NCBI GenBank assembly: GCA_963814275.1
Contig: CAWFCE010000002.1
Coordinates: 939,263 to 1,003,262 of the forward strand
Origin: Candidatus Parcubacteria bacterium
GTDB lineage: Bacteria > Patescibacteriota > Patescibacteriia > Patescibacteriales > UBA12075
DNA: 64,000 nt
Direction: 5' to 3'
Translations under genes and position numbers: made by a program
The notes under the pieces: generated by a model
What the model saw: the letters and a program-made list of their open reading frames with translations, nothing else
The model's database searches: none
Told to the model about the DNA's origin: nothing
Shown: positions 1-64,000 of the stretch, piece after piece
Numbering within the stretch: the first letter of the stretch is position 1
How the letters are laid out: every line of letters starts with the position of its first letter

Positions 1-25
1 ATCAGACATAACGCTTCAAATACCA

Positions 26-58
26 AGACGCCCCCGGCCATCCGGGGGCGTCTTTATT
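26..58 (+). terminator. Rho-independent terminator of an upstream off-window + strand gene
   Basis: Perfect 12-bp stem AGACGCCCCCGG / CCGGGGGCGTCT with a CCAT loop, followed by TTATT. Confidence 0.6.
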
Positions 59-307
59 ATAATATATTATCAATACACCGCAACGCGCCGGCTATTACGG
101 CGATAAATACTGTTGATAAGTCTGGGTCATTTGTTCGATTTTGACATTAATGTACTTTATTCCGGAGAAATCATTTTGGATAGCTTAAGTCAGTCTGCAA
201 GATTAAGGTCAAATTTGGGTTTAAATAGCAGAAATTCGGGCGCTTGGCAGTTTTCCACTGTTTTTCCTTGACGATATGCACTGAAATTTGCGATAATATA
301 CGGGATA

Positions 308-356
308 GTTGAAAGTTGAAAGTTGAAAGTTGAAAGTATAAAGTTGAAAGTAGAGA
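308..356. repeat. Heptamer tandem repeat (GTTGAAA)n
   Basis: GTTGAAA x4 perfect, then GTATAAA, GTTGAAA and GTAGAGA, directly upstream of the first surface-protein gene. Confidence 0.85.
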
Positions 357-406
357 TTTTATAATATAGTGATGGGTAATATTTTTTATTAATAATTTAT
401 AATTTT

Positions 407-2227
407 ATGAAGTTAACCCCAAGCTTAAGGAGGGCATTTTATCGATTTTTGCATGTCGCAACCATGCTGGTTTTAATTTTTAATATGTCGTTGATGGGGG
501 TGTTTTTTATTAATACGAAAAACCCTGTTATCGCAAGTGAAAATAATTCCGAAGACGATGTATGTATAGTGTCCGACTTTGATAATGACGGTTTTAGTAC
601 GAATAGTGAATGTAATGAACTGATTGATTGCAATGATGAAAACCCCGCTGTTAATCCGGGGGCGTTAGAAATATGCGATGATGGGGTTGATAATAATTGT
701 GATGGACAAATTGATGAAGGTTGTGACTGTTCTGACGTTGATAGCGATACGGCATGTGATATTGATGACAATTGCATGGGAACTTCGAATGAAGATCAGG
801 CAGACACAGATCAGGATGGCCTGGGCGATGCCTGTGATAATTGCGCAACTGTATCCAATGACGACCAGGCAGACAGCGACGAGGACGGGATAGGAGATGT
901 TTGCGATAATTGTCCAAATGATCCGAACCCGGATCAGGCGGATGATGATCTAAACGGCGTTGGCAACGCCTGCGAAGCGGCTTCGTCAGAATGCGGAAAC
1001 AAAACGCTTGAATCAGGAGTAGCATGTGAATTTGACAGTGACTGCCCAGTTGATTATATCTGCAATAGTTGCGTCTGTGAACAAGAGGCTGTCCCGTTAG
1101 GCTCTATACAAGGCTGCAAATGGGATGACGAAAACGGCAACGGAATTTGGGAAGGAGAGGATAATCCGCCGGGAAATACCGCCACTTCAACATACGAAAA
1201 CAATAAATTGGCCAACTGGCAGATCGTGCTTAAACAGGACAACCAGATTATTATGTCAACGACAACTAATCCATACACCCCCAATTATGGCTGTTATATA
1301 TTTAATAATGTACCTGTGGGTGAATATGAAATAAGCGAAGTGGTACAGGATGGCTGGGTGCAAACCTATCCTAATGCGACAAATGCGAGTAGTATATTAA
1401 ATCCTGATGGAGTGACTTATTCATACAGTTTGAATGTAAATACCGGAGATCATCTGGTCCATTATGATTTTGGGAACCATAATGTTGGACCGATTTGCGG
1501 TGACGACAGCTGTAACGGAGATGAAACCTGCGGGACTTGCCAGGAGGATTGCGGCGAGTGTGCGGTGTATGTACCGGAATGTGGCAATGGCCGGATCGAT
1601 CCCGGTGAGGAGTGTGATGGCGCTGATACGCCGGAAAACAGGGAATGTAATGATGATTGCACATTGGTGCCGCTAAGAACCACTCTCTTCCCCACCAATC
1701 GCACAGGTTCGACCGTCAGCCAGCCGTCATCCGTGCCGCCGGCCGGCGAGCCGCCTGTGGTCGCGGGCGAGGAAGGGGAGCCGGTGCTGACAATCCACAA
1801 GAGCGTGGATAGGGACTTCGTCAATCCCGGCGAGAAGAATATCGAATATACCGTAACAGTGTCAAATTCCGGCAACCTAGCCGCCTTCGCGGTCGTCCTG
1901 ACCGATAATCTGCCGGATGTGCTGGCATACAGCGATGACGGCAGTACCGCACGCACCTGGGAGCTGGGTGATATCGCACCGGGCGAAAGCAAGGCTATAT
2001 CCTTCAAGGCGGATCTCAGCGACGACGTAACACCGGGCAAAGTCGCCAATATGGCCAGCGCCAGCGCCGCCAACTTCGGCGAAGTGAGCGACTCGGTCGA
2101 GATCGAAGTGCGCGAGATCGCCGTCCTGGCCGAAACCGGCTTCAGCCTGAGTGAATTCATCCTCCTCGTATTCGCCGCCGCGTTTCTCTCCGGCACAGCC
2201 CTGGTCCTCAAAAGGCGGATCGCATAA
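407..2227 (+). CDS. LAETG-anchored multidomain surface protein (Cys/Asp metal-binding motif, thrombospondin type-3-like repeats, SdrD-B/Cna-B-like domain, DUF11-like repeat)
   Basis: 606-aa ORF. N-terminal hydrophobic signal/anchor VATMLVLIFNMSLMGVFFI. Metal-binding-type motif DCNDENPAVNPGALEICDDGVDNNCDG. Ca-binding TSP3-like repeats DQDGLGDACDNC and DEDGIGDVCDNCPNDPNPDQ. Beta-sandwich signature GCKWDDENGNG...VPVGEYEISE. DUF11-type LTIHKSVDR...VTVSNSGNL. C-terminal LAETG (2126-2140), then a hydrophobic helix and KRRIA. Confidence 0.85.
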   Translation: MKLTPSLRRAFYRFLHVATMLVLIFNMSLMGVFFINTKNPVIASENNSEDDVCIVSDFDNDGFSTNSECNELIDCNDENPAVNPGALEICDDGVDNNCDGQIDEGCDCSDVDSDTACDIDDNCMGTSNEDQADTDQDGLGDACDNCATVSNDDQADSDEDGIGDVCDNCPNDPNPDQADDDLNGVGNACEAASSECGNKTLESGVACEFDSDCPVDYICNSCVCEQEAVPLGSIQGCKWDDENGNGIWEGEDNPPGNTATSTYENNKLANWQIVLKQDNQIIMSTTTNPYTPNYGCYIFNNVPVGEYEISEVVQDGWVQTYPNATNASSILNPDGVTYSYSLNVNTGDHLVHYDFGNHNVGPICGDDSCNGDETCGTCQEDCGECAVYVPECGNGRIDPGEECDGADTPENRECNDDCTLVPLRTTLFPTNRTGSTVSQPSSVPPAGEPPVVAGEEGEPVLTIHKSVDRDFVNPGEKNIEYTVTVSNSGNLAAFAVVLTDNLPDVLAYSDDGSTARTWELGDIAPGESKAISFKADLSDDVTPGKVANMASASAANFGEVSDSVEIEVREIAVLAETGFSLSEFILLVFAAAFLSGTALVLKRRIA

Positions 2228-2250
2228 TAGCAAAACAATTTAAAATAGAC

Positions 2251-2279
2251 AAAAACTCCCGGTAGTCCGGGAGTTTTTT
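2251..2279 (+). terminator. Rho-independent terminator
   Basis: Stem CTCCCGG / CCGGGAG with a TAGT loop, flanked by an A-run and followed by TTTTTT. Confidence 0.7.
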
Positions 2280-2330
2280 ATATTGCCATCGTTTTAGATT
2301 GTTTTTACAGAGAGTGGCTGGCCAGTGAAG

Positions 2331-2669
2331 CCCCATCGCAAGTTTTTTTAACCTGTCATTGCGGGTCCCGAAGCCTTGTGGCGCTGTAACCCCGTCGCGT
2401 TTTTTTAACCTGTCATTGCGAGCGACAGAAAAAATTATTGTTTATTAACCGATTTTGATTAAGTTCTATGAAGTTGCTTCCGCATACGTGAAGTCGCGAA
2501 GCAATCCCGAGGCGCGAGGAACCAGCCTTATTTACCCCTCTGTTATCAACGCCTTTTGTATTGTGGCACGGGATTGCTTCGCGACTCCATGACCGAAAAA
2601 TATACCAATCAGATCGTTATCGCAACCGCCAGAAGCTAATATGTATTTGCGGTCGCTCGCAATGACAGA
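2331..2669. repeat. MITE-like element with direct and nested inverted repeats
   Basis: Direct repeat TTTTTTTAACCTGTCATTGCG at about 2343 and about 2400. Outer inverted repeat TGTCATTGCGAGCGAC (2411) / GTCGCTCGCAATGACA (2652). Inner inverted repeat AGTCGCGAAGCAATCCCG (2492) / CGGGATTGCTTCGCGACT (2569). Confidence 0.7.
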
Positions 2670-2884
2670 TTAATATGGATTACTTCGCAATAACAGTATA
2701 TATTAACATAATCGCGTCACCGCCCGTTCTTAACAGCCGCTACCTGCTATCTGTTTACTGTTTTCAAAATTTAATAAATTCATAATTTTTGTATAATCTA
2801 TGGTTAATTTGGGTATTATATACTTTGTGTATAAGTAAAAATCGAATTTACATACAACATAATAAATAGCTAATACCCAATAAT

Positions 2885-4849
2885 ATGCCTTTGATCCAGG
2901 ACAAGAAGAGGGGATTGTTTATAAACTTTACGATTTCATTCGTATTGGCCGTTTTTTTGTTAAACATGTCGTTTGTCTACATGTTTTTATTTTTGCCGTT
3001 CAATGCCAGCGCCGGTGAGCAGAATCCGGACACTGACGGTTTCGGCGGGGTTATTCTTGTCAAGAAATATATTGACGCCGATGGTTCGGCCGCGACCGAT
3101 GGCGACCGCGAGCTGGCAAGCTCAACCCAGTGGGAATTCACCCTGACACAAGGGACCAGCACTATTACCCAGGAGACCATAGACGGAAAAACCACTTTTA
3201 GCGGCCTAAAGGCCGGACAATACACTTTGGCCGAAAGGCCGCAAGCCGGCTACGCGCCGCTATTGCCCGCCACCGGCTCATCCACCTTTATGCTCGCCCA
3301 GGGAGCCGAATTGACCATGGTTTTCGTGAATTATCGCCCAGAAACGCCGCCGGTCGAGACGCCGGGCGGGTTGATCACGGTGAAAAAATACATTGATTCG
3401 GACGGATTGGCTTCCACTACCGGCGACCGCGAGCTGGCGACATCAAGCCCATGGGAATTCACCCTGCAACACGGCGCCACCAGTACCGTCCAGTCGACCG
3501 TGAACGGGCAAACCAGCTTCGATATGCTGACAGCCGGAACCTATAATATTTTCGAAACACCGAAACCGGGTTTCGCGCCCCTTGATCCGGGCAACGGCTC
3601 GACAACTATAATACTGGCCCAGGGCGGGGAAGCGGCCATCAAATTCGTGAATTACCAGACGAAGGAAGTGCCGCTCGGGTCCATAACGGTGCGTAAATTC
3701 AAAGATACGGACGGATTGGCCTCGACAACCGCAGACCGCAGCCTGGTTTCGAACGTATGGCAATTCAAGCTGACCGGCGCGGCCACTTCTACCAAGAATA
3801 CCGTGAATGGCACGGCGGTTTTCGACAAACTGCCGCCCGGCGATTATACCGTTACCGAGACGCTCTTGTCCGGCTGGACCCGGGTAGATCCGGCGAACGG
3901 CATCGCGACCACCAGCCTCTTGGAAGGAGAGAATGTAACGCTTGATTTCGCTAATTTCGAAAAACCGACCGAAAATGGTGGCGGCGGTAGCAGCGGAGGC
4001 GGCGGCGGTAGCAGCGGAGGCGGCGGAGGCGGCGGCGGATTGCCTCCGGACGAGATCAGCACCCCGCAAATCGCGGAAACCGGCTGTGACTTCGCTATGG
4101 TTTCCTGGACCACTACCCGGATGTCAAGTTCCCGGGTCGTCTACGATAACGTCTCGCATTCCGACCTTTCCGGCACCTCAGCGCCCGATTACGGCTATGC
4201 CCACAGCACTGTCGAAGATACCGCCGCGGTTACCAGCCATGATATATCTATAATCGGCTTGTCTCCCGGCACCATATACTATATGCGCCCGATATCGACT
4301 GACGGCAGCACCCAGATCGGCAATGAGATCGCGTTTCTGACCTCTCCGGTAAGCGAATGCGTCGCCGGCGAGGAAGGCGCGCCGATATTGACCATCGAAA
4401 AAAGCGCCAGCCCGACCAATCTGGACGCCGGCGCCAGCACAGTCTTTACCGTCAAAGTATCCAATATCGGCAATCTGACTGCCTTCAACGTTACGCTCCA
4501 TGATGTTTTGCCCGATATGCTGACATTCGCCGACACCAAAGGCGCCATCAAAGATATACCATTGGGCGATATCGCTCCGGACGGCAGCAAGACCGTCACC
4601 CTTGATGCCATAGTGTCAAAAGACGCCAAGGCGGGCAATTATGTCAATGTCGCGACCGCCCAGGCGGACAACAACGGGCCAGTCTCGGATACCGCCAGCG
4701 TTACGGTCCGGGAGAGCCAGGTATTGGCGGAAACCGGCTTCAGCAAAATCGAATTTATCGGGTTATTGGGAGCGATCGTAGCAGCTGCCGGTGCCGCGTT
4801 CGGGTTAAAGAGAAAACTGACAACCTTATCAGGAATTAGTATTTGGTAA
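2885..4849 (+). CDS. LAETG-anchored surface protein with three SdrD-B/Cna-B-like repeats, a Gly/Ser linker, an FN3-like domain and a DUF11-like repeat
   Basis: 654-aa ORF with an N-terminal TM/signal. Three about 105-aa repeats (VKKYIDADGSAATDGDRELASSTQWEFTL / VKKYIDSDGLASTTGDRELATSSPWEFTL / VRKFKDTDGLASTTADRSLVSNVWQFKL). GGGGSSGGGGGSSGGGGGGGG linker. DUF11-like LTIEKSASP...VKVSNIGNL. LAETG at 4724-4738, then a hydrophobic helix and KRK. Confidence 0.85.
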   Translation: MPLIQDKKRGLFINFTISFVLAVFLLNMSFVYMFLFLPFNASAGEQNPDTDGFGGVILVKKYIDADGSAATDGDRELASSTQWEFTLTQGTSTITQETIDGKTTFSGLKAGQYTLAERPQAGYAPLLPATGSSTFMLAQGAELTMVFVNYRPETPPVETPGGLITVKKYIDSDGLASTTGDRELATSSPWEFTLQHGATSTVQSTVNGQTSFDMLTAGTYNIFETPKPGFAPLDPGNGSTTIILAQGGEAAIKFVNYQTKEVPLGSITVRKFKDTDGLASTTADRSLVSNVWQFKLTGAATSTKNTVNGTAVFDKLPPGDYTVTETLLSGWTRVDPANGIATTSLLEGENVTLDFANFEKPTENGGGGSSGGGGGSSGGGGGGGGLPPDEISTPQIAETGCDFAMVSWTTTRMSSSRVVYDNVSHSDLSGTSAPDYGYAHSTVEDTAAVTSHDISIIGLSPGTIYYMRPISTDGSTQIGNEIAFLTSPVSECVAGEEGAPILTIEKSASPTNLDAGASTVFTVKVSNIGNLTAFNVTLHDVLPDMLTFADTKGAIKDIPLGDIAPDGSKTVTLDAIVSKDAKAGNYVNVATAQADNNGPVSDTASVTVRESQVLAETGFSKIEFIGLLGAIVAAAGAAFGLKRKLTTLSGISIW

Positions 4850-4894
4850 TTAAGAACGCAATCCCACCGCCCACAATCTCCCCCCAACCTACAA

Positions 4895-5038
4895 CCCTAC
4901 AACCCTACCGCCCTACCGCCCTACAACCCTACCGCCCTAACCCCCTACAACCCTACCGCCCTACCGCCCTACAACCCTACCGCCCTAACCCCCTACAACC
5001 CTACCGCCCTAACCCCCTACAACCCTACAGCCCTAACC
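4895..5038. repeat. 24-bp tandem repeat x6 (C-rich on + strand)
   Basis: Units CCCTACAACCCTACCGCCCTA(CCG/ACC) at 4895, 4919, 4943, 4967, 4991 and 5015; the last carries one substitution. A partial unit lies upstream. Same word family, reverse-complemented, as 41084-41201. Confidence 0.95.
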
Positions 5039-5210
5039 CCCAACTATCTTATCAACTATTTAATATAATATTAACTTTTATTTCATATTAGCTTAATTGC
5101 CACATGATAAAGTTTAATTAAATCATTATCATAAGTTAATAAAAATATAGCCAAAATATTAACAAACGGCAATGGAGTTTAATGAAAATAAAATATTATA
5201 TTGAAACACT

Positions 5211-5453
5211 ATGTCCGAGCACGCCTATAAATATATCTGGCGATGCGCGAAATGCGGAAATCATTTCGTCAACATCACCAAAGCGGAAGGAATATTGAAG
5301 CAGGAGAAAAAATGCCCAAAATGCAAATCACTGAACATCCTCACCCTGGCTGACAAGGAAATTTATATCCAGTGCACATTCCATGATCCCCGGATGAACG
5401 GGTATTCCGGCGAAGCGGAAGAGAGCTACCCTTATCCGGTAATAGGCAATTGA
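5211..5453 (+). CDS. Small zinc-ribbon protein (hypothetical)
   Basis: 80-aa ORF with two CxxC pairs (CAKCGN ... CPKCKS). No other recognisable motif. Confidence 0.5.
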   Translation: MSEHAYKYIWRCAKCGNHFVNITKAEGILKQEKKCPKCKSLNILTLADKEIYIQCTFHDPRMNGYSGEAEESYPYPVIGN

Positions 5454-5512
5454 AGCGCCCATTACAATTCATGATCCAGGACAGGCATACATGTTTCAAT
5501 TAGCAAACATAA

Positions 5513-5596
5513 ACGCCTTTAGGAACTATCTTGTTTTGACTGCGCGCAAAAACCTTTTTATGCGCAGCAAAATAAGATAGCTTTTAAAGGCGTTTT
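5513..5596 (+). terminator. Long imperfect palindrome / terminator hairpin
   Basis: ACGCCTTTA..TATCTTGTTTTGACTGCGC pairs with GCGCAGCAAAATAAGATA..TAAAGGCGT (about 30 bp with G-U pairs and one internal loop), followed by TTTT. Confidence 0.6.
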
Positions 5597-6036
5597 ATAT
5601 AAGATCAATCAAGTAAATATTAACGATCATTATAATCAATTCCTGTATCTGCTTTTGAATTATAGCTTAACCGCGGATTTAACGCAGAAATTAGTATTGA
5701 GGTAAAACATAAAATAAAGTACCAATGTTTATCCGCGTAAAATCAGCGGCAAAACGTTCCAGAAAGCAGAATCCCGATAAAATTTGAAGTCTAAAAAATG
5801 TTCTTTTCTTATTATTAATAAATTTACATAATAACCGGACGGGATTAACTTGTTCGGGGTAAGCCAAAGGTCGACCCCTTGCCAGAAACGAGGGATAAAA
5901 ATATATTCCTTGGCATTTCCAAAAAATATTTTCGGAAATATCAGGGAAGGTAAAAAACAAAAAAGAAATTAAAAAATAATAATAGGCCGGCAGGTATATT
6001 GCCTATAGGGCAATCTATCACCGGCAAAAAAACAAT

Positions 6037-6873
6037 ATGATAAAAAAGCTAACATTTATTTCAGCGATCGTTTTTATGCTCGCTTTCTCGGTATTGCCGG
6101 CTTTAGCCTCCCTGGATCTTAATGTGGCGTGGAACGACAACCAGGCTGAAGTTGAGAATCAAGTATCGGCTCAGGCCAATACCGGCACGAATTATGCCGA
6201 CGGCAGTTACGGCGGCAGCGGCGGCAGCGGCGGCGATATCAATAATGGTCGTGTGCGTGATTATAAAGGGCCGGTTGTTTTTTCTGACAATCTGGACGCC
6301 CAAAGCTTCGATAATTTCAACGAAGGCGGCAGTGATGGCGATGTCAGGGACAGCTCAACCGGAAGCGGCGGTGCCGGTGGCAATGGCGCGGCTGGCGGGA
6401 CAGTCTATACCGGCGCGGCGGATGCCTCAGCCGGCGTCGACAACACGGTCAATTCCAACCTGACCGAGATCGAAGCCTGCCCGTGCGATACCGGTACCTG
6501 CGACCAGGTAATTGAAGATGGCGACGGTGAAACGCAAGTAGTTCCTGTCGAGGACCATTTCCTCGGATTATTCCCTCTGCGCGCTAATGTAGTCGTGAAC
6601 AGGAATTCGGGCGCATTGGCCAATGGTGTTGATGCCCAGGCGAATACCGGCGATAATATTGCCGATGGCAGCTATGGCGGACGCGGCGGACGCGGCGGTG
6701 ATATCTCCAATAGCGGAGAAGATGTAGATACGGCAACCACCGGCGACGGCGGCGCGGCCGGTAACGGCGGCGATGGCGGATTGGTAACTACCGATACGTC
6801 AACCTCCCAGGCCGGCGCGGTCAATCTGGTGAATTCCAATGTTACCCGCATCACCCGGACACAGCAACAGTAA
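6037..6873 (+). CDS. Secreted glycine-rich 'ANTG-repeat' protein (two modules), uncharacterised family
   Basis: 278 aa with signal peptide MIKKLTFISAIVFMLAFSVLPALA. Module 1 is NVAWNDNQAEVENQVSAQANTGTNYADGSYGGSGGSGGDI...VNSNLTEIEACPC. Module 2 is NVVVNRNSGALANGVDAQANTGDNIADGSYGGRGGRGGDI...VNSNVTRI. Paralogous to the C-terminal half of the next gene. Confidence 0.8.
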   Translation: MIKKLTFISAIVFMLAFSVLPALASLDLNVAWNDNQAEVENQVSAQANTGTNYADGSYGGSGGSGGDINNGRVRDYKGPVVFSDNLDAQSFDNFNEGGSDGDVRDSSTGSGGAGGNGAAGGTVYTGAADASAGVDNTVNSNLTEIEACPCDTGTCDQVIEDGDGETQVVPVEDHFLGLFPLRANVVVNRNSGALANGVDAQANTGDNIADGSYGGRGGRGGDISNSGEDVDTATTGDGGAAGNGGDGGLVTTDTSTSQAGAVNLVNSNVTRITRTQQQ

Positions 6874-7018
6874 TCGTATAATAGGCACGAATCCGGGGGG
6901 AGGGTTAATCCCTTCCCCCGGGTAGAAATAAAAATACATAAAGATAAGCAATAATACAAACTAAACCGTTAAAAAGGTCGAATCCTTAAAAAATTAAGAA
7001 GAAATAACCGATAACAAT

Positions 7019-8404
7019 ATGAAAAAAATCATTGCAATTACCGCGATGTTTTCCATGGCCGTATATTCACTGGCGATTTCTTTCCCGGTGTTGGCCCAGG
7101 AAGTAGGGCCTGAACCGAATCCGACGATCAGCGAAGCCTGTGGACTGGATATCGCTTTACTCCTGGATATGACCGGCAGTATCGAAAGCGCGGGCCAGAC
7201 GGCGACCGTTAAGAATGCGGCCAAAGGTTTTGTAGACGCGCTTTTGCCGTCAACCCCGACCTTGATCGGCTTGGTACAGTTTTCCAACGGAACCGCTTCG
7301 CAGGTCAATGACCTTTCGGGCGACGCTTCGACTATCGACAGCAATATCGATGGCTTGTCGGCGGCCGGGACGACGAACTGGCAGCAAGCGCTGCAGCTTG
7401 GCACGGCTATGCTCGAAGGCGGACTGGATCGCGACGATACCCAGCATCCCGATCTGATACTTATCATTACGGATGGCAATCCGAATGTACCGACCGATGA
7501 AACAGTTGCGCTCGATGCCGCTATTACCGCGGCCAATGCGGCGAAAACCTCTTCCGCGACATTGCCGATCAGGATCATGGCGATCGGGATAGGTGACGTG
7601 AATCTGTCCAATCTGGAGGATATTTCCGGTACCAACGTGAGCGACGGTACGAACATTACGATCAACACGGATGTGATAACCGGCAATTTCGACAATCTGG
7701 ACCAGTTCTTGTCCGATCTGGCCAGTACGATGTGCGAACAGCCTCAACCACCGACTAATTGCTGCAACCAGACGAACGAGGTTAATATGATTTTCAATTG
7801 GAATGAAGCGGAGGTGCAGAATGAGGTCAGCGCGCAAGCCAATACCGGCGGAAATTATGCCGGCGGCAGTTATGGCGGCAGTGGCGGCAGCGGCGGCGAT
7901 ATCAGGAACAGGGATGACGGAGAGGTGCGTGATAGCACGACCGGCAGCGGCGGCACGGGAGGAAACAGCGCGATCGGCGGAACGATCTATACCGGGGACG
8001 CCTCATCGAGCGCGTTCGTCGATAATACGGTCAATTCCAATCTGACCGAGATCCAGGGCTGTCCCTGCCCGTCATCTACGGACGAAGGCAGTGTATGCAG
8101 CGACTGCAGCTCGAATCCGTTGCATCTCAATGTGGTTGCCAACCACAATGATGCCAGAGTAGCCAGCCGGGTCTTGAGCCAGGCTGATACCGGTAATAAT
8201 GCAGCGGATGGCAGTTATGCCGGTAAAGGCGGCAGTGGTGGTGATATTTCCAATGGCGGCGAAGATGTAGATACGGCAGCAACCGGTGACGGCGGCGACG
8301 GCGGAACAGGCGGACCAGGCGGGTATGTATCGACCGGACGGTCAGTCTCGCGTTCCGGAGCGGTAAACGTGATCAACACCAATGTAACCAGATTATTGCG
8401 CTAA
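7019..8404 (+). CDS. Secreted vWA-domain protein fused to two 'ANTG-repeat' modules
   Basis: 461 aa with signal peptide ...SLAISFPVLAQE. vWA/MIDAS-type motifs DIALLLDMTGS, AAGTTNW and LILIITDGNPN. C-terminal half is NWNEAEVQNEVSAQANTGGNYAGGSYGGSGGSGGDI...NSNLTEIQGCPC plus NVVANHNDARVASRVLSQADTGNNAADGSYAGKGGSGGDI...NTNVTRLLR. Confidence 0.85.
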   Translation: MKKIIAITAMFSMAVYSLAISFPVLAQEVGPEPNPTISEACGLDIALLLDMTGSIESAGQTATVKNAAKGFVDALLPSTPTLIGLVQFSNGTASQVNDLSGDASTIDSNIDGLSAAGTTNWQQALQLGTAMLEGGLDRDDTQHPDLILIITDGNPNVPTDETVALDAAITAANAAKTSSATLPIRIMAIGIGDVNLSNLEDISGTNVSDGTNITINTDVITGNFDNLDQFLSDLASTMCEQPQPPTNCCNQTNEVNMIFNWNEAEVQNEVSAQANTGGNYAGGSYGGSGGSGGDIRNRDDGEVRDSTTGSGGTGGNSAIGGTIYTGDASSSAFVDNTVNSNLTEIQGCPCPSSTDEGSVCSDCSSNPLHLNVVANHNDARVASRVLSQADTGNNAADGSYAGKGGSGGDISNGGEDVDTAATGDGGDGGTGGPGGYVSTGRSVSRSGAVNVINTNVTRLLR

Positions 8405-8651
8405 CAATCGAAGGAGAATAGGCCGGTGCTTACCGGCCTTCCCGCCCGGGTAATGGAGGGAATATATCCGGGCGGGCCTTCCGGTAAGTCAATTAATAGG
8501 AATTGTAAAATTGGCGTACATTTTCATTTTAAATATGTTTCTTGCGGCTTATATCCACATCCGCGGATGCGACGCGGATCAAGACGCGGATTTTACGCGG
8601 ATTCACAATTCCCAATTTAATAATTGATTGGCCTGAAGGCAATAGTTATTT

Positions 8652-9440
8652 ATGAAGTATTACAATAATTTATTTTATATTTTATTAATACCTTTGGTGT
8701 TAGCGGGTTTAACGGGCCGGGCGGGTTTGGCAATGGCGGAAGTTGATTTGAATAATTTGCGGGCGGAAATTAACGGCCTGGCATCACAAATAGAATCTTC
8801 AAATACACCTAAGCGCGGTACCGGCAGCAATAATGTTAATATACAAAATAATGTTTCCGCGTCAGCGTCGACCGGCGGCAATCACGCGGCCGGCGGGCAG
8901 GTAGTGGAAGGCAAAGCCGAGAGTACCGTGAGCGCCAAGACCGTAATAAACGGGCAAACGGTCAATGACACCGACATCACCGATAGCAGCGGCGGCAATG
9001 CCAGCGCCGTTATCAACCAGCACATAACTGCAGATAACAATACCGCCTCGATTACGGCCGAAATCGAGATGAATGGGGAAAAAAATACGGAAGAAAAGAA
9101 AGTAGACTTGAAAACCGGAAATATCGAAACGGTTGCCCCGGCATTCGTTCCGGCCGCGGCAAAAACCACCGACACTGAAGCAACCGAGTCAATCGCCGAT
9201 GCTTACGTCGCGGCCACAGCGACGTCCGGAGAGCCTGTTATCCGGGACAGCCAAGAGTCAGAAGCGGTATGTTCGGCCACGGAAACCAGCACTTGCCAGT
9301 CCGATATCGCAAGTAATATCACCACGACAACCGATCAAGCCGGGACAGTAGGAAACACTAATGCTTTTTTGTCGGTCTGGCTGGCGATAGTCGATACGAT
9401 AAAGCAGGGGATCAATAAATTATTTTCCATATTCGCTTAA
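8652..9440 (+). CDS. Secreted protein with one degenerate ANTG-type motif (hypothetical)
   Basis: 262 aa with signal peptide ...LTGRAGLAMAE. NIQNNVSASASTGGNHAAGG resembles the N-x-V-S-A-x-A-N-T-G-x-N motif of the neighbouring genes. Same strand, tight spacing. Confidence 0.7.
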   Translation: MKYYNNLFYILLIPLVLAGLTGRAGLAMAEVDLNNLRAEINGLASQIESSNTPKRGTGSNNVNIQNNVSASASTGGNHAAGGQVVEGKAESTVSAKTVINGQTVNDTDITDSSGGNASAVINQHITADNNTASITAEIEMNGEKNTEEKKVDLKTGNIETVAPAFVPAAAKTTDTEATESIADAYVAATATSGEPVIRDSQESEAVCSATETSTCQSDIASNITTTTDQAGTVGNTNAFLSVWLAIVDTIKQGINKLFSIFA

Positions 9441-9463
9441 AAATCCTTAAATACGGCAAATAT

Positions 9464-12400
9464 ATGTCCACAACCTTCAATCTAAAACAGAAACCAATGC
9501 GTAAATACGCGGTTTATGCTCTGGTTTTTGTGTTTGTCTTCCAGTTAAGCGCCGGTTTTACTGTGTTGGCCGATGACGCGCCCGGAGACACAGTGATAGC
9601 TACCGGTGATGCCAGCGTCTCCCTGGGCGCCGGCAACGACATTAATCAAAACATTTATGCCAGTACCGGTCCGACCGGCAATACTACCGCCGACCCGGCA
9701 ATAGCCGATCCGCTGCCGGCAGACAACGGCAATACAGCTATCGATCCCACGGCTTCCCCGGACGCAAACCAGGACAGCCAGATAATTCCCGATCAGCAGA
9801 CAGCCGATGCAAATACCGACCCCGCAGCCCTTATTGCCGATACTATCGGCCAGAGCGGCACGGGTACGGGAGATCTGAATGTGCTAAACAACCAGAATAA
9901 CGGAGCAGTCGGCAACAACCTGGCCGGTACGAGTACGACCGGTACCAATGGTATCACGGGCAGCGACGGCAATACTTATATACTGACCGGCGATGCCGGG
10001 CTGGGGTCGGCAGTTGCCAACAATGTCAATGGCAATATCGCTTCGACTACCTGTCCGGATTGCCCCGGTGACGGTGCGACCACCACGACCCTGGTGGACA
10101 ATACAAACCTGGGCAGTACCACCAATGCCGTAAAGCTAACCGGCATTACCGGGGATAACCAGATCGCCACCAGCGGGGGCGATGCCGTAATTTCGACCGG
10201 CGACGCCAACATTATCAGCGTAATAGTCAATTTCATCAATACGAATATTTTCGGCAAAGGCGTCGAGTATTTCGTCAACGTCTGGAATAACGTAATGCAG
10301 AACCTGGATCTGTCCGGATACCAGGGCCAGGCGGGTCAGGCCGGCGATGTCGGCGCGTGCGAGGTGAATAATTGCCTGGTCTCGATAAACAATCTGAACA
10401 CCGGTGAAATCGCCAACGATGTCGTGATAGCCGCCAATACGGGCGGAAACGCGATCGCCTCGACCAGCGGCGCCGCCATCATCGAAACCGGGGATATCAA
10501 TATTACCAATGACGTATTGAATATCGCCAACCTGAACATTACCGGCAATGGCTGGTTCTTCGCCGTGGTGAATATTTTCGGTGAACTGAACGGCGACATT
10601 ATCCTGCCCCCTTATAATCAGGCGACCGGGACTAAAGCCACCACCAGCCTGGTCGAAAAACTGGCAACCAAGGGCACGGAAACAGCCGAAGTGATAATCA
10701 CCAATACGAACAACGCGGCTGTCGTCAACAGCTCGGATGTCCAGGCCAATACCGGCAGCAACGATATCGGCACCTCGAGCGATGCCGTCATCACGACCGG
10801 TAACGCGACTGTCCGTTCCCAGACTTTCAATTTGATAAACTACAACGTCTACGGCGATACCTGGAAATTCGCCCGGGTGAATATCTTCGGCGATTGGCAC
10901 GGCTTCATAAACGGCCTGCCGCCTGGATATAATTATGTGCAGGACGACGGCGGCATTACAGTGTATAGCGACATATTGGATGATCCGGCGCTGAATGCCC
11001 AGTTCGCCAAGCTCCTGGTGAATAATCAAAATAACGCCACCACGACCAATAGTATAACGATCGACGCCAGCACCGGAGATAACAGCATCCTGCACGCGGG
11101 CGGCGGGGCGACGATAGATACCGGCAATATAAATATTATGAACAGCCTCCTGAATTTCATCAATTCCAACTTCACCGGCGACAACTGGCAGTTCAGCATG
11201 ATCAATGTATTCGGCAAGTGGCAGGGTAATCTGGCCTTCGGCCAGCCCGATCTGTGGATCACGGAATCGATCAAATCACCGACGCCGGCAGTGGAAGGCA
11301 ACGGCATAACCTATACATTCCTGTACGGGAATAAAGGCGACTCAGCCGCGACCAACGTGCAATTGGAGGATATTTTCGATGATAGTTACATGAAGGCCGG
11401 ATCTTTGGCCGGCGGCATAGTAAATGGCAACAAGATCAGGTGGACGCTCGACAATATACCGCCCAACAGCCAGGGCAGCTTCAGCTACACGCTCAAAGTA
11501 AAAGACGATATTCCGGACGCAAGCGCGCAAGTCGCCAACCAGGTAAAAATATCCGGGACAGAAGGGGATAGGAACTATGACGACAATACGGCCGGCGGCA
11601 GTTTTACCGCCGAACACAGCCGCGCGCCATTGCGGAATGAAGCTTTCGATATCGCCAACCTGAGTGGCGGCGGCGAGGGGATGACAGCATTGTCGGTCAT
11701 CAAGACCAATGACGCGGCCGATATCGTCAATCCGGGTGATATCGTCAATTTCCATATCGTGGCCGACAACAACGGCGCGATTGCCGCCGAAGAAGTCTAT
11801 GTCATGGACAAAATGATCAATCTCGACACCAATGAAGTGATTAACGAATCATTCTGGAATCTGGGGACAGTGCAAAGCAATGAGGAAGTTATGATCGATT
11901 ATTCCCTCGAGATCACCAATGTGATCAAAACCGGCACCTATATCAACCAGGTGGTGGTGGAAGGCTGGGATCCGGCCCAGGGGATATACGCGACCGCTTA
12001 CGGTTCATCCAAAATAGAAGTGGTAAACGACGATTGGCACGAACCGGGACCGGCTAATATCGCCGTAACGCATACCCCGGCGGAGAGCCAGTCGCAGCCG
12101 GGCTCGACTGTTGACTATACGATAACCGTTACCAATAACGGCGGAGTCCAGGCCAAAGATTCTTATGTATCCGTAAGCCTGCCTAAAGGATTGACATTTT
12201 ACGGTGAAAATGGTATAAACTATAAACAATGGTACATTGAGCTTTTGAATCCGGGCGGTTTCCAGGATATAGAATTTACTGTCGCTTTGGATGATAATAT
12301 AGAGAATGGACTGTATACCAGCCAGGCAGTAGCCCGGGTCGGCAATCAGGTGACCGGTACAAACAACGCTACCCTGGCGGTTAAAAATTCCTTGCAGAAA

Positions 12401-12739
12401 AGCGGTGTAAGCGCCAACAATAAGGAACAGTCAAACGCAGTAGTCGCACAATCCGCCCCCAATACCAGCATCAGACGAACAATCCTAAGCGGTACAACCC
12501 CCGATAACAACGAAACGGGGGGCGCGGCGCAACAAACAGGCGACGTGGTCAGTGTTCCATCCGTAAAACCGGCGGTGGCGGCGGCGTTTGACGCGAATAA
12601 TGAAATGCCGGCGCCGGAAAATCCCTGGTACAACATGGCGAAATTGGGCCTGGCGCTGGTGCTACTATTGATATTATTCATTTTGGTATCGATCACGCAA
12701 AAATACATGAACGCCAGACCGAGGCAAATACGGACATAA
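9464..12739 (+). CDS. Giant surface protein: N-terminal array of long ANTG/TGD-type repeats, three DUF11-like repeats, C-terminal TM anchor
   Basis: 1091 aa with an N-terminal signal. Repeats include IAANTGGNAIASTSGAAIIETGDINITNDVLNIANLNITGNGWFFAVVNIFGELNGDI, VQANTGSNDIGTSSDAVITTGNATVRSQTFNLINYNVYGDTWKFARVNIFGDWHGFI and IDASTGDNSILHAGGGATIDTGNINIMNSLLNFINSNFTGDNWQFSMINVFGKWQGNL. DUF11-like segments include ITYTFLYGNKGDSAATNV and VDYTITVTNNGGVQA. C-terminal helix LGLALVLLLILFILVSI plus a basic tail. No LPXTG-type motif. Confidence 0.85.
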   Translation: MSTTFNLKQKPMRKYAVYALVFVFVFQLSAGFTVLADDAPGDTVIATGDASVSLGAGNDINQNIYASTGPTGNTTADPAIADPLPADNGNTAIDPTASPDANQDSQIIPDQQTADANTDPAALIADTIGQSGTGTGDLNVLNNQNNGAVGNNLAGTSTTGTNGITGSDGNTYILTGDAGLGSAVANNVNGNIASTTCPDCPGDGATTTTLVDNTNLGSTTNAVKLTGITGDNQIATSGGDAVISTGDANIISVIVNFINTNIFGKGVEYFVNVWNNVMQNLDLSGYQGQAGQAGDVGACEVNNCLVSINNLNTGEIANDVVIAANTGGNAIASTSGAAIIETGDINITNDVLNIANLNITGNGWFFAVVNIFGELNGDIILPPYNQATGTKATTSLVEKLATKGTETAEVIITNTNNAAVVNSSDVQANTGSNDIGTSSDAVITTGNATVRSQTFNLINYNVYGDTWKFARVNIFGDWHGFINGLPPGYNYVQDDGGITVYSDILDDPALNAQFAKLLVNNQNNATTTNSITIDASTGDNSILHAGGGATIDTGNINIMNSLLNFINSNFTGDNWQFSMINVFGKWQGNLAFGQPDLWITESIKSPTPAVEGNGITYTFLYGNKGDSAATNVQLEDIFDDSYMKAGSLAGGIVNGNKIRWTLDNIPPNSQGSFSYTLKVKDDIPDASAQVANQVKISGTEGDRNYDDNTAGGSFTAEHSRAPLRNEAFDIANLSGGGEGMTALSVIKTNDAADIVNPGDIVNFHIVADNNGAIAAEEVYVMDKMINLDTNEVINESFWNLGTVQSNEEVMIDYSLEITNVIKTGTYINQVVVEGWDPAQGIYATAYGSSKIEVVNDDWHEPGPANIAVTHTPAESQSQPGSTVDYTITVTNNGGVQAKDSYVSVSLPKGLTFYGENGINYKQWYIELLNPGGFQDIEFTVALDDNIENGLYTSQAVARVGNQVTGTNNATLAVKNSLQKSGVSANNKEQSNAVVAQSAPNTSIRRTILSGTTPDNNETGGAAQQTGDVVSVPSVKPAVAAAFDANNEMPAPENPWYNMAKLGLALVLLLILFILVSITQKYMNARPRQIRT

Positions 12740-12754
12740 TTAAATCGGACATAG

Positions 12755-13423
12755 ATGGCATACAAATTGGATTTGAATCCAAATAAAGATAAAAATAGAA
12801 TGCTGAAAATTCTGGTGCTCGCACTGGAATTTTTGGCTGTCGGATTGATTATCTATATTGTCGTGCTGCCGTTTTATCCGGCTCTCAAATACAAAGTCGT
12901 ATATGAGGGCCAGGCAGGTTTGCCGGAATCCGCCGATCGCGAGGTGATTAAGGAGCAAGTAGCGGATTTCCGCAACCACTTACCCGACAGCGCGTATGAC
13001 GTTTCCCCCAACCGGGTGATCATTCCCAAGATCGGGGTAAACGCGCCGATCGTGGTCACGCAGAATTCCGACTACGGACTATCACTCGGCTCCTGGCTGG
13101 TACCGGACACTTCCACCCCGGACAAAGGCGGCAATACGGTGCTGACCGGACACCGCTTCAAGTATTTGCCGCCGAACAACCTGACTTTCTATCTGCTGGA
13201 CAAACTGGCGCCGGGCGACCTGGTTTCGGTGGTATGGAAAGACAATGATTACCTGTATAAGGTCAGGGAACTTAAGGTCGTTGATCCGACGGAAGTATCG
13301 ATATTGAACCCGACCAGCGCCCCGGTGCTGACTTTGTATACTTGCACGCCGATCTATTCCACGGCCCAGCGGCTGGTAGTGATAAGCGACCTTATAGAAA
13401 CGACGAAACACGAAGAGATCTGA
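12755..13423 (+). CDS. Sortase family transpeptidase
   Basis: 222 aa with an N-terminal TM helix (ILVLALEFLAVGLIIYIVVLPF). Catalytic His in VLTGHR, catalytic Cys in LTLYTCTP, and a downstream Arg (AQRLVV). Confidence 0.85.
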   Translation: MAYKLDLNPNKDKNRMLKILVLALEFLAVGLIIYIVVLPFYPALKYKVVYEGQAGLPESADREVIKEQVADFRNHLPDSAYDVSPNRVIIPKIGVNAPIVVTQNSDYGLSLGSWLVPDTSTPDKGGNTVLTGHRFKYLPPNNLTFYLLDKLAPGDLVSVVWKDNDYLYKVRELKVVDPTEVSILNPTSAPVLTLYTCTPIYSTAQRLVVISDLIETTKHEEI

Positions 13424-13468
13424 CGAGTGCCATGGTCCATTGGCGGCACGGTCTGCGGGATTGTTTAA

Positions 13469-13504
13469 ATAAAAAACGGCTATGAAAGCCGTTATTTTTT
13501 TTAT
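13469..13504. terminator. Bidirectional terminator between convergent genes
   Basis: Stem AACGGCT / AGCCGTT, flanked by an A-run on the 5' side and a T-run on the 3' side. Sits between the sortase (+) and the hydrolase gene (-). Confidence 0.65.
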
Positions 13505-13553
13505 TTAAATTGTGTAAATTAGATTGTTATCAATGAATCCCTGAACTAATCCT

Positions 13554-14933
13554 TTATTGGCCAGAAGGAAATATCTCCGGCAATTTATCCCATAATTCCG
13601 GGGCAGAGGCCGGCATGTACCATTCCGTACCTTCGGCGCCGTATTTGAATATCGCGATAGCCAAAAGATTGCCGGTTTTTTTTGCAGCCGAAGCGTCATT
13701 GGTTAGCTTCGCCACGTTCGGTTTGAACCACAACGGCGGTTCGGTCCAGGCTCCCAGCGCGACGATCATTTGCGCCCGCGGATTGATCGCACGGACGGCA
13801 TTATGGGCGCGGGTAGCGACCGTTTGGACAAGGTCGGAATAATATTCGTCAACATTCGAATAGGCGTTGACCATCACGATATCGGCCACGCCAGGGCCGA
13901 ACGCGTTTCCTGTCCGGAAAAAATCACTGTCATAATCGTAGAAATACCAGCCGTTCATCCGAACCATGACCGGCCGCGACGGATCGGCTGCTTTGACGTC
14001 TTTATAGGCGGTTTGCAACTGTCCCAGGGTAATCGCCTGATCATGCGCCGCCCAGTCGTCGTCGTAGCGCTCTGCGTTCGGAAAATTTTGCCCATCTTCG
14101 TTCGAGATATCCCAGGCGTAAATAGCGGGGTGATAGGCCCATTTCTTGACCCAGGATTGCACTTTGTCTTTCTGCCACTCCGGTTTTTGGTCTGCGGAAT
14201 AGTTATCGTCGCAGGGATAACCCCATTCCGCTTCACCGGCGCCAGCCGGCATGATCACTTTAAGACCTGCATCTTTGGCGCTTTCCAGAAAACTAAGCAC
14301 GTCGGAACCACGGGCGCAAATATCAAAATTGCCCTCGATAATATCGAACCCGGCTTGTTTGATTCGGTTGAAGTCGGCGGGGGCGAGGCCGAAACGGTCG
14401 AGATAAGGTTCGCCCACGTCCTTGATCATCAACAGATACGGACGTGACGCTACGTCCATGACAGAATCTTCCGTGACTGGCTGGGTCGCAGTATCTTCAC
14501 TTCCCGTGGTTGGTATGATGGCGGATTCTTTTTCCGTTTCCGGAACCGGCGGCTGCACAGCCTCGGTTTCGGTCTTCTCTTCTGTATTGTCTGGCAATCC
14601 GGACAGAACTTCGTCTTCTTGACCGGACTCGACAGCCGGTTCGCTCTTTTCCGGGTCGTTTGAGGCGATTGACGGCTCAACACTTTCATCCATTGCGCTG
14701 GATGAGGCAAACAGGGAGGCTATTCCACTGGATGTGGCTAATGAATCCTCGGTATCAGCCACGCTAGCCGGCGTGTCCGCAATGACTGATGCGGAGGGCG
14801 GATCAACTGCCAAAATGGGCGGTACGCCATAAAATCGATGATAAAATAATTGGAATAGTAAACCCATCACTGTCAGGATTACCAGGGCGCTGATAAGTAA
14901 AAAAAGAAAATTCATTTTTAGGGTTTTGGACAT
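13554..14933 (-). CDS. Membrane-anchored secreted glycoside-hydrolase-like protein (TIM-barrel, clan GH-A-like)
   Basis: 459 aa with N-terminal anchor FLFLLISALVILTVMGLLF and a Ser/Glu/Thr-rich linker. Catalytic-type motif AIYAWDISNEDG (the Asn-Glu acid/base typical of GH5-like enzymes). A later hydrophobic strand ends in Glu (MIVALGAWTEPP). Family assignment not verified. Confidence 0.55.
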   Translation of the reverse strand: MSKTLKMNFLFLLISALVILTVMGLLFQLFYHRFYGVPPILAVDPPSASVIADTPASVADTEDSLATSSGIASLFASSSAMDESVEPSIASNDPEKSEPAVESGQEDEVLSGLPDNTEEKTETEAVQPPVPETEKESAIIPTTGSEDTATQPVTEDSVMDVASRPYLLMIKDVGEPYLDRFGLAPADFNRIKQAGFDIIEGNFDICARGSDVLSFLESAKDAGLKVIMPAGAGEAEWGYPCDDNYSADQKPEWQKDKVQSWVKKWAYHPAIYAWDISNEDGQNFPNAERYDDDWAAHDQAITLGQLQTAYKDVKAADPSRPVMVRMNGWYFYDYDSDFFRTGNAFGPGVADIVMVNAYSNVDEYYSDLVQTVATRAHNAVRAINPRAQMIVALGAWTEPPLWFKPNVAKLTNDASAAKKTGNLLAIAIFKYGAEGTEWYMPASAPELWDKLPEIFPSGQ

Positions 14934-14964
14934 ATTCTAATTGAGCGTATAATATGCGTGATTA

Positions 14965-17613
14965 TTAATCCGTGAGTTTGTCCAATTGGACATTGTCGAT
15001 GTATATTTCTCCGGTCGAATTCGCGACCAGATAAGTCTGTATCGAAGCCGTAAACACCATGGCTGATGTGGGCGTATAATCGTAGGTTACGATGCCGCTT
15101 TGGCCGATGGTTTGGTAGCCCAGCCATTTGCCGGATAACCAGTTATTGTTAAGGTCATATTCATCGACATACAACCCGGCTTCACCGGAAATCTGGCCGG
15201 TAGCATCGACAAAGGCGCTGACATTATATTGGCTCGAACTGGCAACCAGGGCCTGGGGACTGAAGAGATGGGCTGATGAGCCGCCGCCGGTCATTTTGAT
15301 ATTGGCATCGACCGTCGGTTCTACCCCCCGGCTGGTGGTAGAATATTGTACTTGTTCGCTGTTCCTTACCGTCCAGCCATCGGCCAAGCCGGCGCTGAAA
15401 TCCGAGTTCGGAAGGGGCGGTTCCGCCGGTTCCGGCTCGGGGGCCAGAGCGGCCATTTCGACATTATCGATATAAGCTTCGCCTGAGGCCAGGGCGGTCA
15501 GATAGATCTGGACCGACGCGGAATACACTTGGGCCGAACTTGGTTGATAGCTGTATTCCAGGCTGTTTACCCCGCTCAGCGGGGCATAGCCCAGCCATTT
15601 GCCGGAAATCCAGTTGCCGGCATCATTATATTCGTCCAGGTAGCAGCCGGCCTCGCCGCTGGTCAGGTCCACTGTGTCAATATGCGCCTTAACGGCATAC
15701 TTTTCCGTACTGTCGACAAGGGCTTTCGGGCTGAAAAGGTGAGCACTGGAGTCACTGCCGGTCATTTTGACGCTGGCATCGGCCGTCGGGTCGACACCGC
15801 GGCTGGTAGTGGCCAGGGTAACTTGTTCGGGCCGGTTCGTATGCCAGCCGTCGCTGATACCATTGCCGAAATCGCTGTTGGCGAAAGGCAGGGCCGCCGG
15901 AAGGGGTTCCGGCGCGGTTATGTTAAGGTCGACATTATCGAGATAGACGGCGCCGGTGGAATTGGCTGTCATGTAGACCTGTACGGACGCGGACATTACC
16001 AGGTCGTTAGTGGGCTGGTACTTGAACGCGAGATTACCGGCATAACCGATGGGCTGGTAACCCAGCCATTTCCCGGAGACCCAGGCCTCGGCTTGGTCAT
16101 ATTCATCCATATACAATCCTGTTTCGCCGGCTGTCTGGTCGGTAGCGTCGATATAAGCGGTAACATCATAACTCTTAGCGCTGTCAACCTGAACCTGCGG
16201 ACTGAAAACATGAGCGGCCAGCGCCCCGCCATCCATTTTTATATTTGCCTCGGCGGTCGGTAAAATCCCGCGGCTGGTGGTAGAAAACGCCACTTGGGCG
16301 GTATTGTCGGTGGTCCAGCCTTCGGCCACGCCGCCGGAAAAATCACTGTTTTGCAGCGGCGGATATGGCAGTAGGGAAGCTATCGGATTCGGGGTAGGCA
16401 AGGGTGCGCCTTCTCCCATCTCGAAGAAATCGGCGTTATCGACGTAGACATAGCCGACTGAACCGGCGGCAAGATAGATGCGCAAGCCGACCGAGGCGAT
16501 ATCCGCGCTTGCGGGCTGGTAAGCGTATGATTCATCGATCACGTTATTAGGGGAACTGGTCCCCAGGAATTTCCAGGAGATCCAATCGCCGGCGTTATTG
16601 TATTCATCGAAGTAATAACCGAATTCCCCGCTTTGCAGATTTACGGTGTTATTGAAGATCCGCACTCCATACTCTGTGGTCGAGCTGACTGATACACTGG
16701 GGCCGTATAGATAAGCACTGGCCGCGCCTCCCATGAGCTCAACCGAAGATGCCGGGGTCGGTACGGCCCCCCGGCCGCCTCCGTCGACAAAAACCTGGGC
16801 TGGAGTCGGCGTAGTCCAGCCATCCGCCAGGCCGTTATTGAAATCGGAATTGGGCAGCAAACTGTCTTTCATATTCAGGGTTTCGGCGATCGATTTGGTT
16901 TTTATCCCGTAGGAATCGAGCAAAGCCATCAGGGCTTCCAGGTCGGCAGTCGGCCAGGAATATGTGTCGTCAATGGCCACGGTCGGCAGGATTTCGTGGA
17001 ATACTATGATCAGCCAATAATTGTTGGCAGTCGCTTCCTGGATCCAGCTTTCCACTTCAGCCAGAGTGGTCTGATTGGTGATCTGCTGGACATAGAGCAA
17101 ATACTCGTTGTAAGGCCAGGCGTTGTAACCGATATCATGATATCCCCGATGATTTTCGAAATAGGACGCGATATCCGCAATTACCGTATTGTCATAAGCC
17201 CCGAATGGAGTGGCGAAGCTGACCGGCTGCAATCCGTGGGCGGCCAGAAGTTCGTAGTTATCCCGGACCTGTGCTTCGATCTCTTCCGGGGTCAGGAGGG
17301 GCAATTCCGAGTGGTCGACCGAATGTCCGCCTACTTCCCAGCCTTCCTGGACCATGGAGACTAGGTTGTTCCAGGTCATATAGCCTTCCGTGCCGATCAG
17401 TCCGCTCGGAACGTAGATCGTCGCTTTTTGGCCGGCTGCCTTGATGATCGGTGCGGCATATTGGTATTGCGATAGCGCGGCATCGTCAAAGGTCAGGGTG
17501 ATCACCGGTTCCGGGGCGGCGAAATCGATCTTTCCGATCGTAAACGAGCTAAGGATAGTGACGACCAATAAAGTGGCTTTTATTTTGTTGGGGAAATGCG
17601 ATTTTTTTGCCAT
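14965..17613 (-). CDS. Polysaccharide deacetylase (CE4 / NodB homology domain) with four C-terminal CBM-like repeats
   Basis: 882 aa with a signal peptide. NodB motifs TLTFDDA and GGHSVDH. These are followed by four about 155-aa repeats, each starting [LP]PNSDF-x-G-[LIV]-[AS]-[DE]-GW and ending [VI]-Y-[IV/L]-DN-[VA]. Confidence 0.85.
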   Translation of the reverse strand: MAKKSHFPNKIKATLLVVTILSSFTIGKIDFAAPEPVITLTFDDAALSQYQYAAPIIKAAGQKATIYVPSGLIGTEGYMTWNNLVSMVQEGWEVGGHSVDHSELPLLTPEEIEAQVRDNYELLAAHGLQPVSFATPFGAYDNTVIADIASYFENHRGYHDIGYNAWPYNEYLLYVQQITNQTTLAEVESWIQEATANNYWLIIVFHEILPTVAIDDTYSWPTADLEALMALLDSYGIKTKSIAETLNMKDSLLPNSDFNNGLADGWTTPTPAQVFVDGGGRGAVPTPASSVELMGGAASAYLYGPSVSVSSTTEYGVRIFNNTVNLQSGEFGYYFDEYNNAGDWISWKFLGTSSPNNVIDESYAYQPASADIASVGLRIYLAAGSVGYVYVDNADFFEMGEGAPLPTPNPIASLLPYPPLQNSDFSGGVAEGWTTDNTAQVAFSTTSRGILPTAEANIKMDGGALAAHVFSPQVQVDSAKSYDVTAYIDATDQTAGETGLYMDEYDQAEAWVSGKWLGYQPIGYAGNLAFKYQPTNDLVMSASVQVYMTANSTGAVYLDNVDLNITAPEPLPAALPFANSDFGNGISDGWHTNRPEQVTLATTSRGVDPTADASVKMTGSDSSAHLFSPKALVDSTEKYAVKAHIDTVDLTSGEAGCYLDEYNDAGNWISGKWLGYAPLSGVNSLEYSYQPSSAQVYSASVQIYLTALASGEAYIDNVEMAALAPEPEPAEPPLPNSDFSAGLADGWTVRNSEQVQYSTTSRGVEPTVDANIKMTGGGSSAHLFSPQALVASSSQYNVSAFVDATGQISGEAGLYVDEYDLNNNWLSGKWLGYQTIGQSGIVTYDYTPTSAMVFTASIQTYLVANSTGEIYIDNVQLDKLTD

Positions 17614-17633
17614 AGTATGTTCGAAATATTTAA

Positions 17634-17858
17634 TTAAGGTAATTTTTCCGGATTGTCGAAATCGGAAAAATATTTTTTTAAATTAATAAAAAAACGGGAC
17701 AAAGTCGCCGTTAAGAAAAATAACGAAATCAAGGTCAGGATCATCAGGCCCCAGACCACGATAACATGGGTCGTGTCATGCAAATAAAAGGCCACCGCGA
17801 ACGAGCCAACGGGGATGGTAAAACCCGATATAACCGTACCGCCATGAAAATTAAACAT
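17634..17858 (-). CDS. Small two-TM membrane protein (position equivalent to IcaD/PgaD)
   Basis: 74 aa with two hydrophobic helices (ISGFTIPVGSFAVAFYL and VIVVWGLMILTLISLFFL). Wedged between the GT2 synthase and the deacetylase on the same strand. Confidence 0.55.
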   Translation of the reverse strand: MFNFHGGTVISGFTIPVGSFAVAFYLHDTTHVIVVWGLMILTLISLFFLTATLSRFFINLKKYFSDFDNPEKLP

Positions 17859-17947
17859 AATATTAGGGTAATTTGAATAATAATTTAATGAAACCTTATA
17901 TTAATTCACAGAAAAATGCAAGTAGACGATAACACTGCCGATAGATC

Positions 17948-19171
17948 TTATCTTTGCCGGGTGCCCCAGCTTTCCGAATAACCCAATATCCCGAAGATAC
18001 GGTCAAAACCATGCTTAAGCGGAGAAAACGCCCGGGACTTCCTCACTAGCCAGGTAAACGTATTGCAAAAGAAATAAAAGACATAACTGCCGAAGAGGAC
18101 CAGGGTCAGAACATTGGCATAAATGAATTCCGGAAAAATAGTCAGGCGGATCAGCCAGTCAAGCCAATCCTTTTCCCGGTAAAAACGCATGAACCAGATC
18201 TGGAAACTGAACCAGACCAATACCTGCAATACCGATATTTCCACGATCAGAAAGGGGATCAACGGGTTCACGCTTCCCGGGTGACCGACAAATATGAACG
18301 ATAAAACTATAAAAAAGAGGGAAATAAGGAACAAAGAATGTCCGATCAGGTCCTGAATGACAGAATGCCAGTTTTTGACCTGGGAGATAACGTAAAGGCC
18401 GCCGACATTCCAGCGCGCCCTTTGCCGCCAAAGGTTGGGGAACGTTTCCGGCACGAAGGTCCAGGCATACGAAAACGGAGCCAGCCGGACATGCCAGCCC
18501 CGGGCCTTGATCCTCGCCGTTATTTCGTAGTCTTCGATCAGATGCCGTTCGGTAAACAAGCCGGCCTGCCGGAGGGCTTCAGTACGGAAAGCGGAAAGCA
18601 TGCCGTGCATTACCAACGGTCCCCGGAAAAAGCCTTCGTCCGCCAGCCGGGTGCCATTAAAGCCCAAGTATTCCAAACCCTGCAAACGGGTCAGCAGATT
18701 CTTGTTTTTGTTTATTACCCGGCATTGGGAGCATACCACGCCGATCCGTTCGTCTTCGTGCAGATTTTTGACCAGGTTTTTGATCGTGTTCCGCGAGATG
18801 ATCACGTCGTCATCCAGGGTCAGTATCACATCCGGACGTTTGCGTTTGTCCTGATTCAGGATATCGGTCAGGGCGAAATTGATCGCGGCCGCTTTCAGCT
18901 TGTTTTCCGGCGTGCGCAATATGGTCACGCGGCTGGACAAAGTATCGATTTTTTTGAAAATACGGTGTCCCTCATCATGCTCTAACGGGGTCGAATCGTC
19001 CACCACAAAAATCCTGACGTTGTTGTTCCAGCGTAAAATATCGCCGACCAGACGGTAAGTCAAGTCTCCCGGTTTGTATGATGGGATGATGGCGGTAATT
19101 TTCAGTCTTGGCCTCAGATCCAGGACGCAGAAATTCAAAGGTAAGAATAGGTTTTTGACAATTGAGCGCAT
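17948..19171 (-). CDS. Processive family-2 glycosyltransferase (IcaA/PgaC/NodC-like polysaccharide synthase)
   Basis: 407 aa. GT2 motifs VVDDST, TLDDDV, IEDYEIT and the processive-synthase motif QRARW. C-terminal multi-TM region. Confidence 0.8.
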   Translation of the reverse strand: MRSIVKNLFLPLNFCVLDLRPRLKITAIIPSYKPGDLTYRLVGDILRWNNNVRIFVVDDSTPLEHDEGHRIFKKIDTLSSRVTILRTPENKLKAAAINFALTDILNQDKRKRPDVILTLDDDVIISRNTIKNLVKNLHEDERIGVVCSQCRVINKNKNLLTRLQGLEYLGFNGTRLADEGFFRGPLVMHGMLSAFRTEALRQAGLFTERHLIEDYEITARIKARGWHVRLAPFSYAWTFVPETFPNLWRQRARWNVGGLYVISQVKNWHSVIQDLIGHSLFLISLFFIVLSFIFVGHPGSVNPLIPFLIVEISVLQVLVWFSFQIWFMRFYREKDWLDWLIRLTIFPEFIYANVLTLVLFGSYVFYFFCNTFTWLVRKSRAFSPLKHGFDRIFGILGYSESWGTRQR

Positions 19172-19403
19172 TTATTGAATGTTAATTAAGCGTGGGCATA
19201 AAAATGCCAAATGTTCATTAGACATTTGGAATTCCTTATAATATAATTAATATTCCTTTAAGCAAATTTGATTTTGCAACTTATCATATTCTAAGAACGT
19301 TGTCAACAGAAATTTCCAAATTCAAAACAATAATAGCCACGCCGCATAAATGACAAATTTTAGCTAATGTGGTATAATCTTATCAGACTGAAAAATTGAA
19401 TAT

Positions 19404-20852
19404 ATGGCAAAAAACAAACTAAAAAGTAAATTTAGGATTTTTAGGTTATTTTCGCTTTTTGCGGCGGGGATAATCGATATATTCAAAATATTCGGCCGCA
19501 GAAATAAAGAGACCCCTGTCCATAAATTCAGCGCGATACTCAGGGAAGAGGAGCGCGAAGTCGGCAAACTCGTGTCAGGAAGGGAAGATTGGGGCCGGTT
19601 CCGGCGCCATTCATTTTCCTTGCTTCATGACTATTTCATACCGCATCCCGGCAACGGGCATCGGCCGAAAATCCTGCATTCCAAGTCGCTCATAACGATC
19701 GCGGCGCTTTTGCTGGTGGTCAAAGCGGTTACCGTGGGTTATCTGTTTCTGGCCTATCCCCATACTGCCTATCTTTCCGCTGAAGTGGTCAGCCGGGTTT
19801 TGGAGCTGGTCAACCGGGATCGGGTAAGCGCGGGCGTGCCGGCTCTCACCATGAACGAGACCCTGTCGTCTTCCGCTTTGGCCAAAGCCAATGACCTGAT
19901 CGTAAATGACTACTTCGCCCATACGGGACCGGACGGCAAACGCCCCTGGGACTGGATCGACCGCGGCAAATACCAGTATTTGTATGTCGGGGAGAATCTG
20001 GCGATGAATTTCACTTCGGCGGAGTCGGTCCATCAGGCTTTGATGAATTCCCCGTCGCATAAGAAGAATATACTGAACGAGCGTTACCAGGATGTCGGCA
20101 TCGCTATGGTAACCGGCGATATCGACGGCAAACCGACCAATGTGCTGGTCGAGCATTTTGCCGTCAGGAAAACCAGTGTCCCGGCCCTGGCTGTAGTCCC
20201 GGATACGTCCGCGGGAACCACTAAAGCCTCGAGCCTGGCTTCGGTCCCGGCGGCCAGCGAACCGGTCAGCGTGTTGGCCGAAGATTCCGGCAAAACCGCC
20301 CCGCTAACGGTTGATAGACCGGACACAAGCCCGTTGCCGCCCGATAACAGCCAGGATGCTTTGGCCGGCAATAACCTAACCGGCGATACGGCTGAGCCCG
20401 GATCGGTACCGCCCGCGAAGCCCGCGGAAGAAGAGGCACCGGCCGAAACTCTGGAAATCGTCAGGGAAAATCCGCCCGCCAAACTCGCCGCCAATAATGC
20501 CAGCGGCACCGCCGCGGCAATACAGCGGGAAGCAGTAGCGGCTGAGCCGGCAACTCCTGACCCGTCATTGGAAAGCGATATAGCCGCCGCTCCGTTAACG
20601 GTCCCCAATCCGGTCGACGACAATATGATCCTTACCGCCAAGCGCGTAAGGGTAGTAAACTATTTCTTCTTGGCCGTACTGGCATTGATGGTAGTCGCGT
20701 TGGCGATAAATATATTCATCCGCATCGAGATCCAGCACAAGCATGTAATCATCCAGACCATGATATTGATCCTTTTTATTGCCGGTCTTGCATTCTTCAA
20801 ATTCCATATGCTGGAAAGCGGGGATATCATGATTTCCTTGCTGGGACAATGA
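19404..20852 (+). CDS. Membrane-anchored CAP/SCP (YkwD-like) domain protein
   Basis: 482 aa. A TM helix precedes a CAP-domain signature (NDYFAHTGPDGKRPWDWI ... GENLA ... MNSPSHKKNIL ... VGIAMV). Followed by a Pro/Ala-rich region and two C-terminal TM helices. Confidence 0.75.
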   Translation: MAKNKLKSKFRIFRLFSLFAAGIIDIFKIFGRRNKETPVHKFSAILREEEREVGKLVSGREDWGRFRRHSFSLLHDYFIPHPGNGHRPKILHSKSLITIAALLLVVKAVTVGYLFLAYPHTAYLSAEVVSRVLELVNRDRVSAGVPALTMNETLSSSALAKANDLIVNDYFAHTGPDGKRPWDWIDRGKYQYLYVGENLAMNFTSAESVHQALMNSPSHKKNILNERYQDVGIAMVTGDIDGKPTNVLVEHFAVRKTSVPALAVVPDTSAGTTKASSLASVPAASEPVSVLAEDSGKTAPLTVDRPDTSPLPPDNSQDALAGNNLTGDTAEPGSVPPAKPAEEEAPAETLEIVRENPPAKLAANNASGTAAAIQREAVAAEPATPDPSLESDIAAAPLTVPNPVDDNMILTAKRVRVVNYFFLAVLALMVVALAINIFIRIEIQHKHVIIQTMILILFIAGLAFFKFHMLESGDIMISLLGQ

Positions 20853-20928
20853 TATTGGATTTCATAAAAGTGAATGTTAAGATAAAACAAAATAATTTTA
20901 TTGGATAAATGGGTGTTTTTTAAGAGTT

Positions 20929-21020
20929 ATAAGACATAGGTAATAAGTAATAAGTCGATAAAATCGAGTCTATGGCAAATATTATACTTATTACTTATGT
21001 CTTATTTCTTATTACCTAAG
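20929..21020. repeat. Inverted 'TAATAAGT' word repeat
   Basis: AAGACATAGGTAATAAGTAATAAGT ... ACTTATTACTTATGTCTTATTTCTTATTACC form a hairpin between convergent/divergent transcription units. Confidence 0.7.
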
Positions 21021-21042
21021 AATTATATAAATCACTGTATCT

Positions 21043-22164
21043 ATGGGAAAGCTTAATTTATACACGAAAATTTTCATTAATCAGCTTAAGGGCGGTAAAA
21101 AAAAGGTGCTGGTGGCGCTGTCGGGCGGGGTTGATTCGTCGGTGGCGGCGCTGATATTGAAACAGCAGGGCTATGACGTGTTCGGGATCTATCTCCGGCT
21201 GCATGAGAATTACCAGGAGGGGGAAGCGGCGGCCCGCCGCGTGGCCGATGTACTGGGGATCAAATTCTATCCGGTGAGCGCGGCCGATACTTTCCGGGCG
21301 GAAGTAATCGATTATTATCTGGAAAATTATGCCGCTAACCGCACTCCCAACCCCTGTGTTGTCTGCAATCGGGCGGTTAAGTTTTCCGGCCTTTTCAATC
21401 TCATGAAAACATTGGGCGGCGACTTTGTCGCGAGCGGACATTATATCCGCCAAAGGCGCGAGCTTTCTTTGGTTACTTTCCAATTCGAACAGCGGCTTTA
21501 CCGGGGAAAGGACAGCGAAAAAGACCAAAGCTATTTTCTCTATACCATGACTCCCCAATTTTTGTCCCGGACCCTGTTTCCGCTGGGGGATATGACCAAG
21601 CCGGAAGTGCGCCGGATGGCGGATGAGGCCGGTTTGCCGTATCTCAAAAAAGAAAGCCAGGACGTTTGCTTCCTGGTCGAAAACGGGCGGATACAGGAAC
21701 ATAACTCGTATTTGAAAAAACATCTGCCACTGACCCCGGGACCGATCAAGACGCTTGACGGCCGGGTAGTGGGCGAACACCAGGGGCTGCCCCTGTATAC
21801 GATCGGCCAGCGCAAAGGCGTGGAGATCGGCGGTACCGGACCTTACTATGTTGCCCGGATCGATTGCGAGACCAACACCCTGTATGTGGTAAAAGACGCG
21901 GATGATCCGGCGTTATTCAACGACAGCTTTTTGCTCAGGCATGCCAATTGGGTCAGTGGCCGCCAACCGAAGCTTCCGTTAAAAACAGAGGTCGTTATCC
22001 GCTATAAGCATAAAGCCGTTCCCTGTGTTTTGTCGGGGGGTGAAAAGGGCGATGATCCGTCTTTGACCGTTAAGCTGGATAAGCCGGAACGGGCGGTAAC
22101 TCCGGGGCAAAGCGCGGTATTTTATCGCGGCAACGAGATGCTGGGGGGAGGGATTATCAAATGA
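21043..22164 (+). CDS. mnmA: tRNA 2-thiouridine(34) synthase MnmA
   Basis: 373 aa. PP-loop ALSGGVDSSVAA, NPCVVCN, SGHY, KDQSYFL and QDVCF; typical length. Confidence 0.9.
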   Translation: MGKLNLYTKIFINQLKGGKKKVLVALSGGVDSSVAALILKQQGYDVFGIYLRLHENYQEGEAAARRVADVLGIKFYPVSAADTFRAEVIDYYLENYAANRTPNPCVVCNRAVKFSGLFNLMKTLGGDFVASGHYIRQRRELSLVTFQFEQRLYRGKDSEKDQSYFLYTMTPQFLSRTLFPLGDMTKPEVRRMADEAGLPYLKKESQDVCFLVENGRIQEHNSYLKKHLPLTPGPIKTLDGRVVGEHQGLPLYTIGQRKGVEIGGTGPYYVARIDCETNTLYVVKDADDPALFNDSFLLRHANWVSGRQPKLPLKTEVVIRYKHKAVPCVLSGGEKGDDPSLTVKLDKPERAVTPGQSAVFYRGNEMLGGGIIK

Positions 22165-22340
22165 CGAACGGGGCAAATGTCGAATGGCGAATGTCGAATG
22201 ACGAACTTTTGCAAATGTCGAATGACGAATGTCGAATGGCGAACTTTTGCAAATGTCGAATGACGAATGACGAATGGCGAATGGCGAACTTTTGCAAATG
22301 GCGAATTACGAAGCTTTGCAAATTTCGAATGGCGAATATT
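22161..22340. repeat. 'CGAATG/ACGAAT' word-repeat tract with a higher-order unit ...CTTTTGCAAAT...
   Basis: Dense reiteration of GTCGAATG, GCGAATG and ACGAATG, punctuated four times by (A/G)CTTTTGCAAAT(G/T). It generates spurious ORFs on both strands. Confidence 0.9.
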
Positions 22341-22434
22341 GGGTTGTTAAATTTGTATTTATTAATAGGGTAAAATAAAAAGCACGCTTCATCATATCGA
22401 AGAGTGCTTTTGGTTTTTACGGAAAAGAACAATT

Positions 22435-22605
22435 TTAATTTTTTCTCCCTTTCCGTAGTCCTGGTCGAAGTTTAAAAGTTACTATAATTATACCGGCGCC
22501 AATAACCAGTTCGACAATTCCGCAGAGGAAAATATTAGGTATCATAGTGGCGAATATGGCCGCCAGCACCAGACCGAAGAACACTTCAAGCCAAGGATTA
22601 TTCAT
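22435..22605 (-). CDS. Small membrane protein (56 aa), below the ORF-track cutoff
   Basis: Manual translation gives MNNPWLEVFFGLVLAAIFATMIPNIFLCGIVELVIGAGIIIVTFKLRPGLRKGRKN. The ATG is preceded by GGAGGTAGAATT (a strong SD). Two hydrophobic helices. Confidence 0.5.
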   Translation of the reverse strand: MNNPWLEVFFGLVLAAIFATMIPNIFLCGIVELVIGAGIIIVTFKLRPGLRKGRKN

Positions 22606-22882
22606 AATTCTACCTCCAGTGGATATTTAGGGTTAAATGTGCGAGTTGTATTTTATATTTTGCTATATTATTAGTTTTTTGTCAATATTGACCAATCCCG
22701 CATAATATTATATTGTATATAGGTGTTTTATCATTAAAAAAGGGAAAATTATAAGATTAAGCGAAAATTTAAATAAATCAAATAAAACATCTAACAATTA
22801 ATCAATCTCTCATACCGGTTTTTTTTCCTTCTGCCCCGTCTGTTGCGGGTCGGTCTGGCCGGTAGAGGTTAAAAGGAAAACT

Positions 22883-23593
22883 ATGTCAACGATTCCTACA
22901 ATCGAACAGATGCTCAAGGCTGGAATGCACTTTGGGCACAACACGAGCAAATGGCACCCGAAAATGGAGCCTTTTATTTTTGGCCAGCGCCAGGGGGTCC
23001 ATATTATCGACCTCGTACAATCACGGAAACTTTTAATGTCAGCGCTTGATTTTATCAAGAAATTCTCCTCCGAAGGAAAATTGATCCTTTTCGTCGGGAC
23101 GAAAATGCAGGTTAAGAATCCGATCAAAAACATGGCCGAAGCGGTCGGCATGCCCTACGTGATGGAAAAATGGCTGGGCGGCACTTTGACCAACTTCAGT
23201 ATTATCAAGAAGCAGATCAAAAAATACCAGGATCTCTTGTCGGATAAGGCGTCGGGCAAGCTGGCGAAATATACGAAAAAAGAGCAGCTGGACCTTGACC
23301 GCGAGACCGCGCGCCTGAAGATCAAAGTTGGCGGATTGGTAGCGCTTAACCGTCTGCCGGACGCCGTCTTCATCTGGGATATCCGGACGGAAAAAACCGC
23401 TTTGACGGAAGCCAGGAAAAAGAACATTCCGATCATTGCCATCTGCGACACGAACGTCAATCCGGAAGGCGTCAACTACGTCATTCCGGCCAATGACGAC
23501 GCGACCAAGACGATAAAATTGATCCTGACCGCGGTAAAAGCGGCGGTCGAAGAGGGGAAAGCCAATAGGTCAAAAATCGTCAACGCGAAGTAA
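22883..23593 (+). CDS. rpsB: 30S ribosomal protein S2
   Basis: 236 aa. MLKAGMHFGHNTSKWHPKM and the conserved core, followed by tsf as in the canonical rpsB-tsf pair. Confidence 0.95.
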   Translation: MSTIPTIEQMLKAGMHFGHNTSKWHPKMEPFIFGQRQGVHIIDLVQSRKLLMSALDFIKKFSSEGKLILFVGTKMQVKNPIKNMAEAVGMPYVMEKWLGGTLTNFSIIKKQIKKYQDLLSDKASGKLAKYTKKEQLDLDRETARLKIKVGGLVALNRLPDAVFIWDIRTEKTALTEARKKNIPIIAICDTNVNPEGVNYVIPANDDATKTIKLILTAVKAAVEEGKANRSKIVNAK

Positions 23594-23736
23594 TCCTGAG
23601 CTGGAGGCCGTATTAGCGGCAATATGCGTAATTATTTATCGAATCCATAATCTTATGGTCCAAATGCCTTGCCCGCATAGTTGCCGGGATGATTATTCCG
23701 TATGCCGGATACCGCAATACGGGAGGCTATGGATAA

Positions 23737-24567
23737 TTGAAAATTAATACACAAAACATTATGAGTATAGAATCAATAAAAGCACTTAGAGACAAAACCG
23801 GGGCCGGCATGGTCGATTGCAAAAAGGCGCTTGAGGAAGCTTCCGGTGATATGGATGCGGCGATCGAGATCTTGCGCAAGCGGGGCATAGCCAAAGCCGC
23901 CAAGCGCGGAGACCGGCAGGCCGAAGAGGGTGTGATAAAATTGGCGGTGAACGAAACGGCCAGTGAAGGCTATATGGTAGAAGTGAACGCGGAAACGGAT
24001 TTTGTCGTCCGAAACGATAAATTCCAACAGTTCGTTGGCAATTTGCTGGAGCTGGCCATGAAGAGCAAAACCGCCAGCCGGGACGCGCTCGAATCATTGG
24101 CCATGGACGGCGCCACTGTCCGGGAAGCTCTCGATAATTTGAGCGGGGTAATAGGGGAAAAGCTGGCGATAAAAGATGTCGCCATGCTGGGACCATCCGG
24201 TACCGTGTCCGGCTATAGCCATATGGACGGACGGATCGGCGTTCTTGTCGCCCTGGACAAGCCGGATATGGGCGATCTGGCCCGCGACATCGCGATGCAG
24301 GTTGCGGCCGCTAATCCGCGTTTTGTCAGCCGCGAAGAAATACCGGCCGAAGAGATCGAAAAAGAAAAAGAAATATACCGCGAACAGCTTAAGAAAGAAA
24401 ATAAGCCGGATAATATCATTGACAAGATCATTGGCGGCAAATTAGGCAAATTTTACTCCGATATCTGCCTTGTGGACCAGGAGTATATCAAGGATGACAA
24501 AAAAAAGGTAAAGGACATCCTCGGCGATGTGAAAGTGGAAAAATTCATCCGTTTTTCACTGTCATAG
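23737..24567 (+). CDS. tsf: Translation elongation factor Ts
   Basis: IKALRDKTGAGMVDCKKALEEASGDMDAAIEILRKRG is the UBA-like N-terminus. The TTG at 23737 lies 10 nt after GGGAGG; an alternative ATG start is at 23761. Confidence 0.9.
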   Translation: MKINTQNIMSIESIKALRDKTGAGMVDCKKALEEASGDMDAAIEILRKRGIAKAAKRGDRQAEEGVIKLAVNETASEGYMVEVNAETDFVVRNDKFQQFVGNLLELAMKSKTASRDALESLAMDGATVREALDNLSGVIGEKLAIKDVAMLGPSGTVSGYSHMDGRIGVLVALDKPDMGDLARDIAMQVAAANPRFVSREEIPAEEIEKEKEIYREQLKKENKPDNIIDKIIGGKLGKFYSDICLVDQEYIKDDKKKVKDILGDVKVEKFIRFSLS

Positions 24568-24629
24568 GATCAATTGGCGTGTTAAGCGGCATTAAACACC
24601 AATCTTATAATTAATAGCTTACAATAATC

Positions 24630-25544
24630 ATGAAAGTTGCGCGCATACAATTCGTGCCCTGGGACAAATCATACTATTTTACATATGGTGACCTGGATGT
24701 ACGACCGGGCGACAGAGTGATCGTCAAGACGGAAATGGGGATCGAAATGGGCACGATTATCGGACTAAGCGATGTCGGCGAGAAGGAACTTGGCAAATTG
24801 AAGAAAATGCAGAACGACGAATCGTCCGGTGAAAACGGCGAGAGCAACGGCAACACTCCGGATGGCGGGGAAGAGGCCGAGCTCCAGGACGGTGATGTGA
24901 CCGTCAAGCCGATCCTGCGGCGGGCGAACGCCAGCGATCTGGAAAAACTTCCGTCAGCGGATGAAAAAGCCAGAGCCCTGGAATACGTCAGACAGGCGAA
25001 GAAAAAATACGGTTTGCCGATGAAATTCATTGACGTGTATTTTTCTTTCGATTCATCCCGCATAACCTTCGCGTTTATCGCGGATGGACGGGTGGACTTC
25101 CGGGAGATGGTCAAGGATCTGACCAGATATTTCGGGAAAACGATCCGCCTCCAGCAGATCGGCATCAGGGATGAGGCCAAAATAATGGGCGATGTCGGAC
25201 ATTGCGGCCGCTGTCTATGCTGCCGCGGTCATTTGACGCAGCTCGAATCGATCACCAGTGAAATGGCGGAAGCCCAGCAATGCTCGCACCGCGGTTCGGA
25301 TAGGATCTCGGGCGTGTGCGGCCGGCTGATGTGCTGCCTGGCCTACGAACAGGGCGGATATGAGTCGCTGGCAACCAAATTTCCCCCGATCGGCACTAAG
25401 GTAAATGTCGACGGCAAGCGCGGCACAATAGTCGGTTATCATACCTTGAAGCAGTCGGTAAGCGTCGAGCTTATAAACGATAATGGCGAATCGGGGGCAG
25501 TGATCGAAGTCGACCTGAACCGCAAAAAAAAGAACAATAAATAG
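24630..25544 (+). CDS. PSP1 domain protein (RicT/YaaT-like)
   Basis: 304 aa. N-terminus VARIQF...YYFTYGDLDVRPGDRVIVKTEMGIEMGTI and Cys cluster CGRCLCC ... CGRLMCCLAYE. Carries an acidic insertion. Confidence 0.75.
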   Translation: MKVARIQFVPWDKSYYFTYGDLDVRPGDRVIVKTEMGIEMGTIIGLSDVGEKELGKLKKMQNDESSGENGESNGNTPDGGEEAELQDGDVTVKPILRRANASDLEKLPSADEKARALEYVRQAKKKYGLPMKFIDVYFSFDSSRITFAFIADGRVDFREMVKDLTRYFGKTIRLQQIGIRDEAKIMGDVGHCGRCLCCRGHLTQLESITSEMAEAQQCSHRGSDRISGVCGRLMCCLAYEQGGYESLATKFPPIGTKVNVDGKRGTIVGYHTLKQSVSVELINDNGESGAVIEVDLNRKKKNNK

Positions 25545-25553
25545 CTTTTATAC

Positions 25554-25590
25554 AAAAAACAGCCCTGCTCAGGGCTGTTTTTTTTATTTT
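25554..25590 (+). terminator. Rho-independent terminator
   Basis: ACAGCCCT / AGGGCTGT stem followed by TTTTTTTTATTTTT. Confidence 0.8.
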
Positions 25591-25623
25591 TCGGGAAATT
25601 ATGGTATAATTACAATATAGAAT

Positions 25624-25830
25624 ATAGATAGCAGATTGCAGATAGCAGACAATTTTAAATGGATCAAAATGTTATAATGTTATTTAATAACCAAGATACA
25701 AGATACAATAACCAAACAATTTTCAATAACCAATCACCAAATGACCAAACCGTTTGATTATTGGTTATTGGAACCTGCCTGCCCTGCCTACCGGCAGGCA
25801 GGCGGTAGGCAGATTGTATCTAGGTTGTTG
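25624..25830. repeat. Composite word-repeat spacer (CAGATAGCAGA words, AATAACCAAGATAC words, CCTGCCTGCC palindrome)
   Basis: ATAGATAGCAGATTGCAGATAGCAGAC; AATAACCAAGATACAAGATACAATAACCAAAC...AATAACCAATCACCAAATGACCAAAC with inverted partners ATTATTGGTTATTGG and TTGGTCATTTT; central palindrome CCTGCCTGCC..GGCAGGCAGG. Confidence 0.8.
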
Positions 25831-25975
25831 GTCATTTTAGGGCTTTTAAAAGACATTTATAAATAATTACTTTTATAGTAATTATTGGTTTATATCCTTT
25901 TTTGCTACACAGCTAATAGCGAATATATTTTAGTTAATTAAATATTATTAACACATTCGCGTGAATGCTTAAACT

Positions 25976-26989
25976 ATGAATATTGCTATCAACGGCTTTG
26001 GCCGCATCGGCCGGGGGGTATTCAAGGCGCTTTTGGAGAAAAAGTTGCCTGACGTAAAGATCGTGGCGATCAATGACCTGACCGATACGGCGACATTGGC
26101 CCACTTATTGCGTTATGATTCAGTATTTGGCCGTTATAACAAGAAGATCAGCGCCAAACCGGATCGCCTGGTGGTGGCGAACAAACCCTATAAGGTGCTG
26201 GCCGAGAAAAATCCGCGTTATTTGCCCTGGCAGGGAATGAAGGTTGACGTGGTTTTGGAATGTACCGGTCTGTTCAGAAGCCGGAAAGATGCCGCGGGCC
26301 ATCTGAAGGCCGGAGCCAAAAAAGTGATAATCAGCGCCCCGGCCAAGGGAGAAGGGATAAAAACGATTGTTATGGGAGTGAATGAAAATAAACTAAAAAA
26401 GACCGATAAAGTTATCTCGAACGCGTCCTGTACCACCAATTGTCTGGCGCCGGTCGTCGACGTGATCAGGCAGAATTTCGGCATCAAGCGGGCGATAATG
26501 ACCACGATCCATTCCTATACGGCGGACCAGCGATTGGTCGATTCACCGCACAAGGACCTTCGACGCGCCCGGGCGGCGGCGGTAAATATCGTGCCTACCA
26601 CTACCGGGGCGGCAGCCGCCACTGCCAAGGCGATACCGGGATTGGCCGGAAAATTCGACGGAATGGCAGTGCGCGTCCCCACGCCGAATGGTTCATTGTC
26701 CGATATCGTGTTCATAACCAGGAAAAAAATAGATGCCGACAAAGTGAATAAGATCCTGAAAAAATCATCCAGGAGCGCCCGCTTAAAGGGTATATTGGCG
26801 GTAACCGACGACCCTTTGGTATCGACGGATATTATCGGCAACCCGGCCAGCTCGATCGTTGATGCGTCCCTGACCAAGGTTGTCGACGGCACGATGCTCA
26901 AGGTAGTTGCCTGGTACGACAATGAATGGGGTTATTCATGCAGGATGGTCGATCTGGTGGAATACATCAAGAAGAAAAGATTGTTTTAG
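25976..26989 (+). CDS. gap: Type I glyceraldehyde-3-phosphate dehydrogenase
   Basis: 337 aa. NGFGRIGR Rossmann motif and active site SNASCTTNCLAP; WYDNEWGYS near the C-terminus. Confidence 0.95.
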   Translation: MNIAINGFGRIGRGVFKALLEKKLPDVKIVAINDLTDTATLAHLLRYDSVFGRYNKKISAKPDRLVVANKPYKVLAEKNPRYLPWQGMKVDVVLECTGLFRSRKDAAGHLKAGAKKVIISAPAKGEGIKTIVMGVNENKLKKTDKVISNASCTTNCLAPVVDVIRQNFGIKRAIMTTIHSYTADQRLVDSPHKDLRRARAAAVNIVPTTTGAAAATAKAIPGLAGKFDGMAVRVPTPNGSLSDIVFITRKKIDADKVNKILKKSSRSARLKGILAVTDDPLVSTDIIGNPASSIVDASLTKVVDGTMLKVVAWYDNEWGYSCRMVDLVEYIKKKRLF

Positions 26990-27036
26990 GTAAATAATTT
27001 ATCGTGATAATTCAAGGAAAACGACAATACCTGTGT

Positions 27037-27182
27037 TAATTCTTAATTTTTGAATTTTTAATTTTGTAAATAAATCCGAATTTTTAATGATATAAACAAT
27101 TTATTTTAACACTTTCTGTTTAGAAATTCAGGTTTATAATTTATTTAAAAATTTATAATTAAAAATTGCAAAAATTAATTTA
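27037..27182. repeat. AT-rich 'AATTTTTAATTTTGTAA' inverted word repeat
   Basis: TTAATTTTTGAATTTTTAATTTTGTAAATAAA has inverted partner words TTTATAATTAAAAATTGCAAAAATTAA. Same family as 42226-42365. Confidence 0.7.
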
Positions 27183-27207
27183 TACATAATTAATAGCTTT
27201 ATAGATC

Positions 27208-28257
27208 ATGTCTGACAGTATAATCGATAAATTAAAAAATACAGGATTGACCGGCCGTGGCGGCGGTTGTTTTCCGACCGGAGAGAAATGGGAAATGGTG
27301 GCCCAGGCGGCGGGAGAGGAAAAATACGTGGTTTGCAACGCTTCCGAGGGTGAGCCGGGAGTGAGGAAAGACTGGCATATATTGGATAACCACGGCGCGC
27401 GGGTGATCGACGGGATGAAGATCGCGCTGGATTTTCTGGGGGCTAAAGAAGGTTTTATCTATTTGAATCCGGACTATTTCAGTAAGCTGGAGAATAAACT
27501 GAAACGTAATATTGGCACGGCGCCAATCACGGTTTTCCGCAAGCCCCATATTGCCGGATATGCCGGCGGAGAGGAGAGCTCCGCCCTGAATGCCCTGGAA
27601 GGACGGCGGATCGAACCGCGCCTACGGCCGCCTTATCCGCCTACGCACGGCTATCTGGGCCAGCCGACCCTGGTCAATAATGTGGAAACGTTCTATGCCG
27701 TAAGCCTGGCGATAAGAGGGGAATACCGGGGCAAGCGTTTTTATACGATAAACGGCGACTGTCTATATGACGGGGTATATGAATACCCGGAAAGTTGGAC
27801 GATCGAAACATTACTCAAAAAAACCGACAATTGGCCGAACTTCGATTTTTTTGTCCAGTCAGGCGGCGATGCCAGCGGCGAAGTGTTAAACAGTTCGCAG
27901 CTCAAACGGCCGGTTGGCGGCAGCGGCGCGCTGACTATCTATAGCATAATGAAGCACGATCCCGTGGCGCTTTTGCGGCGCTGGGCCGGTTTTTTCCGGC
28001 AGGAATCATGCGGCCAATGTACGCCATGCCGCGAAGGGACCTACCGCGTGGCTGAATTATTGAATGATAAAAAGCCGGATTGGAAAATGATAGGCTCTCT
28101 TCTGATCAATCTGCGCGATACGTCGTTTTGCGGCTTGGGCTGTGCCGCTCCGACCGCGATCCGGTCATATATCGAGAATGTCCTGGAAGGCCAGCCAGCG
28201 GGAAAAATCAATCTTCCCCCCGAAGAAAGAAAGATGATTTGTGAATGTTTCACGTGA
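27208..28257 (+). CDS. NuoF/HydB-like FMN- and NAD(H)-binding flavoprotein (minimal form)
   Basis: 349 aa. GRGGGCFPTGEKW (FMN site), CNASEGEPG, RPPYPP...PTLVNNVET, and 4Fe-4S ligands ESCGQCTPCREG ... FCGLGC. No fused NuoE-like or ferredoxin domains. Confidence 0.8.
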   Translation: MSDSIIDKLKNTGLTGRGGGCFPTGEKWEMVAQAAGEEKYVVCNASEGEPGVRKDWHILDNHGARVIDGMKIALDFLGAKEGFIYLNPDYFSKLENKLKRNIGTAPITVFRKPHIAGYAGGEESSALNALEGRRIEPRLRPPYPPTHGYLGQPTLVNNVETFYAVSLAIRGEYRGKRFYTINGDCLYDGVYEYPESWTIETLLKKTDNWPNFDFFVQSGGDASGEVLNSSQLKRPVGGSGALTIYSIMKHDPVALLRRWAGFFRQESCGQCTPCREGTYRVAELLNDKKPDWKMIGSLLINLRDTSFCGLGCAAPTAIRSYIENVLEGQPAGKINLPPEERKMICECFT

Positions 28258-28414
28258 TGGATTTTTATCTATAATCAAGGGCAGAGGACCTCTATAGTAA
28301 TATTAAGACAGTTGATTTTAGAATTAGAAAACAGATAACAGAAAGCAGATAGCAGGCCGTGATTTGAACGGGAACACGCTCTCTGCCACCAGTTTTTTTT
28401 GTTTTCTCAAATCT

Positions 28415-29791
28415 ATGGAGGAAAATGAAAGTATTAGCAATAACGAGACACAAACAACCGGCCAAAGCGTTAACGACAGCCGGACCTTTGGTCCATTCGC
28501 GCAGCAGATTTCGACGTCGTTCGAAATATTGCGGCATCAGATAGGGAAATATATCGGTATGGTTTTTTTGCCCTGGCTGCTGGCCGTGCCGTTTTTGATT
28601 TTTTTGGCGGTTTATTTCTTTGTCGGGTATTTTTTGGCCGGTGATATCGGAAAAATAGCCAATAACGTGGTATTTATCTTGCTGGCGATAATTATCTTTG
28701 CACTTTTTATCGTGGCCAATCTGATCGCCCAGGCCGGTATTTATATCCTGATCAAGCACCGGGACAGGAATATCACGGTCAAGGAAGCCTTTGCCCGCGC
28801 ACGCAAGGTAGCCGGCGCGTTTTTTATTGTCCAGTTGGCTATTAGCCTGTTTACTATTCTCTGGGGCCTCTTGTTCGTTATCCCCGGGATCATCGCGCTG
28901 GTAAATTATTCGCTTGCCCCCTGGGCGCTTGTTTACGAGGACTTCCGGGGTGTGACCGCGCTCAAGCGGAGCAAGGAGCTGGTCAAGGGCTACCGGGGCA
29001 AGATATTCGTTAGGTATCTGGCAATATATATCGTGGTAATCGCGCTGATGTCGATTCCGCCCTTTTTTATAAAGACCAGTCTGGCCACTACCATTTGGAG
29101 CGCCGTATCTTACGCCCTGTCGCTGATGTCGTCACTGTATATCATAATATTCACCCATCAGGTATATTTTGATTTGGTACGGACGAAAGAACCGTCGAAA
29201 ATAGAGTATAAGCAGGGACGGAATATAGCGGTGATAGTCGGGGCGGTCATATTCTTTACCGTTTTTATTACCGGTTTTTCCGGAGCGGCTTTTTCCCTGG
29301 TTAATTCCGCCAGCATGAAGGCCAGGGATTTGAAGCGGGTTTCCGATATCAGCCAAATCGCGCTTTCTCTCGACGTGTACCGGAAGATAAACGACACCTA
29401 TCCGACGAACTTGTCATCGATCGAGGAAAACATACTTTCCGCCGGTTTCAGCCTGGTCGACCCCAGCGGCGAACCATACCGCTATCAGCGCACCGATGGC
29501 GGTTATCAGCTTTGCTTCGTAATGGAGCGTGCGGCCGTCGATTATAAACAGGGTGAAAACTGCCTCCTGAAGACCGGGCAAAAAGACGATAGATCCGCGG
29601 AGGATACGGCGACAACTACTGCGGGGATGCTCGATCCGGCGGGCGACAATGACGGAGACGGACTTACCAATAGCCAAGAGGAATTGTACGGCTCCGATCC
29701 GCAAAATTACGATACCGACGGCGATGGCTACAGCGACGGGGATGAGGTGAAAAACGGCTATAACCCGGCAGGGGACGGGACGCTTAATTAA
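28415..29791 (+). CDS. Polytopic membrane protein fused to a pilin-like domain and C-terminal thrombospondin type-3-like repeats
   Basis: ATG at 28415 (the track ORF starts at 28364). About six TM helices, then SASMKARDLKRVSDISQIALSLDVYRKINDTYP, which resembles the post-helix region of type IV pilins/pseudopilins. C-terminus is DNDGDGLTNSQEELYGSDPQNYDTDGDGYSDGDE. Confidence 0.6.
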   Translation: MEENESISNNETQTTGQSVNDSRTFGPFAQQISTSFEILRHQIGKYIGMVFLPWLLAVPFLIFLAVYFFVGYFLAGDIGKIANNVVFILLAIIIFALFIVANLIAQAGIYILIKHRDRNITVKEAFARARKVAGAFFIVQLAISLFTILWGLLFVIPGIIALVNYSLAPWALVYEDFRGVTALKRSKELVKGYRGKIFVRYLAIYIVVIALMSIPPFFIKTSLATTIWSAVSYALSLMSSLYIIIFTHQVYFDLVRTKEPSKIEYKQGRNIAVIVGAVIFFTVFITGFSGAAFSLVNSASMKARDLKRVSDISQIALSLDVYRKINDTYPTNLSSIEENILSAGFSLVDPSGEPYRYQRTDGGYQLCFVMERAAVDYKQGENCLLKTGQKDDRSAEDTATTTAGMLDPAGDNDGDGLTNSQEELYGSDPQNYDTDGDGYSDGDEVKNGYNPAGDGTLN

Positions 29792-29904
29792 GGAATTTAC
29801 ACATAACATATAACACGCAGCATGTAGCATGGCCGGTAAGATTATATTAATAATATTACCGGAATGATACATGATGAGTGTTACGTGTTGTAAAAAGAAA
29901 TAAT

Positions 29905-31647
29905 ATGAAAAAGAAAGTTAACTTAACGATCAATGGCAAGAAGGTTCAGGCTATCGACGGGGAGACGGTGATGGCGGCCGCTAAGAGGGCGGGGGTCGAT
30001 ATACCCGGTTTGTGTGGCCATGCCGATTTTCCGGCAAAGGCGAATTGCCGGGTCTGCGTGGTAGAGGTTGGTGGCAATAAAAAAGCGGCGAAGCTGGTTA
30101 CATCCTGCTCTACCCTGGTCAAGGATGGCATGGTGGTAAGGACCGATACCGAACGGGTGAAGAAAGCCCGTAATCTGAACATCGAACTGATCTTCGCCGA
30201 GCATATAGAGAAATGCGCCACCTGCATCTGGCGCTTCGAATGCAAACTGCTGTCATTTGCCGAAAAATACAAAATACTGATCACCACATTCCGCGACCGC
30301 AAGGGGCGGCGTAAGACATACAAATTCGCCAATGCGGTCGAGATCGACGGCAGCCAGTGCATCGATTGCCGGAATTGCATCGATGCCTGCAGCCAATTGC
30401 AAAATATCAACTATCTGGAATTAAAGGGCAAGGGAGTCGAGCAGGAAGTGGTACCGACGAAGAAAAAGCGCCATCATTGCATACTTTGCGGACAGTGCGC
30501 CCTCCACTGCCCGGTAAGCGCCGCCCAGGAACAATCGCATTGGGAGGTCGTAGAAGCGGCCCTGAAGAGCAAAGCGGAAAATAATAGCGGTAATATACTG
30601 ATCGCCCAGATCGCGCCATCGGTCAGGGTATCGATCGGCGAGGACTTCGGTTTGCCTTACGGCAAGAACGTGACCGGCCAGCTCGTGGCGGCCCTGAAGA
30701 AGCTCGGTTTCGACCATGTTTTTGATGTAAATTTTGCCGCCGATATCACGACAGTGGTAGAGGCAACAGAACTTCTCAAGCGGATAAACCGGGGTGAAAC
30801 CATGCCGATGATGACATCCTGCTGTCCGGGCTGGGTGAATTATGTCGAGTGGTATCATCCGGAGCTGATCCCGCACATGACGACTTCCCGTTCGCCGCAT
30901 ATCCACAATGGGGGAGTGATCAAAACCTACTGGGCGGAGAAGATGAAAATCAAGCCCGCCAAGATCACCCTGGTGTCGATAATGCCTTGCACGGCGAAGA
31001 AATATGAATCTTCCAGGAACGAAATGAAGATCGGCGGGCTATATCCGGTGGATTATGTGCTCACAACCAGGGAATTGAGCTTTCTTCTGAAGAAAAACAA
31101 TGTTAATTTTTCCCGTTTGCGTCCGCAAAATGCCGATAATCCGCTGGGTGAATACAGCGGCGCGGCCGCTATCTATGGCGCCAGCGGCGGCGTAATGGAG
31201 TCGGCTCTCCGTACGGCCCATGTCCTGGGTTGCGGCGACAAGACCACGGGCCTATGCCGCAGCCGGATCGATTTCAAGGCTGTCCGCGGGATGGACGGCG
31301 TCAAGGACGCCGTGGTGGCGGTGGCGGGAACCAAATTGCGCGTCGCGGTCGTGAACGGTATCGGCCACGTGGAGCCGGTGATCGCCAATCTGCATAAGTA
31401 CGACTATGTCGAAGTCATGGCTTGCCCGGGCGGCTGTATCGGCGGCGGCGGGCAGCCGATTCCGACCAACGACGAGATCCGCAAGAAGCGCATTGCCGCG
31501 CTCTATAAGCATGACAAGGATCTGAAGATGCGGCAGGCGCACAAGAATAAAGGAGTAATGGATATCCTGGAGTGGCTGGAGAAAAAGGGACATAAGTACG
31601 AACATAGTGTGTTGCATACGAAATATAAGAAAAGAGTGAAGTACTGA
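29905..31647 (+). CDS. hydA: [FeFe]-hydrogenase catalytic subunit (HydA, multi-cluster M3-type architecture)
   Basis: ATG at 29905. N-terminal 2Fe-2S ferredoxin-like fold, two CxxCxxCxxxCP motifs (CIDCRNCIDACS, CILCGQCALHCP), and H-cluster motifs TSCCPGW, MPCTAKKYE and EVMACPGGCIGGGGQP. Confidence 0.9.
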   Translation: MKKKVNLTINGKKVQAIDGETVMAAAKRAGVDIPGLCGHADFPAKANCRVCVVEVGGNKKAAKLVTSCSTLVKDGMVVRTDTERVKKARNLNIELIFAEHIEKCATCIWRFECKLLSFAEKYKILITTFRDRKGRRKTYKFANAVEIDGSQCIDCRNCIDACSQLQNINYLELKGKGVEQEVVPTKKKRHHCILCGQCALHCPVSAAQEQSHWEVVEAALKSKAENNSGNILIAQIAPSVRVSIGEDFGLPYGKNVTGQLVAALKKLGFDHVFDVNFAADITTVVEATELLKRINRGETMPMMTSCCPGWVNYVEWYHPELIPHMTTSRSPHIHNGGVIKTYWAEKMKIKPAKITLVSIMPCTAKKYESSRNEMKIGGLYPVDYVLTTRELSFLLKKNNVNFSRLRPQNADNPLGEYSGAAAIYGASGGVMESALRTAHVLGCGDKTTGLCRSRIDFKAVRGMDGVKDAVVAVAGTKLRVAVVNGIGHVEPVIANLHKYDYVEVMACPGGCIGGGGQPIPTNDEIRKKRIAALYKHDKDLKMRQAHKNKGVMDILEWLEKKGHKYEHSVLHTKYKKRVKY

Positions 31648-31714
31648 TTACAGCGAATGGATAATTATTTAAAACAGAAAAAATCTATAAATTGCAGTAT
31701 CGATAATTTCGAAC

Positions 31715-31773
31715 AATAACCAAGATACAACCTGCCTGCTTGCAGGCAGATTGCACCTGGTATCTTGGTTATT
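31715..31773 (+). terminator. Hairpin built from AATAACCAAGATAC words (likely the hydA terminator)
   Basis: AATAACCAAGATAC (31715) pairs perfectly with GTATCTTGGTTATT (31760). An inner CTGCCTGC/GCAGGCAG stem is followed by TAAATT. Confidence 0.6.
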
Positions 31774-31814
31774 TAAATTATTATAATGCAATTATTGATA
31801 TTAACTGAAATATT

Positions 31815-32081
31815 ATGGCAGACAAAAGACATTTAGCGACAGTAAGCATTTTGGTCAAGGACCGGCAGACGCACGCCCAGGACGTGCAGAAGATCCTGAC
31901 CAGGCATGGCCATCTGATCCTGGCGCGGCTTGGCGTCAATGTCCAGCGCGCCTGTATCGAGCATTGCACCGGATTCATTACCGTGGCGGTGGAAGGTACG
32001 GCCAGGGAGATCGGGGAGTTTACCAAAGAGCTGGACGAGCTCTATGGGATCGTGGCCAAATCCTGCGTGTTAACGGAATAA
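31815..32081 (+). CDS. TM1266-like small ACT/NikR-C-like protein (putative iron-only hydrogenase system regulator)
   Basis: 88 aa. The pattern VSILVKDRQ...VQKILTRHGHLILARLGVNV...GFITVAVEGTAREIGEFTKELDELYGIVAKS matches my recollection of the TM1266 family. It lies immediately downstream of hydA. Not verified by search. Confidence 0.55.
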   Translation: MADKRHLATVSILVKDRQTHAQDVQKILTRHGHLILARLGVNVQRACIEHCTGFITVAVEGTAREIGEFTKELDELYGIVAKSCVLTE

Positions 32082-32177
32082 GATGATTTTCGAAGTTCGA
32101 ATTTTGCTATTCGATTTTCGAATTAATTTTTATTATTACAAAATACCCAAGATACAAATTCATTAACATAAATAATT

Positions 32178-32711
32178 ATGGAAAACGCTAGAGAACGAAT
32201 CGCCGCAGCCGTCAATGTCAAGGTCCTGGCCCAGTTCCTGGCCTTGGCCGGTGTTGCCACGATATTGCCTTTTTTTATCCATTTGCAGTGGATTACCGGG
32301 CCGATCGTTAACGCGGTCCTGGTGATCGCGTTGTTCCTGATCGGGATAAGAAGCGCTTTTGTCCTTTGTTTGGTGCCGAGTCTGATGGCGCTGTCCGGAG
32401 GCCTGCTGCCGGCCGTACTCGCGCCGGCTGTGCCTTTCATAATGATCGGCAATACCATTTTCGTAATGGTGATCAATTGGCTCTACGACAATACCAAAGA
32501 CAGCGCCAAGGGTTATTGGCTCGGTGTGATTTGCGGCGCCGCCCTGAAATTCTTGTTTTTGTATCTGAGCGTCAACGCGATCGGAAATCTGCTAGTTAAA
32601 CAGGAATTGGCCGTCAAAGTCGCCCAATTGATGAGCTGGCCCCAGTTCATGACCGCGGTAACCGGCGGCCTGATCGCCTGGGTGGTGCTTAAATGGCTGA
32701 AAAGGTTTTAG
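32178..32711 (+). CDS. Integral membrane protein (5 TM; ECF-S-component-like, uncertain)
   Basis: 177 aa, five predicted hydrophobic helices, no catalytic motif recognised. Confidence 0.5.
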   Translation: MENARERIAAAVNVKVLAQFLALAGVATILPFFIHLQWITGPIVNAVLVIALFLIGIRSAFVLCLVPSLMALSGGLLPAVLAPAVPFIMIGNTIFVMVINWLYDNTKDSAKGYWLGVICGAALKFLFLYLSVNAIGNLLVKQELAVKVAQLMSWPQFMTAVTGGLIAWVVLKWLKRF

Positions 32712-32769
32712 TTTCGTAAAATATAATAATTATAATACGAACAACTACAGAGTTAATTCTTGAATTAAA

Positions 32770-34644
32770 ATGGCTGTTAAACGGAAAAAATTCAAATACA
32801 AAGTGTTGGTGACGTTTATGCTGATCTCGTTGGTACCGCTAATGATCATATCCCTGAGCAGCTTGTACCTGGTGGTAAAGACCCGCCAACAGAACATTCT
32901 GGAGTTGATGCACCTGGCGATCAATAATGCCAGCGACCGGATCAACAAGCTGATCCGGGAAAAGTCGGAAGGCCTGCGCCTGGTGGTCGGCGCGCCGATC
33001 CAGTCTATTACCGACCTGCCGGGGATCAATCTGTACCCGCTGCTCATGAGTTCGCTCGATACGACCCAGCCCCTGATACTGAATTTTATCGACCCCCAGG
33101 GAAGGATTGTGGCCAGGGTAAGCCGGGACGGCAAAGTGTCGTTCAACCGACAATACGCCGATACGATCGAGGAAAACGCGGTTTTGTTCCAGGCCGGAGA
33201 CGGTAGCTATGTTACCAAGAATGATGTCGATACCATGTCCATTGTGGAAAGCGATGTTTCCGCAAACGAAGATTTCAAAGCCGCCCGGCAAGGGGAGTTG
33301 TATATCAGCCGCCTGGATTTTGACGATGAAGACCAGCCGTTTTTGCGGTTGGCGGCGCCGATTTTGAACCAAAATGACCAGATCATCGGTATCGCGGCCG
33401 CGGACATAAGGCCGACCGAGATCGATGACAGTATCTCGAATATCCCCCTGGGCGCCAGCGGTTATCTCTATGTTGTCGGTCGGTCGACCGGGAAAGTGAT
33501 CGCCAGCGGCAATAAGGCGCTAGCCAAGGTCGGCGATACCATGGGGGATATAGCCAATGTGCGCGGCTTGCTGCAGAAAAGCGGCGATTACGACGTACGG
33601 GACGACAAATTCACCACTTATGGCAACTCGCTGGGTACGAACGTGGTAATCGCCGGCCGTCCGATGAGCGATCTGAATTGGGCGATCATCGGCGAATGGC
33701 CGGTTACTGACGCTTTTCAGGTAATCCGCAGCATCTTGTGGACTTTCCTCCTGATCACTCTGGGTACATTATTGATCCTGGTAATTTCCGGGCTGTATTT
33801 TACGGGGTTGATCATCAAACCGATCCGCGCCCTGGACAAGGGGGCGAGGGAGATATCCAAAGGCAATCTGGCCTGGAAGATCCGGCTCTACACGGGCGAT
33901 GAATTCGAATCTTTGGCTGGCCAGTTCAACGATATGATCAAAGTGCTCAAGGAGAACCAGCAGTTGCGTGATGAATTCGTCTTCATCTCCGCCCATGAGC
34001 TGCGGACTCCGGTAACCGCGATCAAGGGATATCTGTCAATGGTCCTGGACGGTACTTTCGGCGATATCCCGGAAAAGATAGTCGAACCGCTGAATACGTG
34101 CAACGCCGCGAACGAACGGCTGGTGCAATTGGTGCATGATCTTCTGGAGATCGCCCGAAACGAAGCCGGTAAGATGAAGATCGAGATGTCCGATATCCCG
34201 ATCCAGGGGAATATTGAGCAAGTGATAAAGGAGCTTAAGTCATTGGCCGATAAGAAGAACATCGCCGTTAATTATAAACAGCCTGCTGACGGGCTCCGGA
34301 TCAAGGCAGATCCCGACAAACTGAAAGAGGTGCTTATCAATTTGATCGGCAACGCGATAAAATACACGACCGGTAACGGCGCGATCGACATTTGGCATGA
34401 ACAGCATGAAGAGGGTTTGATCACCCATATCAAGGACCACGGTATCGGTATGACCGAAGATGATGTCAATAATCTTTTCGCCAAATTTTTCCGCGTCCAG
34501 AACGAAGATACGGCCAATATCGAAGGGACTGGTCTCGGTCTCTTCATCTGTAAGGAGATCATCGATCGTATGGGCGGCGAGATCTGGGTGGAATCAAAGA
34601 GAGGGGAAGGCTCGATTTTCAGTTTCCGACTGAATATCGCCTGA
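32770..34644 (+). CDS. Sensor histidine kinase (extracytoplasmic Cache-like domain, HAMP, HisKA, HATPase_c)
   Basis: 624 aa. Two TM helices flank an about 280-aa sensor domain. H-box FISAHELRTPVTAI, N-box LIGNAIKYT, DHGIGM and GTGLGLFICKEI. Confidence 0.9.
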   Translation: MAVKRKKFKYKVLVTFMLISLVPLMIISLSSLYLVVKTRQQNILELMHLAINNASDRINKLIREKSEGLRLVVGAPIQSITDLPGINLYPLLMSSLDTTQPLILNFIDPQGRIVARVSRDGKVSFNRQYADTIEENAVLFQAGDGSYVTKNDVDTMSIVESDVSANEDFKAARQGELYISRLDFDDEDQPFLRLAAPILNQNDQIIGIAAADIRPTEIDDSISNIPLGASGYLYVVGRSTGKVIASGNKALAKVGDTMGDIANVRGLLQKSGDYDVRDDKFTTYGNSLGTNVVIAGRPMSDLNWAIIGEWPVTDAFQVIRSILWTFLLITLGTLLILVISGLYFTGLIIKPIRALDKGAREISKGNLAWKIRLYTGDEFESLAGQFNDMIKVLKENQQLRDEFVFISAHELRTPVTAIKGYLSMVLDGTFGDIPEKIVEPLNTCNAANERLVQLVHDLLEIARNEAGKMKIEMSDIPIQGNIEQVIKELKSLADKKNIAVNYKQPADGLRIKADPDKLKEVLINLIGNAIKYTTGNGAIDIWHEQHEEGLITHIKDHGIGMTEDDVNNLFAKFFRVQNEDTANIEGTGLGLFICKEIIDRMGGEIWVESKRGEGSIFSFRLNIA

Positions 34645-34651
34645 AGTTCCA

Positions 34652-34687
34652 CCGGCCTTCAGGCCGGGTTTGGCGGCTTTAGCCGCC
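34652..34687 (+). terminator. Two consecutive GC hairpins after the kinase gene
   Basis: CCGGCC-TTCA-GGCCGG followed by GTTT, then GGCGGC-TTTA-GCCGCC. Confidence 0.5.
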
Positions 34688-35154
34688 GCCGGCAACTGAT
34701 GTTTCCCAAATTTCAGCTAAAGCCGGCTAGAGCTGTCTTAATAACAATATTTTGTTTTTATTTTAATACTGGCCCTATTTTTTAACGGCCGGTTTTTTTA
34801 TTGCCAAAGTGAACGGACTAAAGAACGAGATCATCGGTATGAGTATGCAATTAATCAACCTGAATAACCAGGCAACGGAAGTAAAAAATAAAGTCGATAA
34901 CACGGTCAACCTGTTGATGAGGATGCAGGCGCAGCTATACCGGCTGCAGAGCGGAGAATAAGTTTATTTAAAAAATTATTTTGATAATAAATATTAATAA
35001 TTGGGCATAATATGTACAGAAAAATGAACGCAAAAGTCAATTATTACCTGGCCTGGGCGGCCGGTTTCAATTCGACCACCTGGCCGATCGGTTTGACCTA
35101 AGCGACCAGAACTTTGGTTTTTTGTTTTCAATGCTAAGGAATTTTCGCCTAGTG

Positions 35155-35553
35155 ATGAGCCGTATTCTTTTGCAACCATTTGGCCATATTTGCCGCGACC
35201 ATGCCGTTTATTGCCGTTCCGGCCCAAGCTCGGCTCGAACCGGAACCGGTACCGCCCGCGCCGACTCCATCCGGCGGTGGCGGCAGTGCTTATACCAGTT
35301 ACTGTGCGCCGGCAATGTATAGGGAATGGGGAACTTACCTGTACGACGAGCAGACGCGCGATGCGACCGGCAAGACCCCAAGCAGCCGCCGGCTGACAAC
35401 GGCGCAGGAAGCAAGCAGGAAGCAAGCCTGCGATCCGGGACGGGGAAGCAACGGAAAAAGCCGCAGAAACCACGGCTGAGGCCATTATGCCCCGATCTCG
35501 ACCGTAGATTGGGAAGCGGTATGCGCATCGCGTACTCAGGGACGGTTCGTTAA
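35155..35553 (+). other. GC-rich segment open in all six frames; possibly a frameshifted small secreted-protein gene
   Basis: The ATG at 35155 gives MSRILLQP. A one-base shift then joins LAIFAATMPFIAVPAQA|RLEPEPVPPAPTPSGGGGSAY... (signal-peptide-like). No single frame gives a convincing protein. Confidence 0.25.
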
Positions 35554-35574
35554 GGAATCTGAAATCAAATAGCC

Positions 35575-35606
35575 ACGTAGGGGCAATTCATGAATTGCCC
35601 CTACGT
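35575..35606. repeat. Perfect 32-nt palindrome of the CGTAGGGGC family
   Basis: ACGTAGGGGCAATTCA|TGAATTGCCCCTACGT. Related copies at 38942-38973 and 50823-50852. Confidence 0.9.
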
Positions 35607-35707
35607 TTAATACCGAGTTGTCATAAATATTGAAAATTTGTTATAATTAAATTAAATATAGAGCCATTGTGGATATCTATTTTTTTTATACTTAATTTCA
35701 AAATAAT

Positions 35708-37018
35708 ATGCGCAAATCGCGACTCATATTGCAATCGTTACTGGCCACCGGCGTAGCGATTTTTTTTGTCTGGGGTATGGTCAATGCCACCACGATCGGT
35801 ACTAACATCTCGACCGGCGGCAGCCTGACCGTCACAGGTACGACTACACTGGATGGCGGAACTTTTTTCCTTGACGCCACCAATAATCGAGTGGGTGTTG
35901 GCACCACTACACCGGACACGCTTTTGGATGTGGATGGCACAGGGACTTTTAACGAGCTCTGCTTCGGTTCATCATGTATTGCCAATTGGGGCAGTGCCGG
36001 TTCGCTTGACGGTTCGGGTGCCGCCGGTCAGTTGGCGGTCTGGACCGATGCCGATACCTTGACAGCTTCCGCTACTTTGCAGATCGCTTACGGCGGGACC
36101 GGAGTTTCATCTGCTCCAGCCTATGGGCAAGTGCTGGTGGGAGCGTCTGACGGCACCTGGACTTATTTGGCTACTTCATCTCTTGGCATCAATAGCAGCG
36201 ATTCGGGAACGGTAAATTCCGGCTCGTCCGGCCAAGTTGCCTATTATCAGACTGGCGGTACCACCCTGTCCGCGACTTCATCCTTGTATATCGATGTGTT
36301 GGGCAAAGTCGGTATCGGCACCAGTACACCGACGGCAGAATTGAATGTTTACGGTAACATTGTGATTTCTCCCGCTTCGGGTTATTTGAATTTCGGTTAT
36401 GTTAACGGTACGAACGGATATGGTTTGCGCGACAATAGCGGGACATTGCAGTATAAGAACAGCGGCGGCGCCTGGGAGAATATCGGCGGCGGCGGCGCGA
36501 ATGTCGGCGGCGGCGCGGCCGGTGAAGTGGCGTATTACCAGACTGCCGGATCTGCATTGGCTGCGACCTCATCCCTTTTTATAGATGATAACGGCAAGGT
36601 CGGCATTGGCACCCTGACACCGGAAAAGAAACTGCATGTAGTAGGGGAGACCAAATTGGAAGGGGACGTGACCCTCGAGAGCGGCAACAAGATCACCAAT
36701 AGCGCTTCCGGTACGATCGCCATTGATGCGCCATCGATCGCGGTGACCCCGCTAGTGGCCCATGTGTCAGCCGCCAATACATATGTCGCGGATCTGAATA
36801 TTTCCGAGTACGCCACCGGGACCCTGTTCATGGTGACTTTCGATACCATGAATACCGGCGATTCTACCCTGAATATCAACGGGTTGGGGGCAGTGCAGTT
36901 GCGGGACACGACAAATGCGTCCTTAAGCAGCGGCAATATCCGGGACAATTCCACGCATCTCTTGCTCTACGATCCGAACCGCACCGGCATGGGCGCGTTT
37001 GTCGTGTTAAGCTTATAA
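35708..37018 (+). CDS. Secreted fibre-like protein with repeated 'VGIGT-x-TP-x(3)-L-x-V-x-G' motif (tail-fibre-like)
   Basis: 436 aa with an N-terminal signal/anchor. Three copies of the motif (NRVGVGTTTPDTLLDVDGTG, GKVGIGTSTPTAELNVYGN, GKVGIGTLTPEKKLHVVGET). Repeated GQ[LV]A[VY][WY] segments. Gly/Ser/Thr-rich. Confidence 0.7.
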   Translation: MRKSRLILQSLLATGVAIFFVWGMVNATTIGTNISTGGSLTVTGTTTLDGGTFFLDATNNRVGVGTTTPDTLLDVDGTGTFNELCFGSSCIANWGSAGSLDGSGAAGQLAVWTDADTLTASATLQIAYGGTGVSSAPAYGQVLVGASDGTWTYLATSSLGINSSDSGTVNSGSSGQVAYYQTGGTTLSATSSLYIDVLGKVGIGTSTPTAELNVYGNIVISPASGYLNFGYVNGTNGYGLRDNSGTLQYKNSGGAWENIGGGGANVGGGAAGEVAYYQTAGSALAATSSLFIDDNGKVGIGTLTPEKKLHVVGETKLEGDVTLESGNKITNSASGTIAIDAPSIAVTPLVAHVSAANTYVADLNISEYATGTLFMVTFDTMNTGDSTLNINGLGAVQLRDTTNASLSSGNIRDNSTHLLLYDPNRTGMGAFVVLSL

Positions 37019-37030
37019 TACATAATTTCC

Positions 37031-38920
37031 ATGATTTTGAGCTCTAAAAAAATAATCTATATTTTACTGGCGGTATTTCTGTCTTTTCCCTCCGTAAGCT
37101 TCGCGGCCAGCGATGATTTTACGGCTGACGGTGATATTACCGTATCCGGCATCAGTTTCAATTCCACTGTCGTGGATATGACGATCGGCAGCGGTTCCCA
37201 GGCGGAAAGCTGGACGATCAACAGCGGGGTCTTTACCGTGACCAATCCCGGGTCATTTCAGGTCAGCTGTTCGAGCAGTTCGGTCAAATCTTTAGTGGTC
37301 AGCCAAGGCGGCTCGAATATCGATTGCGAGCTCAATACCGTGCCCGGCACCAGTTCCACTACCCTGCCCACTGCCAGCGGTACCTATACCGTTACCCCGT
37401 CAACCGCCACCGTTTGCGCCGCGCTTTGTGATGTCATTAGCGGCGCTTCCGCCTACAACGCATTCCCCACCTGCGGCGCTTCCGCCTGCTCTGCCGACTA
37501 TACGCTGAGCGGCAGCGGATCGGGCGCGGGCTGTTGCGCCATCCTGAGCCACACCGCCGCTTACCACGCTTACCCGACCTGCGGGGCGGCCAGCTGTGAT
37601 AGCGGCTACGTCGTTTCCGGTTCTGGGGCCAACGCCATCTGCGTTGCCGCCTCGAGCGGTGGCGGAGGGGGAGGAGGCAGTCCTTATTCATCGACACCAT
37701 CGCAACCAAGCAATGCGGAAATAACCCAAACCAGCCTGACCACCACCGACGGGACAGTCATAAATACGGAGACAACGATCACCAAAGCGAATGGCATCCC
37801 GGTCGTAAGCGAGCTGACAGCCGATATTACGCCGAATACGGAAATGTCCGATACAAAAATATTGAGCCTGGACACCTCAAAAACCTCCGCTATCGCCAAG
37901 GTCGACGTGTCACTGCCGGCCGTAGTTTTGCAGGATATCGCGCGCCAGCATACCGGTGAAATAATCAAAGTTTCCGTAATCTCCCGAGAAGCCTCGAACG
38001 GACAAAAGACCAACACGGCCAGGAGCGGAAAATTCCTGATCGGTTTCGACGTATTTGATATCGGTATTACGGCAGCCGGCGATAATATTGAAACTTTATC
38101 GTCCCCGATAACCCTGACCTTTGAGATCAAGGGGTTGAATTACGGCGAGGATGTCAAGGTCTATTATTTTGACGATCGCACCGGGACCTGGGAGATCGCC
38201 GGGAATGGCGGCTCGATCAGCGACGGCAAGATCACGGTAGCCGTCGACCACTTGACCATATTCGGCCTGCTTTTCTCTATTGCCACGGTTTCGGCCAAAG
38301 AAGAAACCGATCCGCGCGTACTTCAAATGCACCGGATATACGATGAAGCCAATATTGTATATCGGAGCGGCACCAGCCTGAATGATATAGTCGTCCACAA
38401 CAAAACAGCGGTAAATTCGCCGCTGCAAGCCCAGTATATGGAGAAATATACCGCGCCGATAATCAAAGAGGCAGCCGGATTGGCCACTGCCCAAATTTAC
38501 GCGATCAACAATTTCATTGTATACGGGACGGAGTCCACCAGGATACTGGGGGCCGGTGAACGCGCCGGGGTGGTCAATTCATACAAAAAAGCGTTTGGCA
38601 AGGTACCGCGGAGTGAAGAAGAGTGGAAGGACGTGATCGCTATCGGCAATGGCCGCTGGCCGGGCGAAACCAGCCAAGCGGCGGAAAACAAGGCCAAAGA
38701 AGAGTTCAAAAAGATCTATCTGCGCGACGCCGGCATGGGACAGCCGAACGACAACGCCGCGGTCACGGTCATGGCCTACGGCCTCCGGCCGGCCAACCGC
38801 AATATGGCTAGCGAAGCGGCCGCTATCAGGATATTTAAGGGAATTTTCAAATATAATCCGGTTTCGGCACTCGACTGGGATGCTGTCAGGGCGATCGCAT
38901 ATTCGGGGGCGATCAGATAA
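37031..38920 (+). CDS. Secreted protein with duplicated Cys motif, Gly linker and a conserved helical C-terminal domain (hypothetical)
   Basis: 629 aa with signal peptide ...SFPSVSFAAS. Duplicated AYNAFPTCGASACSADYTLSGSGSGAGC / AYHAYPTCGAASCDSGYVVSGSGANAIC. GGGGGGG linker. C-terminus ...GAGERAGVVNSYKKAFGKVPRSEEEWKDVIAIGNGRWP.... Confidence 0.7.
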   Translation: MILSSKKIIYILLAVFLSFPSVSFAASDDFTADGDITVSGISFNSTVVDMTIGSGSQAESWTINSGVFTVTNPGSFQVSCSSSSVKSLVVSQGGSNIDCELNTVPGTSSTTLPTASGTYTVTPSTATVCAALCDVISGASAYNAFPTCGASACSADYTLSGSGSGAGCCAILSHTAAYHAYPTCGAASCDSGYVVSGSGANAICVAASSGGGGGGGSPYSSTPSQPSNAEITQTSLTTTDGTVINTETTITKANGIPVVSELTADITPNTEMSDTKILSLDTSKTSAIAKVDVSLPAVVLQDIARQHTGEIIKVSVISREASNGQKTNTARSGKFLIGFDVFDIGITAAGDNIETLSSPITLTFEIKGLNYGEDVKVYYFDDRTGTWEIAGNGGSISDGKITVAVDHLTIFGLLFSIATVSAKEETDPRVLQMHRIYDEANIVYRSGTSLNDIVVHNKTAVNSPLQAQYMEKYTAPIIKEAAGLATAQIYAINNFIVYGTESTRILGAGERAGVVNSYKKAFGKVPRSEEEWKDVIAIGNGRWPGETSQAAENKAKEEFKKIYLRDAGMGQPNDNAAVTVMAYGLRPANRNMASEAAAIRIFKGIFKYNPVSALDWDAVRAIAYSGAIR

Positions 38921-38941
38921 AATAAATATATTGGAATATCC

Positions 38942-38978
38942 ACGTAGGGGCAATTCACGGATTACCCCTACGTTTTTT
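38942..38978 (+). terminator. Terminator built from a CGTAGGGGC-family hairpin
   Basis: ACGTAGGGGCAAT / ATTACCCCTACGT (one mismatch) followed by TTTTTT. Confidence 0.8.
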
Positions 38979-39075
38979 AAATTTTAACCCAACTTAAGGG
39001 ATAAAAAAACATTAAAGAATTTTAATATTCATTTCAGGATTTTTTAATTACCCTTTGTTATATTGAAGATAATGA

Positions 39076-39345
39076 AAGTAATGCTTCGCTCTTTGGACTA
39101 CTTATATTGAGTAAAGATAAAGCACTAATAGAATTATAGTCTGTATTGATTACACTTCGCCTAATCAGTACAGCCCGCTAATTAGATTAGATAGCGAGCA
39201 CTAGCGATGTCAGGGGGAAGTACTCGTATCAAGTGTGATCTTTCCTTATAAGTCAAGGCATCGAGCGAAGCTTACTTTTCGCCAAATACAAACGATTCAC
39301 ATAATTTAAGCGATTAACCCCGCCCGGCAACGGACGGACTTTTTG
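39076..39345 (+). ncRNA. Candidate structured RNA of unknown class
   Basis: No ORF. A 15-bp closing helix AAGTAA(T)GCTTCGCTC (39076-39091) / GAGCGAAGCTTACTT (39263-39277) encloses about 170 nt. Inside is a 12-bp hairpin CTGTATTGATTA / TAATCAGTACAG (39140-39172) plus other stems. It ends with the CCGCCCG-GCAA-CGGACGG hairpin and CTTTTTG (about 39320-39345). Confidence 0.35.
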
Positions 39346-39585
39346 TTTAGACAACTGGAATAAATTTGTTAATTTTTACGGATTGATCCGATCTCATTAC
39401 CACAAACTTTCATAAAATAATCAATAATTACTGTTTAACTAAAACTTTGCTTGTCTATTTACCGGCTAGCTGGTTGTCCCTTGGATGTCTCGTTGCTAAG
39501 CCAACAAAGATTTTACTTTTGACATTATGCTAAAAATGTATTATCATAAATAAGTAATTGCCAATATTAGTATAATTTTATAAAT

Positions 39586-41085
39586 ATGGATATTCCGGGT
39601 TATGTAAAGGATACGCTCAAACGGCTGGAAGAAGCCGATTTTGAAGCTTTTATCGTGGGCGGCTGCGTGCGGGATTTGCTAATGGCAAGAGAGCCGAAAG
39701 ATTGGGATATCACGACCAATGCGCGTCCGAAGCAGGTGATGGAGTTGTTTGCTGACAGTAAATATGAGAATGATTTCGGTACAGTATTGGTAAAAATCAA
39801 GAATGGCGAAGGCAAGACGGAAAATGTGGTTGAGGTGACTACCTATAGGAGCGAACATGGCTATGCCGATCACCGCCATCCGGATCAGGTAAAATTTGAA
39901 GATAAGCTGGATAAAGATCTTGAACGGAGGGATTTTACGGTCAATGCAATGGCCGTGGGCTTAAATTCTAAATCCGAAATCCGAAATTCTAAACAAATCC
40001 CAATACCCAAACTCCAAATCCCAAACGATTGGGCTTTGGTTGATTTGTTCGGCGGGGTGAAAGACCTGGAAAAAAAGATAATCCGGGCGGTGGGTGAACC
40101 GGCGGACCGGTTTAAGGAGGATGGGCTAAGGATGATGCGGGCGATCCGCTTCGCCTCCGAATTGGGCTTTGCCATCGAGCCCAAGACCGAGCGGGCGATC
40201 GTTAAGCTGGCCGGATCGATCAAATTCATTGCCAAAGAGCGGGTCAAGGACGAATTGGTCAAGATCCTGGCGTCTAAGCGCCCTTATGAAGGGATCGTCA
40301 AATTGAAAGATACCAAGTTGTTGAATTATATCCTGCCGGAACTGATGGTCGGCGAGGGGATGGAGCAGAACCGCCATCACATCTATACGATCATGACCCA
40401 TTCCCTGTTGTCCCTTAAATTCTGCCCCAACCCGGATTGGCGGGTGCGGCTGGCCGCCTTGCTCCATGACATCGGCAAACCCAAGACCAAGAAATTCATC
40501 GACGGTACGGCTACTTTTTATAATCATGAGTATGTGGGCGAACGGCTGACCAGGAAAATAATGTCCCGGCTCAAATTCTCGAACGAGGATACGGACAAGG
40601 TGGCTAACCTGGTCAGGAACCATATGTTCTACTACAATGTCGACGAAGTGACCGCCGCTTCGGTGAGGCGCCTCATCAATAAGGTCGGCCGGGAGAATCT
40701 AAAGGACTTGATCGATATGCGGATCGCCGACCGGCTGGGCTCGGGTACGCCCAAAGCCAAGCCGTATAAACTGCGGCATTTGGAATATATGTTCGAACGA
40801 GTCCAGAACGACCCGGTATCGGTCAAGATGCTCAAGATCAACGGCGATTATATGATCGCGGAAATGGGCTTCCAACCCGGCCCGAAAATGGGCGCGATCC
40901 TGGATGTGCTTTTGTCCGAAGTGCTCGATGACCCGGCCTTGAACAATCCGGATCATCTGGCTAAACGAGCCAGAGAACTGGATAAGGACGATCTGGCCAG
41001 TTTGCGCGAACAGGCTAAGGAGAAGATCGAGGAAAAGCGGAATAAAGATGATAAGAGGATGAAAGAGGGGTATTATGTGAAGTAG
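39586..41085 (+). CDS. cca: CCA-adding enzyme (tRNA nucleotidyltransferase, HD-domain class II) with an in-frame low-complexity insertion
   Basis: 499 aa. FIVGGCVRDLLM..KDWDITT, RRDFTVNAMA, the HD region LLHDIGKP and NHMFYYN. An insertion LNSKSEIRNSKQIPIPKLQIPN sits between RRDFTVNAMA and DLFGG. Confidence 0.9.
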   Translation: MDIPGYVKDTLKRLEEADFEAFIVGGCVRDLLMAREPKDWDITTNARPKQVMELFADSKYENDFGTVLVKIKNGEGKTENVVEVTTYRSEHGYADHRHPDQVKFEDKLDKDLERRDFTVNAMAVGLNSKSEIRNSKQIPIPKLQIPNDWALVDLFGGVKDLEKKIIRAVGEPADRFKEDGLRMMRAIRFASELGFAIEPKTERAIVKLAGSIKFIAKERVKDELVKILASKRPYEGIVKLKDTKLLNYILPELMVGEGMEQNRHHIYTIMTHSLLSLKFCPNPDWRVRLAALLHDIGKPKTKKFIDGTATFYNHEYVGERLTRKIMSRLKFSNEDTDKVANLVRNHMFYYNVDEVTAASVRRLINKVGRENLKDLIDMRIADRLGSGTPKAKPYKLRHLEYMFERVQNDPVSVKMLKINGDYMIAEMGFQPGPKMGAILDVLLSEVLDDPALNNPDHLAKRARELDKDDLASLREQAKEKIEEKRNKDDKRMKEGYYVK

Positions 41086-41201
41086 GGTGGTAGGGTTGTA
41101 GGCGGGTAGGGTTGTAGGTGGGTAGGGTTGTAGGCGGGTAGGGTTGTAGGGTTGTAGGTGGGTAGGGTTGTAGGCGGGTAGGGCGGTAGGTTTGTAGGGG
41201 A
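41084..41201. repeat. G-rich tandem repeat (GGTAGGGTTGTAGG[C/T]G)n, reverse-complement family of 4895-5038
   Basis: 16-nt units at 41089, 41105, 41121, 41137 (with an extra GTTGTAGG) and 41161, then GGTAGGGCGGTAGGTTTGTAGGGG. It starts at the cca stop codon. Confidence 0.95.
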
Positions 41202-41224
41202 GTTTATTAATTATTTTAAATATT

Positions 41225-42217
41225 ATGGATAAAGCGAAGGTTTATTTTGTTAAATTGGATGATATCGGGAGGCTTAAAGAACTATTGCCGCAGTTCAAGG
41301 GAAAATTGGGGATGAAGGTGCATTTCGGCGAAAAAGGGGCCAATATGCGCGTGCCGGCGGAATATTTCCGGGAGATCGCATCACTGGCGGATTTCCCGAC
41401 TCTGGTCGAAACCAGCGTACTCTACCGCAGTGAACGGTCGCAGGCGCAAAGCCATAAGCAACTGGCCCGGCGGCACGGTTTTGATTTCGCGCCGATAGAT
41501 ATTATTGATGGCGAAACCGGGGACGATTATGACACGGTGGCGGCGGAGAAAGACGGGCATTTTAAGGAATATTATCTGGGTAAGAATCTGGCCAATTACG
41601 ATTCGCTCCTGGTGGTATCGCACTTCAAGGGCCATATCGCCGCCGGATTCGGCGGAGCGATCAAGAATTTGAGCATGGGCCTGGCCGCCCGCCGCGGCAA
41701 GCTCGCCATGCACGCGAGCGTCAAGCATAGTGTCAATCCGGAAAAATGCATCGCCTGCGGCATCTGCATCGCCAATTGCCCGGTGAACGCGATCGCTTAT
41801 GGCGCGGATGGCAAAGCCTTGATCGACCAGAATATTTGCATCGGCTGTTCCAAGTGCATCGCCCTTTGCCCGGAAATGGCTATCGGTATTCCCTTCGGCA
41901 CGACCGATAAGCCGGTATTTAACGAACGGTTGGCTGAATACGCCCTGGCCGCGATCGGCCAAAGGCAAGGGTATTACATCAATATTCTTATGAATATTTC
42001 TCCTTATTGCGACTGTTTTATCCAGCATCAGGAGAAACTTACGCCGGATATCGGCATTCTGGCTTCAGCCGACCCGGTGGCGGTCGACCAGGCTTCGTAT
42101 GACCTGGTTGCCGGCCAGTGCGATCATTTCAAGAACGAAAAAGACGGGCAGATACAGATGGAATATGGGGAAAAGATCGGGTTGGGGAGCAGGGAGTATG
42201 AGATGCTTGGATTGTAA
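41225..42217 (+). CDS. DUF362 domain protein with a 2x[4Fe-4S] ferredoxin insert
   Basis: 330 aa. N-terminus AKVYFVKLDD...MKVHFGEKG, and CIACGICIANCP / CIGCSKCIALCP. Confidence 0.75.
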   Translation: MDKAKVYFVKLDDIGRLKELLPQFKGKLGMKVHFGEKGANMRVPAEYFREIASLADFPTLVETSVLYRSERSQAQSHKQLARRHGFDFAPIDIIDGETGDDYDTVAAEKDGHFKEYYLGKNLANYDSLLVVSHFKGHIAAGFGGAIKNLSMGLAARRGKLAMHASVKHSVNPEKCIACGICIANCPVNAIAYGADGKALIDQNICIGCSKCIALCPEMAIGIPFGTTDKPVFNERLAEYALAAIGQRQGYYINILMNISPYCDCFIQHQEKLTPDIGILASADPVAVDQASYDLVAGQCDHFKNEKDGQIQMEYGEKIGLGSREYEMLGL

Positions 42218-42225
42218 ATCGTGCT

Positions 42226-42365
42226 GAATTAAATTTTTAATTTTTAATTTTGTAATTTTATAAATAAACGATAAAGCTAAATTTTTAAACATTAAAAATT
42301 TAAGCATTATTTAAAAATTCAAAAATTTAAAAATTACAAAATTAAACTTATCGTGTTTATTATTA
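42226..42365. repeat. AT-rich 'AATTTTTAATTTTGTAA' inverted word repeat
   Basis: TTAATTTTGTAATTTT (about 42252) vs AAAATTACAAAATTAA (about 42330). AAATAAACGATAA vs TTATCGTGTTTATT. Confidence 0.75.
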
Positions 42366-42392
42366 CATATCAAATTTTCAATAATTGATTGT

Positions 42393-42877
42393 TATGATCT
42401 TCCCCTACACCGCCGTCATCTGTTATATCTTCAACGCCCAGGGTCGAGGTATTGCTCCAGAAGAAGGCGCGGGGTTTTGGGAAAGGCAAATGGAACGGGC
42501 CGGGCGGTAAAGTGAAGCCTGGGGAAACTCCGGCCGAGGCGGCAATTCGTGAGATCAAGGAAGAGACCGGAGTGGCCGTCAAGCGGTTGAAACCAGCCGG
42601 AGTGATCGAATTTATATTCAATGAAACGCCGGAATCGAATAATCTGGTATATGTATTTGTGGCTGAAAAATGGGAAGGCTTACCGGAGGACAGGGGAGAG
42701 GGGAAACTCAGCTGGTACGATCCCGCCGCTATCCCCCTGGACAAGATGTGGGATGACGACCGCTATTGGCTTCCCGGGGTCTTGAATGGCGGCACGGTAT
42801 CCGCACGGTTCTATTTCGATGCGGAGGGAATTGTCGTAAAACAGGAGAAATTGGCAACTGTTGAAAAAAATATCTGA
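42393..42877 (+). pseudogene. MTH1-like Nudix hydrolase (8-oxo-dGTPase type) with an apparent 1-nt frameshift near codon 19
   Basis: The frame from ATG 42393 gives MIFPYTAVICYIFNAQGR. The next frame continues VLLQKKARGFGKGKWNGPGGKVKPGETPAEAAIREIKEETG (Nudix box) ... MWDDDRYWLP. The join YTAVICYIFNAQGR|VLLQKKARGFG mirrors human MTH1 [22 protein letters not shown]. One extra base lies around 42446-42449. Confidence 0.7.
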
Positions 42878-42965
42878 TTTCGCTATAATAAAATAGCGTA
42901 CGCACGTAAATTGTGCGTATTGTTGCTTATTAGCCAAAAACACCATAAATAATAAGTAAAATCTT

Positions 42966-43751
42966 ATGAAAAAGTATCTAAAATCAGTTATTTTAATATT
43001 AATCGTAATAAGCGTGGCGGGCTGCAGTGATTTGGGCAGTATGGAACTGAACGAACAGAACGCGCCGGTCGACCCCTACAAGGCCGATGACCTGAGCGCT
43101 CTCCAGCGGATCAATGACATTAAGAACGGCGCCAAGCCGGTAGTCAAACCGACCGGCGATACCAGCCAAAGCCCGGCCGCCCCCGCGCAACCGCCTATGC
43201 CCAAGACTACTCCGCCGGCCAAGCCGGCCGCTCCGGCCATGCCGCAATTGGATGATCTCAAAGACGAGTACAGCCACGCAATCATCAAGACCAGTATGGG
43301 GGATATCACGGTCGAGCTCTACGGCGAGGATTCGCCGCTGACCGTCAATAATTTCCTTAACCTGGCCCGGGACGGCTTCTATGACGGAGTCAGGTTCCAC
43401 CGAGTCATCAAGGATTTCATGATCCAGAGCGGCGATCCTTTGAGCAAGGATATCGGCGCTAAGGACCGCTGGGGTACCGGCGGGCCGGGTTATAAATTCA
43501 AGGACGAGATCAATGACCACCCGCTCCAGAAAGGCTCGCTGGCCATGGCTAATGCCGGGCCGGATACGAATGGCTCGCAGTTCTTCATCGTCACCGCCGC
43601 ATTCACCCCCTGGCTGGACGGCAAGCACACCAATTTCGGCTTCGTCACTGAAGGACTGGATGTAGTGGAAGCGATCGAGGCGGTAGAGACAGACCCGCGC
43701 GACCGGCCGGCCAAGGATGTGATCATCAATTCGATTGAATTGCTTAAATAG
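42966..43751 (+). CDS. Cyclophilin-type peptidyl-prolyl isomerase, lipoprotein
   Basis: 261 aa. Lipobox VISVAGC, a Pro/Ala linker, and cyclophilin core [15 protein letters not shown] ... [19 protein letters not shown]. Confidence 0.9.
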
Positions 43752-43831
43752 ATAGCAGATAGCAGATAACAGATAACAGACGATATATACCGGGTTAATT
43801 GTTAAGTGTCAATTGTTAACTGTTATTTCCC

Positions 43832-43905
43832 GGGCCTGTAGCTCAGCTGGCTAGAGCACTACATTCGCATTGTAGGGGTCAGGGGTTCGAATCCCCTCAG
43901 GTCCA
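43832..43905 (+). tRNA. tRNA-Ala (anticodon CGC)
   Basis: Manual cloverleaf: acceptor GGGCCTG/CAGGTCC with the G3:U70 Ala identity pair. D arm GCTC-AGCTGGCTA-GAGC. Anticodon arm CTACA-TTCGCAT-TGTAG. T arm AGGGG-TTCGAAT-CCCCT. Discriminator A. No encoded CCA. Confidence 0.95.
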
Positions 43906-44101
43906 CAAATATTTTACAAATCAACTGAATCGGCAATAATGGGTTCGCCAGATCATTCGATCTGGCGCCCGGTCGGATGACCGGGCGAATCCCCTCAGGT
44001 CCACAAATATTTTACAAATCAACTGAATCGGCAATAATGGGTTCGCCAGATCATTCGATCTGGCGCCCGGTCGGATGACCGGGCGAATCCCCTCAGGTCC
44101 A
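43906..44101 (+). repeat. Two perfect 98-bp tandem repeats, each ending in an 18-nt copy of the tRNA-Ala 3' end (tRNA-linked repeats)
   Basis: 43906-44003 and 44004-44101 are identical base for base. Each ends GAATCCCCTCAGGTCCAC, as at 43889-43906. Each contains GGGTTCG + CCAGATC-ATTC-GATCTGG-CG + CCCGGTC-GGAT-GACCGGG-CG + AATCCCCTCAGGTCCA. Confidence 0.95.
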
Positions 44102-44272
44102 CCGGTTCAAATTTCGAATTACGAATGTCGAATGACGAATACGATCCCAGATTTACGATTTTCGATTTTCGAATGACAAACATTGTTCCGCGTTTAGATC
44201 CGCGACTATCCGCGGTAAAGCCAGTTAAAAGATATTATTTTTTTTAAACGAATACCGATTTAAATCCTCCGT

Positions 44273-44614
44273 ATGCATTTTTTATTAAAATGGCTGATTT
44301 CGGCCTTGGCGATAATCTTGACGGCTTATCTTTTGCCCGGCATCACGGTGGCCGGTTTTTGGACGGCGATCTGGCTGGCGGCATTGTTGGCCATAATTAA
44401 CGTTATTCTGAGGCCGATCCTGATCATCCTGACCCTGCCGATCAATATCATTACTTTGGGGCTGTTCACGTTCGTGATCAACGCCTTGCTAATTCTCCTG
44501 GCATCATCTATAATAAAAGGCTTCGAGGTCAGCGGCTTCTGGTACGCCATGCTATTCTCGATAGTACTATCGATTATCAGCTATATATTAAACTCTTTAT
44601 TTAAGACTAAATAA
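44273..44614 (+). CDS. Four-TM membrane protein of the YvlD/DUF360 'phage holin family IV' type
   Basis: 113 aa. LKWLISALAIILTAYLLPGI ... INVILRPILIILTLPINIITLGLFTFVINALLILL pattern. Confidence 0.65.
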   Translation: MHFLLKWLISALAIILTAYLLPGITVAGFWTAIWLAALLAIINVILRPILIILTLPINIITLGLFTFVINALLILLASSIIKGFEVSGFWYAMLFSIVLSIISYILNSLFKTK

Positions 44615-44668
44615 GCAACAATAGTTATCATGTTAATTGTCAAATGTTAATTGTCAATTGTCATATTC

Positions 44669-44739
44669 CGGGCTGTGGTATAGTGGTATTACGCACGATT
44701 CGGGTTCGTGTAATGGCGGTTCAATTCCGCCCAGCCCGA
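44669..44739 (+). tRNA. tRNA-Pro (anticodon CGG)
   Basis: Manual cloverleaf: acceptor CGGGCTG/CAGCCCG (C1:G72). D arm GTAT-AGTGGTA-TTAC. Anticodon arm CACGA-TTCGGGT-TCGTG with G37. 4-nt variable loop. T arm GGCGG-TTCAATT-CCGCC. Discriminator A. No encoded CCA. Confidence 0.9.
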
Positions 44740-44748
44740 CACCATACG

Positions 44749-44776
44749 AAAAACGGACCATTAGGTCCGTTTTTCT
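44749..44776 (+). terminator. Rho-independent terminator after tRNA-Pro
   Basis: AAACGGACC-ATTA-GGTCCGTTT followed by TTC. Confidence 0.8.
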
Positions 44777-45007
44777 TATTGCATCAGGCTCGAAAATAAA
44801 AGCGCCAAATGGACTGGGCGCTAAAGACGCATTTGAATGGTTGATTAATTGCCGCCAAAATGGTAATTTATAGTTAATATAAGTGCATCTGAATCTAGTG
44901 TAGCCAAGCCCAAAGTCAAAGATTAGATGAAAAGTATATTATAAAATATTAATGTTAAATTAATTTTAACAAAGTATAATTTTAACATAGCAGTTAAAAA
45001 CCTTTAT

Positions 45008-47617
45008 ATGGTTATCTCTAAAATAAAATCAGGCGGAAAAGGAAAAACGGCTGCACTTAAGCCAGCCAAGCGCACGCCAAGGAAAAAGACGGTAATCAGG
45101 GCGAAGAAGCCGTCCGTGGCGAAAGCGGGGACAAAAAATGACTTTCCGGTTGTTGCGGTCGGCGCATCGGCCGGGGGCATCGAAGCTTTCAAGGAATTTA
45201 TTTCGCAAATTCACGCGAAAAGCGGCATTGCTATCGTATATATACTGCATATGTCGGTAGACAGAAAAAGTATCTTGAACGTAGTGCTCGGGCGCTACAC
45301 CGATTTCAAGGTCCAGCTGGTCAGCGGCCCGACCGAGATCAAACCGGCTACGATATATATCGCTCCGCCCGATAAGGAGATCGCTATTTTGGGCGGCTGG
45401 ATCAATCCGATGGAAATGCTGCCGGCCCATGGCGTACGCTATCCGATCGATTATTTTTTCCGTTCCCTGGCGGATGATCGGCGGGAGAGAGCCATCTGCC
45501 TGCTGCTTTCGGGCGCCGGGTCGGACGGTACGCTGGGTCTCAAAGCGGTAAAGGGAAGAGGCGGCCTGGCAATGGTCCAGAATCCCGATTCGGCCAAATA
45601 CGACCGAATGCCTTTGAGCGCCATCACATCCGGCTACGTGGACTATATATTGCCGCCGAAGCAATTGGCTGCCCAGCTTATCAAATATTTGAAGCACCCC
45701 TATATTGCCAGAACTGAGAAGGGCAAGGGCGCCATTGCCGGTGACCGTGAAAATTTCCCTAGAGTATTCGCAATCGTGCGCGGCCAGACCGGACATGATT
45801 TTTCCGGCTATAAGAAGGACTATTTGACGCGCCGGATCGAAAAACGGATGGCCATAACACAGGTCGACAGTTTGGCCGCTTACCTCAAGTATCTCAAGAA
45901 CAGTCCGCAAGAAGTCGAAGCTCTCTTCAGGGAATTCATGATCGGGGTTACCAAATTCTTCCGCGACCCCGCTGCCTATCGGGCATTCCGGGAAGAGGCC
46001 TTGCCCGGCCTGGTCAATAGGAAAGCCTCGACTGATCCGATCCGGATCTGGGTTCCCGGCTGTTCGACCGGAGAAGAAGCTTATTCACTGGCTATCGTCC
46101 TCAGGGAATATCTATCCGACAATAACCTTAACCGGGAGTGGCAGATTTTCGCCACCGATATCGATAATGTAGCCCTGGAAAAAGCGCGGCGGGCCGAATT
46201 TCCCGACCAGATCGCGGCCGATATCGGGCAACAGCGTCTGGAAAAGAATTTTGACCATAGGGGCAACAAGTATGTCATCAAAAAGAATATCCGGGAAAAT
46301 ATGGTTTTCGCGGCGCAAAACACCATCAAAGACCCGCCTTATTCCCGCCTGGATATCATCAGTTGCCGCAATTTACTGATCTATCTCAGCAGTGAACTGC
46401 AGCATAAGCTGCTGCCAGTATTCCATTATGTCCTGAACGAAAACGGCATCTTATTCCTCGGTCCCTACGAGAGCGTCAGCCGGCACGATAATCTCTTCAA
46501 GCCGATCGATAAAAAATGGAAAATTTACCGGCGTAAAAACACCATCTCCGACCAGCGGGCGATCTCGCGGATGACTACAGGCTCCCTTGAGGGAGGCGGG
46601 GGCGGACTACCGCTCGTACCGCCTCGCGAATCGAAAAAAGACATAGACCCGCAGAAGGTAACGGAAAGATATTTGTTGGAAAAGTATTCTCCGGATGTCT
46701 TGATGGCCGATGAGGCCGGCAACATCCTCTACATGCACGGCCAAATAAGCCGGTTTTTGGAACACGGCACCGGCAAGCCAAGCCTGAATATTCTCGATAT
46801 CGCCAATAGCGGCTTCCGCTCGCTCCTGGGCCCGCTTATGCGCAAAGCGGTCCAGAGCCGCAAAGAAGTGCGGATCAAGGGGGTGAGGCTGAAAATAAAC
46901 GGTGCCGATCGCAAGCTGAATATTACCATCAGACCGGTGAAGGAGGCCGATAACCTGTATCTGATGGTTTTTGATCTGACCAAGGACGGCAAGGAGAGCC
47001 GGGAATCCGCAGCCGGCAAAACCGTGTCCGCGCCGCAGGAGCGTTTGGCCAGGAGCTTGAAAATGGAATTGGACCTTACCAGGGAGAACCTGCAAAATAC
47101 GATCGAAGACCTGAAAGCTTCCAACGAAGAGATACAGTCGTCAAACGAAGAGCTCTTAAGCACCAATGAGGAAATGGAAACGTCCAAGGAGGAATTGCAG
47201 TCGGTCAACGAAGAATTGACTACGGTCAATACGGAATTACAAGGCAAGATCGAAGAACTGACCCGCGCCAATAACGATATCGACAATCTGCTTTCCAGCA
47301 CGGAGATCGCTACGGTATTTCTGGATATGGATTTCCGGATCAGGCGGTTTACCTCGCATATCTCGAAGATCCTCAATTTGATCGAAAGCGACTTGGGGCG
47401 GCCGATGACGCAGATCGCCACCAATCTGAAAGGGATCGACATTCTGACGGAAGTCCGGACTATGCTCAAGACCCTGGCATTGCGGGAAAAGGAAGTCCAG
47501 ATGAAGAATGGCAGCCATTATCTGATGAGAATCATGCCATATCGTACCGCCAGCGGGGGCGTGGACGGCACCATAATCGTCTTTGTTAAGTTGATAAAAT
47601 ACAAGCCGGTCCATTGA
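45008..47617 (+). CDS. CheB-like methylesterase / CheR-like methyltransferase / coiled-coil / PAS fusion protein
   Basis: 869 aa. CheB-type FPVVAVGASAGGIEAF...LLSGAGSDG. CheR-type FFRD...IWVPGCSTGEEAYSLA...ISCRNLLIYL. Heptad region SNEEIQSSNEELLSTNEEMETSKEELQSVNEEL. C-terminal PAS. Confidence 0.85.
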   Translation: MVISKIKSGGKGKTAALKPAKRTPRKKTVIRAKKPSVAKAGTKNDFPVVAVGASAGGIEAFKEFISQIHAKSGIAIVYILHMSVDRKSILNVVLGRYTDFKVQLVSGPTEIKPATIYIAPPDKEIAILGGWINPMEMLPAHGVRYPIDYFFRSLADDRRERAICLLLSGAGSDGTLGLKAVKGRGGLAMVQNPDSAKYDRMPLSAITSGYVDYILPPKQLAAQLIKYLKHPYIARTEKGKGAIAGDRENFPRVFAIVRGQTGHDFSGYKKDYLTRRIEKRMAITQVDSLAAYLKYLKNSPQEVEALFREFMIGVTKFFRDPAAYRAFREEALPGLVNRKASTDPIRIWVPGCSTGEEAYSLAIVLREYLSDNNLNREWQIFATDIDNVALEKARRAEFPDQIAADIGQQRLEKNFDHRGNKYVIKKNIRENMVFAAQNTIKDPPYSRLDIISCRNLLIYLSSELQHKLLPVFHYVLNENGILFLGPYESVSRHDNLFKPIDKKWKIYRRKNTISDQRAISRMTTGSLEGGGGGLPLVPPRESKKDIDPQKVTERYLLEKYSPDVLMADEAGNILYMHGQISRFLEHGTGKPSLNILDIANSGFRSLLGPLMRKAVQSRKEVRIKGVRLKINGADRKLNITIRPVKEADNLYLMVFDLTKDGKESRESAAGKTVSAPQERLARSLKMELDLTRENLQNTIEDLKASNEEIQSSNEELLSTNEEMETSKEELQSVNEELTTVNTELQGKIEELTRANNDIDNLLSSTEIATVFLDMDFRIRRFTSHISKILNLIESDLGRPMTQIATNLKGIDILTEVRTMLKTLALREKEVQMKNGSHYLMRIMPYRTASGGVDGTIIVFVKLIKYKPVH

Positions 47618-47686
47618 ACAACCGGTGTGGCTGTCCGCAAAATGATTTAACAAACGTTTTTAGGCGAAAATACCCCAGCGAATAAT

Positions 47687-48976
47687 ATGAATAAAGAAAG
47701 TAAAAACGAGGTGAAGCGTTTTAGACATTTGCGGCAAATGGCCCAGGAAAAATTATGGAAGAACGGCAATGACATGGGACAATTGGCGGATAAGGACGCG
47801 AACTATCTGCTCGAAGAATTGAAAGTCCACCAGATAGAACTGGAAATGCAGAACGAAGAGCTCAAGAAAAGCGAGCGTGAGCTTACGGAAGCGCGTGATA
47901 AATTTTCCGATCTCTATTATAACGCGCCGGTCGGGTATGCGACCTTTGACAGCGCCGGACGGGTGCATGAAGCCAATAATACTCTGGTCAATAAGCTGGG
48001 CGTCGATCGGCAGGCGGTGATCGGCAAGCTATTTTCCGACCATATTGCCAGGGAATTCCAGGATCAGTTTTATTTTTTTTGCCGGCATATTTCTGGCCAA
48101 GGCAAACAGACGGTTGAGTTGGAATTGAAGGCAAGGGATGGGGCAGTACTGCATGTCATAATAAACGGCATGGCTTTGCTGGATAGTGAGCGTAATTCAG
48201 CGGTTTTTCGCGCCGCGATCATTGACATCACGGACCTTAAACAGGCGGTAGATAGGATCCATGAGCACCAGTTGACAATAGAACGGATGGAAGCGATCGA
48301 AAAGGCGAACCAGGAAATAGACGATCTGACTTATCTGGTGTCGGAAAACCTGCGTTCACCGGTCCGCTACATCGCGGGCTTTGCCGATGCCCTCAGGGAA
48401 GAAGCGGCGGATAAGCTGAATGAACGTGAAAATCATTATTTGGAACGCATCAGCAATGCCAGCAAACAACTGGGGCACGTACTCGACAGTTTGACCCGCC
48501 TGTCCCAGCTGACCCGGGGCAAGATCTATGCCCGCCAGGTTAATCTAAGCAAAATAATCGAAACTGCAATTCAGGAAGCCAGAGCCCTGAATCCCGAGAT
48601 CAAATTCAAAACCAGGATCACACCCGATATTTTCGCTTTGGCCGACGGCCTTTATATCGAGCATGCCCTGGACAACCTGGTATCCTATATATCCCGTTTG
48701 CCCGTATCGCAAGATCCGGTCACTATCGTCTTTGAGACCTCGCGCAAGGATGGCAAAATCAGCTATTGTCTGGCCGCCGAAGGTATCAATATCAGCCCCG
48801 ATATGGGCTCCGCGTTGTTTGAGCCTTATAAGCATGGTCGTAAAACGCCCTCGGAAAGTTCGGAAAATATGAATATTCCGCTAACCGTGACCAAAAGGAT
48901 CATCGTCCACCACGGCGGCCAGATCTGGGTGGAAAGCGAAAGCAAAGACAGGATCGAATTCTGCTTTACGCTTTAG
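47687..48976 (+). CDS. PAS domain protein with a degenerate histidine-kinase core (pseudokinase)
   Basis: 429 aa. Coiled coil plus PAS. The H-box position reads LVSENLRSPVR (expected SHDLRxPL, so His to Glu). The N-box is NLVSYISRL (second Asn lost). G1 is AEGINI. G2 is replaced by NMNIPL. HGGQIWVESE is retained. Confidence 0.75.
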   Translation: MNKESKNEVKRFRHLRQMAQEKLWKNGNDMGQLADKDANYLLEELKVHQIELEMQNEELKKSERELTEARDKFSDLYYNAPVGYATFDSAGRVHEANNTLVNKLGVDRQAVIGKLFSDHIAREFQDQFYFFCRHISGQGKQTVELELKARDGAVLHVIINGMALLDSERNSAVFRAAIIDITDLKQAVDRIHEHQLTIERMEAIEKANQEIDDLTYLVSENLRSPVRYIAGFADALREEAADKLNERENHYLERISNASKQLGHVLDSLTRLSQLTRGKIYARQVNLSKIIETAIQEARALNPEIKFKTRITPDIFALADGLYIEHALDNLVSYISRLPVSQDPVTIVFETSRKDGKISYCLAAEGINISPDMGSALFEPYKHGRKTPSESSENMNIPLTVTKRIIVHHGGQIWVESESKDRIEFCFTL

Positions 48977-49235
48977 GGGTAGTATTTTGGCGGTAAATTC
49001 TGGAGATTGTTTAAACAGGAGGCGTATTCATGAAAAAAAGGTTTTTAATATTTTTGTTGCCGGTTCGGTTTTGATCATCTTGTCGATGAAGTTCGCATTT
49101 TTGTTCGATGCGACATGAATTTCGGCTTGTCTGGCAATTTAGCCAGGCAGGCTATTTTTTATAAAAATAAATATCGGTAGGAAAAAAGTCCAGACAAAAT
49201 TTTGCCTGGACTTTTACTGTTTGTTATTAGACGGC

Positions 49236-49931
49236 TCAATAATACACGGCGAAGCGGCCGCGCAGGTACCAATTCTGCACCGAACGGTGGAATGCGTACC
49301 ATTCGCCATTCAGGCTGAGCGGCACCCGGTTGATCTCATCGAATTGTCCGTCGTAGTAGGCACTTCCGGCCAAAAAAGCATTCAGTTCATCCGCGTTGAC
49401 CCCGGTTTGCAGTATCTTCATGGAGTCCCAGCCGAGATCGGAATTATCTTTCTTGTCCGGGCTTGTCTGTATCCCATGGAAGAATCCCAGGTCAAAGAAG
49501 CTGTCATGGCCTGACTGTTCGTTTTTCAGGGTCATGAGCGCCAGATCGGCCTTGATCTGCTTTTGCTCATGTATTGACGCGAACACTCCTGTCAGGGTGG
49601 CCAGCGGAGCCGCGGCGATGAAGAACAGACAGATATACGCGACAGTCTGCGCCCACCATGAGCTATCCCGGACCATTATTGCGTATACGACAAGCAGGAT
49701 AATGAACGGGACGATGGGAAATGAGGGAAAGTCCGCCCTTTCCACCCATTCCAAGTTAAAATACAATCTGGGTCTGGCATATGGACTGTCCCGAGGGCCA
49801 TCGACGAGGAATTTGAGGGAAACGGATGACGAGTCTACCATTTTGGTACTGCTATAACCGCCCAGGACAGCCAGCCTGCCGCCCAGGAGATCCTTCCAGC
49901 CGGCGGGGTTATTTACGATTTTAATCTTCAT
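49236..49931 (-). CDS. Hypothetical membrane protein
   Basis: 231-aa ORF with two central hydrophobic helices (FPIVPFIILLVVYAIMV, VAYICLFFIAAAPLATLTGVFA). No recognised motif. Confidence 0.5.
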   Translation of the reverse strand: MKIKIVNNPAGWKDLLGGRLAVLGGYSSTKMVDSSSVSLKFLVDGPRDSPYARPRLYFNLEWVERADFPSFPIVPFIILLVVYAIMVRDSSWWAQTVAYICLFFIAAAPLATLTGVFASIHEQKQIKADLALMTLKNEQSGHDSFFDLGFFHGIQTSPDKKDNSDLGWDSMKILQTGVNADELNAFLAGSAYYDGQFDEINRVPLSLNGEWYAFHRSVQNWYLRGRFAVYY

Positions 49932-50199
49932 TTCATCTCCTTTTCTGCCATTCGGCTGATCGGTTTGATCGGTACTTAACGATATCGATTATTGGAAAGA
50001 GCGCTTATTTGATTTTGATTGTATATTTTGGCACTATTTCCATATTTTGTAAATACAATCCGTTATAGAGCTTAAAAACCGCATCGAAGCCAGCGGGTGG
50101 TTTTTTAAGCCATATTTTGCCTATATTTTCCGCATCAGCTATAATAAGGGGGCAAACGAATCGTTCATTCGCAATTCCCGAAGAAAGGAGAATTATGAA

Positions 50200-50757
50200 A
50201 TGCCTTTACTCCAAGAACACATTGCCATTGGCTTGGCTATCCTGGCGGCATCGCAAAAATTAGACCCGGAAAAATGGCACTGGCAATCCATCACGGCCGC
50301 TACACTGTCGATCGCCTCGGATTTCGATGCGCTACCCGGTTTCTTTTGGCGCGGCGACTGGCACTATTACCACCGGCAAGGGGCACATAGCCTGTTCTAT
50401 TCGATATTAGCCGGCTATCTGGCCGTCTTATTATTGCGCTTGGTCACTAAGCGCGAGCTGCTCTCGCCGTGGATCGCCTCTGCCATTGCTCTTTCCCATG
50501 TAGTAGCCGATTATCTCTTCAGTCCCTGGCAGGTCGAGCTCTATTGGCCGCTGCCGCTGGCCTGCGTGGCGCCTCACGAAGGCCTGCTCAGGCTATTGGC
50601 CCCGACTGGCCCCACACCCCGCGCCTGGTTCATCGACCTGTCCTGTCTTGCCGTTATCCTGCTCGTATATTGGCACGGCCGCCAGCCGCCGCAGACGGGA
50701 ATGACTCCGGCCAGACTGCCATTCATGTTCCGCCTAATAGCACACAGCCAGCCGTAA
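50200..50757 (+). CDS. Membrane protein, possibly YdjM/DUF457-type metal-dependent hydrolase
   Basis: 185 aa. The ATG is preceded by GAAAGGAG. Multiple TM helices. HRQGAHSLFYS resembles the HRG-x-THS motif of DUF457. Weak call. Confidence 0.4.
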   Translation: MPLLQEHIAIGLAILAASQKLDPEKWHWQSITAATLSIASDFDALPGFFWRGDWHYYHRQGAHSLFYSILAGYLAVLLLRLVTKRELLSPWIASAIALSHVVADYLFSPWQVELYWPLPLACVAPHEGLLRLLAPTGPTPRAWFIDLSCLAVILLVYWHGRQPPQTGMTPARLPFMFRLIAHSQP

Positions 50758-50763
50758 GACCGT

Positions 50764-50796
50764 AAGCCGCTTCTCACAAACAGGAGCGGCTTTTTT
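50764..50796 (+). terminator. Rho-independent terminator
   Basis: AAGCCGCT / AGCGGCTT stem followed by TTTTTT. Confidence 0.7.
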
Positions 50797-50822
50797 CGAT
50801 TGAATATGCGACGTATTACAAC

Positions 50823-50852
50823 CGTAGGGGCGTAGCGCGCTACGCCCCTACG
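50823..50852. repeat. Perfect 30-nt palindrome of the CGTAGGGGC family
   Basis: CGTAGGGGCGTAGCG|CGCTACGCCCCTACG. Confidence 0.9.
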
Positions 50853-50929
50853 TTTCCATGGCCATATGTTTGCGATTCTAAATAAAAAACAAGCGGATAA
50901 TAGTCGGATATTACGGCAGAATTATCCAC

Positions 50930-50957
50930 TTGATATTTTTCTGAATATTGGTATAAT
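50930..50957 (+). promoter_or_regulatory. Near-consensus sigma70-type promoter (TTGATA-16-TGGTATAAT)
   Basis: -35 TTGATA (50930-50935). 16-nt spacer ending in TGG (extended -10). -10 TATAAT (50952-50957). Confidence 0.55.
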
Positions 50958-50964
50958 TATAATC

Positions 50965-51212
50965 AGGCACATATGTTATTTCCGATAATCTCCAAACGGG
51001 GGTGCCGGCGCAGCACTTTGCCTCCAGCAAACATTGGCTTTGAAAGGGGCCGCTATGACCATTCTCAAAATTTCCACTCACCGCGGCAGCAACTAGTTGC
51101 GGCCGCACCCGATGTCCTTTTGTTTCAAAACGAAACAGCGCGACGAAGTAAGTCGCAACCACACCCCGAGGGGCGAGCATTCTGTGCACACAGACATCCG
51201 CCCCCTTTTTTT
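50965..51212 (+). ncRNA. Candidate about 245-nt non-coding transcript between a strong promoter and a strong terminator
   Basis: Bounded by the promoter above and by GGGGCG...CGCCCC (51170-51204) plus TTTTTTT (51206-51212). The interior has several stems: palindrome GCAACTAGTTGC, TGTTTC-AAAAC-GAAACA, GCGAC-GAAGTAA-GTCGC. The only ORFs (50973..51347 +, 50911..51189 -) read through the terminator and look non-protein-like. Confidence 0.35.
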
Positions 51213-51373
51213 ACTCAAATTTACCGGATTGCTTGTAATATGTTCGAATATTTGCTAGTATTATTTGTCGTACCTTTGAAATTAGTTTTGACGATTATCT
51301 ATGGCGGGCCGGGTATTCCCGGGAAAAGAAGCCTGGTCCATGTTTAATAACCAAAAAATGACAGGAGGATGTC

Positions 51374-52123
51374 ATGAATAACATTGCCAAAGGGAAACAG
51401 AAAACAGTTGTCGAGGGACTTTTAACCGGATTTCCCGCATCGGTTTACGATCCGGACCTGGCCACGGTATTCAAGGTGACCGTCGATACCGGAGCCAGTA
51501 TCTATGCGCAGATCCTCTGGCTTAAGATGGAGCTCAAAAAATGGGTCACAATATTGAATGAAAAAAGCTGGGCTCAGGTTTTGGATGCGGCAGTTTCGGT
51601 AAACAAATCGAATCAGACAAAGCTCGTCCTAGAGCTCATCACCAACGGACGCTATACAGGCAGCGCTGATCTGCACCCGCTGATGAATCGCATTTTGTTC
51701 GGCCAGGTCAATAGGCTGCTGCAAGAGCTGATTATGGCGAACTTTCCGCCACCTTTCTATTATCGGGACCCGCTGATGAAGGCTGGCGCGAATATCATGT
51801 TCAGTTTCCCCAGACATTCGTTTTTGAACCGGCAGTGGGAGGCCAATGAGATCCGGCAATCACAAAAAAGCGAGGTGCAAAATGCGCTCGAAGAGACCGC
51901 CAGGGAATTCGAGCTTGAGCTCGTGTCGTTCCGAATGGAACCGGGATCGGACACTGGCGCCTTGCTGACGGTCAGGCTGTGCACGGATCAAAACATCAAG
52001 AGGCGGCACCGGATAGGGCAAAGATTCCGGAAAACATTGCACGGGTATGATATTCCGGCCAATTATCCGGAATTCGAAGAGGAGTTTTTACCCCCGCTTT
52101 CTAGCGGAGATCGGCCCTGTTAG
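51374..52123 (+). CDS. Hypothetical protein (cassette 1)
   Basis: 249-aa ORF preceded by ACAGGAGGATGTC-ATG. No recognisable domain. Confidence 0.6.
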   Translation: MNNIAKGKQKTVVEGLLTGFPASVYDPDLATVFKVTVDTGASIYAQILWLKMELKKWVTILNEKSWAQVLDAAVSVNKSNQTKLVLELITNGRYTGSADLHPLMNRILFGQVNRLLQELIMANFPPPFYYRDPLMKAGANIMFSFPRHSFLNRQWEANEIRQSQKSEVQNALEETAREFELELVSFRMEPGSDTGALLTVRLCTDQNIKRRHRIGQRFRKTLHGYDIPANYPEFEEEFLPPLSSGDRPC

Positions 52124-52164
52124 CGAAACAACAACCGACACAAACTCGGCCGATAATGGCCAAA

Positions 52165-52238
52165 CGCCTTGCATGGATACGCAAGGCGATTTTTATTTTT
52201 GGTTAAGGTTTGAATTTGAGCTAGAATAATGCTAAATT
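52165..52238 (+). promoter_or_regulatory. Conserved terminator-promoter junction, copy 1
   Basis: Hairpin CGCCTTGC-ATGGATAC-GCAAGGCG plus ATTTTTATTTTTGG. Then TTAAGGTTTGAATT with -35 TTGAAT (52210), a 17-nt spacer, and TAAATT (52233). Confidence 0.55.
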
Positions 52239-52285
52239 GGGAGCTACGAAAAATCCGCACAATAAAAAAAGAAAGGAGGGGAGCG

Positions 52286-52708
52286 ATGCTGTCATCACCA
52301 TGGGCGATCTGGCCGTTGAATTTGATGGCCGTTTATCTGATCGGTGAAACGGTCGAGGAATATGAACATTGCCTGTACTGCCCCAAGGCAGGTCGGGAAA
52401 GCTACTACAGAGCGAATCTGAACAGGGCGCTGCAGTTCATAATGCTATTCATGCTACTGTATGTATTGATCTTGTTCCAGCTTGTCTGGTCATATCTTGC
52501 CGTTGCCGTGATAATTTGCGGGATAGCCGCCTGGCATGAACACAAATCGGATATTCCGGGCCAGGATTATATGCCGGAGAGAATGTTGGAATTTCTGTGC
52601 ATGCTGTTAATCCACCAGATCTTCATTTGGCTTGAGTCCGGGAGATTTTTATCCGGCTATTTTCAAGTCTTCCGGCCGATTCTGCTGGCCTACAAAATGT
52701 TTTTTTGA
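52286..52708 (+). CDS. Hypothetical membrane protein (cassette 2)
   Basis: ATG at 52286 preceded by AAAGGAGGGGAGCG (the track ORF starts at 52229). 140 aa, four hydrophobic helices. Confidence 0.6.
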   Translation: MLSSPWAIWPLNLMAVYLIGETVEEYEHCLYCPKAGRESYYRANLNRALQFIMLFMLLYVLILFQLVWSYLAVAVIICGIAAWHEHKSDIPGQDYMPERMLEFLCMLLIHQIFIWLESGRFLSGYFQVFRPILLAYKMFF

Positions 52709-52751
52709 ACATTTATCCCTTGGGGGATGAGATCTGTCAGGACCGAACCTG

Positions 52752-52830
52752 AATCCTTGCGGACACGAATTGTACGCAAGGATTTTATTTTTGGCTAAGG
52801 TTTGATTTAGAGAGTAAAAAATGTTATGGT
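52752..52830 (+). promoter_or_regulatory. Conserved terminator-promoter junction, copy 2
   Basis: Hairpin AATCCTTGCG...CGCAAGGATT plus TTTATTTTTGG. Then CTAAGGTTTGATTT with -35 TTGATT (52802), a 17-nt spacer, and TATGGT (52825). Confidence 0.55.
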
Positions 52831-52875
52831 TAAGTTATATTCAATCTAAGTCAGGCATATTTTTATTTTAAATAA

Positions 52876-53403
52876 ATGAATTACGCTTTTATCGACAGTA
52901 ACAATTTGAATTTGGGCATCTCTAATGATGTTACCAACAGCCGGGGGCGGAAAATATACGCCGGCTGGAAGCTTGATTACAAGCGCTTCCGGGTCTATCT
53001 GGAGGATAAATACGATGTCGGGAAGGCGTTTTTGTTTATCGGATTCATGCCGGGCAATCAGGCCATGTATACGAAATTGCAGGAATACGGATATATTTGC
53101 GTATTCAAGCCGACCCTGGAATTGAAGGACGGCCGTACCAAGGGAAATGTGGACGCGGAGCTGGTTTTGCACGCGATGATCGAATATTCGAATTTTGATC
53201 AGGCGCTTATCGTCTCGAGCGACGGGGATTTCTACGGTCTGATCGAATATTTGCTGCAAAATAAAAAATTAAAAAAAGTACTGGTTCCGAACCAGTACAG
53301 TTATTCCAGCCTATTGGACCGCCTCAGTACGCCGAACAATAATATTTTGCACTTTGCCAACAGGCTAAAGCGAAAGTTGGCTTATAAAACCCGGCGCAAA
53401 TGA
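52876..53403 (+). CDS. NYN-domain (LabA/DUF88-like) putative ribonuclease (cassette 3)
   Basis: 175 aa. YAFIDSNNL, KGNVDAELVLHAM and ALIVSSDGDFYGLIEYL match the NYN/PIN-like acidic residue pattern. Confidence 0.7.
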   Translation: MNYAFIDSNNLNLGISNDVTNSRGRKIYAGWKLDYKRFRVYLEDKYDVGKAFLFIGFMPGNQAMYTKLQEYGYICVFKPTLELKDGRTKGNVDAELVLHAMIEYSNFDQALIVSSDGDFYGLIEYLLQNKKLKKVLVPNQYSYSSLLDRLSTPNNNILHFANRLKRKLAYKTRRK

Positions 53404-53502
53404 AAAAGGCTCTTGCCGGGACTGCCCCCGTAGAGAACCTTTTTCGTCGTAATTCTATTATAATATTAGCACGCGCCAAATTAGAAGTCAATGAAAAACC
53501 CC

Positions 53503-53583
53503 CGCGCCTGACCCAAGGCGTGTTTTTATTTTTGGCCAACATTTAAGCAATGTTTGACTTTGAGGGGTAAAAAGTGGTACATT
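53503..53583 (+). promoter_or_regulatory. Conserved terminator-promoter junction, copy 3 (diverged)
   Basis: Hairpin CGCGCC-TGACCCAA-GGCGTG plus TTTTTATTTTTGG. Then -35 TTGACT (53554), a 17-18-nt spacer, and TACATT. It shares AATATATTCAATCT with copy 2. Confidence 0.45.
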
Positions 53584-53625
53584 AAAAATATATTCAATCT
53601 CTAATTTGACCACAAATCCTTTCCC

Positions 53626-53742
53626 TTGTTATCGCCTTTCGGGCGAGCCCCGCTACGAACAGGGCACATCCGAATGGGTTGTTATCGCCTTTCGGGCGAG
53701 CCCCGCTACGAACAGGGCACATCCGAATGGGTTGTTATCGCA
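53626..53742. repeat. 53-bp tandem repeat x2.2
   Basis: The unit TTGTTATCGCCTTTCGGGCGAGCCCCGCTACGAACAGGGCACATCCGAATGGG starts at 53626 and 53679 (identical). A partial third copy is at 53732. It contains the hairpin CGCC-TTTC-GGGCG. Confidence 0.95.
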
Positions 53743-53762
53743 GATTATTTTAAAGGTATTGT

Positions 53763-54251
53763 ATGAACATTGATATTGTAAAGTTTAATCAAATAAAAAA
53801 AGAAGCGGAAGATTGGTACAAAGAGATTGATCTGATAGAATGTCCGTTTTTAAAAAGAAATGTAAATTTTAATGCCAAAGGTCTTGATCATATCAAATTC
53901 AAAGCTTGGAATAAGGCCAGATCAATATCAGATCAATATTTACGTTTTAAGTTTTTACGTTTGGCGCCGGTAATTTTAAAAAGATCAGGTACGCTGCAAG
54001 AATTTCAAGATACAAAAAACTTTGAGAGAATCCACTCAAATTCGAAATGGAAGAGATTAATGGTTCCGGTGAAATATTATGGGTTTATTGCGGTATTGGG
54101 CTACAAGATCAAAGTGAAAGTGATAGTCAAGGAAATATATGGCAGCCAGCCGTATTTTTGGAGCATTATCCCATTTTGGAAGAATAGAACAGATCCAATT
54201 ACACAGGAATTAAAAAAAGTCTTCCACGAGGGAGACTTGGAGAATGACTAG
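53763..54251 (+). CDS. Hypothetical basic protein (cassette 4)
   Basis: 162-aa ORF, Lys-rich, no recognised motif. Confidence 0.55.
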   Translation: MNIDIVKFNQIKKEAEDWYKEIDLIECPFLKRNVNFNAKGLDHIKFKAWNKARSISDQYLRFKFLRLAPVILKRSGTLQEFQDTKNFERIHSNSKWKRLMVPVKYYGFIAVLGYKIKVKVIVKEIYGSQPYFWSIIPFWKNRTDPITQELKKVFHEGDLEND

Positions 54252-54761
54252 ATGACTTTTTTTATAATGATATTTGTCTGCGGTTTTATGTATTTAACCG
54301 CGGGAGAGCCAAAACCCTCACAAATATCATCGCTTATATTATAACAAAAAACAGTTAAAAGTCAATGAGAAACAAAAAACCGCCCCTCAAGGGAGCGCGT
54401 TTCCGACTACGTTCCTAGACTGGTTATCGAGAGCCACGCCACTGTCCGATTAGGTTGCGGAATAAAGGTCTTTGTAGTTTTATTATAATATATTTTTTGG
54501 AATTACAAGTATTTTTCGGGGGGTAAATATTGATTTTTTCTTTAATTTTAGATAAAGTATAGAAAGAAAATAAGGTAATTTTTAATATTTATTTAATTCG
54601 ACATTTTTACCCTCCGTAGCCTTGGCGAAGGAGGGCGTCACTTGTCATTCGTCATTTGTAACGGGTAATATAGATTAAAATCCAGATTAAAATTTAGAAT
54701 TAATTAATTCATTATTCGACATTCGGCATTCGACACTCGAAAATTGAAAGGGGGAGGCTAG

Positions 54762-54926
54762 GGGCACCGGAAGCGCTTGCGCGAGCGCTTTATCAAATCC
54801 GGCCTGCCCGGCTTTCTCGACTACGAGATCATCGAACTCTTACTCACGCTGGGCACGCCGATGAAGGACTGCAAGGCAATGGCCAAGGAAGCGGTCAAGA
54901 AATTCAAGGGCCTTAAGGGGTGCTGA
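54762..54926 (+). pseudogene. radC: RadC N-terminal fragment (no start codon, truncated)
   Basis: GHRKRLRERFIKSGLPGFLDYEIIELLLTLGTPMKDCKAMAKEAVKKFKGLKG, preceded by an in-frame TAG. A shifted frame continues ..DASIEDLRQ, then homology is lost. No JAB/MPN domain. Confidence 0.75.
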
Positions 54927-54949
54927 CGCTTCTATCGAGGATTTGCGGC

Positions 54950-55305
54950 AGTCAAGGAATTCAAGCTCGCGCCCGCCTTTATCAAAAATATAATTCTCTG
55001 CCTATCGGAGCATGATGACACGGCTGACTATGTGCCGGACAAGAAGGGCAACAAACAGCCAGACTCGGCGCTCAGGGATAATGAGAAGATCAAGCTGACC
55101 GAAGATATTGAGGAGTATTTTAGGCGGGAGGTTCTGCCGTATAACAAGGATGCCCGGATGGACCGAAGCAAGGACAAGGCCGGCTATGAGATTAACTTTA
55201 CCAAGTATTTTTATTAATATGTCTCGCCTAGGAATTTGGCGGATTGAAAAGGAAATTAAGGCGGTGACGGCGGAGATTGATGCTTTATTGAAAGAGGAGC
55301 TATAA
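54950..55305 (+). pseudogene. hsdM: C-terminal fragment of a type I R-M methyltransferase (HsdM-like)
   Basis: ...YVPDKKGNKQPDSALRDNEKIKLTEDIEEYFRREVLPYNKDARMDRSKDKAGYEINFTKYFY, then a stop, then (shifted) ..IEKEIKAVTAEIDALLKEEL. This is the typical HsdM C-terminus without any N-terminal catalytic part. Confidence 0.65.
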
Positions 55306-55379
55306 AAAGATATACACATCTAAAGCGATGTTTCGTTGCTATCACCAAAACATAAGTATTATTTAATATTAGTAAATTT

Positions 55380-55803
55380 ATGAAGGAGGAAAACAATCAA
55401 ATTATTATTTACAGTTCTGAAGATGGGCGAACTAAAATTGAAGTAGAAATGCAGGATGATACTGTCTGGCTTTCTCAGGCTCAAATGGCCGACTTACTAC
55501 AGAAAGATGTCAGGACTATCAGTGAGCATATAAATAATATTTATAAAGAGGGAGAATTAAAAAAAGAGCTAACTTTGCGCAAATCCGGAAATTCCGGAAT
55601 TGGCTTATCTAAGCCAATAACTTATTACAATCTCGATGTTATTATTTCCGTTGGCTACCGGGTCAATTCCCACCGCGGCACCCAATTCCGCATTTGGGCG
55701 ACTGAGAAAACTCCGCCATTATGTCATTAAAGGTTTTGCGAATAAAGATGAATGTCAAATAATAGCCGGGATAAGGTTACATACATTAGCTATTAACGGA
55801 TAG
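55380..55803 (+). pseudogene. rhuM: RhuM-family protein, frameshifted and truncated
   Basis: IIIYSSEDGRTKIEVEMQDDTVWLSQAQMADLLQKDVRTISEHINNIYKEGEL...VGYRVNSHRGTQFRIWAT. The frame breaks at about 55706 (continuing LRHYVIKGFANKDE in another frame). It ends about 200 aa short of typical length. Confidence 0.7.
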
Positions 55804-55910
55804 GGGTATAGAATACCCTGTTTTTTAAAATAGGGGCACAATTTTACAAATAATGCCCTTATTGCTATATTGAGAATAGATAATTTATTTAAGATTAGAT
55901 AAAAGAAAAT

Positions 55911-56998
55911 ATGGCATTCGAACGAACAAAAGCATAAAACAGCCTGCCTTTGCTGCCGCCAAAAGCCGATTTGGAAAGCAAGCTGATATTAAAGAAGCTG
56001 ATCTCGGCGCGGGAAGCCCTGGCTAAATTGACGCGGGCAACCGCCGCTTGCCGAACGAGCATTTGATGATCAACTCCGTAATCCTCCAGGAGGCCAAATT
56101 AAGTTCGGAAGTCGAGAATGTCGTTACCACTAACGACGAACTCTACGAAGCGATGGCGGCGGAAAAGAAAGATGTCGATCCGGAAACCAAAGAAGTCTTG
56201 CGCTACCCGGATGCGCTTTGGCATGGTTTTGAATTCGTCAAAAAGTACCGATTGACGAATACCAACCTGTATATCGAAATGGATAAGATCATCATCGAAC
56301 AGCGAAGCGGCATTCGTAAAGTGCCCGGCACCCAGCTCGTAAATCCAACCACCAAGCAGGTCTATTATACGCCGCCGGAAGGTGAAAGCGTGATCAGGGG
56401 GCTTTTAAAGAATTTTGACGACTATATCAACGGCGATAAAGACGGGATCGACCCGCTGGTAAAAATGGCCGTAGCCCATTACCAGTTCGAATCGATCCAT
56501 CCCTTCCACGACGGCAACGGCCGCACCGGCCGGATCATCAATATTTTATTTTCTCACCATGCGCGGCTTATTGCGGCGCCCGGTTTTGTATTTAAGCAAA
56601 TACGTGATCGAAAATAAAGCCGATTATTATAAGAATCTGCGTTTGATCACCGAAGACGGGAAAAACGGGAGCCCTGGATAATGTATATGCTGAACGCCGT
56701 CGAAGAAACCGCCCGCTATACCGATGACAAGATAAACCGTATTTGCGAGCTGATGGCCGCCACCGGAGACATAATCAAAGATCAGGCGGCCGGTATCTAT
56801 TCCGAGGAACTGGTGGAAGTGCTATTCCGCCTGCCTTATATCAAGCGTAAATTTTTGGTAGAGGCGGGGATGGTCAAGCCGAAAACCGCCGGTAAATATT
56901 TGTCCGAGCTGGAGAGGATCGGCATACTGAAGGCGGAAAAAGCTTGGCTGGTAAAAATTGTATATCAACAAGAAATTTTTCAATTACTAAAAACGTAA
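55911..56998 (+). pseudogene. fic: Fic-domain protein with stop and frameshifts
   Basis: MAFERTKA-stop; NSLPLLPPKADLESKLILKKLISAREALAKL in another frame; then LPNEHLMINSVILQEAKLSSEVENVVTT ... Fic motif HPFHDGNGRTGR; the frame breaks after RIINILF. A C-terminal winged-helix part sits in a separate ORF (56681-56998). Confidence 0.8.
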
Positions 56999-57295
56999 AT
57001 TTGGCGGATAATTTAAACGAAGATACGTTGGCCGAACGATCGTCATTCGATATTTGCAAGGGTAATCTTGATTATAATCCGGATTAAATTTTAGAATAAA
57101 TTTATTCGCTTATTGGACATTTTTACACCTTCGGCTCGTCCGCCGCAGTCCCGAAGTATCGGGACACAGGAGGAAGCGTAAGCGAAGGAGGGCGTCACTC
57201 CCTGTCCTGCCTGTCTCGAGCCACGTCGAGGGAGGCCGGGTCGAGGGGGGAGAGATTGGCAATGGGCGGATAACCGACCTTTCCCGCTCTTTCAT

Positions 57296-57972
57296 ATGAC
57301 AAAACTATCTCTTCATCCCGGTTGCGGTCATTTTAAGAGGTTGCGCGAGCGCTTCCTGAACTCGGGTCTCTCCGTATTTCTCGACTACGAGATCATCGAA
57401 CTTCTCCTCAGCCTGGGCGGCCGGGTCAAGGATTGCAAGCAGGAGGCCAAAGCGGCGATAAAAAAGTTCGGCGGCCTGAAAGCCGTCCTGGACGCGCCCG
57501 CCGAAGAGCTTACCAAGATCAAAGGCCTGGGCTGCGCGAAAGCACCTTCGGCCTGAAGCTCTTCCAGGCCATGGCCGAGCGCTATGCCCGGGAAAATATT
57601 CCGAAAAAATTAAAATTCGATTCGGCCAAAGAGGTGGCGGGGTACCTGCAAAAAGAAGATCGGCCGCGCCAAGAAGGAGCACTTCGTCGTCCTTTACCTC
57701 GACGCCAGGAACCAGCTCATCCACGAGGAAACCATCTCGGTCGGCACCCTAAACGCCAATCTGGTCCATCCTCGCGAAGTGTTCAAACCGGCGATCGAGC
57801 ATTCGGCGGCGAGTATCATATCGCGGCGCATAATCAGTACCCGAGCGGCGGCACGGAGCCGAGTGAGGATGATTTTGAGCTGACGGAACGACTTAAAGAG
57901 GCAGGGAAATTATTAGGCATAGAAATGGTAGACCACTATATATTAACTAAAGAAAATTATCTAATAATCTAA
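57296..57972 (+). pseudogene. radC: RadC (JAB/MPN domain) with multiple frameshifts
   Basis: GHFKRLRERFLNSGLSVFLDYEIIELLLSLGGRVKDCKQEAKAAIKKFGGLKAVLDAPAEELTKIKGLG. The frame changes at about 57545, about 57650 and about 57830. [48 protein letters not shown] is in a third frame. The HNHPSG motif has degenerated to HNQYPSG. Confidence 0.8.
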
Positions 57973-58016
57973 AAATAAAACCGCCGCCAAATAAGGAGAC
58001 GGTTTTATTTTAAAAG

Positions 58017-58301
58017 CTATTTTACGCCGCAAGCCGGATTGTACTTGTTTCTTATTAGACTTTCAATCGCCAGTCGATTTTGACTGTGTACTTCCCGATG
58101 GAAGTAGAAAATAGTCCCACCATTCTTAATCCAACATTGCCTACGTTCGTGGCCCGGTATGCGGTCTTTTAAATTTTCCGTTTCACCCACATCGACGATT
58201 ACTGCATTTGGAGTTGTTATGATATAAACTCCAGCGACGTTGTTAAAATCCTCATTTACCGAGTATGGGCCATCGAATTGATAACCTAATACGTTAAGCA
58301 T
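58017..58301 (-). CDS. GIY-YIG-like small nuclease-domain protein
   Basis: From Met at 58301: MLNVLGYQFDGPYS...VAGVYIITTPNAVIVDVGETENLKDRIPGHERRQCW..., fitting the GIY-(x10)-YIG, R and H pattern. 94 aa. Confidence 0.5.
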   Translation of the reverse strand: MLNVLGYQFDGPYSVNEDFNNVAGVYIITTPNAVIVDVGETENLKDRIPGHERRQCWIKNGGTIFYFHREVHSQNRLAIESLIRNKYNPACGVK

Positions 58302-58633
58302 GGATTTTTTAACGGTTATCTCGCAGAAATACACCACGGCAGTTCTTTGGCTGGCCCTCTTACTAAATTCACATTATTTAACCAGATTAATCAGGTGAGA
58401 ACCTAGAACGTCTTGCCATTCACGAGGGGAGTCCGCCGATTTGTGCTAGACATTTGAATATAGTGAGTGATTAATATTTGAATTAGGAGTCGACTTTTCT
58501 ACAGAAGTAACATTAGCGTATTTTATTACTCATACACCTCCTAAAGGTATAAGAGACCAGATTTGTAAATTAGTCAAGAAGTCGTATGCTATCAGTCTGT
58601 TGACAATTATTTCAAAAAGCGTATAATAGGTAT

Positions 58634-59205
58634 ATGGTTACAACAGATCAAATAAAAAATATTGCTAATATTTGGCCAGGATATCCATTCCGTTCATCAT
58701 TAAAGGAAATAGCCGGAGATGAAATATACGTTATTCAAGCCAAGGATGTCTTGGATATGGAATAATTGCTATCAATAATTTGTTTACGATAAAAGATATT
58801 GGTTTCCGCAAAAAATATTATGTGAATCCAAATGATATAATATTATCAGCACGCGGAAATTTTAAAGCCGGGATAGTTGAAAAAGGAGCAAATACAATCG
58901 CCTCCACTTCAGTTTATATCATTCGGCTTATTGCGAAAGAAATTATTCCAAAAAAACTGCCATTTATCTTAACACATCGGCCGGACAAAAAATAATATAT
59001 GAACGCGCGACCGGCGCAGCTATCACTACGATATTAAAAAAGCGATTTAGAAAATATCGAAATTAAAATTCCCAGTCTAGATGAACAAAGGCAAATTGTC
59101 AGTATACATGAAAATAACCGAGCTCAGCAAAAACTTCTTAAGCAAAAAGCGTTTTTAACTAATAAAATATCCGAAGGATTAATAAACAAATTATTAACTG
59201 CATAA
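58634..59205 (+). pseudogene. hsdS: Type I R-M specificity subunit (HsdS, single TRD) broken by a stop and frameshifts
   Basis: Consensus promoter TTGACA-16-TATAAT at 58600-58627. MVTTDQIKNIANIWPGYPF...AKDVLDME-stop. Then FTIKDIGFRKKYYVNPNDIILSARGNFKAGIV...SVYIIRL. The C-terminal conserved region IEIKIPSLDEQRQIVSIHENN...LINKLLTA is in another frame. Confidence 0.7.
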
Positions 59206-59210
59206 ACCAT

Positions 59211-60737
59211 ATGGCGCCAAAAAAATATTCACAAGACGAACTAAATAAAACATTATGGGCGGCCGCGGACTCATCGCGCTCGTCATCGTGTATTACGGCG
59301 GCGTTTATAAAGACTACGTTCTGGTCATGCTTTTTTATAAATATCTAAGCGATTTATCCAAGAGACAATACGACAAATATAAAGAGCGTTTTGGCAAAGA
59401 CGAGGCGCGTATTAAAGAAAAAATGAAGACCGATCGCTTCTACTTGCCGCCGGGTACCAGCTTTGATGAAATCTATCAGAAAAAAGAGCTGGATAACATC
59501 GGTGAAGTAGTCAATAAGGCCCTACATAAGATAGAAGACCTAATAATAAAGCCAAGCTGGAGAATTTGTTTCTTAATCTGGATTTTAATTCCGAGGCGGT
59601 TCTCGGCAAATTGGAACAGCGCAATAAGATGCTTAGGCATTTGATCGATGATTTCTATAAGATCGATTTAACGGAGGTGGGCGATGACGTGATCGGCAAT
59701 GCTTATATGTATATGATCGCCAAGTTATGTTAAAAGGTCGGCAAGATGGCGGTAGAATTTTTTACGCCCAGATACGTCGCCGCGCTTTTGGCAAAATTAG
59801 CCCAGCCAAAAGACGGTTTTAGGATTTGCGATCCGGCCGGTGGGTCAGGCGGTCTGCTTTTATTGGCCGGTGAAGAAATTGAAAAGCAAGGTTCCAAAAA
59901 TTACGCGCTTTATGGGGAAGAATCAACCGGCAGTACTTATCAATTAGCTCGGATGAACATGTTTTTACACGGCCGGGACACGGCCAGGCTCGAGTGGGGC
60001 GATACACTTAATAATCCTTTATTGGTTGAGAATGACAAGCTCATGAAATTTGATCTGACTATCGCGAATCCGCCGTTTTCCCTTAAAAATGGGGGGCGGA
60101 AAACGCGGAGGGCGATAAATATGAAGCGATTCCACCGCGGCATTCCACCCGAAGACAAGGGGGATTACGCCTTTGTAACCCACATGGTGGAAACGGCCAA
60201 GCCGAAATCCGGGCGGGCGGCGGTGATCGTGCCGCACGGCGTCCTGTTTCGCGGCGGCGCGGAGGGGAAAATTCGCCAGGCGTTTTTGGAAGAGAATATT
60301 ATTGACGCTGTCATTGGTTTGCCGGCCGGTTCTGTTCCAGACCACCGGCATTCCAGTCGCCATTTTAATTATTGACCGGTCGCGGGAGCAAGGCGGGGCA
60401 AAACTAGAAGAAAAAGGATATTGTATTTATCGAAGCGTCCAAGGAATTCAAGCCGGGCAAAGCGCAGAATACCTTGACCGAGGAGAATATCAATAAGATT
60501 TACGACACTTACGCCAAGCGCAAGACGATCGATAAATTTTCCCGAACTGACAAGCCGGAAACGAAAATCAAAGAGAATGATTATAACCTGAATATTACCC
60601 GCTATGTAGATACGTTCGAAGAAGAAGAGGAGATCGATATCAGCGCGAACCTGAAGGAGCTAAAAAAACTGGAGCCGGAATTGGCAAAGCTGGAGAAGGA
60701 AATGTCGGGATATTTGAAAAAACTTAATATTAAATAA
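59211..60737 (+). pseudogene. hsdM: Type I R-M N6-adenine methyltransferase (HsdM) with at least four frameshifts
   Basis: MAPKKYSQDELNKTLWAAAD.. / ..YKDYVLVMLFYKYLSD.. / ..LRHLIDDFYKIDLTEVGDDVIGNAYMYMI.. / EFFTPRYVA...ICDPAGGSGGLLL...IANPPFS... / ..TGIPVAILIIDR.. / C-terminal coiled coil. The pieces lie in alternating frames. Confidence 0.85.
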
Positions 60738-60739
60738 TT

Positions 60740-62177
60740 ATGAACAGCTTGATTGAAAAAATATTAAACATACCAGAAGAAGGCCAAACGATTGAATTTA
60801 AAAGATTATCGGGTGATGGAGTGGTAAAAAACGTATTGCAAACAATCGTAGCCATGGCTAATGCTGAGGGCGGTGCGATTATACTGGGTGTTGATGATCC
60901 GGAGAAAACAAAAAAGGAGGGGTTGGATAGGGTTTATGGCATAGAAGAAGGTTATGATCATTATGATGAAATTGGTCGGGAAATTCAAAAAATAACGCCG
61001 CCGATTTCTAACTTATGGCCGCCGGCACACGAGAGGGGCAAGCAGAAAAGAAGTTTATCGCCATTATTATGGTGCCTAAGGCAACTGACGGATTTCGTTG
61101 TTACGGTAACAAGGTGTATGTAAGGCAGTTGAAGAGCAATAAATTGCTATCCCCGCAAGAAATTATAGAATTATCGTATGCCAAAGGCTTCAAGAAGGCG
61201 GATCGCGAATTAGTAAAGGTGAATTTTAAATTATTGGACACTGTTTATTTTCAGACCTGGCAACGGGGCAGAAAAATCGCAGGACAGGACATTAGAAAAG
61301 TATGTTTTGGAAAAAGTTGGCCTTGCCCGAAACGACAAAAAGGGTAAATTTTTACCTACGCGTGCGGCAGTCATGCTGTTTGCTGAATATCCGACCAATT
61401 TAATGGACCTAAGTGCACCATCAGGGTGTTTCAATATTTTGGCGTTAAGGAAACCATAAAAGAGGTCCCTAATTTAATCGGTACACCGAAAACGATCGAG
61501 GGGCCGGTTATTAAACTGATAGGCGACGCGCACGAGTATGTTCTTGGCTTGTTAAAAAGGCGGCATAAGAGTGCCATCCGGTTTTGTTACGCAATACCAA
61601 ATACCGGCCAGAAGCAGTCAAGGAAGCGATAACTAACGCGGTGATCCATCGGGATTACCACATAAAACGCGATATAGAAATTAAGATTTTCGAAAATAGG
61701 ATCGAAATAGAGAGTCCTGGTTTATTTCCATACAATATTACACCTGCGAATATCGGACGGACACGATCATCCGGGTATAGAAATGATATACTGGTTAAGC
61801 ATTTAAGGGAGTTTCCCTCTCCGCCAAACCTTGATCAAAATGAAGGTATTCGGGCTATGCGCAGCGAAATGCGTACGCAGAATTTGTATCCGCCGATCTT
61901 TTGGACTTTTCCGGGTTTGCAGGATGCGGTAAGAGTTATTTTGTTTAATGAGGCGCAGGCGACTGAATGGGAAAAGGTTGTTGATTTCTTAGAAAAATAT
62001 AAATATATAAATAATCATCAGGCAAGAGAAATCACTGGTATTATTCAAACGCATAAAATGTCCAGACTATTGAAGATATGGGTTAAGCAGGGCTTGTTAA
62101 TTAAAGTTACACCCGGAAGCGGTTCGACTCTTAAAACAAAGTATCGTTTACCGAATTCCGGGGATTTAAGCGATTAA
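60740..62177 (+). pseudogene. AlbA_2 (Schlafen-like) + HATPase_c_4 putative DNA-binding protein, frameshifted into four ORFs
   Basis: EGQTIEFKRLSGDGVVKNVLQTIVAMANAEGGAIILGVDD (AlbA_2). ..VYVRQLKSNKLLSPQEI.. ; ..KEAITNAVIHRDYHIKRDIEIKIFENRIEIESPG (HATPase_c_4). C-terminal wHTH. ORFs 60740, 61015, 61426 and 61584 are in different frames. Confidence 0.75.
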
Positions 62178-62343
62178 GGTAAATGCATGCACGGGCCGGT
62201 GCAAGCATTTATAAATTTATCTAATATTAAATAAAATTTTATTACTTTGCTTGCAAAAATTACAAAAGTGATTTAACTCAAAGAAAAAAACGGGATATTT
62301 GTAAAGGTTTAAAATAACTATGTTAATTCATATCGTTGGTTGT

Positions 62344-62401
62344 AGTGTGTCAAATTATTTAAAATATGACACACTAAAAATTTTGTGTGACACATGTGTC
62401 A
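62344..62401. promoter_or_regulatory. Operator-like TGTGTCA/TGACACA palindromes
   Basis: AGTGTGTCA-N14-TGACACACT (62344-62375) and the perfect 14-nt palindrome TGACACATGTGTCA (62388-62401), 60 nt upstream of the 62462 ORF. Confidence 0.45.
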
Positions 62402-62461
62402 TGCTAAATTTTTACCCACAACCAATTCGAGGAAGGGCTCGATAAGGTCAAATTTAAAAAC

Positions 62462-62923
62462 ATGAAAATCAATATTTCTAAAAAGCAGTATCAAGCTTTA
62501 GTAAAGTGCATCGAGACCGCCGGATCGATTTACGGCGTGATGGGCGATATGGTGGACGAGAAGCACAAGAAGTTTTCCGGCGAGATCGATGAGCTAAGCG
62601 ACTATATTTTGTCTTTCGCTAAGGATTTCGGGATGGAGGATATAGTCGAAGTGAGCCGCGGCAAGCGTTTCGTGAACGAGGATTATACGGACAAGCTGAT
62701 GGATGATATCGGGGAATATGAGGAGTACGCGTTTTGGGATATGCTCGTTCGCGAATTGGCCCGCCGGGAGCTGGCGAAAACCATACCGGAGGAAGAAGCC
62801 GGAAAATTGGGTGAGGAAAAAATGATAAGAAAATTATGGGAATTGGAAGAAAAATACCGACGCTGGACCGAAGACACCGGCCTGGACGGGCTTGAGGTTA
62901 AAGATAAAAAAACCGCTGAATAA
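62462..62923 (+). CDS. Hypothetical acidic protein
   Basis: 153-aa ORF, Glu/Asp/Lys-rich, no recognised motif. Confidence 0.55.
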   Translation: MKINISKKQYQALVKCIETAGSIYGVMGDMVDEKHKKFSGEIDELSDYILSFAKDFGMEDIVEVSRGKRFVNEDYTDKLMDDIGEYEEYAFWDMLVRELARRELAKTIPEEEAGKLGEEKMIRKLWELEEKYRRWTEDTGLDGLEVKDKKTAE

Positions 62924-62984
62924 ATATCCACAACCATTTCGTCCAAGTGGACGATATGGTTTAGTTAAATATTAAATAAATTTT

Positions 62985-63971
62985 ATGCGATTAGGTGAAA
63001 TTAAAAAAATTATTGAGGAGGTTTTGGGAGAGGATAATAAAATAAACATAAATCATGAACCTGTATATGGAGGTCAAGCACAAAATGTAAATAATTTTGT
63101 TGAGTTAAAATCGGCCCTCGAAATATTAAATGACCAAAGCTGGAACAATGCTGATTCTGGACAAATACAAACTATTTTAGATAAATATGATGTAATTGGA
63201 AATCCGGTTCAATTATCGCAAGAAGAATTTAATCAGTTTAATTCCTATGTGTCATCATTAAATACAAATATCCCTTTATATGTTGGCATCCTCAACACAA
63301 TGGTCGAAGAGCAGAACGAATATTGTATTAATATCAAATTGCCCGATAATGAATATACACTTGCCAAACTCGAAACCCTGAATAAAAGGTTAAATAAAAT
63401 TTTAAAAAAGTTTAATTTCGACGGTGAATTTGTATTTAAAGGATTTGATATTGGTACAAGTTGGTATGTACTTTGTGCAAATGGTTTTTTGACTTATAAT
63501 TTTTTTATAGCATGCCTAAAAATTGCTCAGGAATATTATAAAACAAAAGAGGAATATTATAAATCAAAAAAAGCAGAACTGGACTATAAGGCGTCATTAG
63601 AAAATACGAATAAAGATTTTAGCAAGGAAGGACTCGAAAAATATACAGTAAAACGGCTTGAATTAATTATCGAGGAAAAAGTGCAAGAAGCAATTGCCGA
63701 AATTAATAACACCAAAGGAAAAACAAAAGAAGAAACGCATACGCAATTAATTATTGCGACAAAAGATTTAGTAAAAGAGCTGGATGATGGTGTAGAGTTT
63801 CATCTTTCACTTAACCCGCCGGTGTATACCAACGAAATTAACGGCGAGTTGAAATTAGACTACATTAAATTAAAGGAAATAAAATCCAAAAACACAAAAC
63901 CTAAAAGTTTAAAATCACCAGCCGATTCAGGGAATGTTTCAGCTGATGACGTATCTGAGGATGCCAAATAG
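62985..63971 (+). CDS. Hypothetical protein (AT-rich, Lys/Asn/Glu-rich)
   Basis: 328-aa ORF. Its composition is markedly more AT-rich than the core genes. One internal hydrophobic stretch (WYVLCANGFLTYNFFIACL). No recognised motif. Confidence 0.55.
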   Translation: MRLGEIKKIIEEVLGEDNKININHEPVYGGQAQNVNNFVELKSALEILNDQSWNNADSGQIQTILDKYDVIGNPVQLSQEEFNQFNSYVSSLNTNIPLYVGILNTMVEEQNEYCINIKLPDNEYTLAKLETLNKRLNKILKKFNFDGEFVFKGFDIGTSWYVLCANGFLTYNFFIACLKIAQEYYKTKEEYYKSKKAELDYKASLENTNKDFSKEGLEKYTVKRLELIIEEKVQEAIAEINNTKGKTKEETHTQLIIATKDLVKELDDGVEFHLSLNPPVYTNEINGELKLDYIKLKEIKSKNTKPKSLKSPADSGNVSADDVSEDAK

Positions 63972-64000
63972 CCAAACACAAAAAAATATTCCAACAGGTT

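Follow-up and report, generated by a model that had tools for sequence, protein, structure and literature searches.

A Patescibacteria four-gene operon that probably encodes a synthase-dependent system for a GlcNAc-based exopolysaccharide

Introduction

The staphylococcal icaADBC locus, which makes PNAG/PIA in a host without an outer membrane, encodes a family 2 glycosyltransferase (GT2) of ~410 amino acids, a small membrane partner with two hydrophobic segments, an extracellular CE4 deacetylase, and IcaC. The Escherichia coli pgaABCD locus also combines a synthase (PgaC, which has two N-terminal transmembrane [TM] helices) with a small TM partner (PgaD), a CE4 deacetylase, and a hydrolase for the product (the C-terminal GH153 domain of PgaB), and it includes the PgaA porin. 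In class I hyaluronan synthases (streptococcal, Chlorella virus, and vertebrate), NodC, and chitin synthases, a single-subunit-type architecture couples polymerization from UDP-GlcNAc to translocation. The rhizobial NodB-NodC system, a chitooligosaccharide synthase plus deacetylase acting on GlcNAc chains, has its GT2 and its CE4 enzyme encoded together, and the Streptomyces MatB-type proteins (bifunctional polysaccharide deacetylase/glycosyltransferase family 2) fuse the two functions in a single polypeptide. In pga, psl, bcs, and pel, the polymer is cut or trimmed by dedicated hydrolases, and PslG (GH39), BcsZ (GH8), PgaB-C (GH153), PelA, and Sph3/Ega3 are all encoded in biosynthetic operons.

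Here we analyze a locus in a 64,000-nucleotide stretch of DNA from a Candidatus Parcubacteria bacterium (the window). We favor, with reasonable though not high confidence, the interpretation that it is a Patescibacteria-specific synthase-dependent exopolysaccharide operon whose polymer, most likely made of GlcNAc, is partly deacetylated and trimmed. This would mean that an ultra-small bacterium has a system that works like the ica/pga biofilm systems yet is built from distant or unrelated parts.

Results

Four open reading frames (ORFs) lie at 13554-19171, all on the minus strand, in the order GT2 synthase, small membrane protein, CE4 deacetylase, and hydrolase-like fourth protein (Table 1). 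This layout and every motif quoted in an initial annotation of the window are borne out by the ORF listing. Since the successive intergenic gaps are 89, 20, and 31 bp and a terminator-like hairpin follows the fourth gene, separating it from a convergent sortase gene, the four genes are one operon. The same order is found in diverged genomes whose GT2s are 45 to 58% identical to the 407-aa GT2, which argues that the arrangement is not due to chance. The GT2 and the small gene occur as a pair in all 34 related Patescibacteria loci, a CE4 gene occurs in 17 of the 34, and the full block, which the initial annotation proposed to look for in related genomes, recurs as a conserved operon in 9. The fourth gene is confined to loci that have CE4 (9 of 9, among 17 CE4-positive and 17 CE4-negative loci). 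Because half of the loci lack CE4, the core system does not depend on deacetylation, a point that we count against our best explanation. To judge from where all of its close homologs fall taxonomically, the host is a patescibacterium, in agreement with the suggestion of a reduced-genome bacterium.

Table 1. Features of the operon and its flanks (positions in the window)
Feature	Position	Strand	Size or basis
GT2 membrane synthase, putative catalytic and translocating subunit	17948-19171	-	407 aa, ORF
GT2 GT-A domain, residues 24-262	18386-19102	-	
GT2 C-terminal membrane module, residues 268-395	17987-18370	-	model secondary structure and hydropathy
GT2 C-terminal WGTR motif, residues 402-405, candidate gating loop	17957-17968	-	family alignment
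Small membrane protein, two hydrophobic segments	17634-17858	-	74 aa, ORF
CE4 deacetylase protein	14965-17613	-	882 aa, ORF
CE4 (NodB-type) deacetylase domain, residues 34-250	16864-17514	-	Pfam Polysacc_deac_1, E 7e-20
Four tandem CBM4/9-like repeats of the CE4 protein	14968-16857	-	repeat alignment
CE4 repeat 1, residues 253-419	16357-16857	-	repeat alignment
CE4 repeat 2, residues 420-576	15886-16356	-	repeat alignment
CE4 repeat 3, residues 577-733	15415-15885	-	repeat alignment
CE4 repeat 4, residues 734-882	14968-15414	-	repeat alignment
Membrane-anchored glycoside-hydrolase-like (fourth) protein	13554-14933	-	459 aa, ORF
Fourth-protein (beta/alpha)8 barrel, residues 166-459	13557-14438	-	
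Bidirectional terminator-like hairpin	13475-13493	.	7-bp stem, then T-runs on both strands
AT-rich divergent intergenic region, probable promoter region for operon and CAP-protein gene	19172-19403	.	promoter-like sites on both strands, consensus matches only
CAP/YkwD-domain membrane protein	19404-20852	+	482 aa; Pfam CAP E 4e-14, NCBIfam YkwD E 6e-29

The GT2 contains the motifs DDST (residue 58), DDD (residue 120), EDYEIT (residue 213), and QRARW (residue 250), and 20 homologs share DDxT, DDD, HLIEDYE, and QRxRW without exception. Pfam matches are to Glyco_trans_2_3 (E, 2e-23), to GT21 (Glyco_transf_21, 74 bits), and weakly to Chitin_synth_2. For all 20 family members, PgaC_IcaA is the first and NodC the second among the curated NCBIfam families. 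The first place of PgaC_IcaA would be expected of a true ica/pga system, i.e., a PgaC/IcaA orthologue that makes poly-beta-1,6-GlcNAc, with IcaD/PgaD and IcaB/PgaB equivalents and a detached PgaB C-terminal hydrolase. Further points in its favor are that the GT2 is nearer to E. coli PgaC (86 bits; 22% identity over 246 aa; E, 9e-23) than to NodC (60 bits), that its catalytic-base motif, IEDYE, has the form xEDxx of PgaC (TEDID) and not that of NodC (GEDR), and that the gene order parallels icaA-icaD-icaB. However, the PgaC_IcaA score is 108 bits, a quarter of the cutoff of 422, and the GT2 falls under every curated family cutoff by a wide margin (NodC, 43 bits; CelA, 22 bits; HpnI is also matched). 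Hydropathy shows no hydrophobic segment at its N terminus and three at its C terminus, compared with two and three for PgaC, and it ends in a WGTR motif that is absent from PgaC. Thus, in the comparison with known families, PgaC_IcaA is the best family, but at this score and identity membership of the GT2 is not supported. Homology to or membership in ica/pga likewise finds no support in view of the family score, the missing N-terminal TM helices, the WGTR end, a small protein unlike PgaD, and a hydrolase of another, unclassified family, and we consider a true ica/pga system doubtful.

A different picture comes from structure. The best Foldseek matches of an AF2 model of the GT2 (pLDDT, 77) are hyaluronan synthases (E, 1e-13), with BcsA and chitin synthases also among the best and PcManGT in fourth place. 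The alignments with hyaluronan synthases extend over about 430 to 460 columns for a 407-residue query, so the C-terminal part is also aligned. By sequence, similarity to hyaluronan synthases, NodC, and chitin synthases is weak (E, 1e-5 to 1e-7). The C-terminal membrane module has hydrophobic segments at scan threshold at residues 270-302, 303-328, and 340-359 and, in the model, helices at 268-293, 304-330, 336-344, 346-378, and 380-395; none of the plasmid-borne GT2 homologs covers this module. Of the four residues of the terminal WGTR, W402 and T404 do not vary in the family alignment, and conservation of G403 and R405 is at least 90%. Class I hyaluronan synthases have WGTR as their gating-loop motif, which is essential in CvHAS (PMC11750622; bioRxiv 10.64898/2026.02.21.705424); in the GT2, where it lies near the C terminus as in the bacterial enzyme, it is a candidate gating loop. 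This C terminus and the lack of N-terminal TM helices had been overlooked in the initial annotation, and both bring the GT2 architecture nearer to that of hyaluronan synthases and NodC than to that of PgaC. Three hydrophobic segments follow the GT domain, and the topology that would put WGTR in the cytoplasm is a tentative one, which we count against our own best explanation.

These results bear on a second possibility, that the product is a beta-1,4 GlcNAc polymer (chitin, made chitosan-like by CE4) or a GlcNAc heteropolymer, with a GT2 of the NodC/hyaluronan/chitin-synthase type, a NodB- or chitin-deacetylase-like CE4, and a GH5-type, chitosanase-like fourth protein. It would fit the top structural matches, the second place of NodC in all 20 members, the Chitin_synth_2 match, the canonical NodB motif order of the CE4, and the C terminus, since WGTR is common to hyaluronan and chitin synthases and NodC has WLSR at the equivalent position. 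Yet the NodC score is well under that of PgaC_IcaA, IEDYE stands in place of the GEDR of NodC, hyaluronan, and chitin synthases, and the four-gene block contains no GH18, GH19, CBM5/12, or LPMO. The locus also differs from these single-subunit-type synthases in that its GT2 lacks N-terminal TM helices and is invariably accompanied by a separate 74-aa protein, and from hyaluronan synthases in showing no sign of a second sugar. We regard this alternative as possible but unlikely.

Much less probable, in our judgment, is that the GT2 is no polymer synthase at all but acts on lipid or protein (in the manner of, e.g., GT21 glycolipid synthases or PcManGT) and that the CE4 and hydrolase are unrelated surface enzymes. 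The D,D,D,QxxRW motifs occur in ceramide glucosyltransferases too, Glyco_transf_21 and HpnI are among the family matches, half of the loci lack both CE4 and the hydrolase, and the best PDB profile match by sequence is PcManGT (E, 2e-9), which we take to be a minimal cellulose-synthase-like mannosyltransferase and no polymer synthase. On the other hand, the full-length alignments with hyaluronan synthases include the C-terminal part, and the gating-loop WGTR is known from processive synthases (PMC11750622; bioRxiv 10.64898/2026.02.21.705424). In addition, in 17 of the 34 loci the GT2 is predicted to be cotranscribed with enzymes that act on polysaccharides outside the cell, in an order that never changes, and in one locus without CE4 a GH5/GH39-like hydrolase gene adjoins the GT2 and small-gene pair. 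Taken together, sequence and model suggest that the GT2 resembles a processive membrane synthase, as first annotated: in structure it best matches hyaluronan, cellulose, and chitin synthases, and its top curated family is PgaC_IcaA.

The 74-aa protein has a weak (residues 8-26) and a strong (residues 28-60) hydrophobic segment and conserved motifs at its N terminus [N(F/L)xGGT] and C terminus [(C/S)R(Y/F)xIN]. Its gene lies directly downstream of the GT2 gene in 34 of 34 loci, so the ORF is conserved, and it is predicted to be an obligatory GT2 partner. Pfam and NCBIfam searches gave no family for it, and a search for similarity to PgaD found none.

The identification of the third gene product as a CE4 deacetylase holds. 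An N-terminal signal or anchor segment (residues 11-29, by hydropathy) precedes the catalytic domain, TFDD (residue 41) and HSVDH (residue 97) follow in canonical NodB order, and the metal and catalytic residues D43, D44, H97, H101, P136, R156, and H206 do not vary among 20 family members. Its best PDB sequence matches are CE4 deacetylases, one of them labeled xylanase/chitin deacetylase. The best curated family is HfsH, and the match to PgaB is confined to the surroundings of TFDD, so the protein is not specifically of the PgaB/IcaB type, which again argues against a true ica/pga system. NodB works in the cytoplasm, on a short oligomer (the NodB model scores 16 bits here). In contrast, the signal or anchor segment and CBM-like repeats of this CE4 suggest that it acts on an extracellular polymer. 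The four repeats noticed earlier are real by alignment (150 to 167 aa each, 38 to 56% pairwise identity, with Pro-rich linkers between them). Their similarity to Pfam CBM_4_9 is weak (E, 3.5e-4, under the gathering score), and CE4 homologs bear precomputed PF02018 matches; copy number varies across genomes from about 1 to more than 5.

The fourth protein consists of a TM anchor (residues 1-32), a low-complexity linker of ~130 aa, and a (beta/alpha)8 barrel. The TIM-barrel fold proposed for it is confidently modeled (pLDDT, 94.5). It had been called a secreted hydrolase-like protein; with its single N-terminal hydrophobic segment, it is better described as membrane anchored. WDISNE lies at residues 274-279, and the candidate catalytic residues in the model are E279, part of an N-E motif that follows strand 4, and E398, which follows strand 7. 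This glutamate pair, on which the hydrolase reading depended, is conserved in 40 of 40 (E279) and 39 of 40 (E398) family sequences. Foldseek matches (TM-score, 0.53 to 0.64) are to GH164, GH5, and GH2 enzymes and, lower, to PgaB-C, PslG, and Cwp19. No Pfam family reaches threshold, more distant relatives have GH2_C, GH5, GH42, DUF4434, and GH72 signatures, and the family comprises 59 cluster representatives among 1.84 billion proteins. By sequence and model, it appears to be a small unclassified family resembling clan GH-A. It belongs to none of the families of PslG, BcsZ, PgaB-C, PelA, or Sph3/Ega3, although one member is fused to a GH114 (Ega3-type) domain.

The PgaB C-terminal domain ranks 34th among the structural matches of the fourth protein, which is compatible with a true ica/pga system. 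However, this is a distant TIM-barrel match, a search for sequence similarity to PgaB found none, and GH164, GH5, and GH2 enzymes are structurally nearer; the idea of a split-off PgaB C-terminal domain was rejected. The absence of an IcaC or PgaA equivalent from the four-gene block also speaks against such a system.

Structurally, the fourth protein comes closest to beta-mannosidases and mannanases (GH164, GH5), as it would if the polymer were not GlcNAc based but, e.g., an O-acetylated beta-glucan or a mannan- or xylan-like chain, with CE4 as O-acetyl esterase and the fourth protein of the beta-mannanase/glucanase type. CE4 enzymes include O-acetyl esterases such as acetylxylan esterases, CBM4/9 modules commonly bind glucans and xylans, one PDB match of the CE4 carries a xylanase label, and a distant CE4-CBM relative adjoins a GH10 xylanase gene. 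The GH10 neighbor, the O-acetyl esterases within CE4, and the PcManGT profile match are points that we count against our best explanation. Against a non-GlcNAc polymer, the GT2 scores best against families of GlcNAc transferases (PgaC/IcaA and NodC), with CelA at 22 bits, and the fourth-protein matches are weak and place it only near clan GH-A.

Also against it is a domain fusion. A GT2 family member that is 49% identical (P0099) has, inside the same four-gene block, an N-terminal fused GlmU-type UDP-GlcNAc pyrophosphorylase domain (207 bits; E, 5e-61; next non-GlmU nucleotidyltransferase family, at most 89 bits), a single case represented by two member sequences. This fusion points to UDP-GlcNAc as the sugar donor and gives independent support to the GlcNAc-type polymer of the initial annotation. 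The polymer is therefore probably GlcNAc based, and one that is not is improbable; the fusion is compatible with any GlcNAc polymer, beta-1,4-linked ones included.

Discussion

In the Patescibacteria-specific operon that we favor, the cytoplasmic GT-A domain would take a UDP-sugar, most likely UDP-GlcNAc, and polymerize a chain that is predicted to be beta-linked because GT2 enzymes invert anomeric configuration. The chain may be threaded through a membrane pore made of the GT2 C-terminal helices and both hydrophobic segments of the 74-aa partner, which may replace the N-terminal TM helices present within the polypeptide itself in PgaC, NodC, and hyaluronan synthases, with the WGTR loop gating the active site. 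Outside the cell, the membrane-tethered CE4 would hold the polymer via its four CBM-like modules and remove some acetyl groups, and the membrane-tethered two-glutamate TIM-barrel enzyme would cut or trim it, possibly in deacetylated regions.

This scheme resembles icaADBC in gene order, in lacking an outer-membrane component, in the probable use of UDP-GlcNAc, and in the best GT2 family. It differs in the architecture of the GT2, in a small protein of a probably different, unannotated family, in a CE4 with a membrane anchor and CBM-like modules, in lacking IcaC, and in its extra clan GH-A-like hydrolase. It shares with pgaABCD a synthase that aligns with PgaC in the catalytic domain, a small TM partner, a CE4, and a hydrolase but has no PgaA porin. 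A MatB-type protein is among the nearest non-Patescibacteria GT2 matches (28.8% identity over the GT domain; coverage, 58%), but the two functions are on separate genes here and the C-terminal membrane module is not in common.

Sortase, DUF11/SpaA/VWA surface proteins, type IV pilus components, and other surface functions surround the operon in this window and in relatives. Based on the adjacent sortase and adhesin genes, the biological role is likely that of a surface or adhesive layer.

The CAP/YkwD gene is transcribed divergently from the operon in the window. It has conserved counterparts beside the GT2 and small-protein genes of relatives: 11 of the 33 loci have a CAP-domain gene on the GT2 strand, no more than about 6 kb downstream, straight after the small gene in Kaiserbacteria and after the fourth gene in loci L005 and L007.

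Organization of the four-gene operon

ORF listing of the window returned four co-directional minus-strand genes at exactly the coordinates proposed in the initial annotation, and all of the motifs quoted there were found in the window's proteins (see table). The intergenic gaps are 89, 20, and 31 bp, and the GT2 gene is preceded on its 5' side by a 232-bp AT-rich region with promoter-like sites. Based on the short gaps, the hairpin at the end, and the promoter-like region upstream, we read the genes for the GT2 glycosyltransferase, the small protein, the CE4 protein, and the fourth protein as a putative single operon.

Features of the operon and its immediate surroundings in the window
Feature	Position	Strand	Remarks
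Surface-protein gene run	407-13423	+	Meets the convergent end of the operon
Sortase gene	12755-13423	+	Within the surface-protein gene run
Hairpin	13475-13493		T-runs on both strands; between the fourth-protein gene and the convergent sortase gene
Fourth protein	13554-14933	-	459-aa ORF, last gene
CE4 protein	14965-17613	-	882-aa ORF
Small protein	17634-17858	-	74-aa ORF
GT2	17948-19171	-	407-aa ORF, first gene
CAP/YkwD-domain protein gene	19404-20852	+	Divergent, upstream of the operon

In Pfam searches, the GT2 protein matches Glyco_trans_2_3 (E = 2e-23) and also GT21 and, weakly, Chitin_synth_2, and the CE4 protein matches Polysacc_deac_1 (E = 7e-20). The 74-aa protein has no Pfam match, and the only Pfam match of the fourth protein, to the GH2 TIM barrel, is sub-threshold. 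In public sources the four proteins are nameless or have generic names ("hypothetical protein," "glycosyltransferase family 2 protein," "polysaccharide deacetylase family protein"). For the fourth protein, public gene calling (P0121) gives a product of 453 aa, with a start 6 codons downstream of that of the longest ORF.

Recurrence of the gene set in related genomes

We detected 258 homologs of the GT2 protein, and the named ones are all from Patescibacteria (Kaiserbacteria, Parcubacteria, Adlerbacteria, and others), with 45 to 63% identity. The contig that carries the window is 1.27 Mb long. Five window proteins were looked up, each of which is a singleton at 90% identity, with no name or accession in its cluster entry, and exact-sequence queries with the GT2 protein (P0001) and with a Kocuria CE4-CBM protein (P0256) matched no recorded contig. 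Related loci were compared by searching with the window's proteins; 32 loci came from a scan of species-representative genomes and three from exact look-up, which gave 34 loci after duplicates had been removed. A small ORF lies directly downstream of the GT2 gene in every one of them, and the small protein was found by three-frame reading in the related loci L005, L016, L026, and L032, so the 74-aa ORF is indeed a conserved one. A CE4 gene with CBM-like repeats is present downstream on the same strand in 17 of the 34 loci, and the fourth gene is present in 9, every time after the CE4 gene and in no case without it. The four-gene block is therefore a recurring unit, found as a full set at these 9 loci. 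Because the small ORF is universal while the CE4 and fourth-protein genes are found at half of the loci or fewer, we conclude that the GT2 protein and the micro-protein are the core of the gene set and that the CE4 protein and the hydrolase-like protein form an optional module whose order is fixed. The full version is present in the window, with the CAP gene divergent upstream.

The GT2 protein and its small partner

The motif set of processive GT2 enzymes (D, DxD, ED, and Q(Q/R)xRW), in a GT-A domain followed by C-terminal helices, is present in the window's GT2 protein, and DDxT, DDD, HLIEDYE, and QRxRW are invariant across 20 members of the GT2 family. We consider a non-polymerizing glycosyltransferase less likely than a polymerizing one. 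The protein aligns by BLASTP with E. coli PgaC (22% identity over 246 residues; E = 9e-23) and gives 60 bits with Sinorhizobium meliloti NodC, which we located on pSymA by tblastn and ORF listing. Against the NCBIfam equivalog PgaC_IcaA (TIGR03937) it scores 108.4 bits, which is below the curated cutoff of 422.3, and all 20 family members are likewise sub-threshold for this model (best E, 5e-34). Its scores with other curated families are 56 bits for the XrtG-associated GT2, 43 for NodC, 35 for HpnI, and 22 for CelA, and PgaC_IcaA first, NodC second is a ranking common to 20/20 members. A β-1,6-linked and a β-1,4-linked GlcNAc polymer are about equally likely as products.

The topology differs from that of the pga synthase: PgaC has 2 N-terminal and 3 C-terminal hydrophobic segments, whereas the window's GT2 protein has 0 and 3, with the GT domain beginning at residue 24. 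A hydropathy scan of NodC also shows three C-terminal segments. The comparison with PgaC/IcaA made in the initial annotation thus holds in that PgaC_IcaA is the best curated family, but the score is far under the cutoff and the N-terminal TM helices are absent. In a sequence search against solved structures, the GT2 family is approximately equidistant from PcManGT, BcsA, chitin synthases, and hyaluronan synthases. The AF2 model (pLDDT 77) has a GT-A domain, the helix bearing QRARW, and C-terminal helices, and in a Foldseek search with this model hyaluronan synthases rank first (E = 1e-13; TM-score up to 0.64), followed by PcManGT, BcsA, and chitin synthases. The C-terminal 80 residues gave only chance matches in the PDB. 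Outside Patescibacteria, the nearest plasmid-borne relatives, which include a Streptomyces bifunctional CE4-GT2 protein, have the GT domain alone in common with the window's protein (28 to 33% identity and 58 to 60% coverage).

A further C-terminal motif, WGTR (residues 402 to 405), was absent from the initial motif list and is conserved across the 20 family members. The gating loop that lies over the active site has the sequence WGTR in hyaluronan and chitin synthases and FxVTxK in BcsA. In class I hyaluronan synthases WGTR is the gating-loop motif, and the Chlorella virus enzyme requires the Trp, Gly, and Arg of this motif for activity (PMC11750622); in the streptococcal hyaluronan synthase it is located within the C-terminal tail (bioRxiv 10.64898/2026.02.21.705424). 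The equivalence of the window's WGTR to the hyaluronan-synthase gating loop rests on motif identity, position, and literature rather than on alignment, and the last residues of the model, which include this candidate loop, have a pLDDT of 42. At the corresponding ends of the other synthases, NodC has WLSR near its terminus and PgaC ends in RARWVSPDRG. Judged by these sequence features, the GT2 protein appears to be a mosaic, in which a PgaC-type catalytic-base motif (xEDxx, not GEDR) is combined with a gating loop and a size like those of bacterial hyaluronan synthase and NodC, and from which the N-terminal helices are absent.

The small protein has two conserved motifs, N(F/L)xGGT at the N terminus and (C/S)R(Y/F)xIN(Y/L)(R/K) at the C terminus. 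It had been proposed to be a partner of the IcaD/PgaD type; we rejected homology with PgaD because BLASTP gave no alignment with the E. coli protein at E ≤ 100. What it may share with PgaD/IcaD is a functional analogy only, as a partner with two hydrophobic segments. Based on the topology counts and the universal co-occurrence of the two genes, we infer that the micro-protein may supply the TM helices that are absent from the GT2 protein.

The CE4 protein

The CE4 protein has an N-terminal hydrophobic segment followed by a NodB-type domain (residues 34 to 250), which scores 71.7 bits with Pfam PF01522 (cutoff, 23.1). The Asp-His-His metal triad, catalytic base Asp, and catalytic acid His that define CE4 enzymes (NodB homology) are all present, and in an alignment of tblastn-matched segments these residues (D43, D44, H97, H101, and H206) are found in 20/20 family members. 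Among curated families, the holdfast deacetylase HfsH matches best (57 bits), and similarity with PgaB is confined to 38 residues around TFDD (E = 4e-4).

The four CBM-like repeats that had been noticed in this protein were recovered when repeats were delimited by the NSDF motif and then aligned; they are 38 to 56% identical in pairwise comparisons and are joined by Pro-rich linkers. Their match with CBM_4_9 (PF02018) is 21.4 bits (E = 3.5e-4), which is below the gathering threshold of 25.9, and several repeat homologs carry precomputed PF02018 matches. Among the homologs detected, the repeat domain occurs mostly within CE4 proteins, including one that is actinobacterial and some with dockerins, and the number of repeats per CE4 protein ranges from about 1 to >5 across the loci.

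The fourth protein

The fourth protein begins with an anchor segment, continues with ~130 residues of low-complexity linker, and ends in a C-terminal domain for which the model is a (β/α)8 barrel (pLDDT 94.5), with strands at 112 to 116 and 229 to 235 in domain numbering. Its Foldseek matches are GH164 β-mannosidase, GH5 mannanases, and GH2 enzymes and, at lower ranks, Cwp19, the PgaB C-terminal domain, and PslG, all with TM-scores of only 0.53 to 0.64. The pair N278-E279, which follows strand 4, is invariant, and 39/40 sequences have E398, which follows strand 7, so the Glu pair expected of a hydrolase is conserved on a confidently predicted barrel. In this model the residues would form the clan GH-A pattern, with an N-E acid/base after strand 4 and a Glu nucleophile after strand 7. 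No existing GH family model matches the protein at threshold. When 1.84 billion cluster representatives were searched with a profile of the family, only 59 proteins were found at E ≤ 0.001, the weakest of which have GH2_C, GH5, GH42, DUF4434, or GH72 signatures. We conclude that the family of the fourth protein is small, isolated, and unclassified and lies at the margin of clan GH-A.

The idea that the fourth gene encodes a detached C-terminal domain of PgaB was rejected, since there is no significant BLASTP alignment with PgaB residues 310 to 672 (GH153) and the structural match is distant (Foldseek rank 34; TM-score, 0.53). One member of the fourth-protein family, the 619-aa protein P0279, is fused to a GH114 domain. 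GH114 is the family of endo-α-1,4-polygalactosaminidases, and the fusion may point to a connection with cationic hexosamine polymers.

Relationship to the ica/pga and NodBC systems

Pfam and NCBIfam searches with the block's genes and their neighbors revealed no equivalent of the PgaA porin or of IcaC. Because the GT2 protein is below the PgaC_IcaA cutoff and has another topology, the small partner and the hydrolase are unrelated to their supposed counterparts, and IcaC/PgaA is absent, we conclude that the operon is not a member of the ica/pga group, to which the initial annotation had likened it. The likeness to ica/pga is one of working, and that to NodBC is one of chemistry.

The sugar donor and the proposed polymer

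One member of the GT2 family, P0099, which is 49% identical over the whole of the window's GT2 protein, has an N-terminal extension of 255 residues. This extension matches the uridyltransferase half of GlmU (TIGR01173 positions 2 to 242 of 452; 207 bits; E = 5e-61), the next nucleotidyltransferase families other than GlmU score ≤89 bits, and the GlmU acetyltransferase half is absent. The fusion gene (positions 203 to 2275 of locus L039, on a contig of JGI 3300005077) is part of a block that also encodes a 63-aa ORF, a 1180-aa CE4 protein that matches CBM_4_9 faintly, and a 378-aa protein homologous to the window's fourth protein (67% identity). Since an enzyme that makes UDP-GlcNAc is fused to the synthase in P0099, UDP-GlcNAc is the probable donor. 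This fusion is the strongest available indication of a polymer built from GlcNAc, and as a single case it is suggestive, not decisive; a non-GlcNAc glycan is the less likely product.

The best-supported reading of the gene set is a synthase-dependent exopolysaccharide system. The GT2 protein and its obligatory micro-protein would polymerize and export a β-linked, probably GlcNAc-based chain, which the tethered CE4-CBM enzyme would partially deacetylate. The tethered hydrolase would then cut the chain, possibly within deacetylated regions, since the presence of its gene depends strictly on that of the CE4 gene. In many Paceibacteria/Parcubacteria and related lineages, the product of this gene set is probably an exopolysaccharide based on GlcNAc.

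Little is known of the surface polymers of Patescibacteria, an abundant and mostly uncultured group whose members are believed to live on other cells. We found no description of this cluster in Patescibacteria/CPR in the searchable full-text literature, which covers few subscription-journal papers. The present comparison defines a conserved, testable gene set, with a synthase and micro-protein core and optional deacetylase-CBM and hydrolase modules. It offers a compact two-polypeptide model of coupled polymerization and translocation as well as a candidate new glycoside hydrolase family, and it opens the surface polysaccharide of a major uncultured lineage to concrete experiments, in which enrichment cultures could be probed with lectins, PNAG antibody, and dispersin B or chitinase sensitivity. 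No concept is overturned, as a deacetylase and a hydrolase are already well known from synthase-dependent systems. A bolder reading, which we offer tentatively and judge rather unlikely, is that of a lineage-wide, two-piece minimal synthase, in which a GT2 protein like hyaluronan synthase/NodC without N-terminal TM helices has its pore completed in trans by a 60- to 90-aa partner of a novel family, and which acts with a deacetylase bearing multiple CBMs and with a hydrolase that would found a new GH family specific for the deacetylated polymer. The product would be a cationic GlcNAc/GlcN adhesive layer with which ultra-small episymbionts attach to hosts or surfaces, alongside sortase-anchored adhesins.

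Gene neighborhoods in the window and in related loci

The gene run at the convergent end of the operon encodes three DUF11 proteins of 606, 654, and 1091 aa (the 654-aa protein also has a SpaA-like domain), a 461-aa VWA-domain protein, two unannotated proteins, and the sortase, and it resembles an island for a sortase-dependent pilus or adhesin. In the divergent CAP/YkwD protein, four hydrophobic segments are predicted, of which two are C-terminal, and there is a long linker rich in Ser, Pro, and Ala. Nearly all long ORFs across the window (1 to 64000) are on the plus strand and the cumulative GC skew climbs steadily; the exopolysaccharide operon is among the few minus-strand units. The GC content falls to 35 to 44% in the last 6 kb (58 to 64 kb), compared with ~50% elsewhere.

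CAP-domain, sortase, and adhesin genes are frequent neighbors of the gene set in other genomes. A CAP/YkwD-domain protein is encoded within ~6 kb of the GT2 gene at 11/33 loci, right after the small gene in Kaiserbacteria and after the fourth gene in L005 and L007, and a DUF11 surface protein is encoded nearby at 9/33. A sortase gene lies between the GT2 and CE4 genes at three loci (L027, L028, and L030); at L029 a sortase gene follows the GT2 gene, and the contig stops before any CE4 position. Loci that lack CE4 have neighbors that are varied yet surface related, namely, a sugar epimerase and second GT2, a Wzx-like flippase, type IV pilus genes, a subtilase, and a GH5/GH39-like hydrolase. At one of these (L017, 9362 to 11679), T2SSE and T2SSF genes (ATPase and platform of a type IV pilus or type II secretion system) directly follow the GT2/small-protein pair.

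At L032 (8001 to 16783), two tandem CE4 genes with numerous CBM-like repeats lie between two GT2 copies, which have 45% and 44% identity with the window's GT2 protein. The arrangement represents a duplication or expansion of the locus, and the genome is 1.3 Mb in size. The more distant locus L037 (5096 to 14522 of an 804-kb contig) contains a GH10 gene, a CE4 gene with a dockerin domain, a second CE4 gene, a 60-aa ORF, a sortase gene, and a gene for a 454-aa GT2 protein. The GH10 gene and the dockerin suggest that some CE4-CBM relatives work in the degradation of polysaccharide rather than in its biosynthesis.
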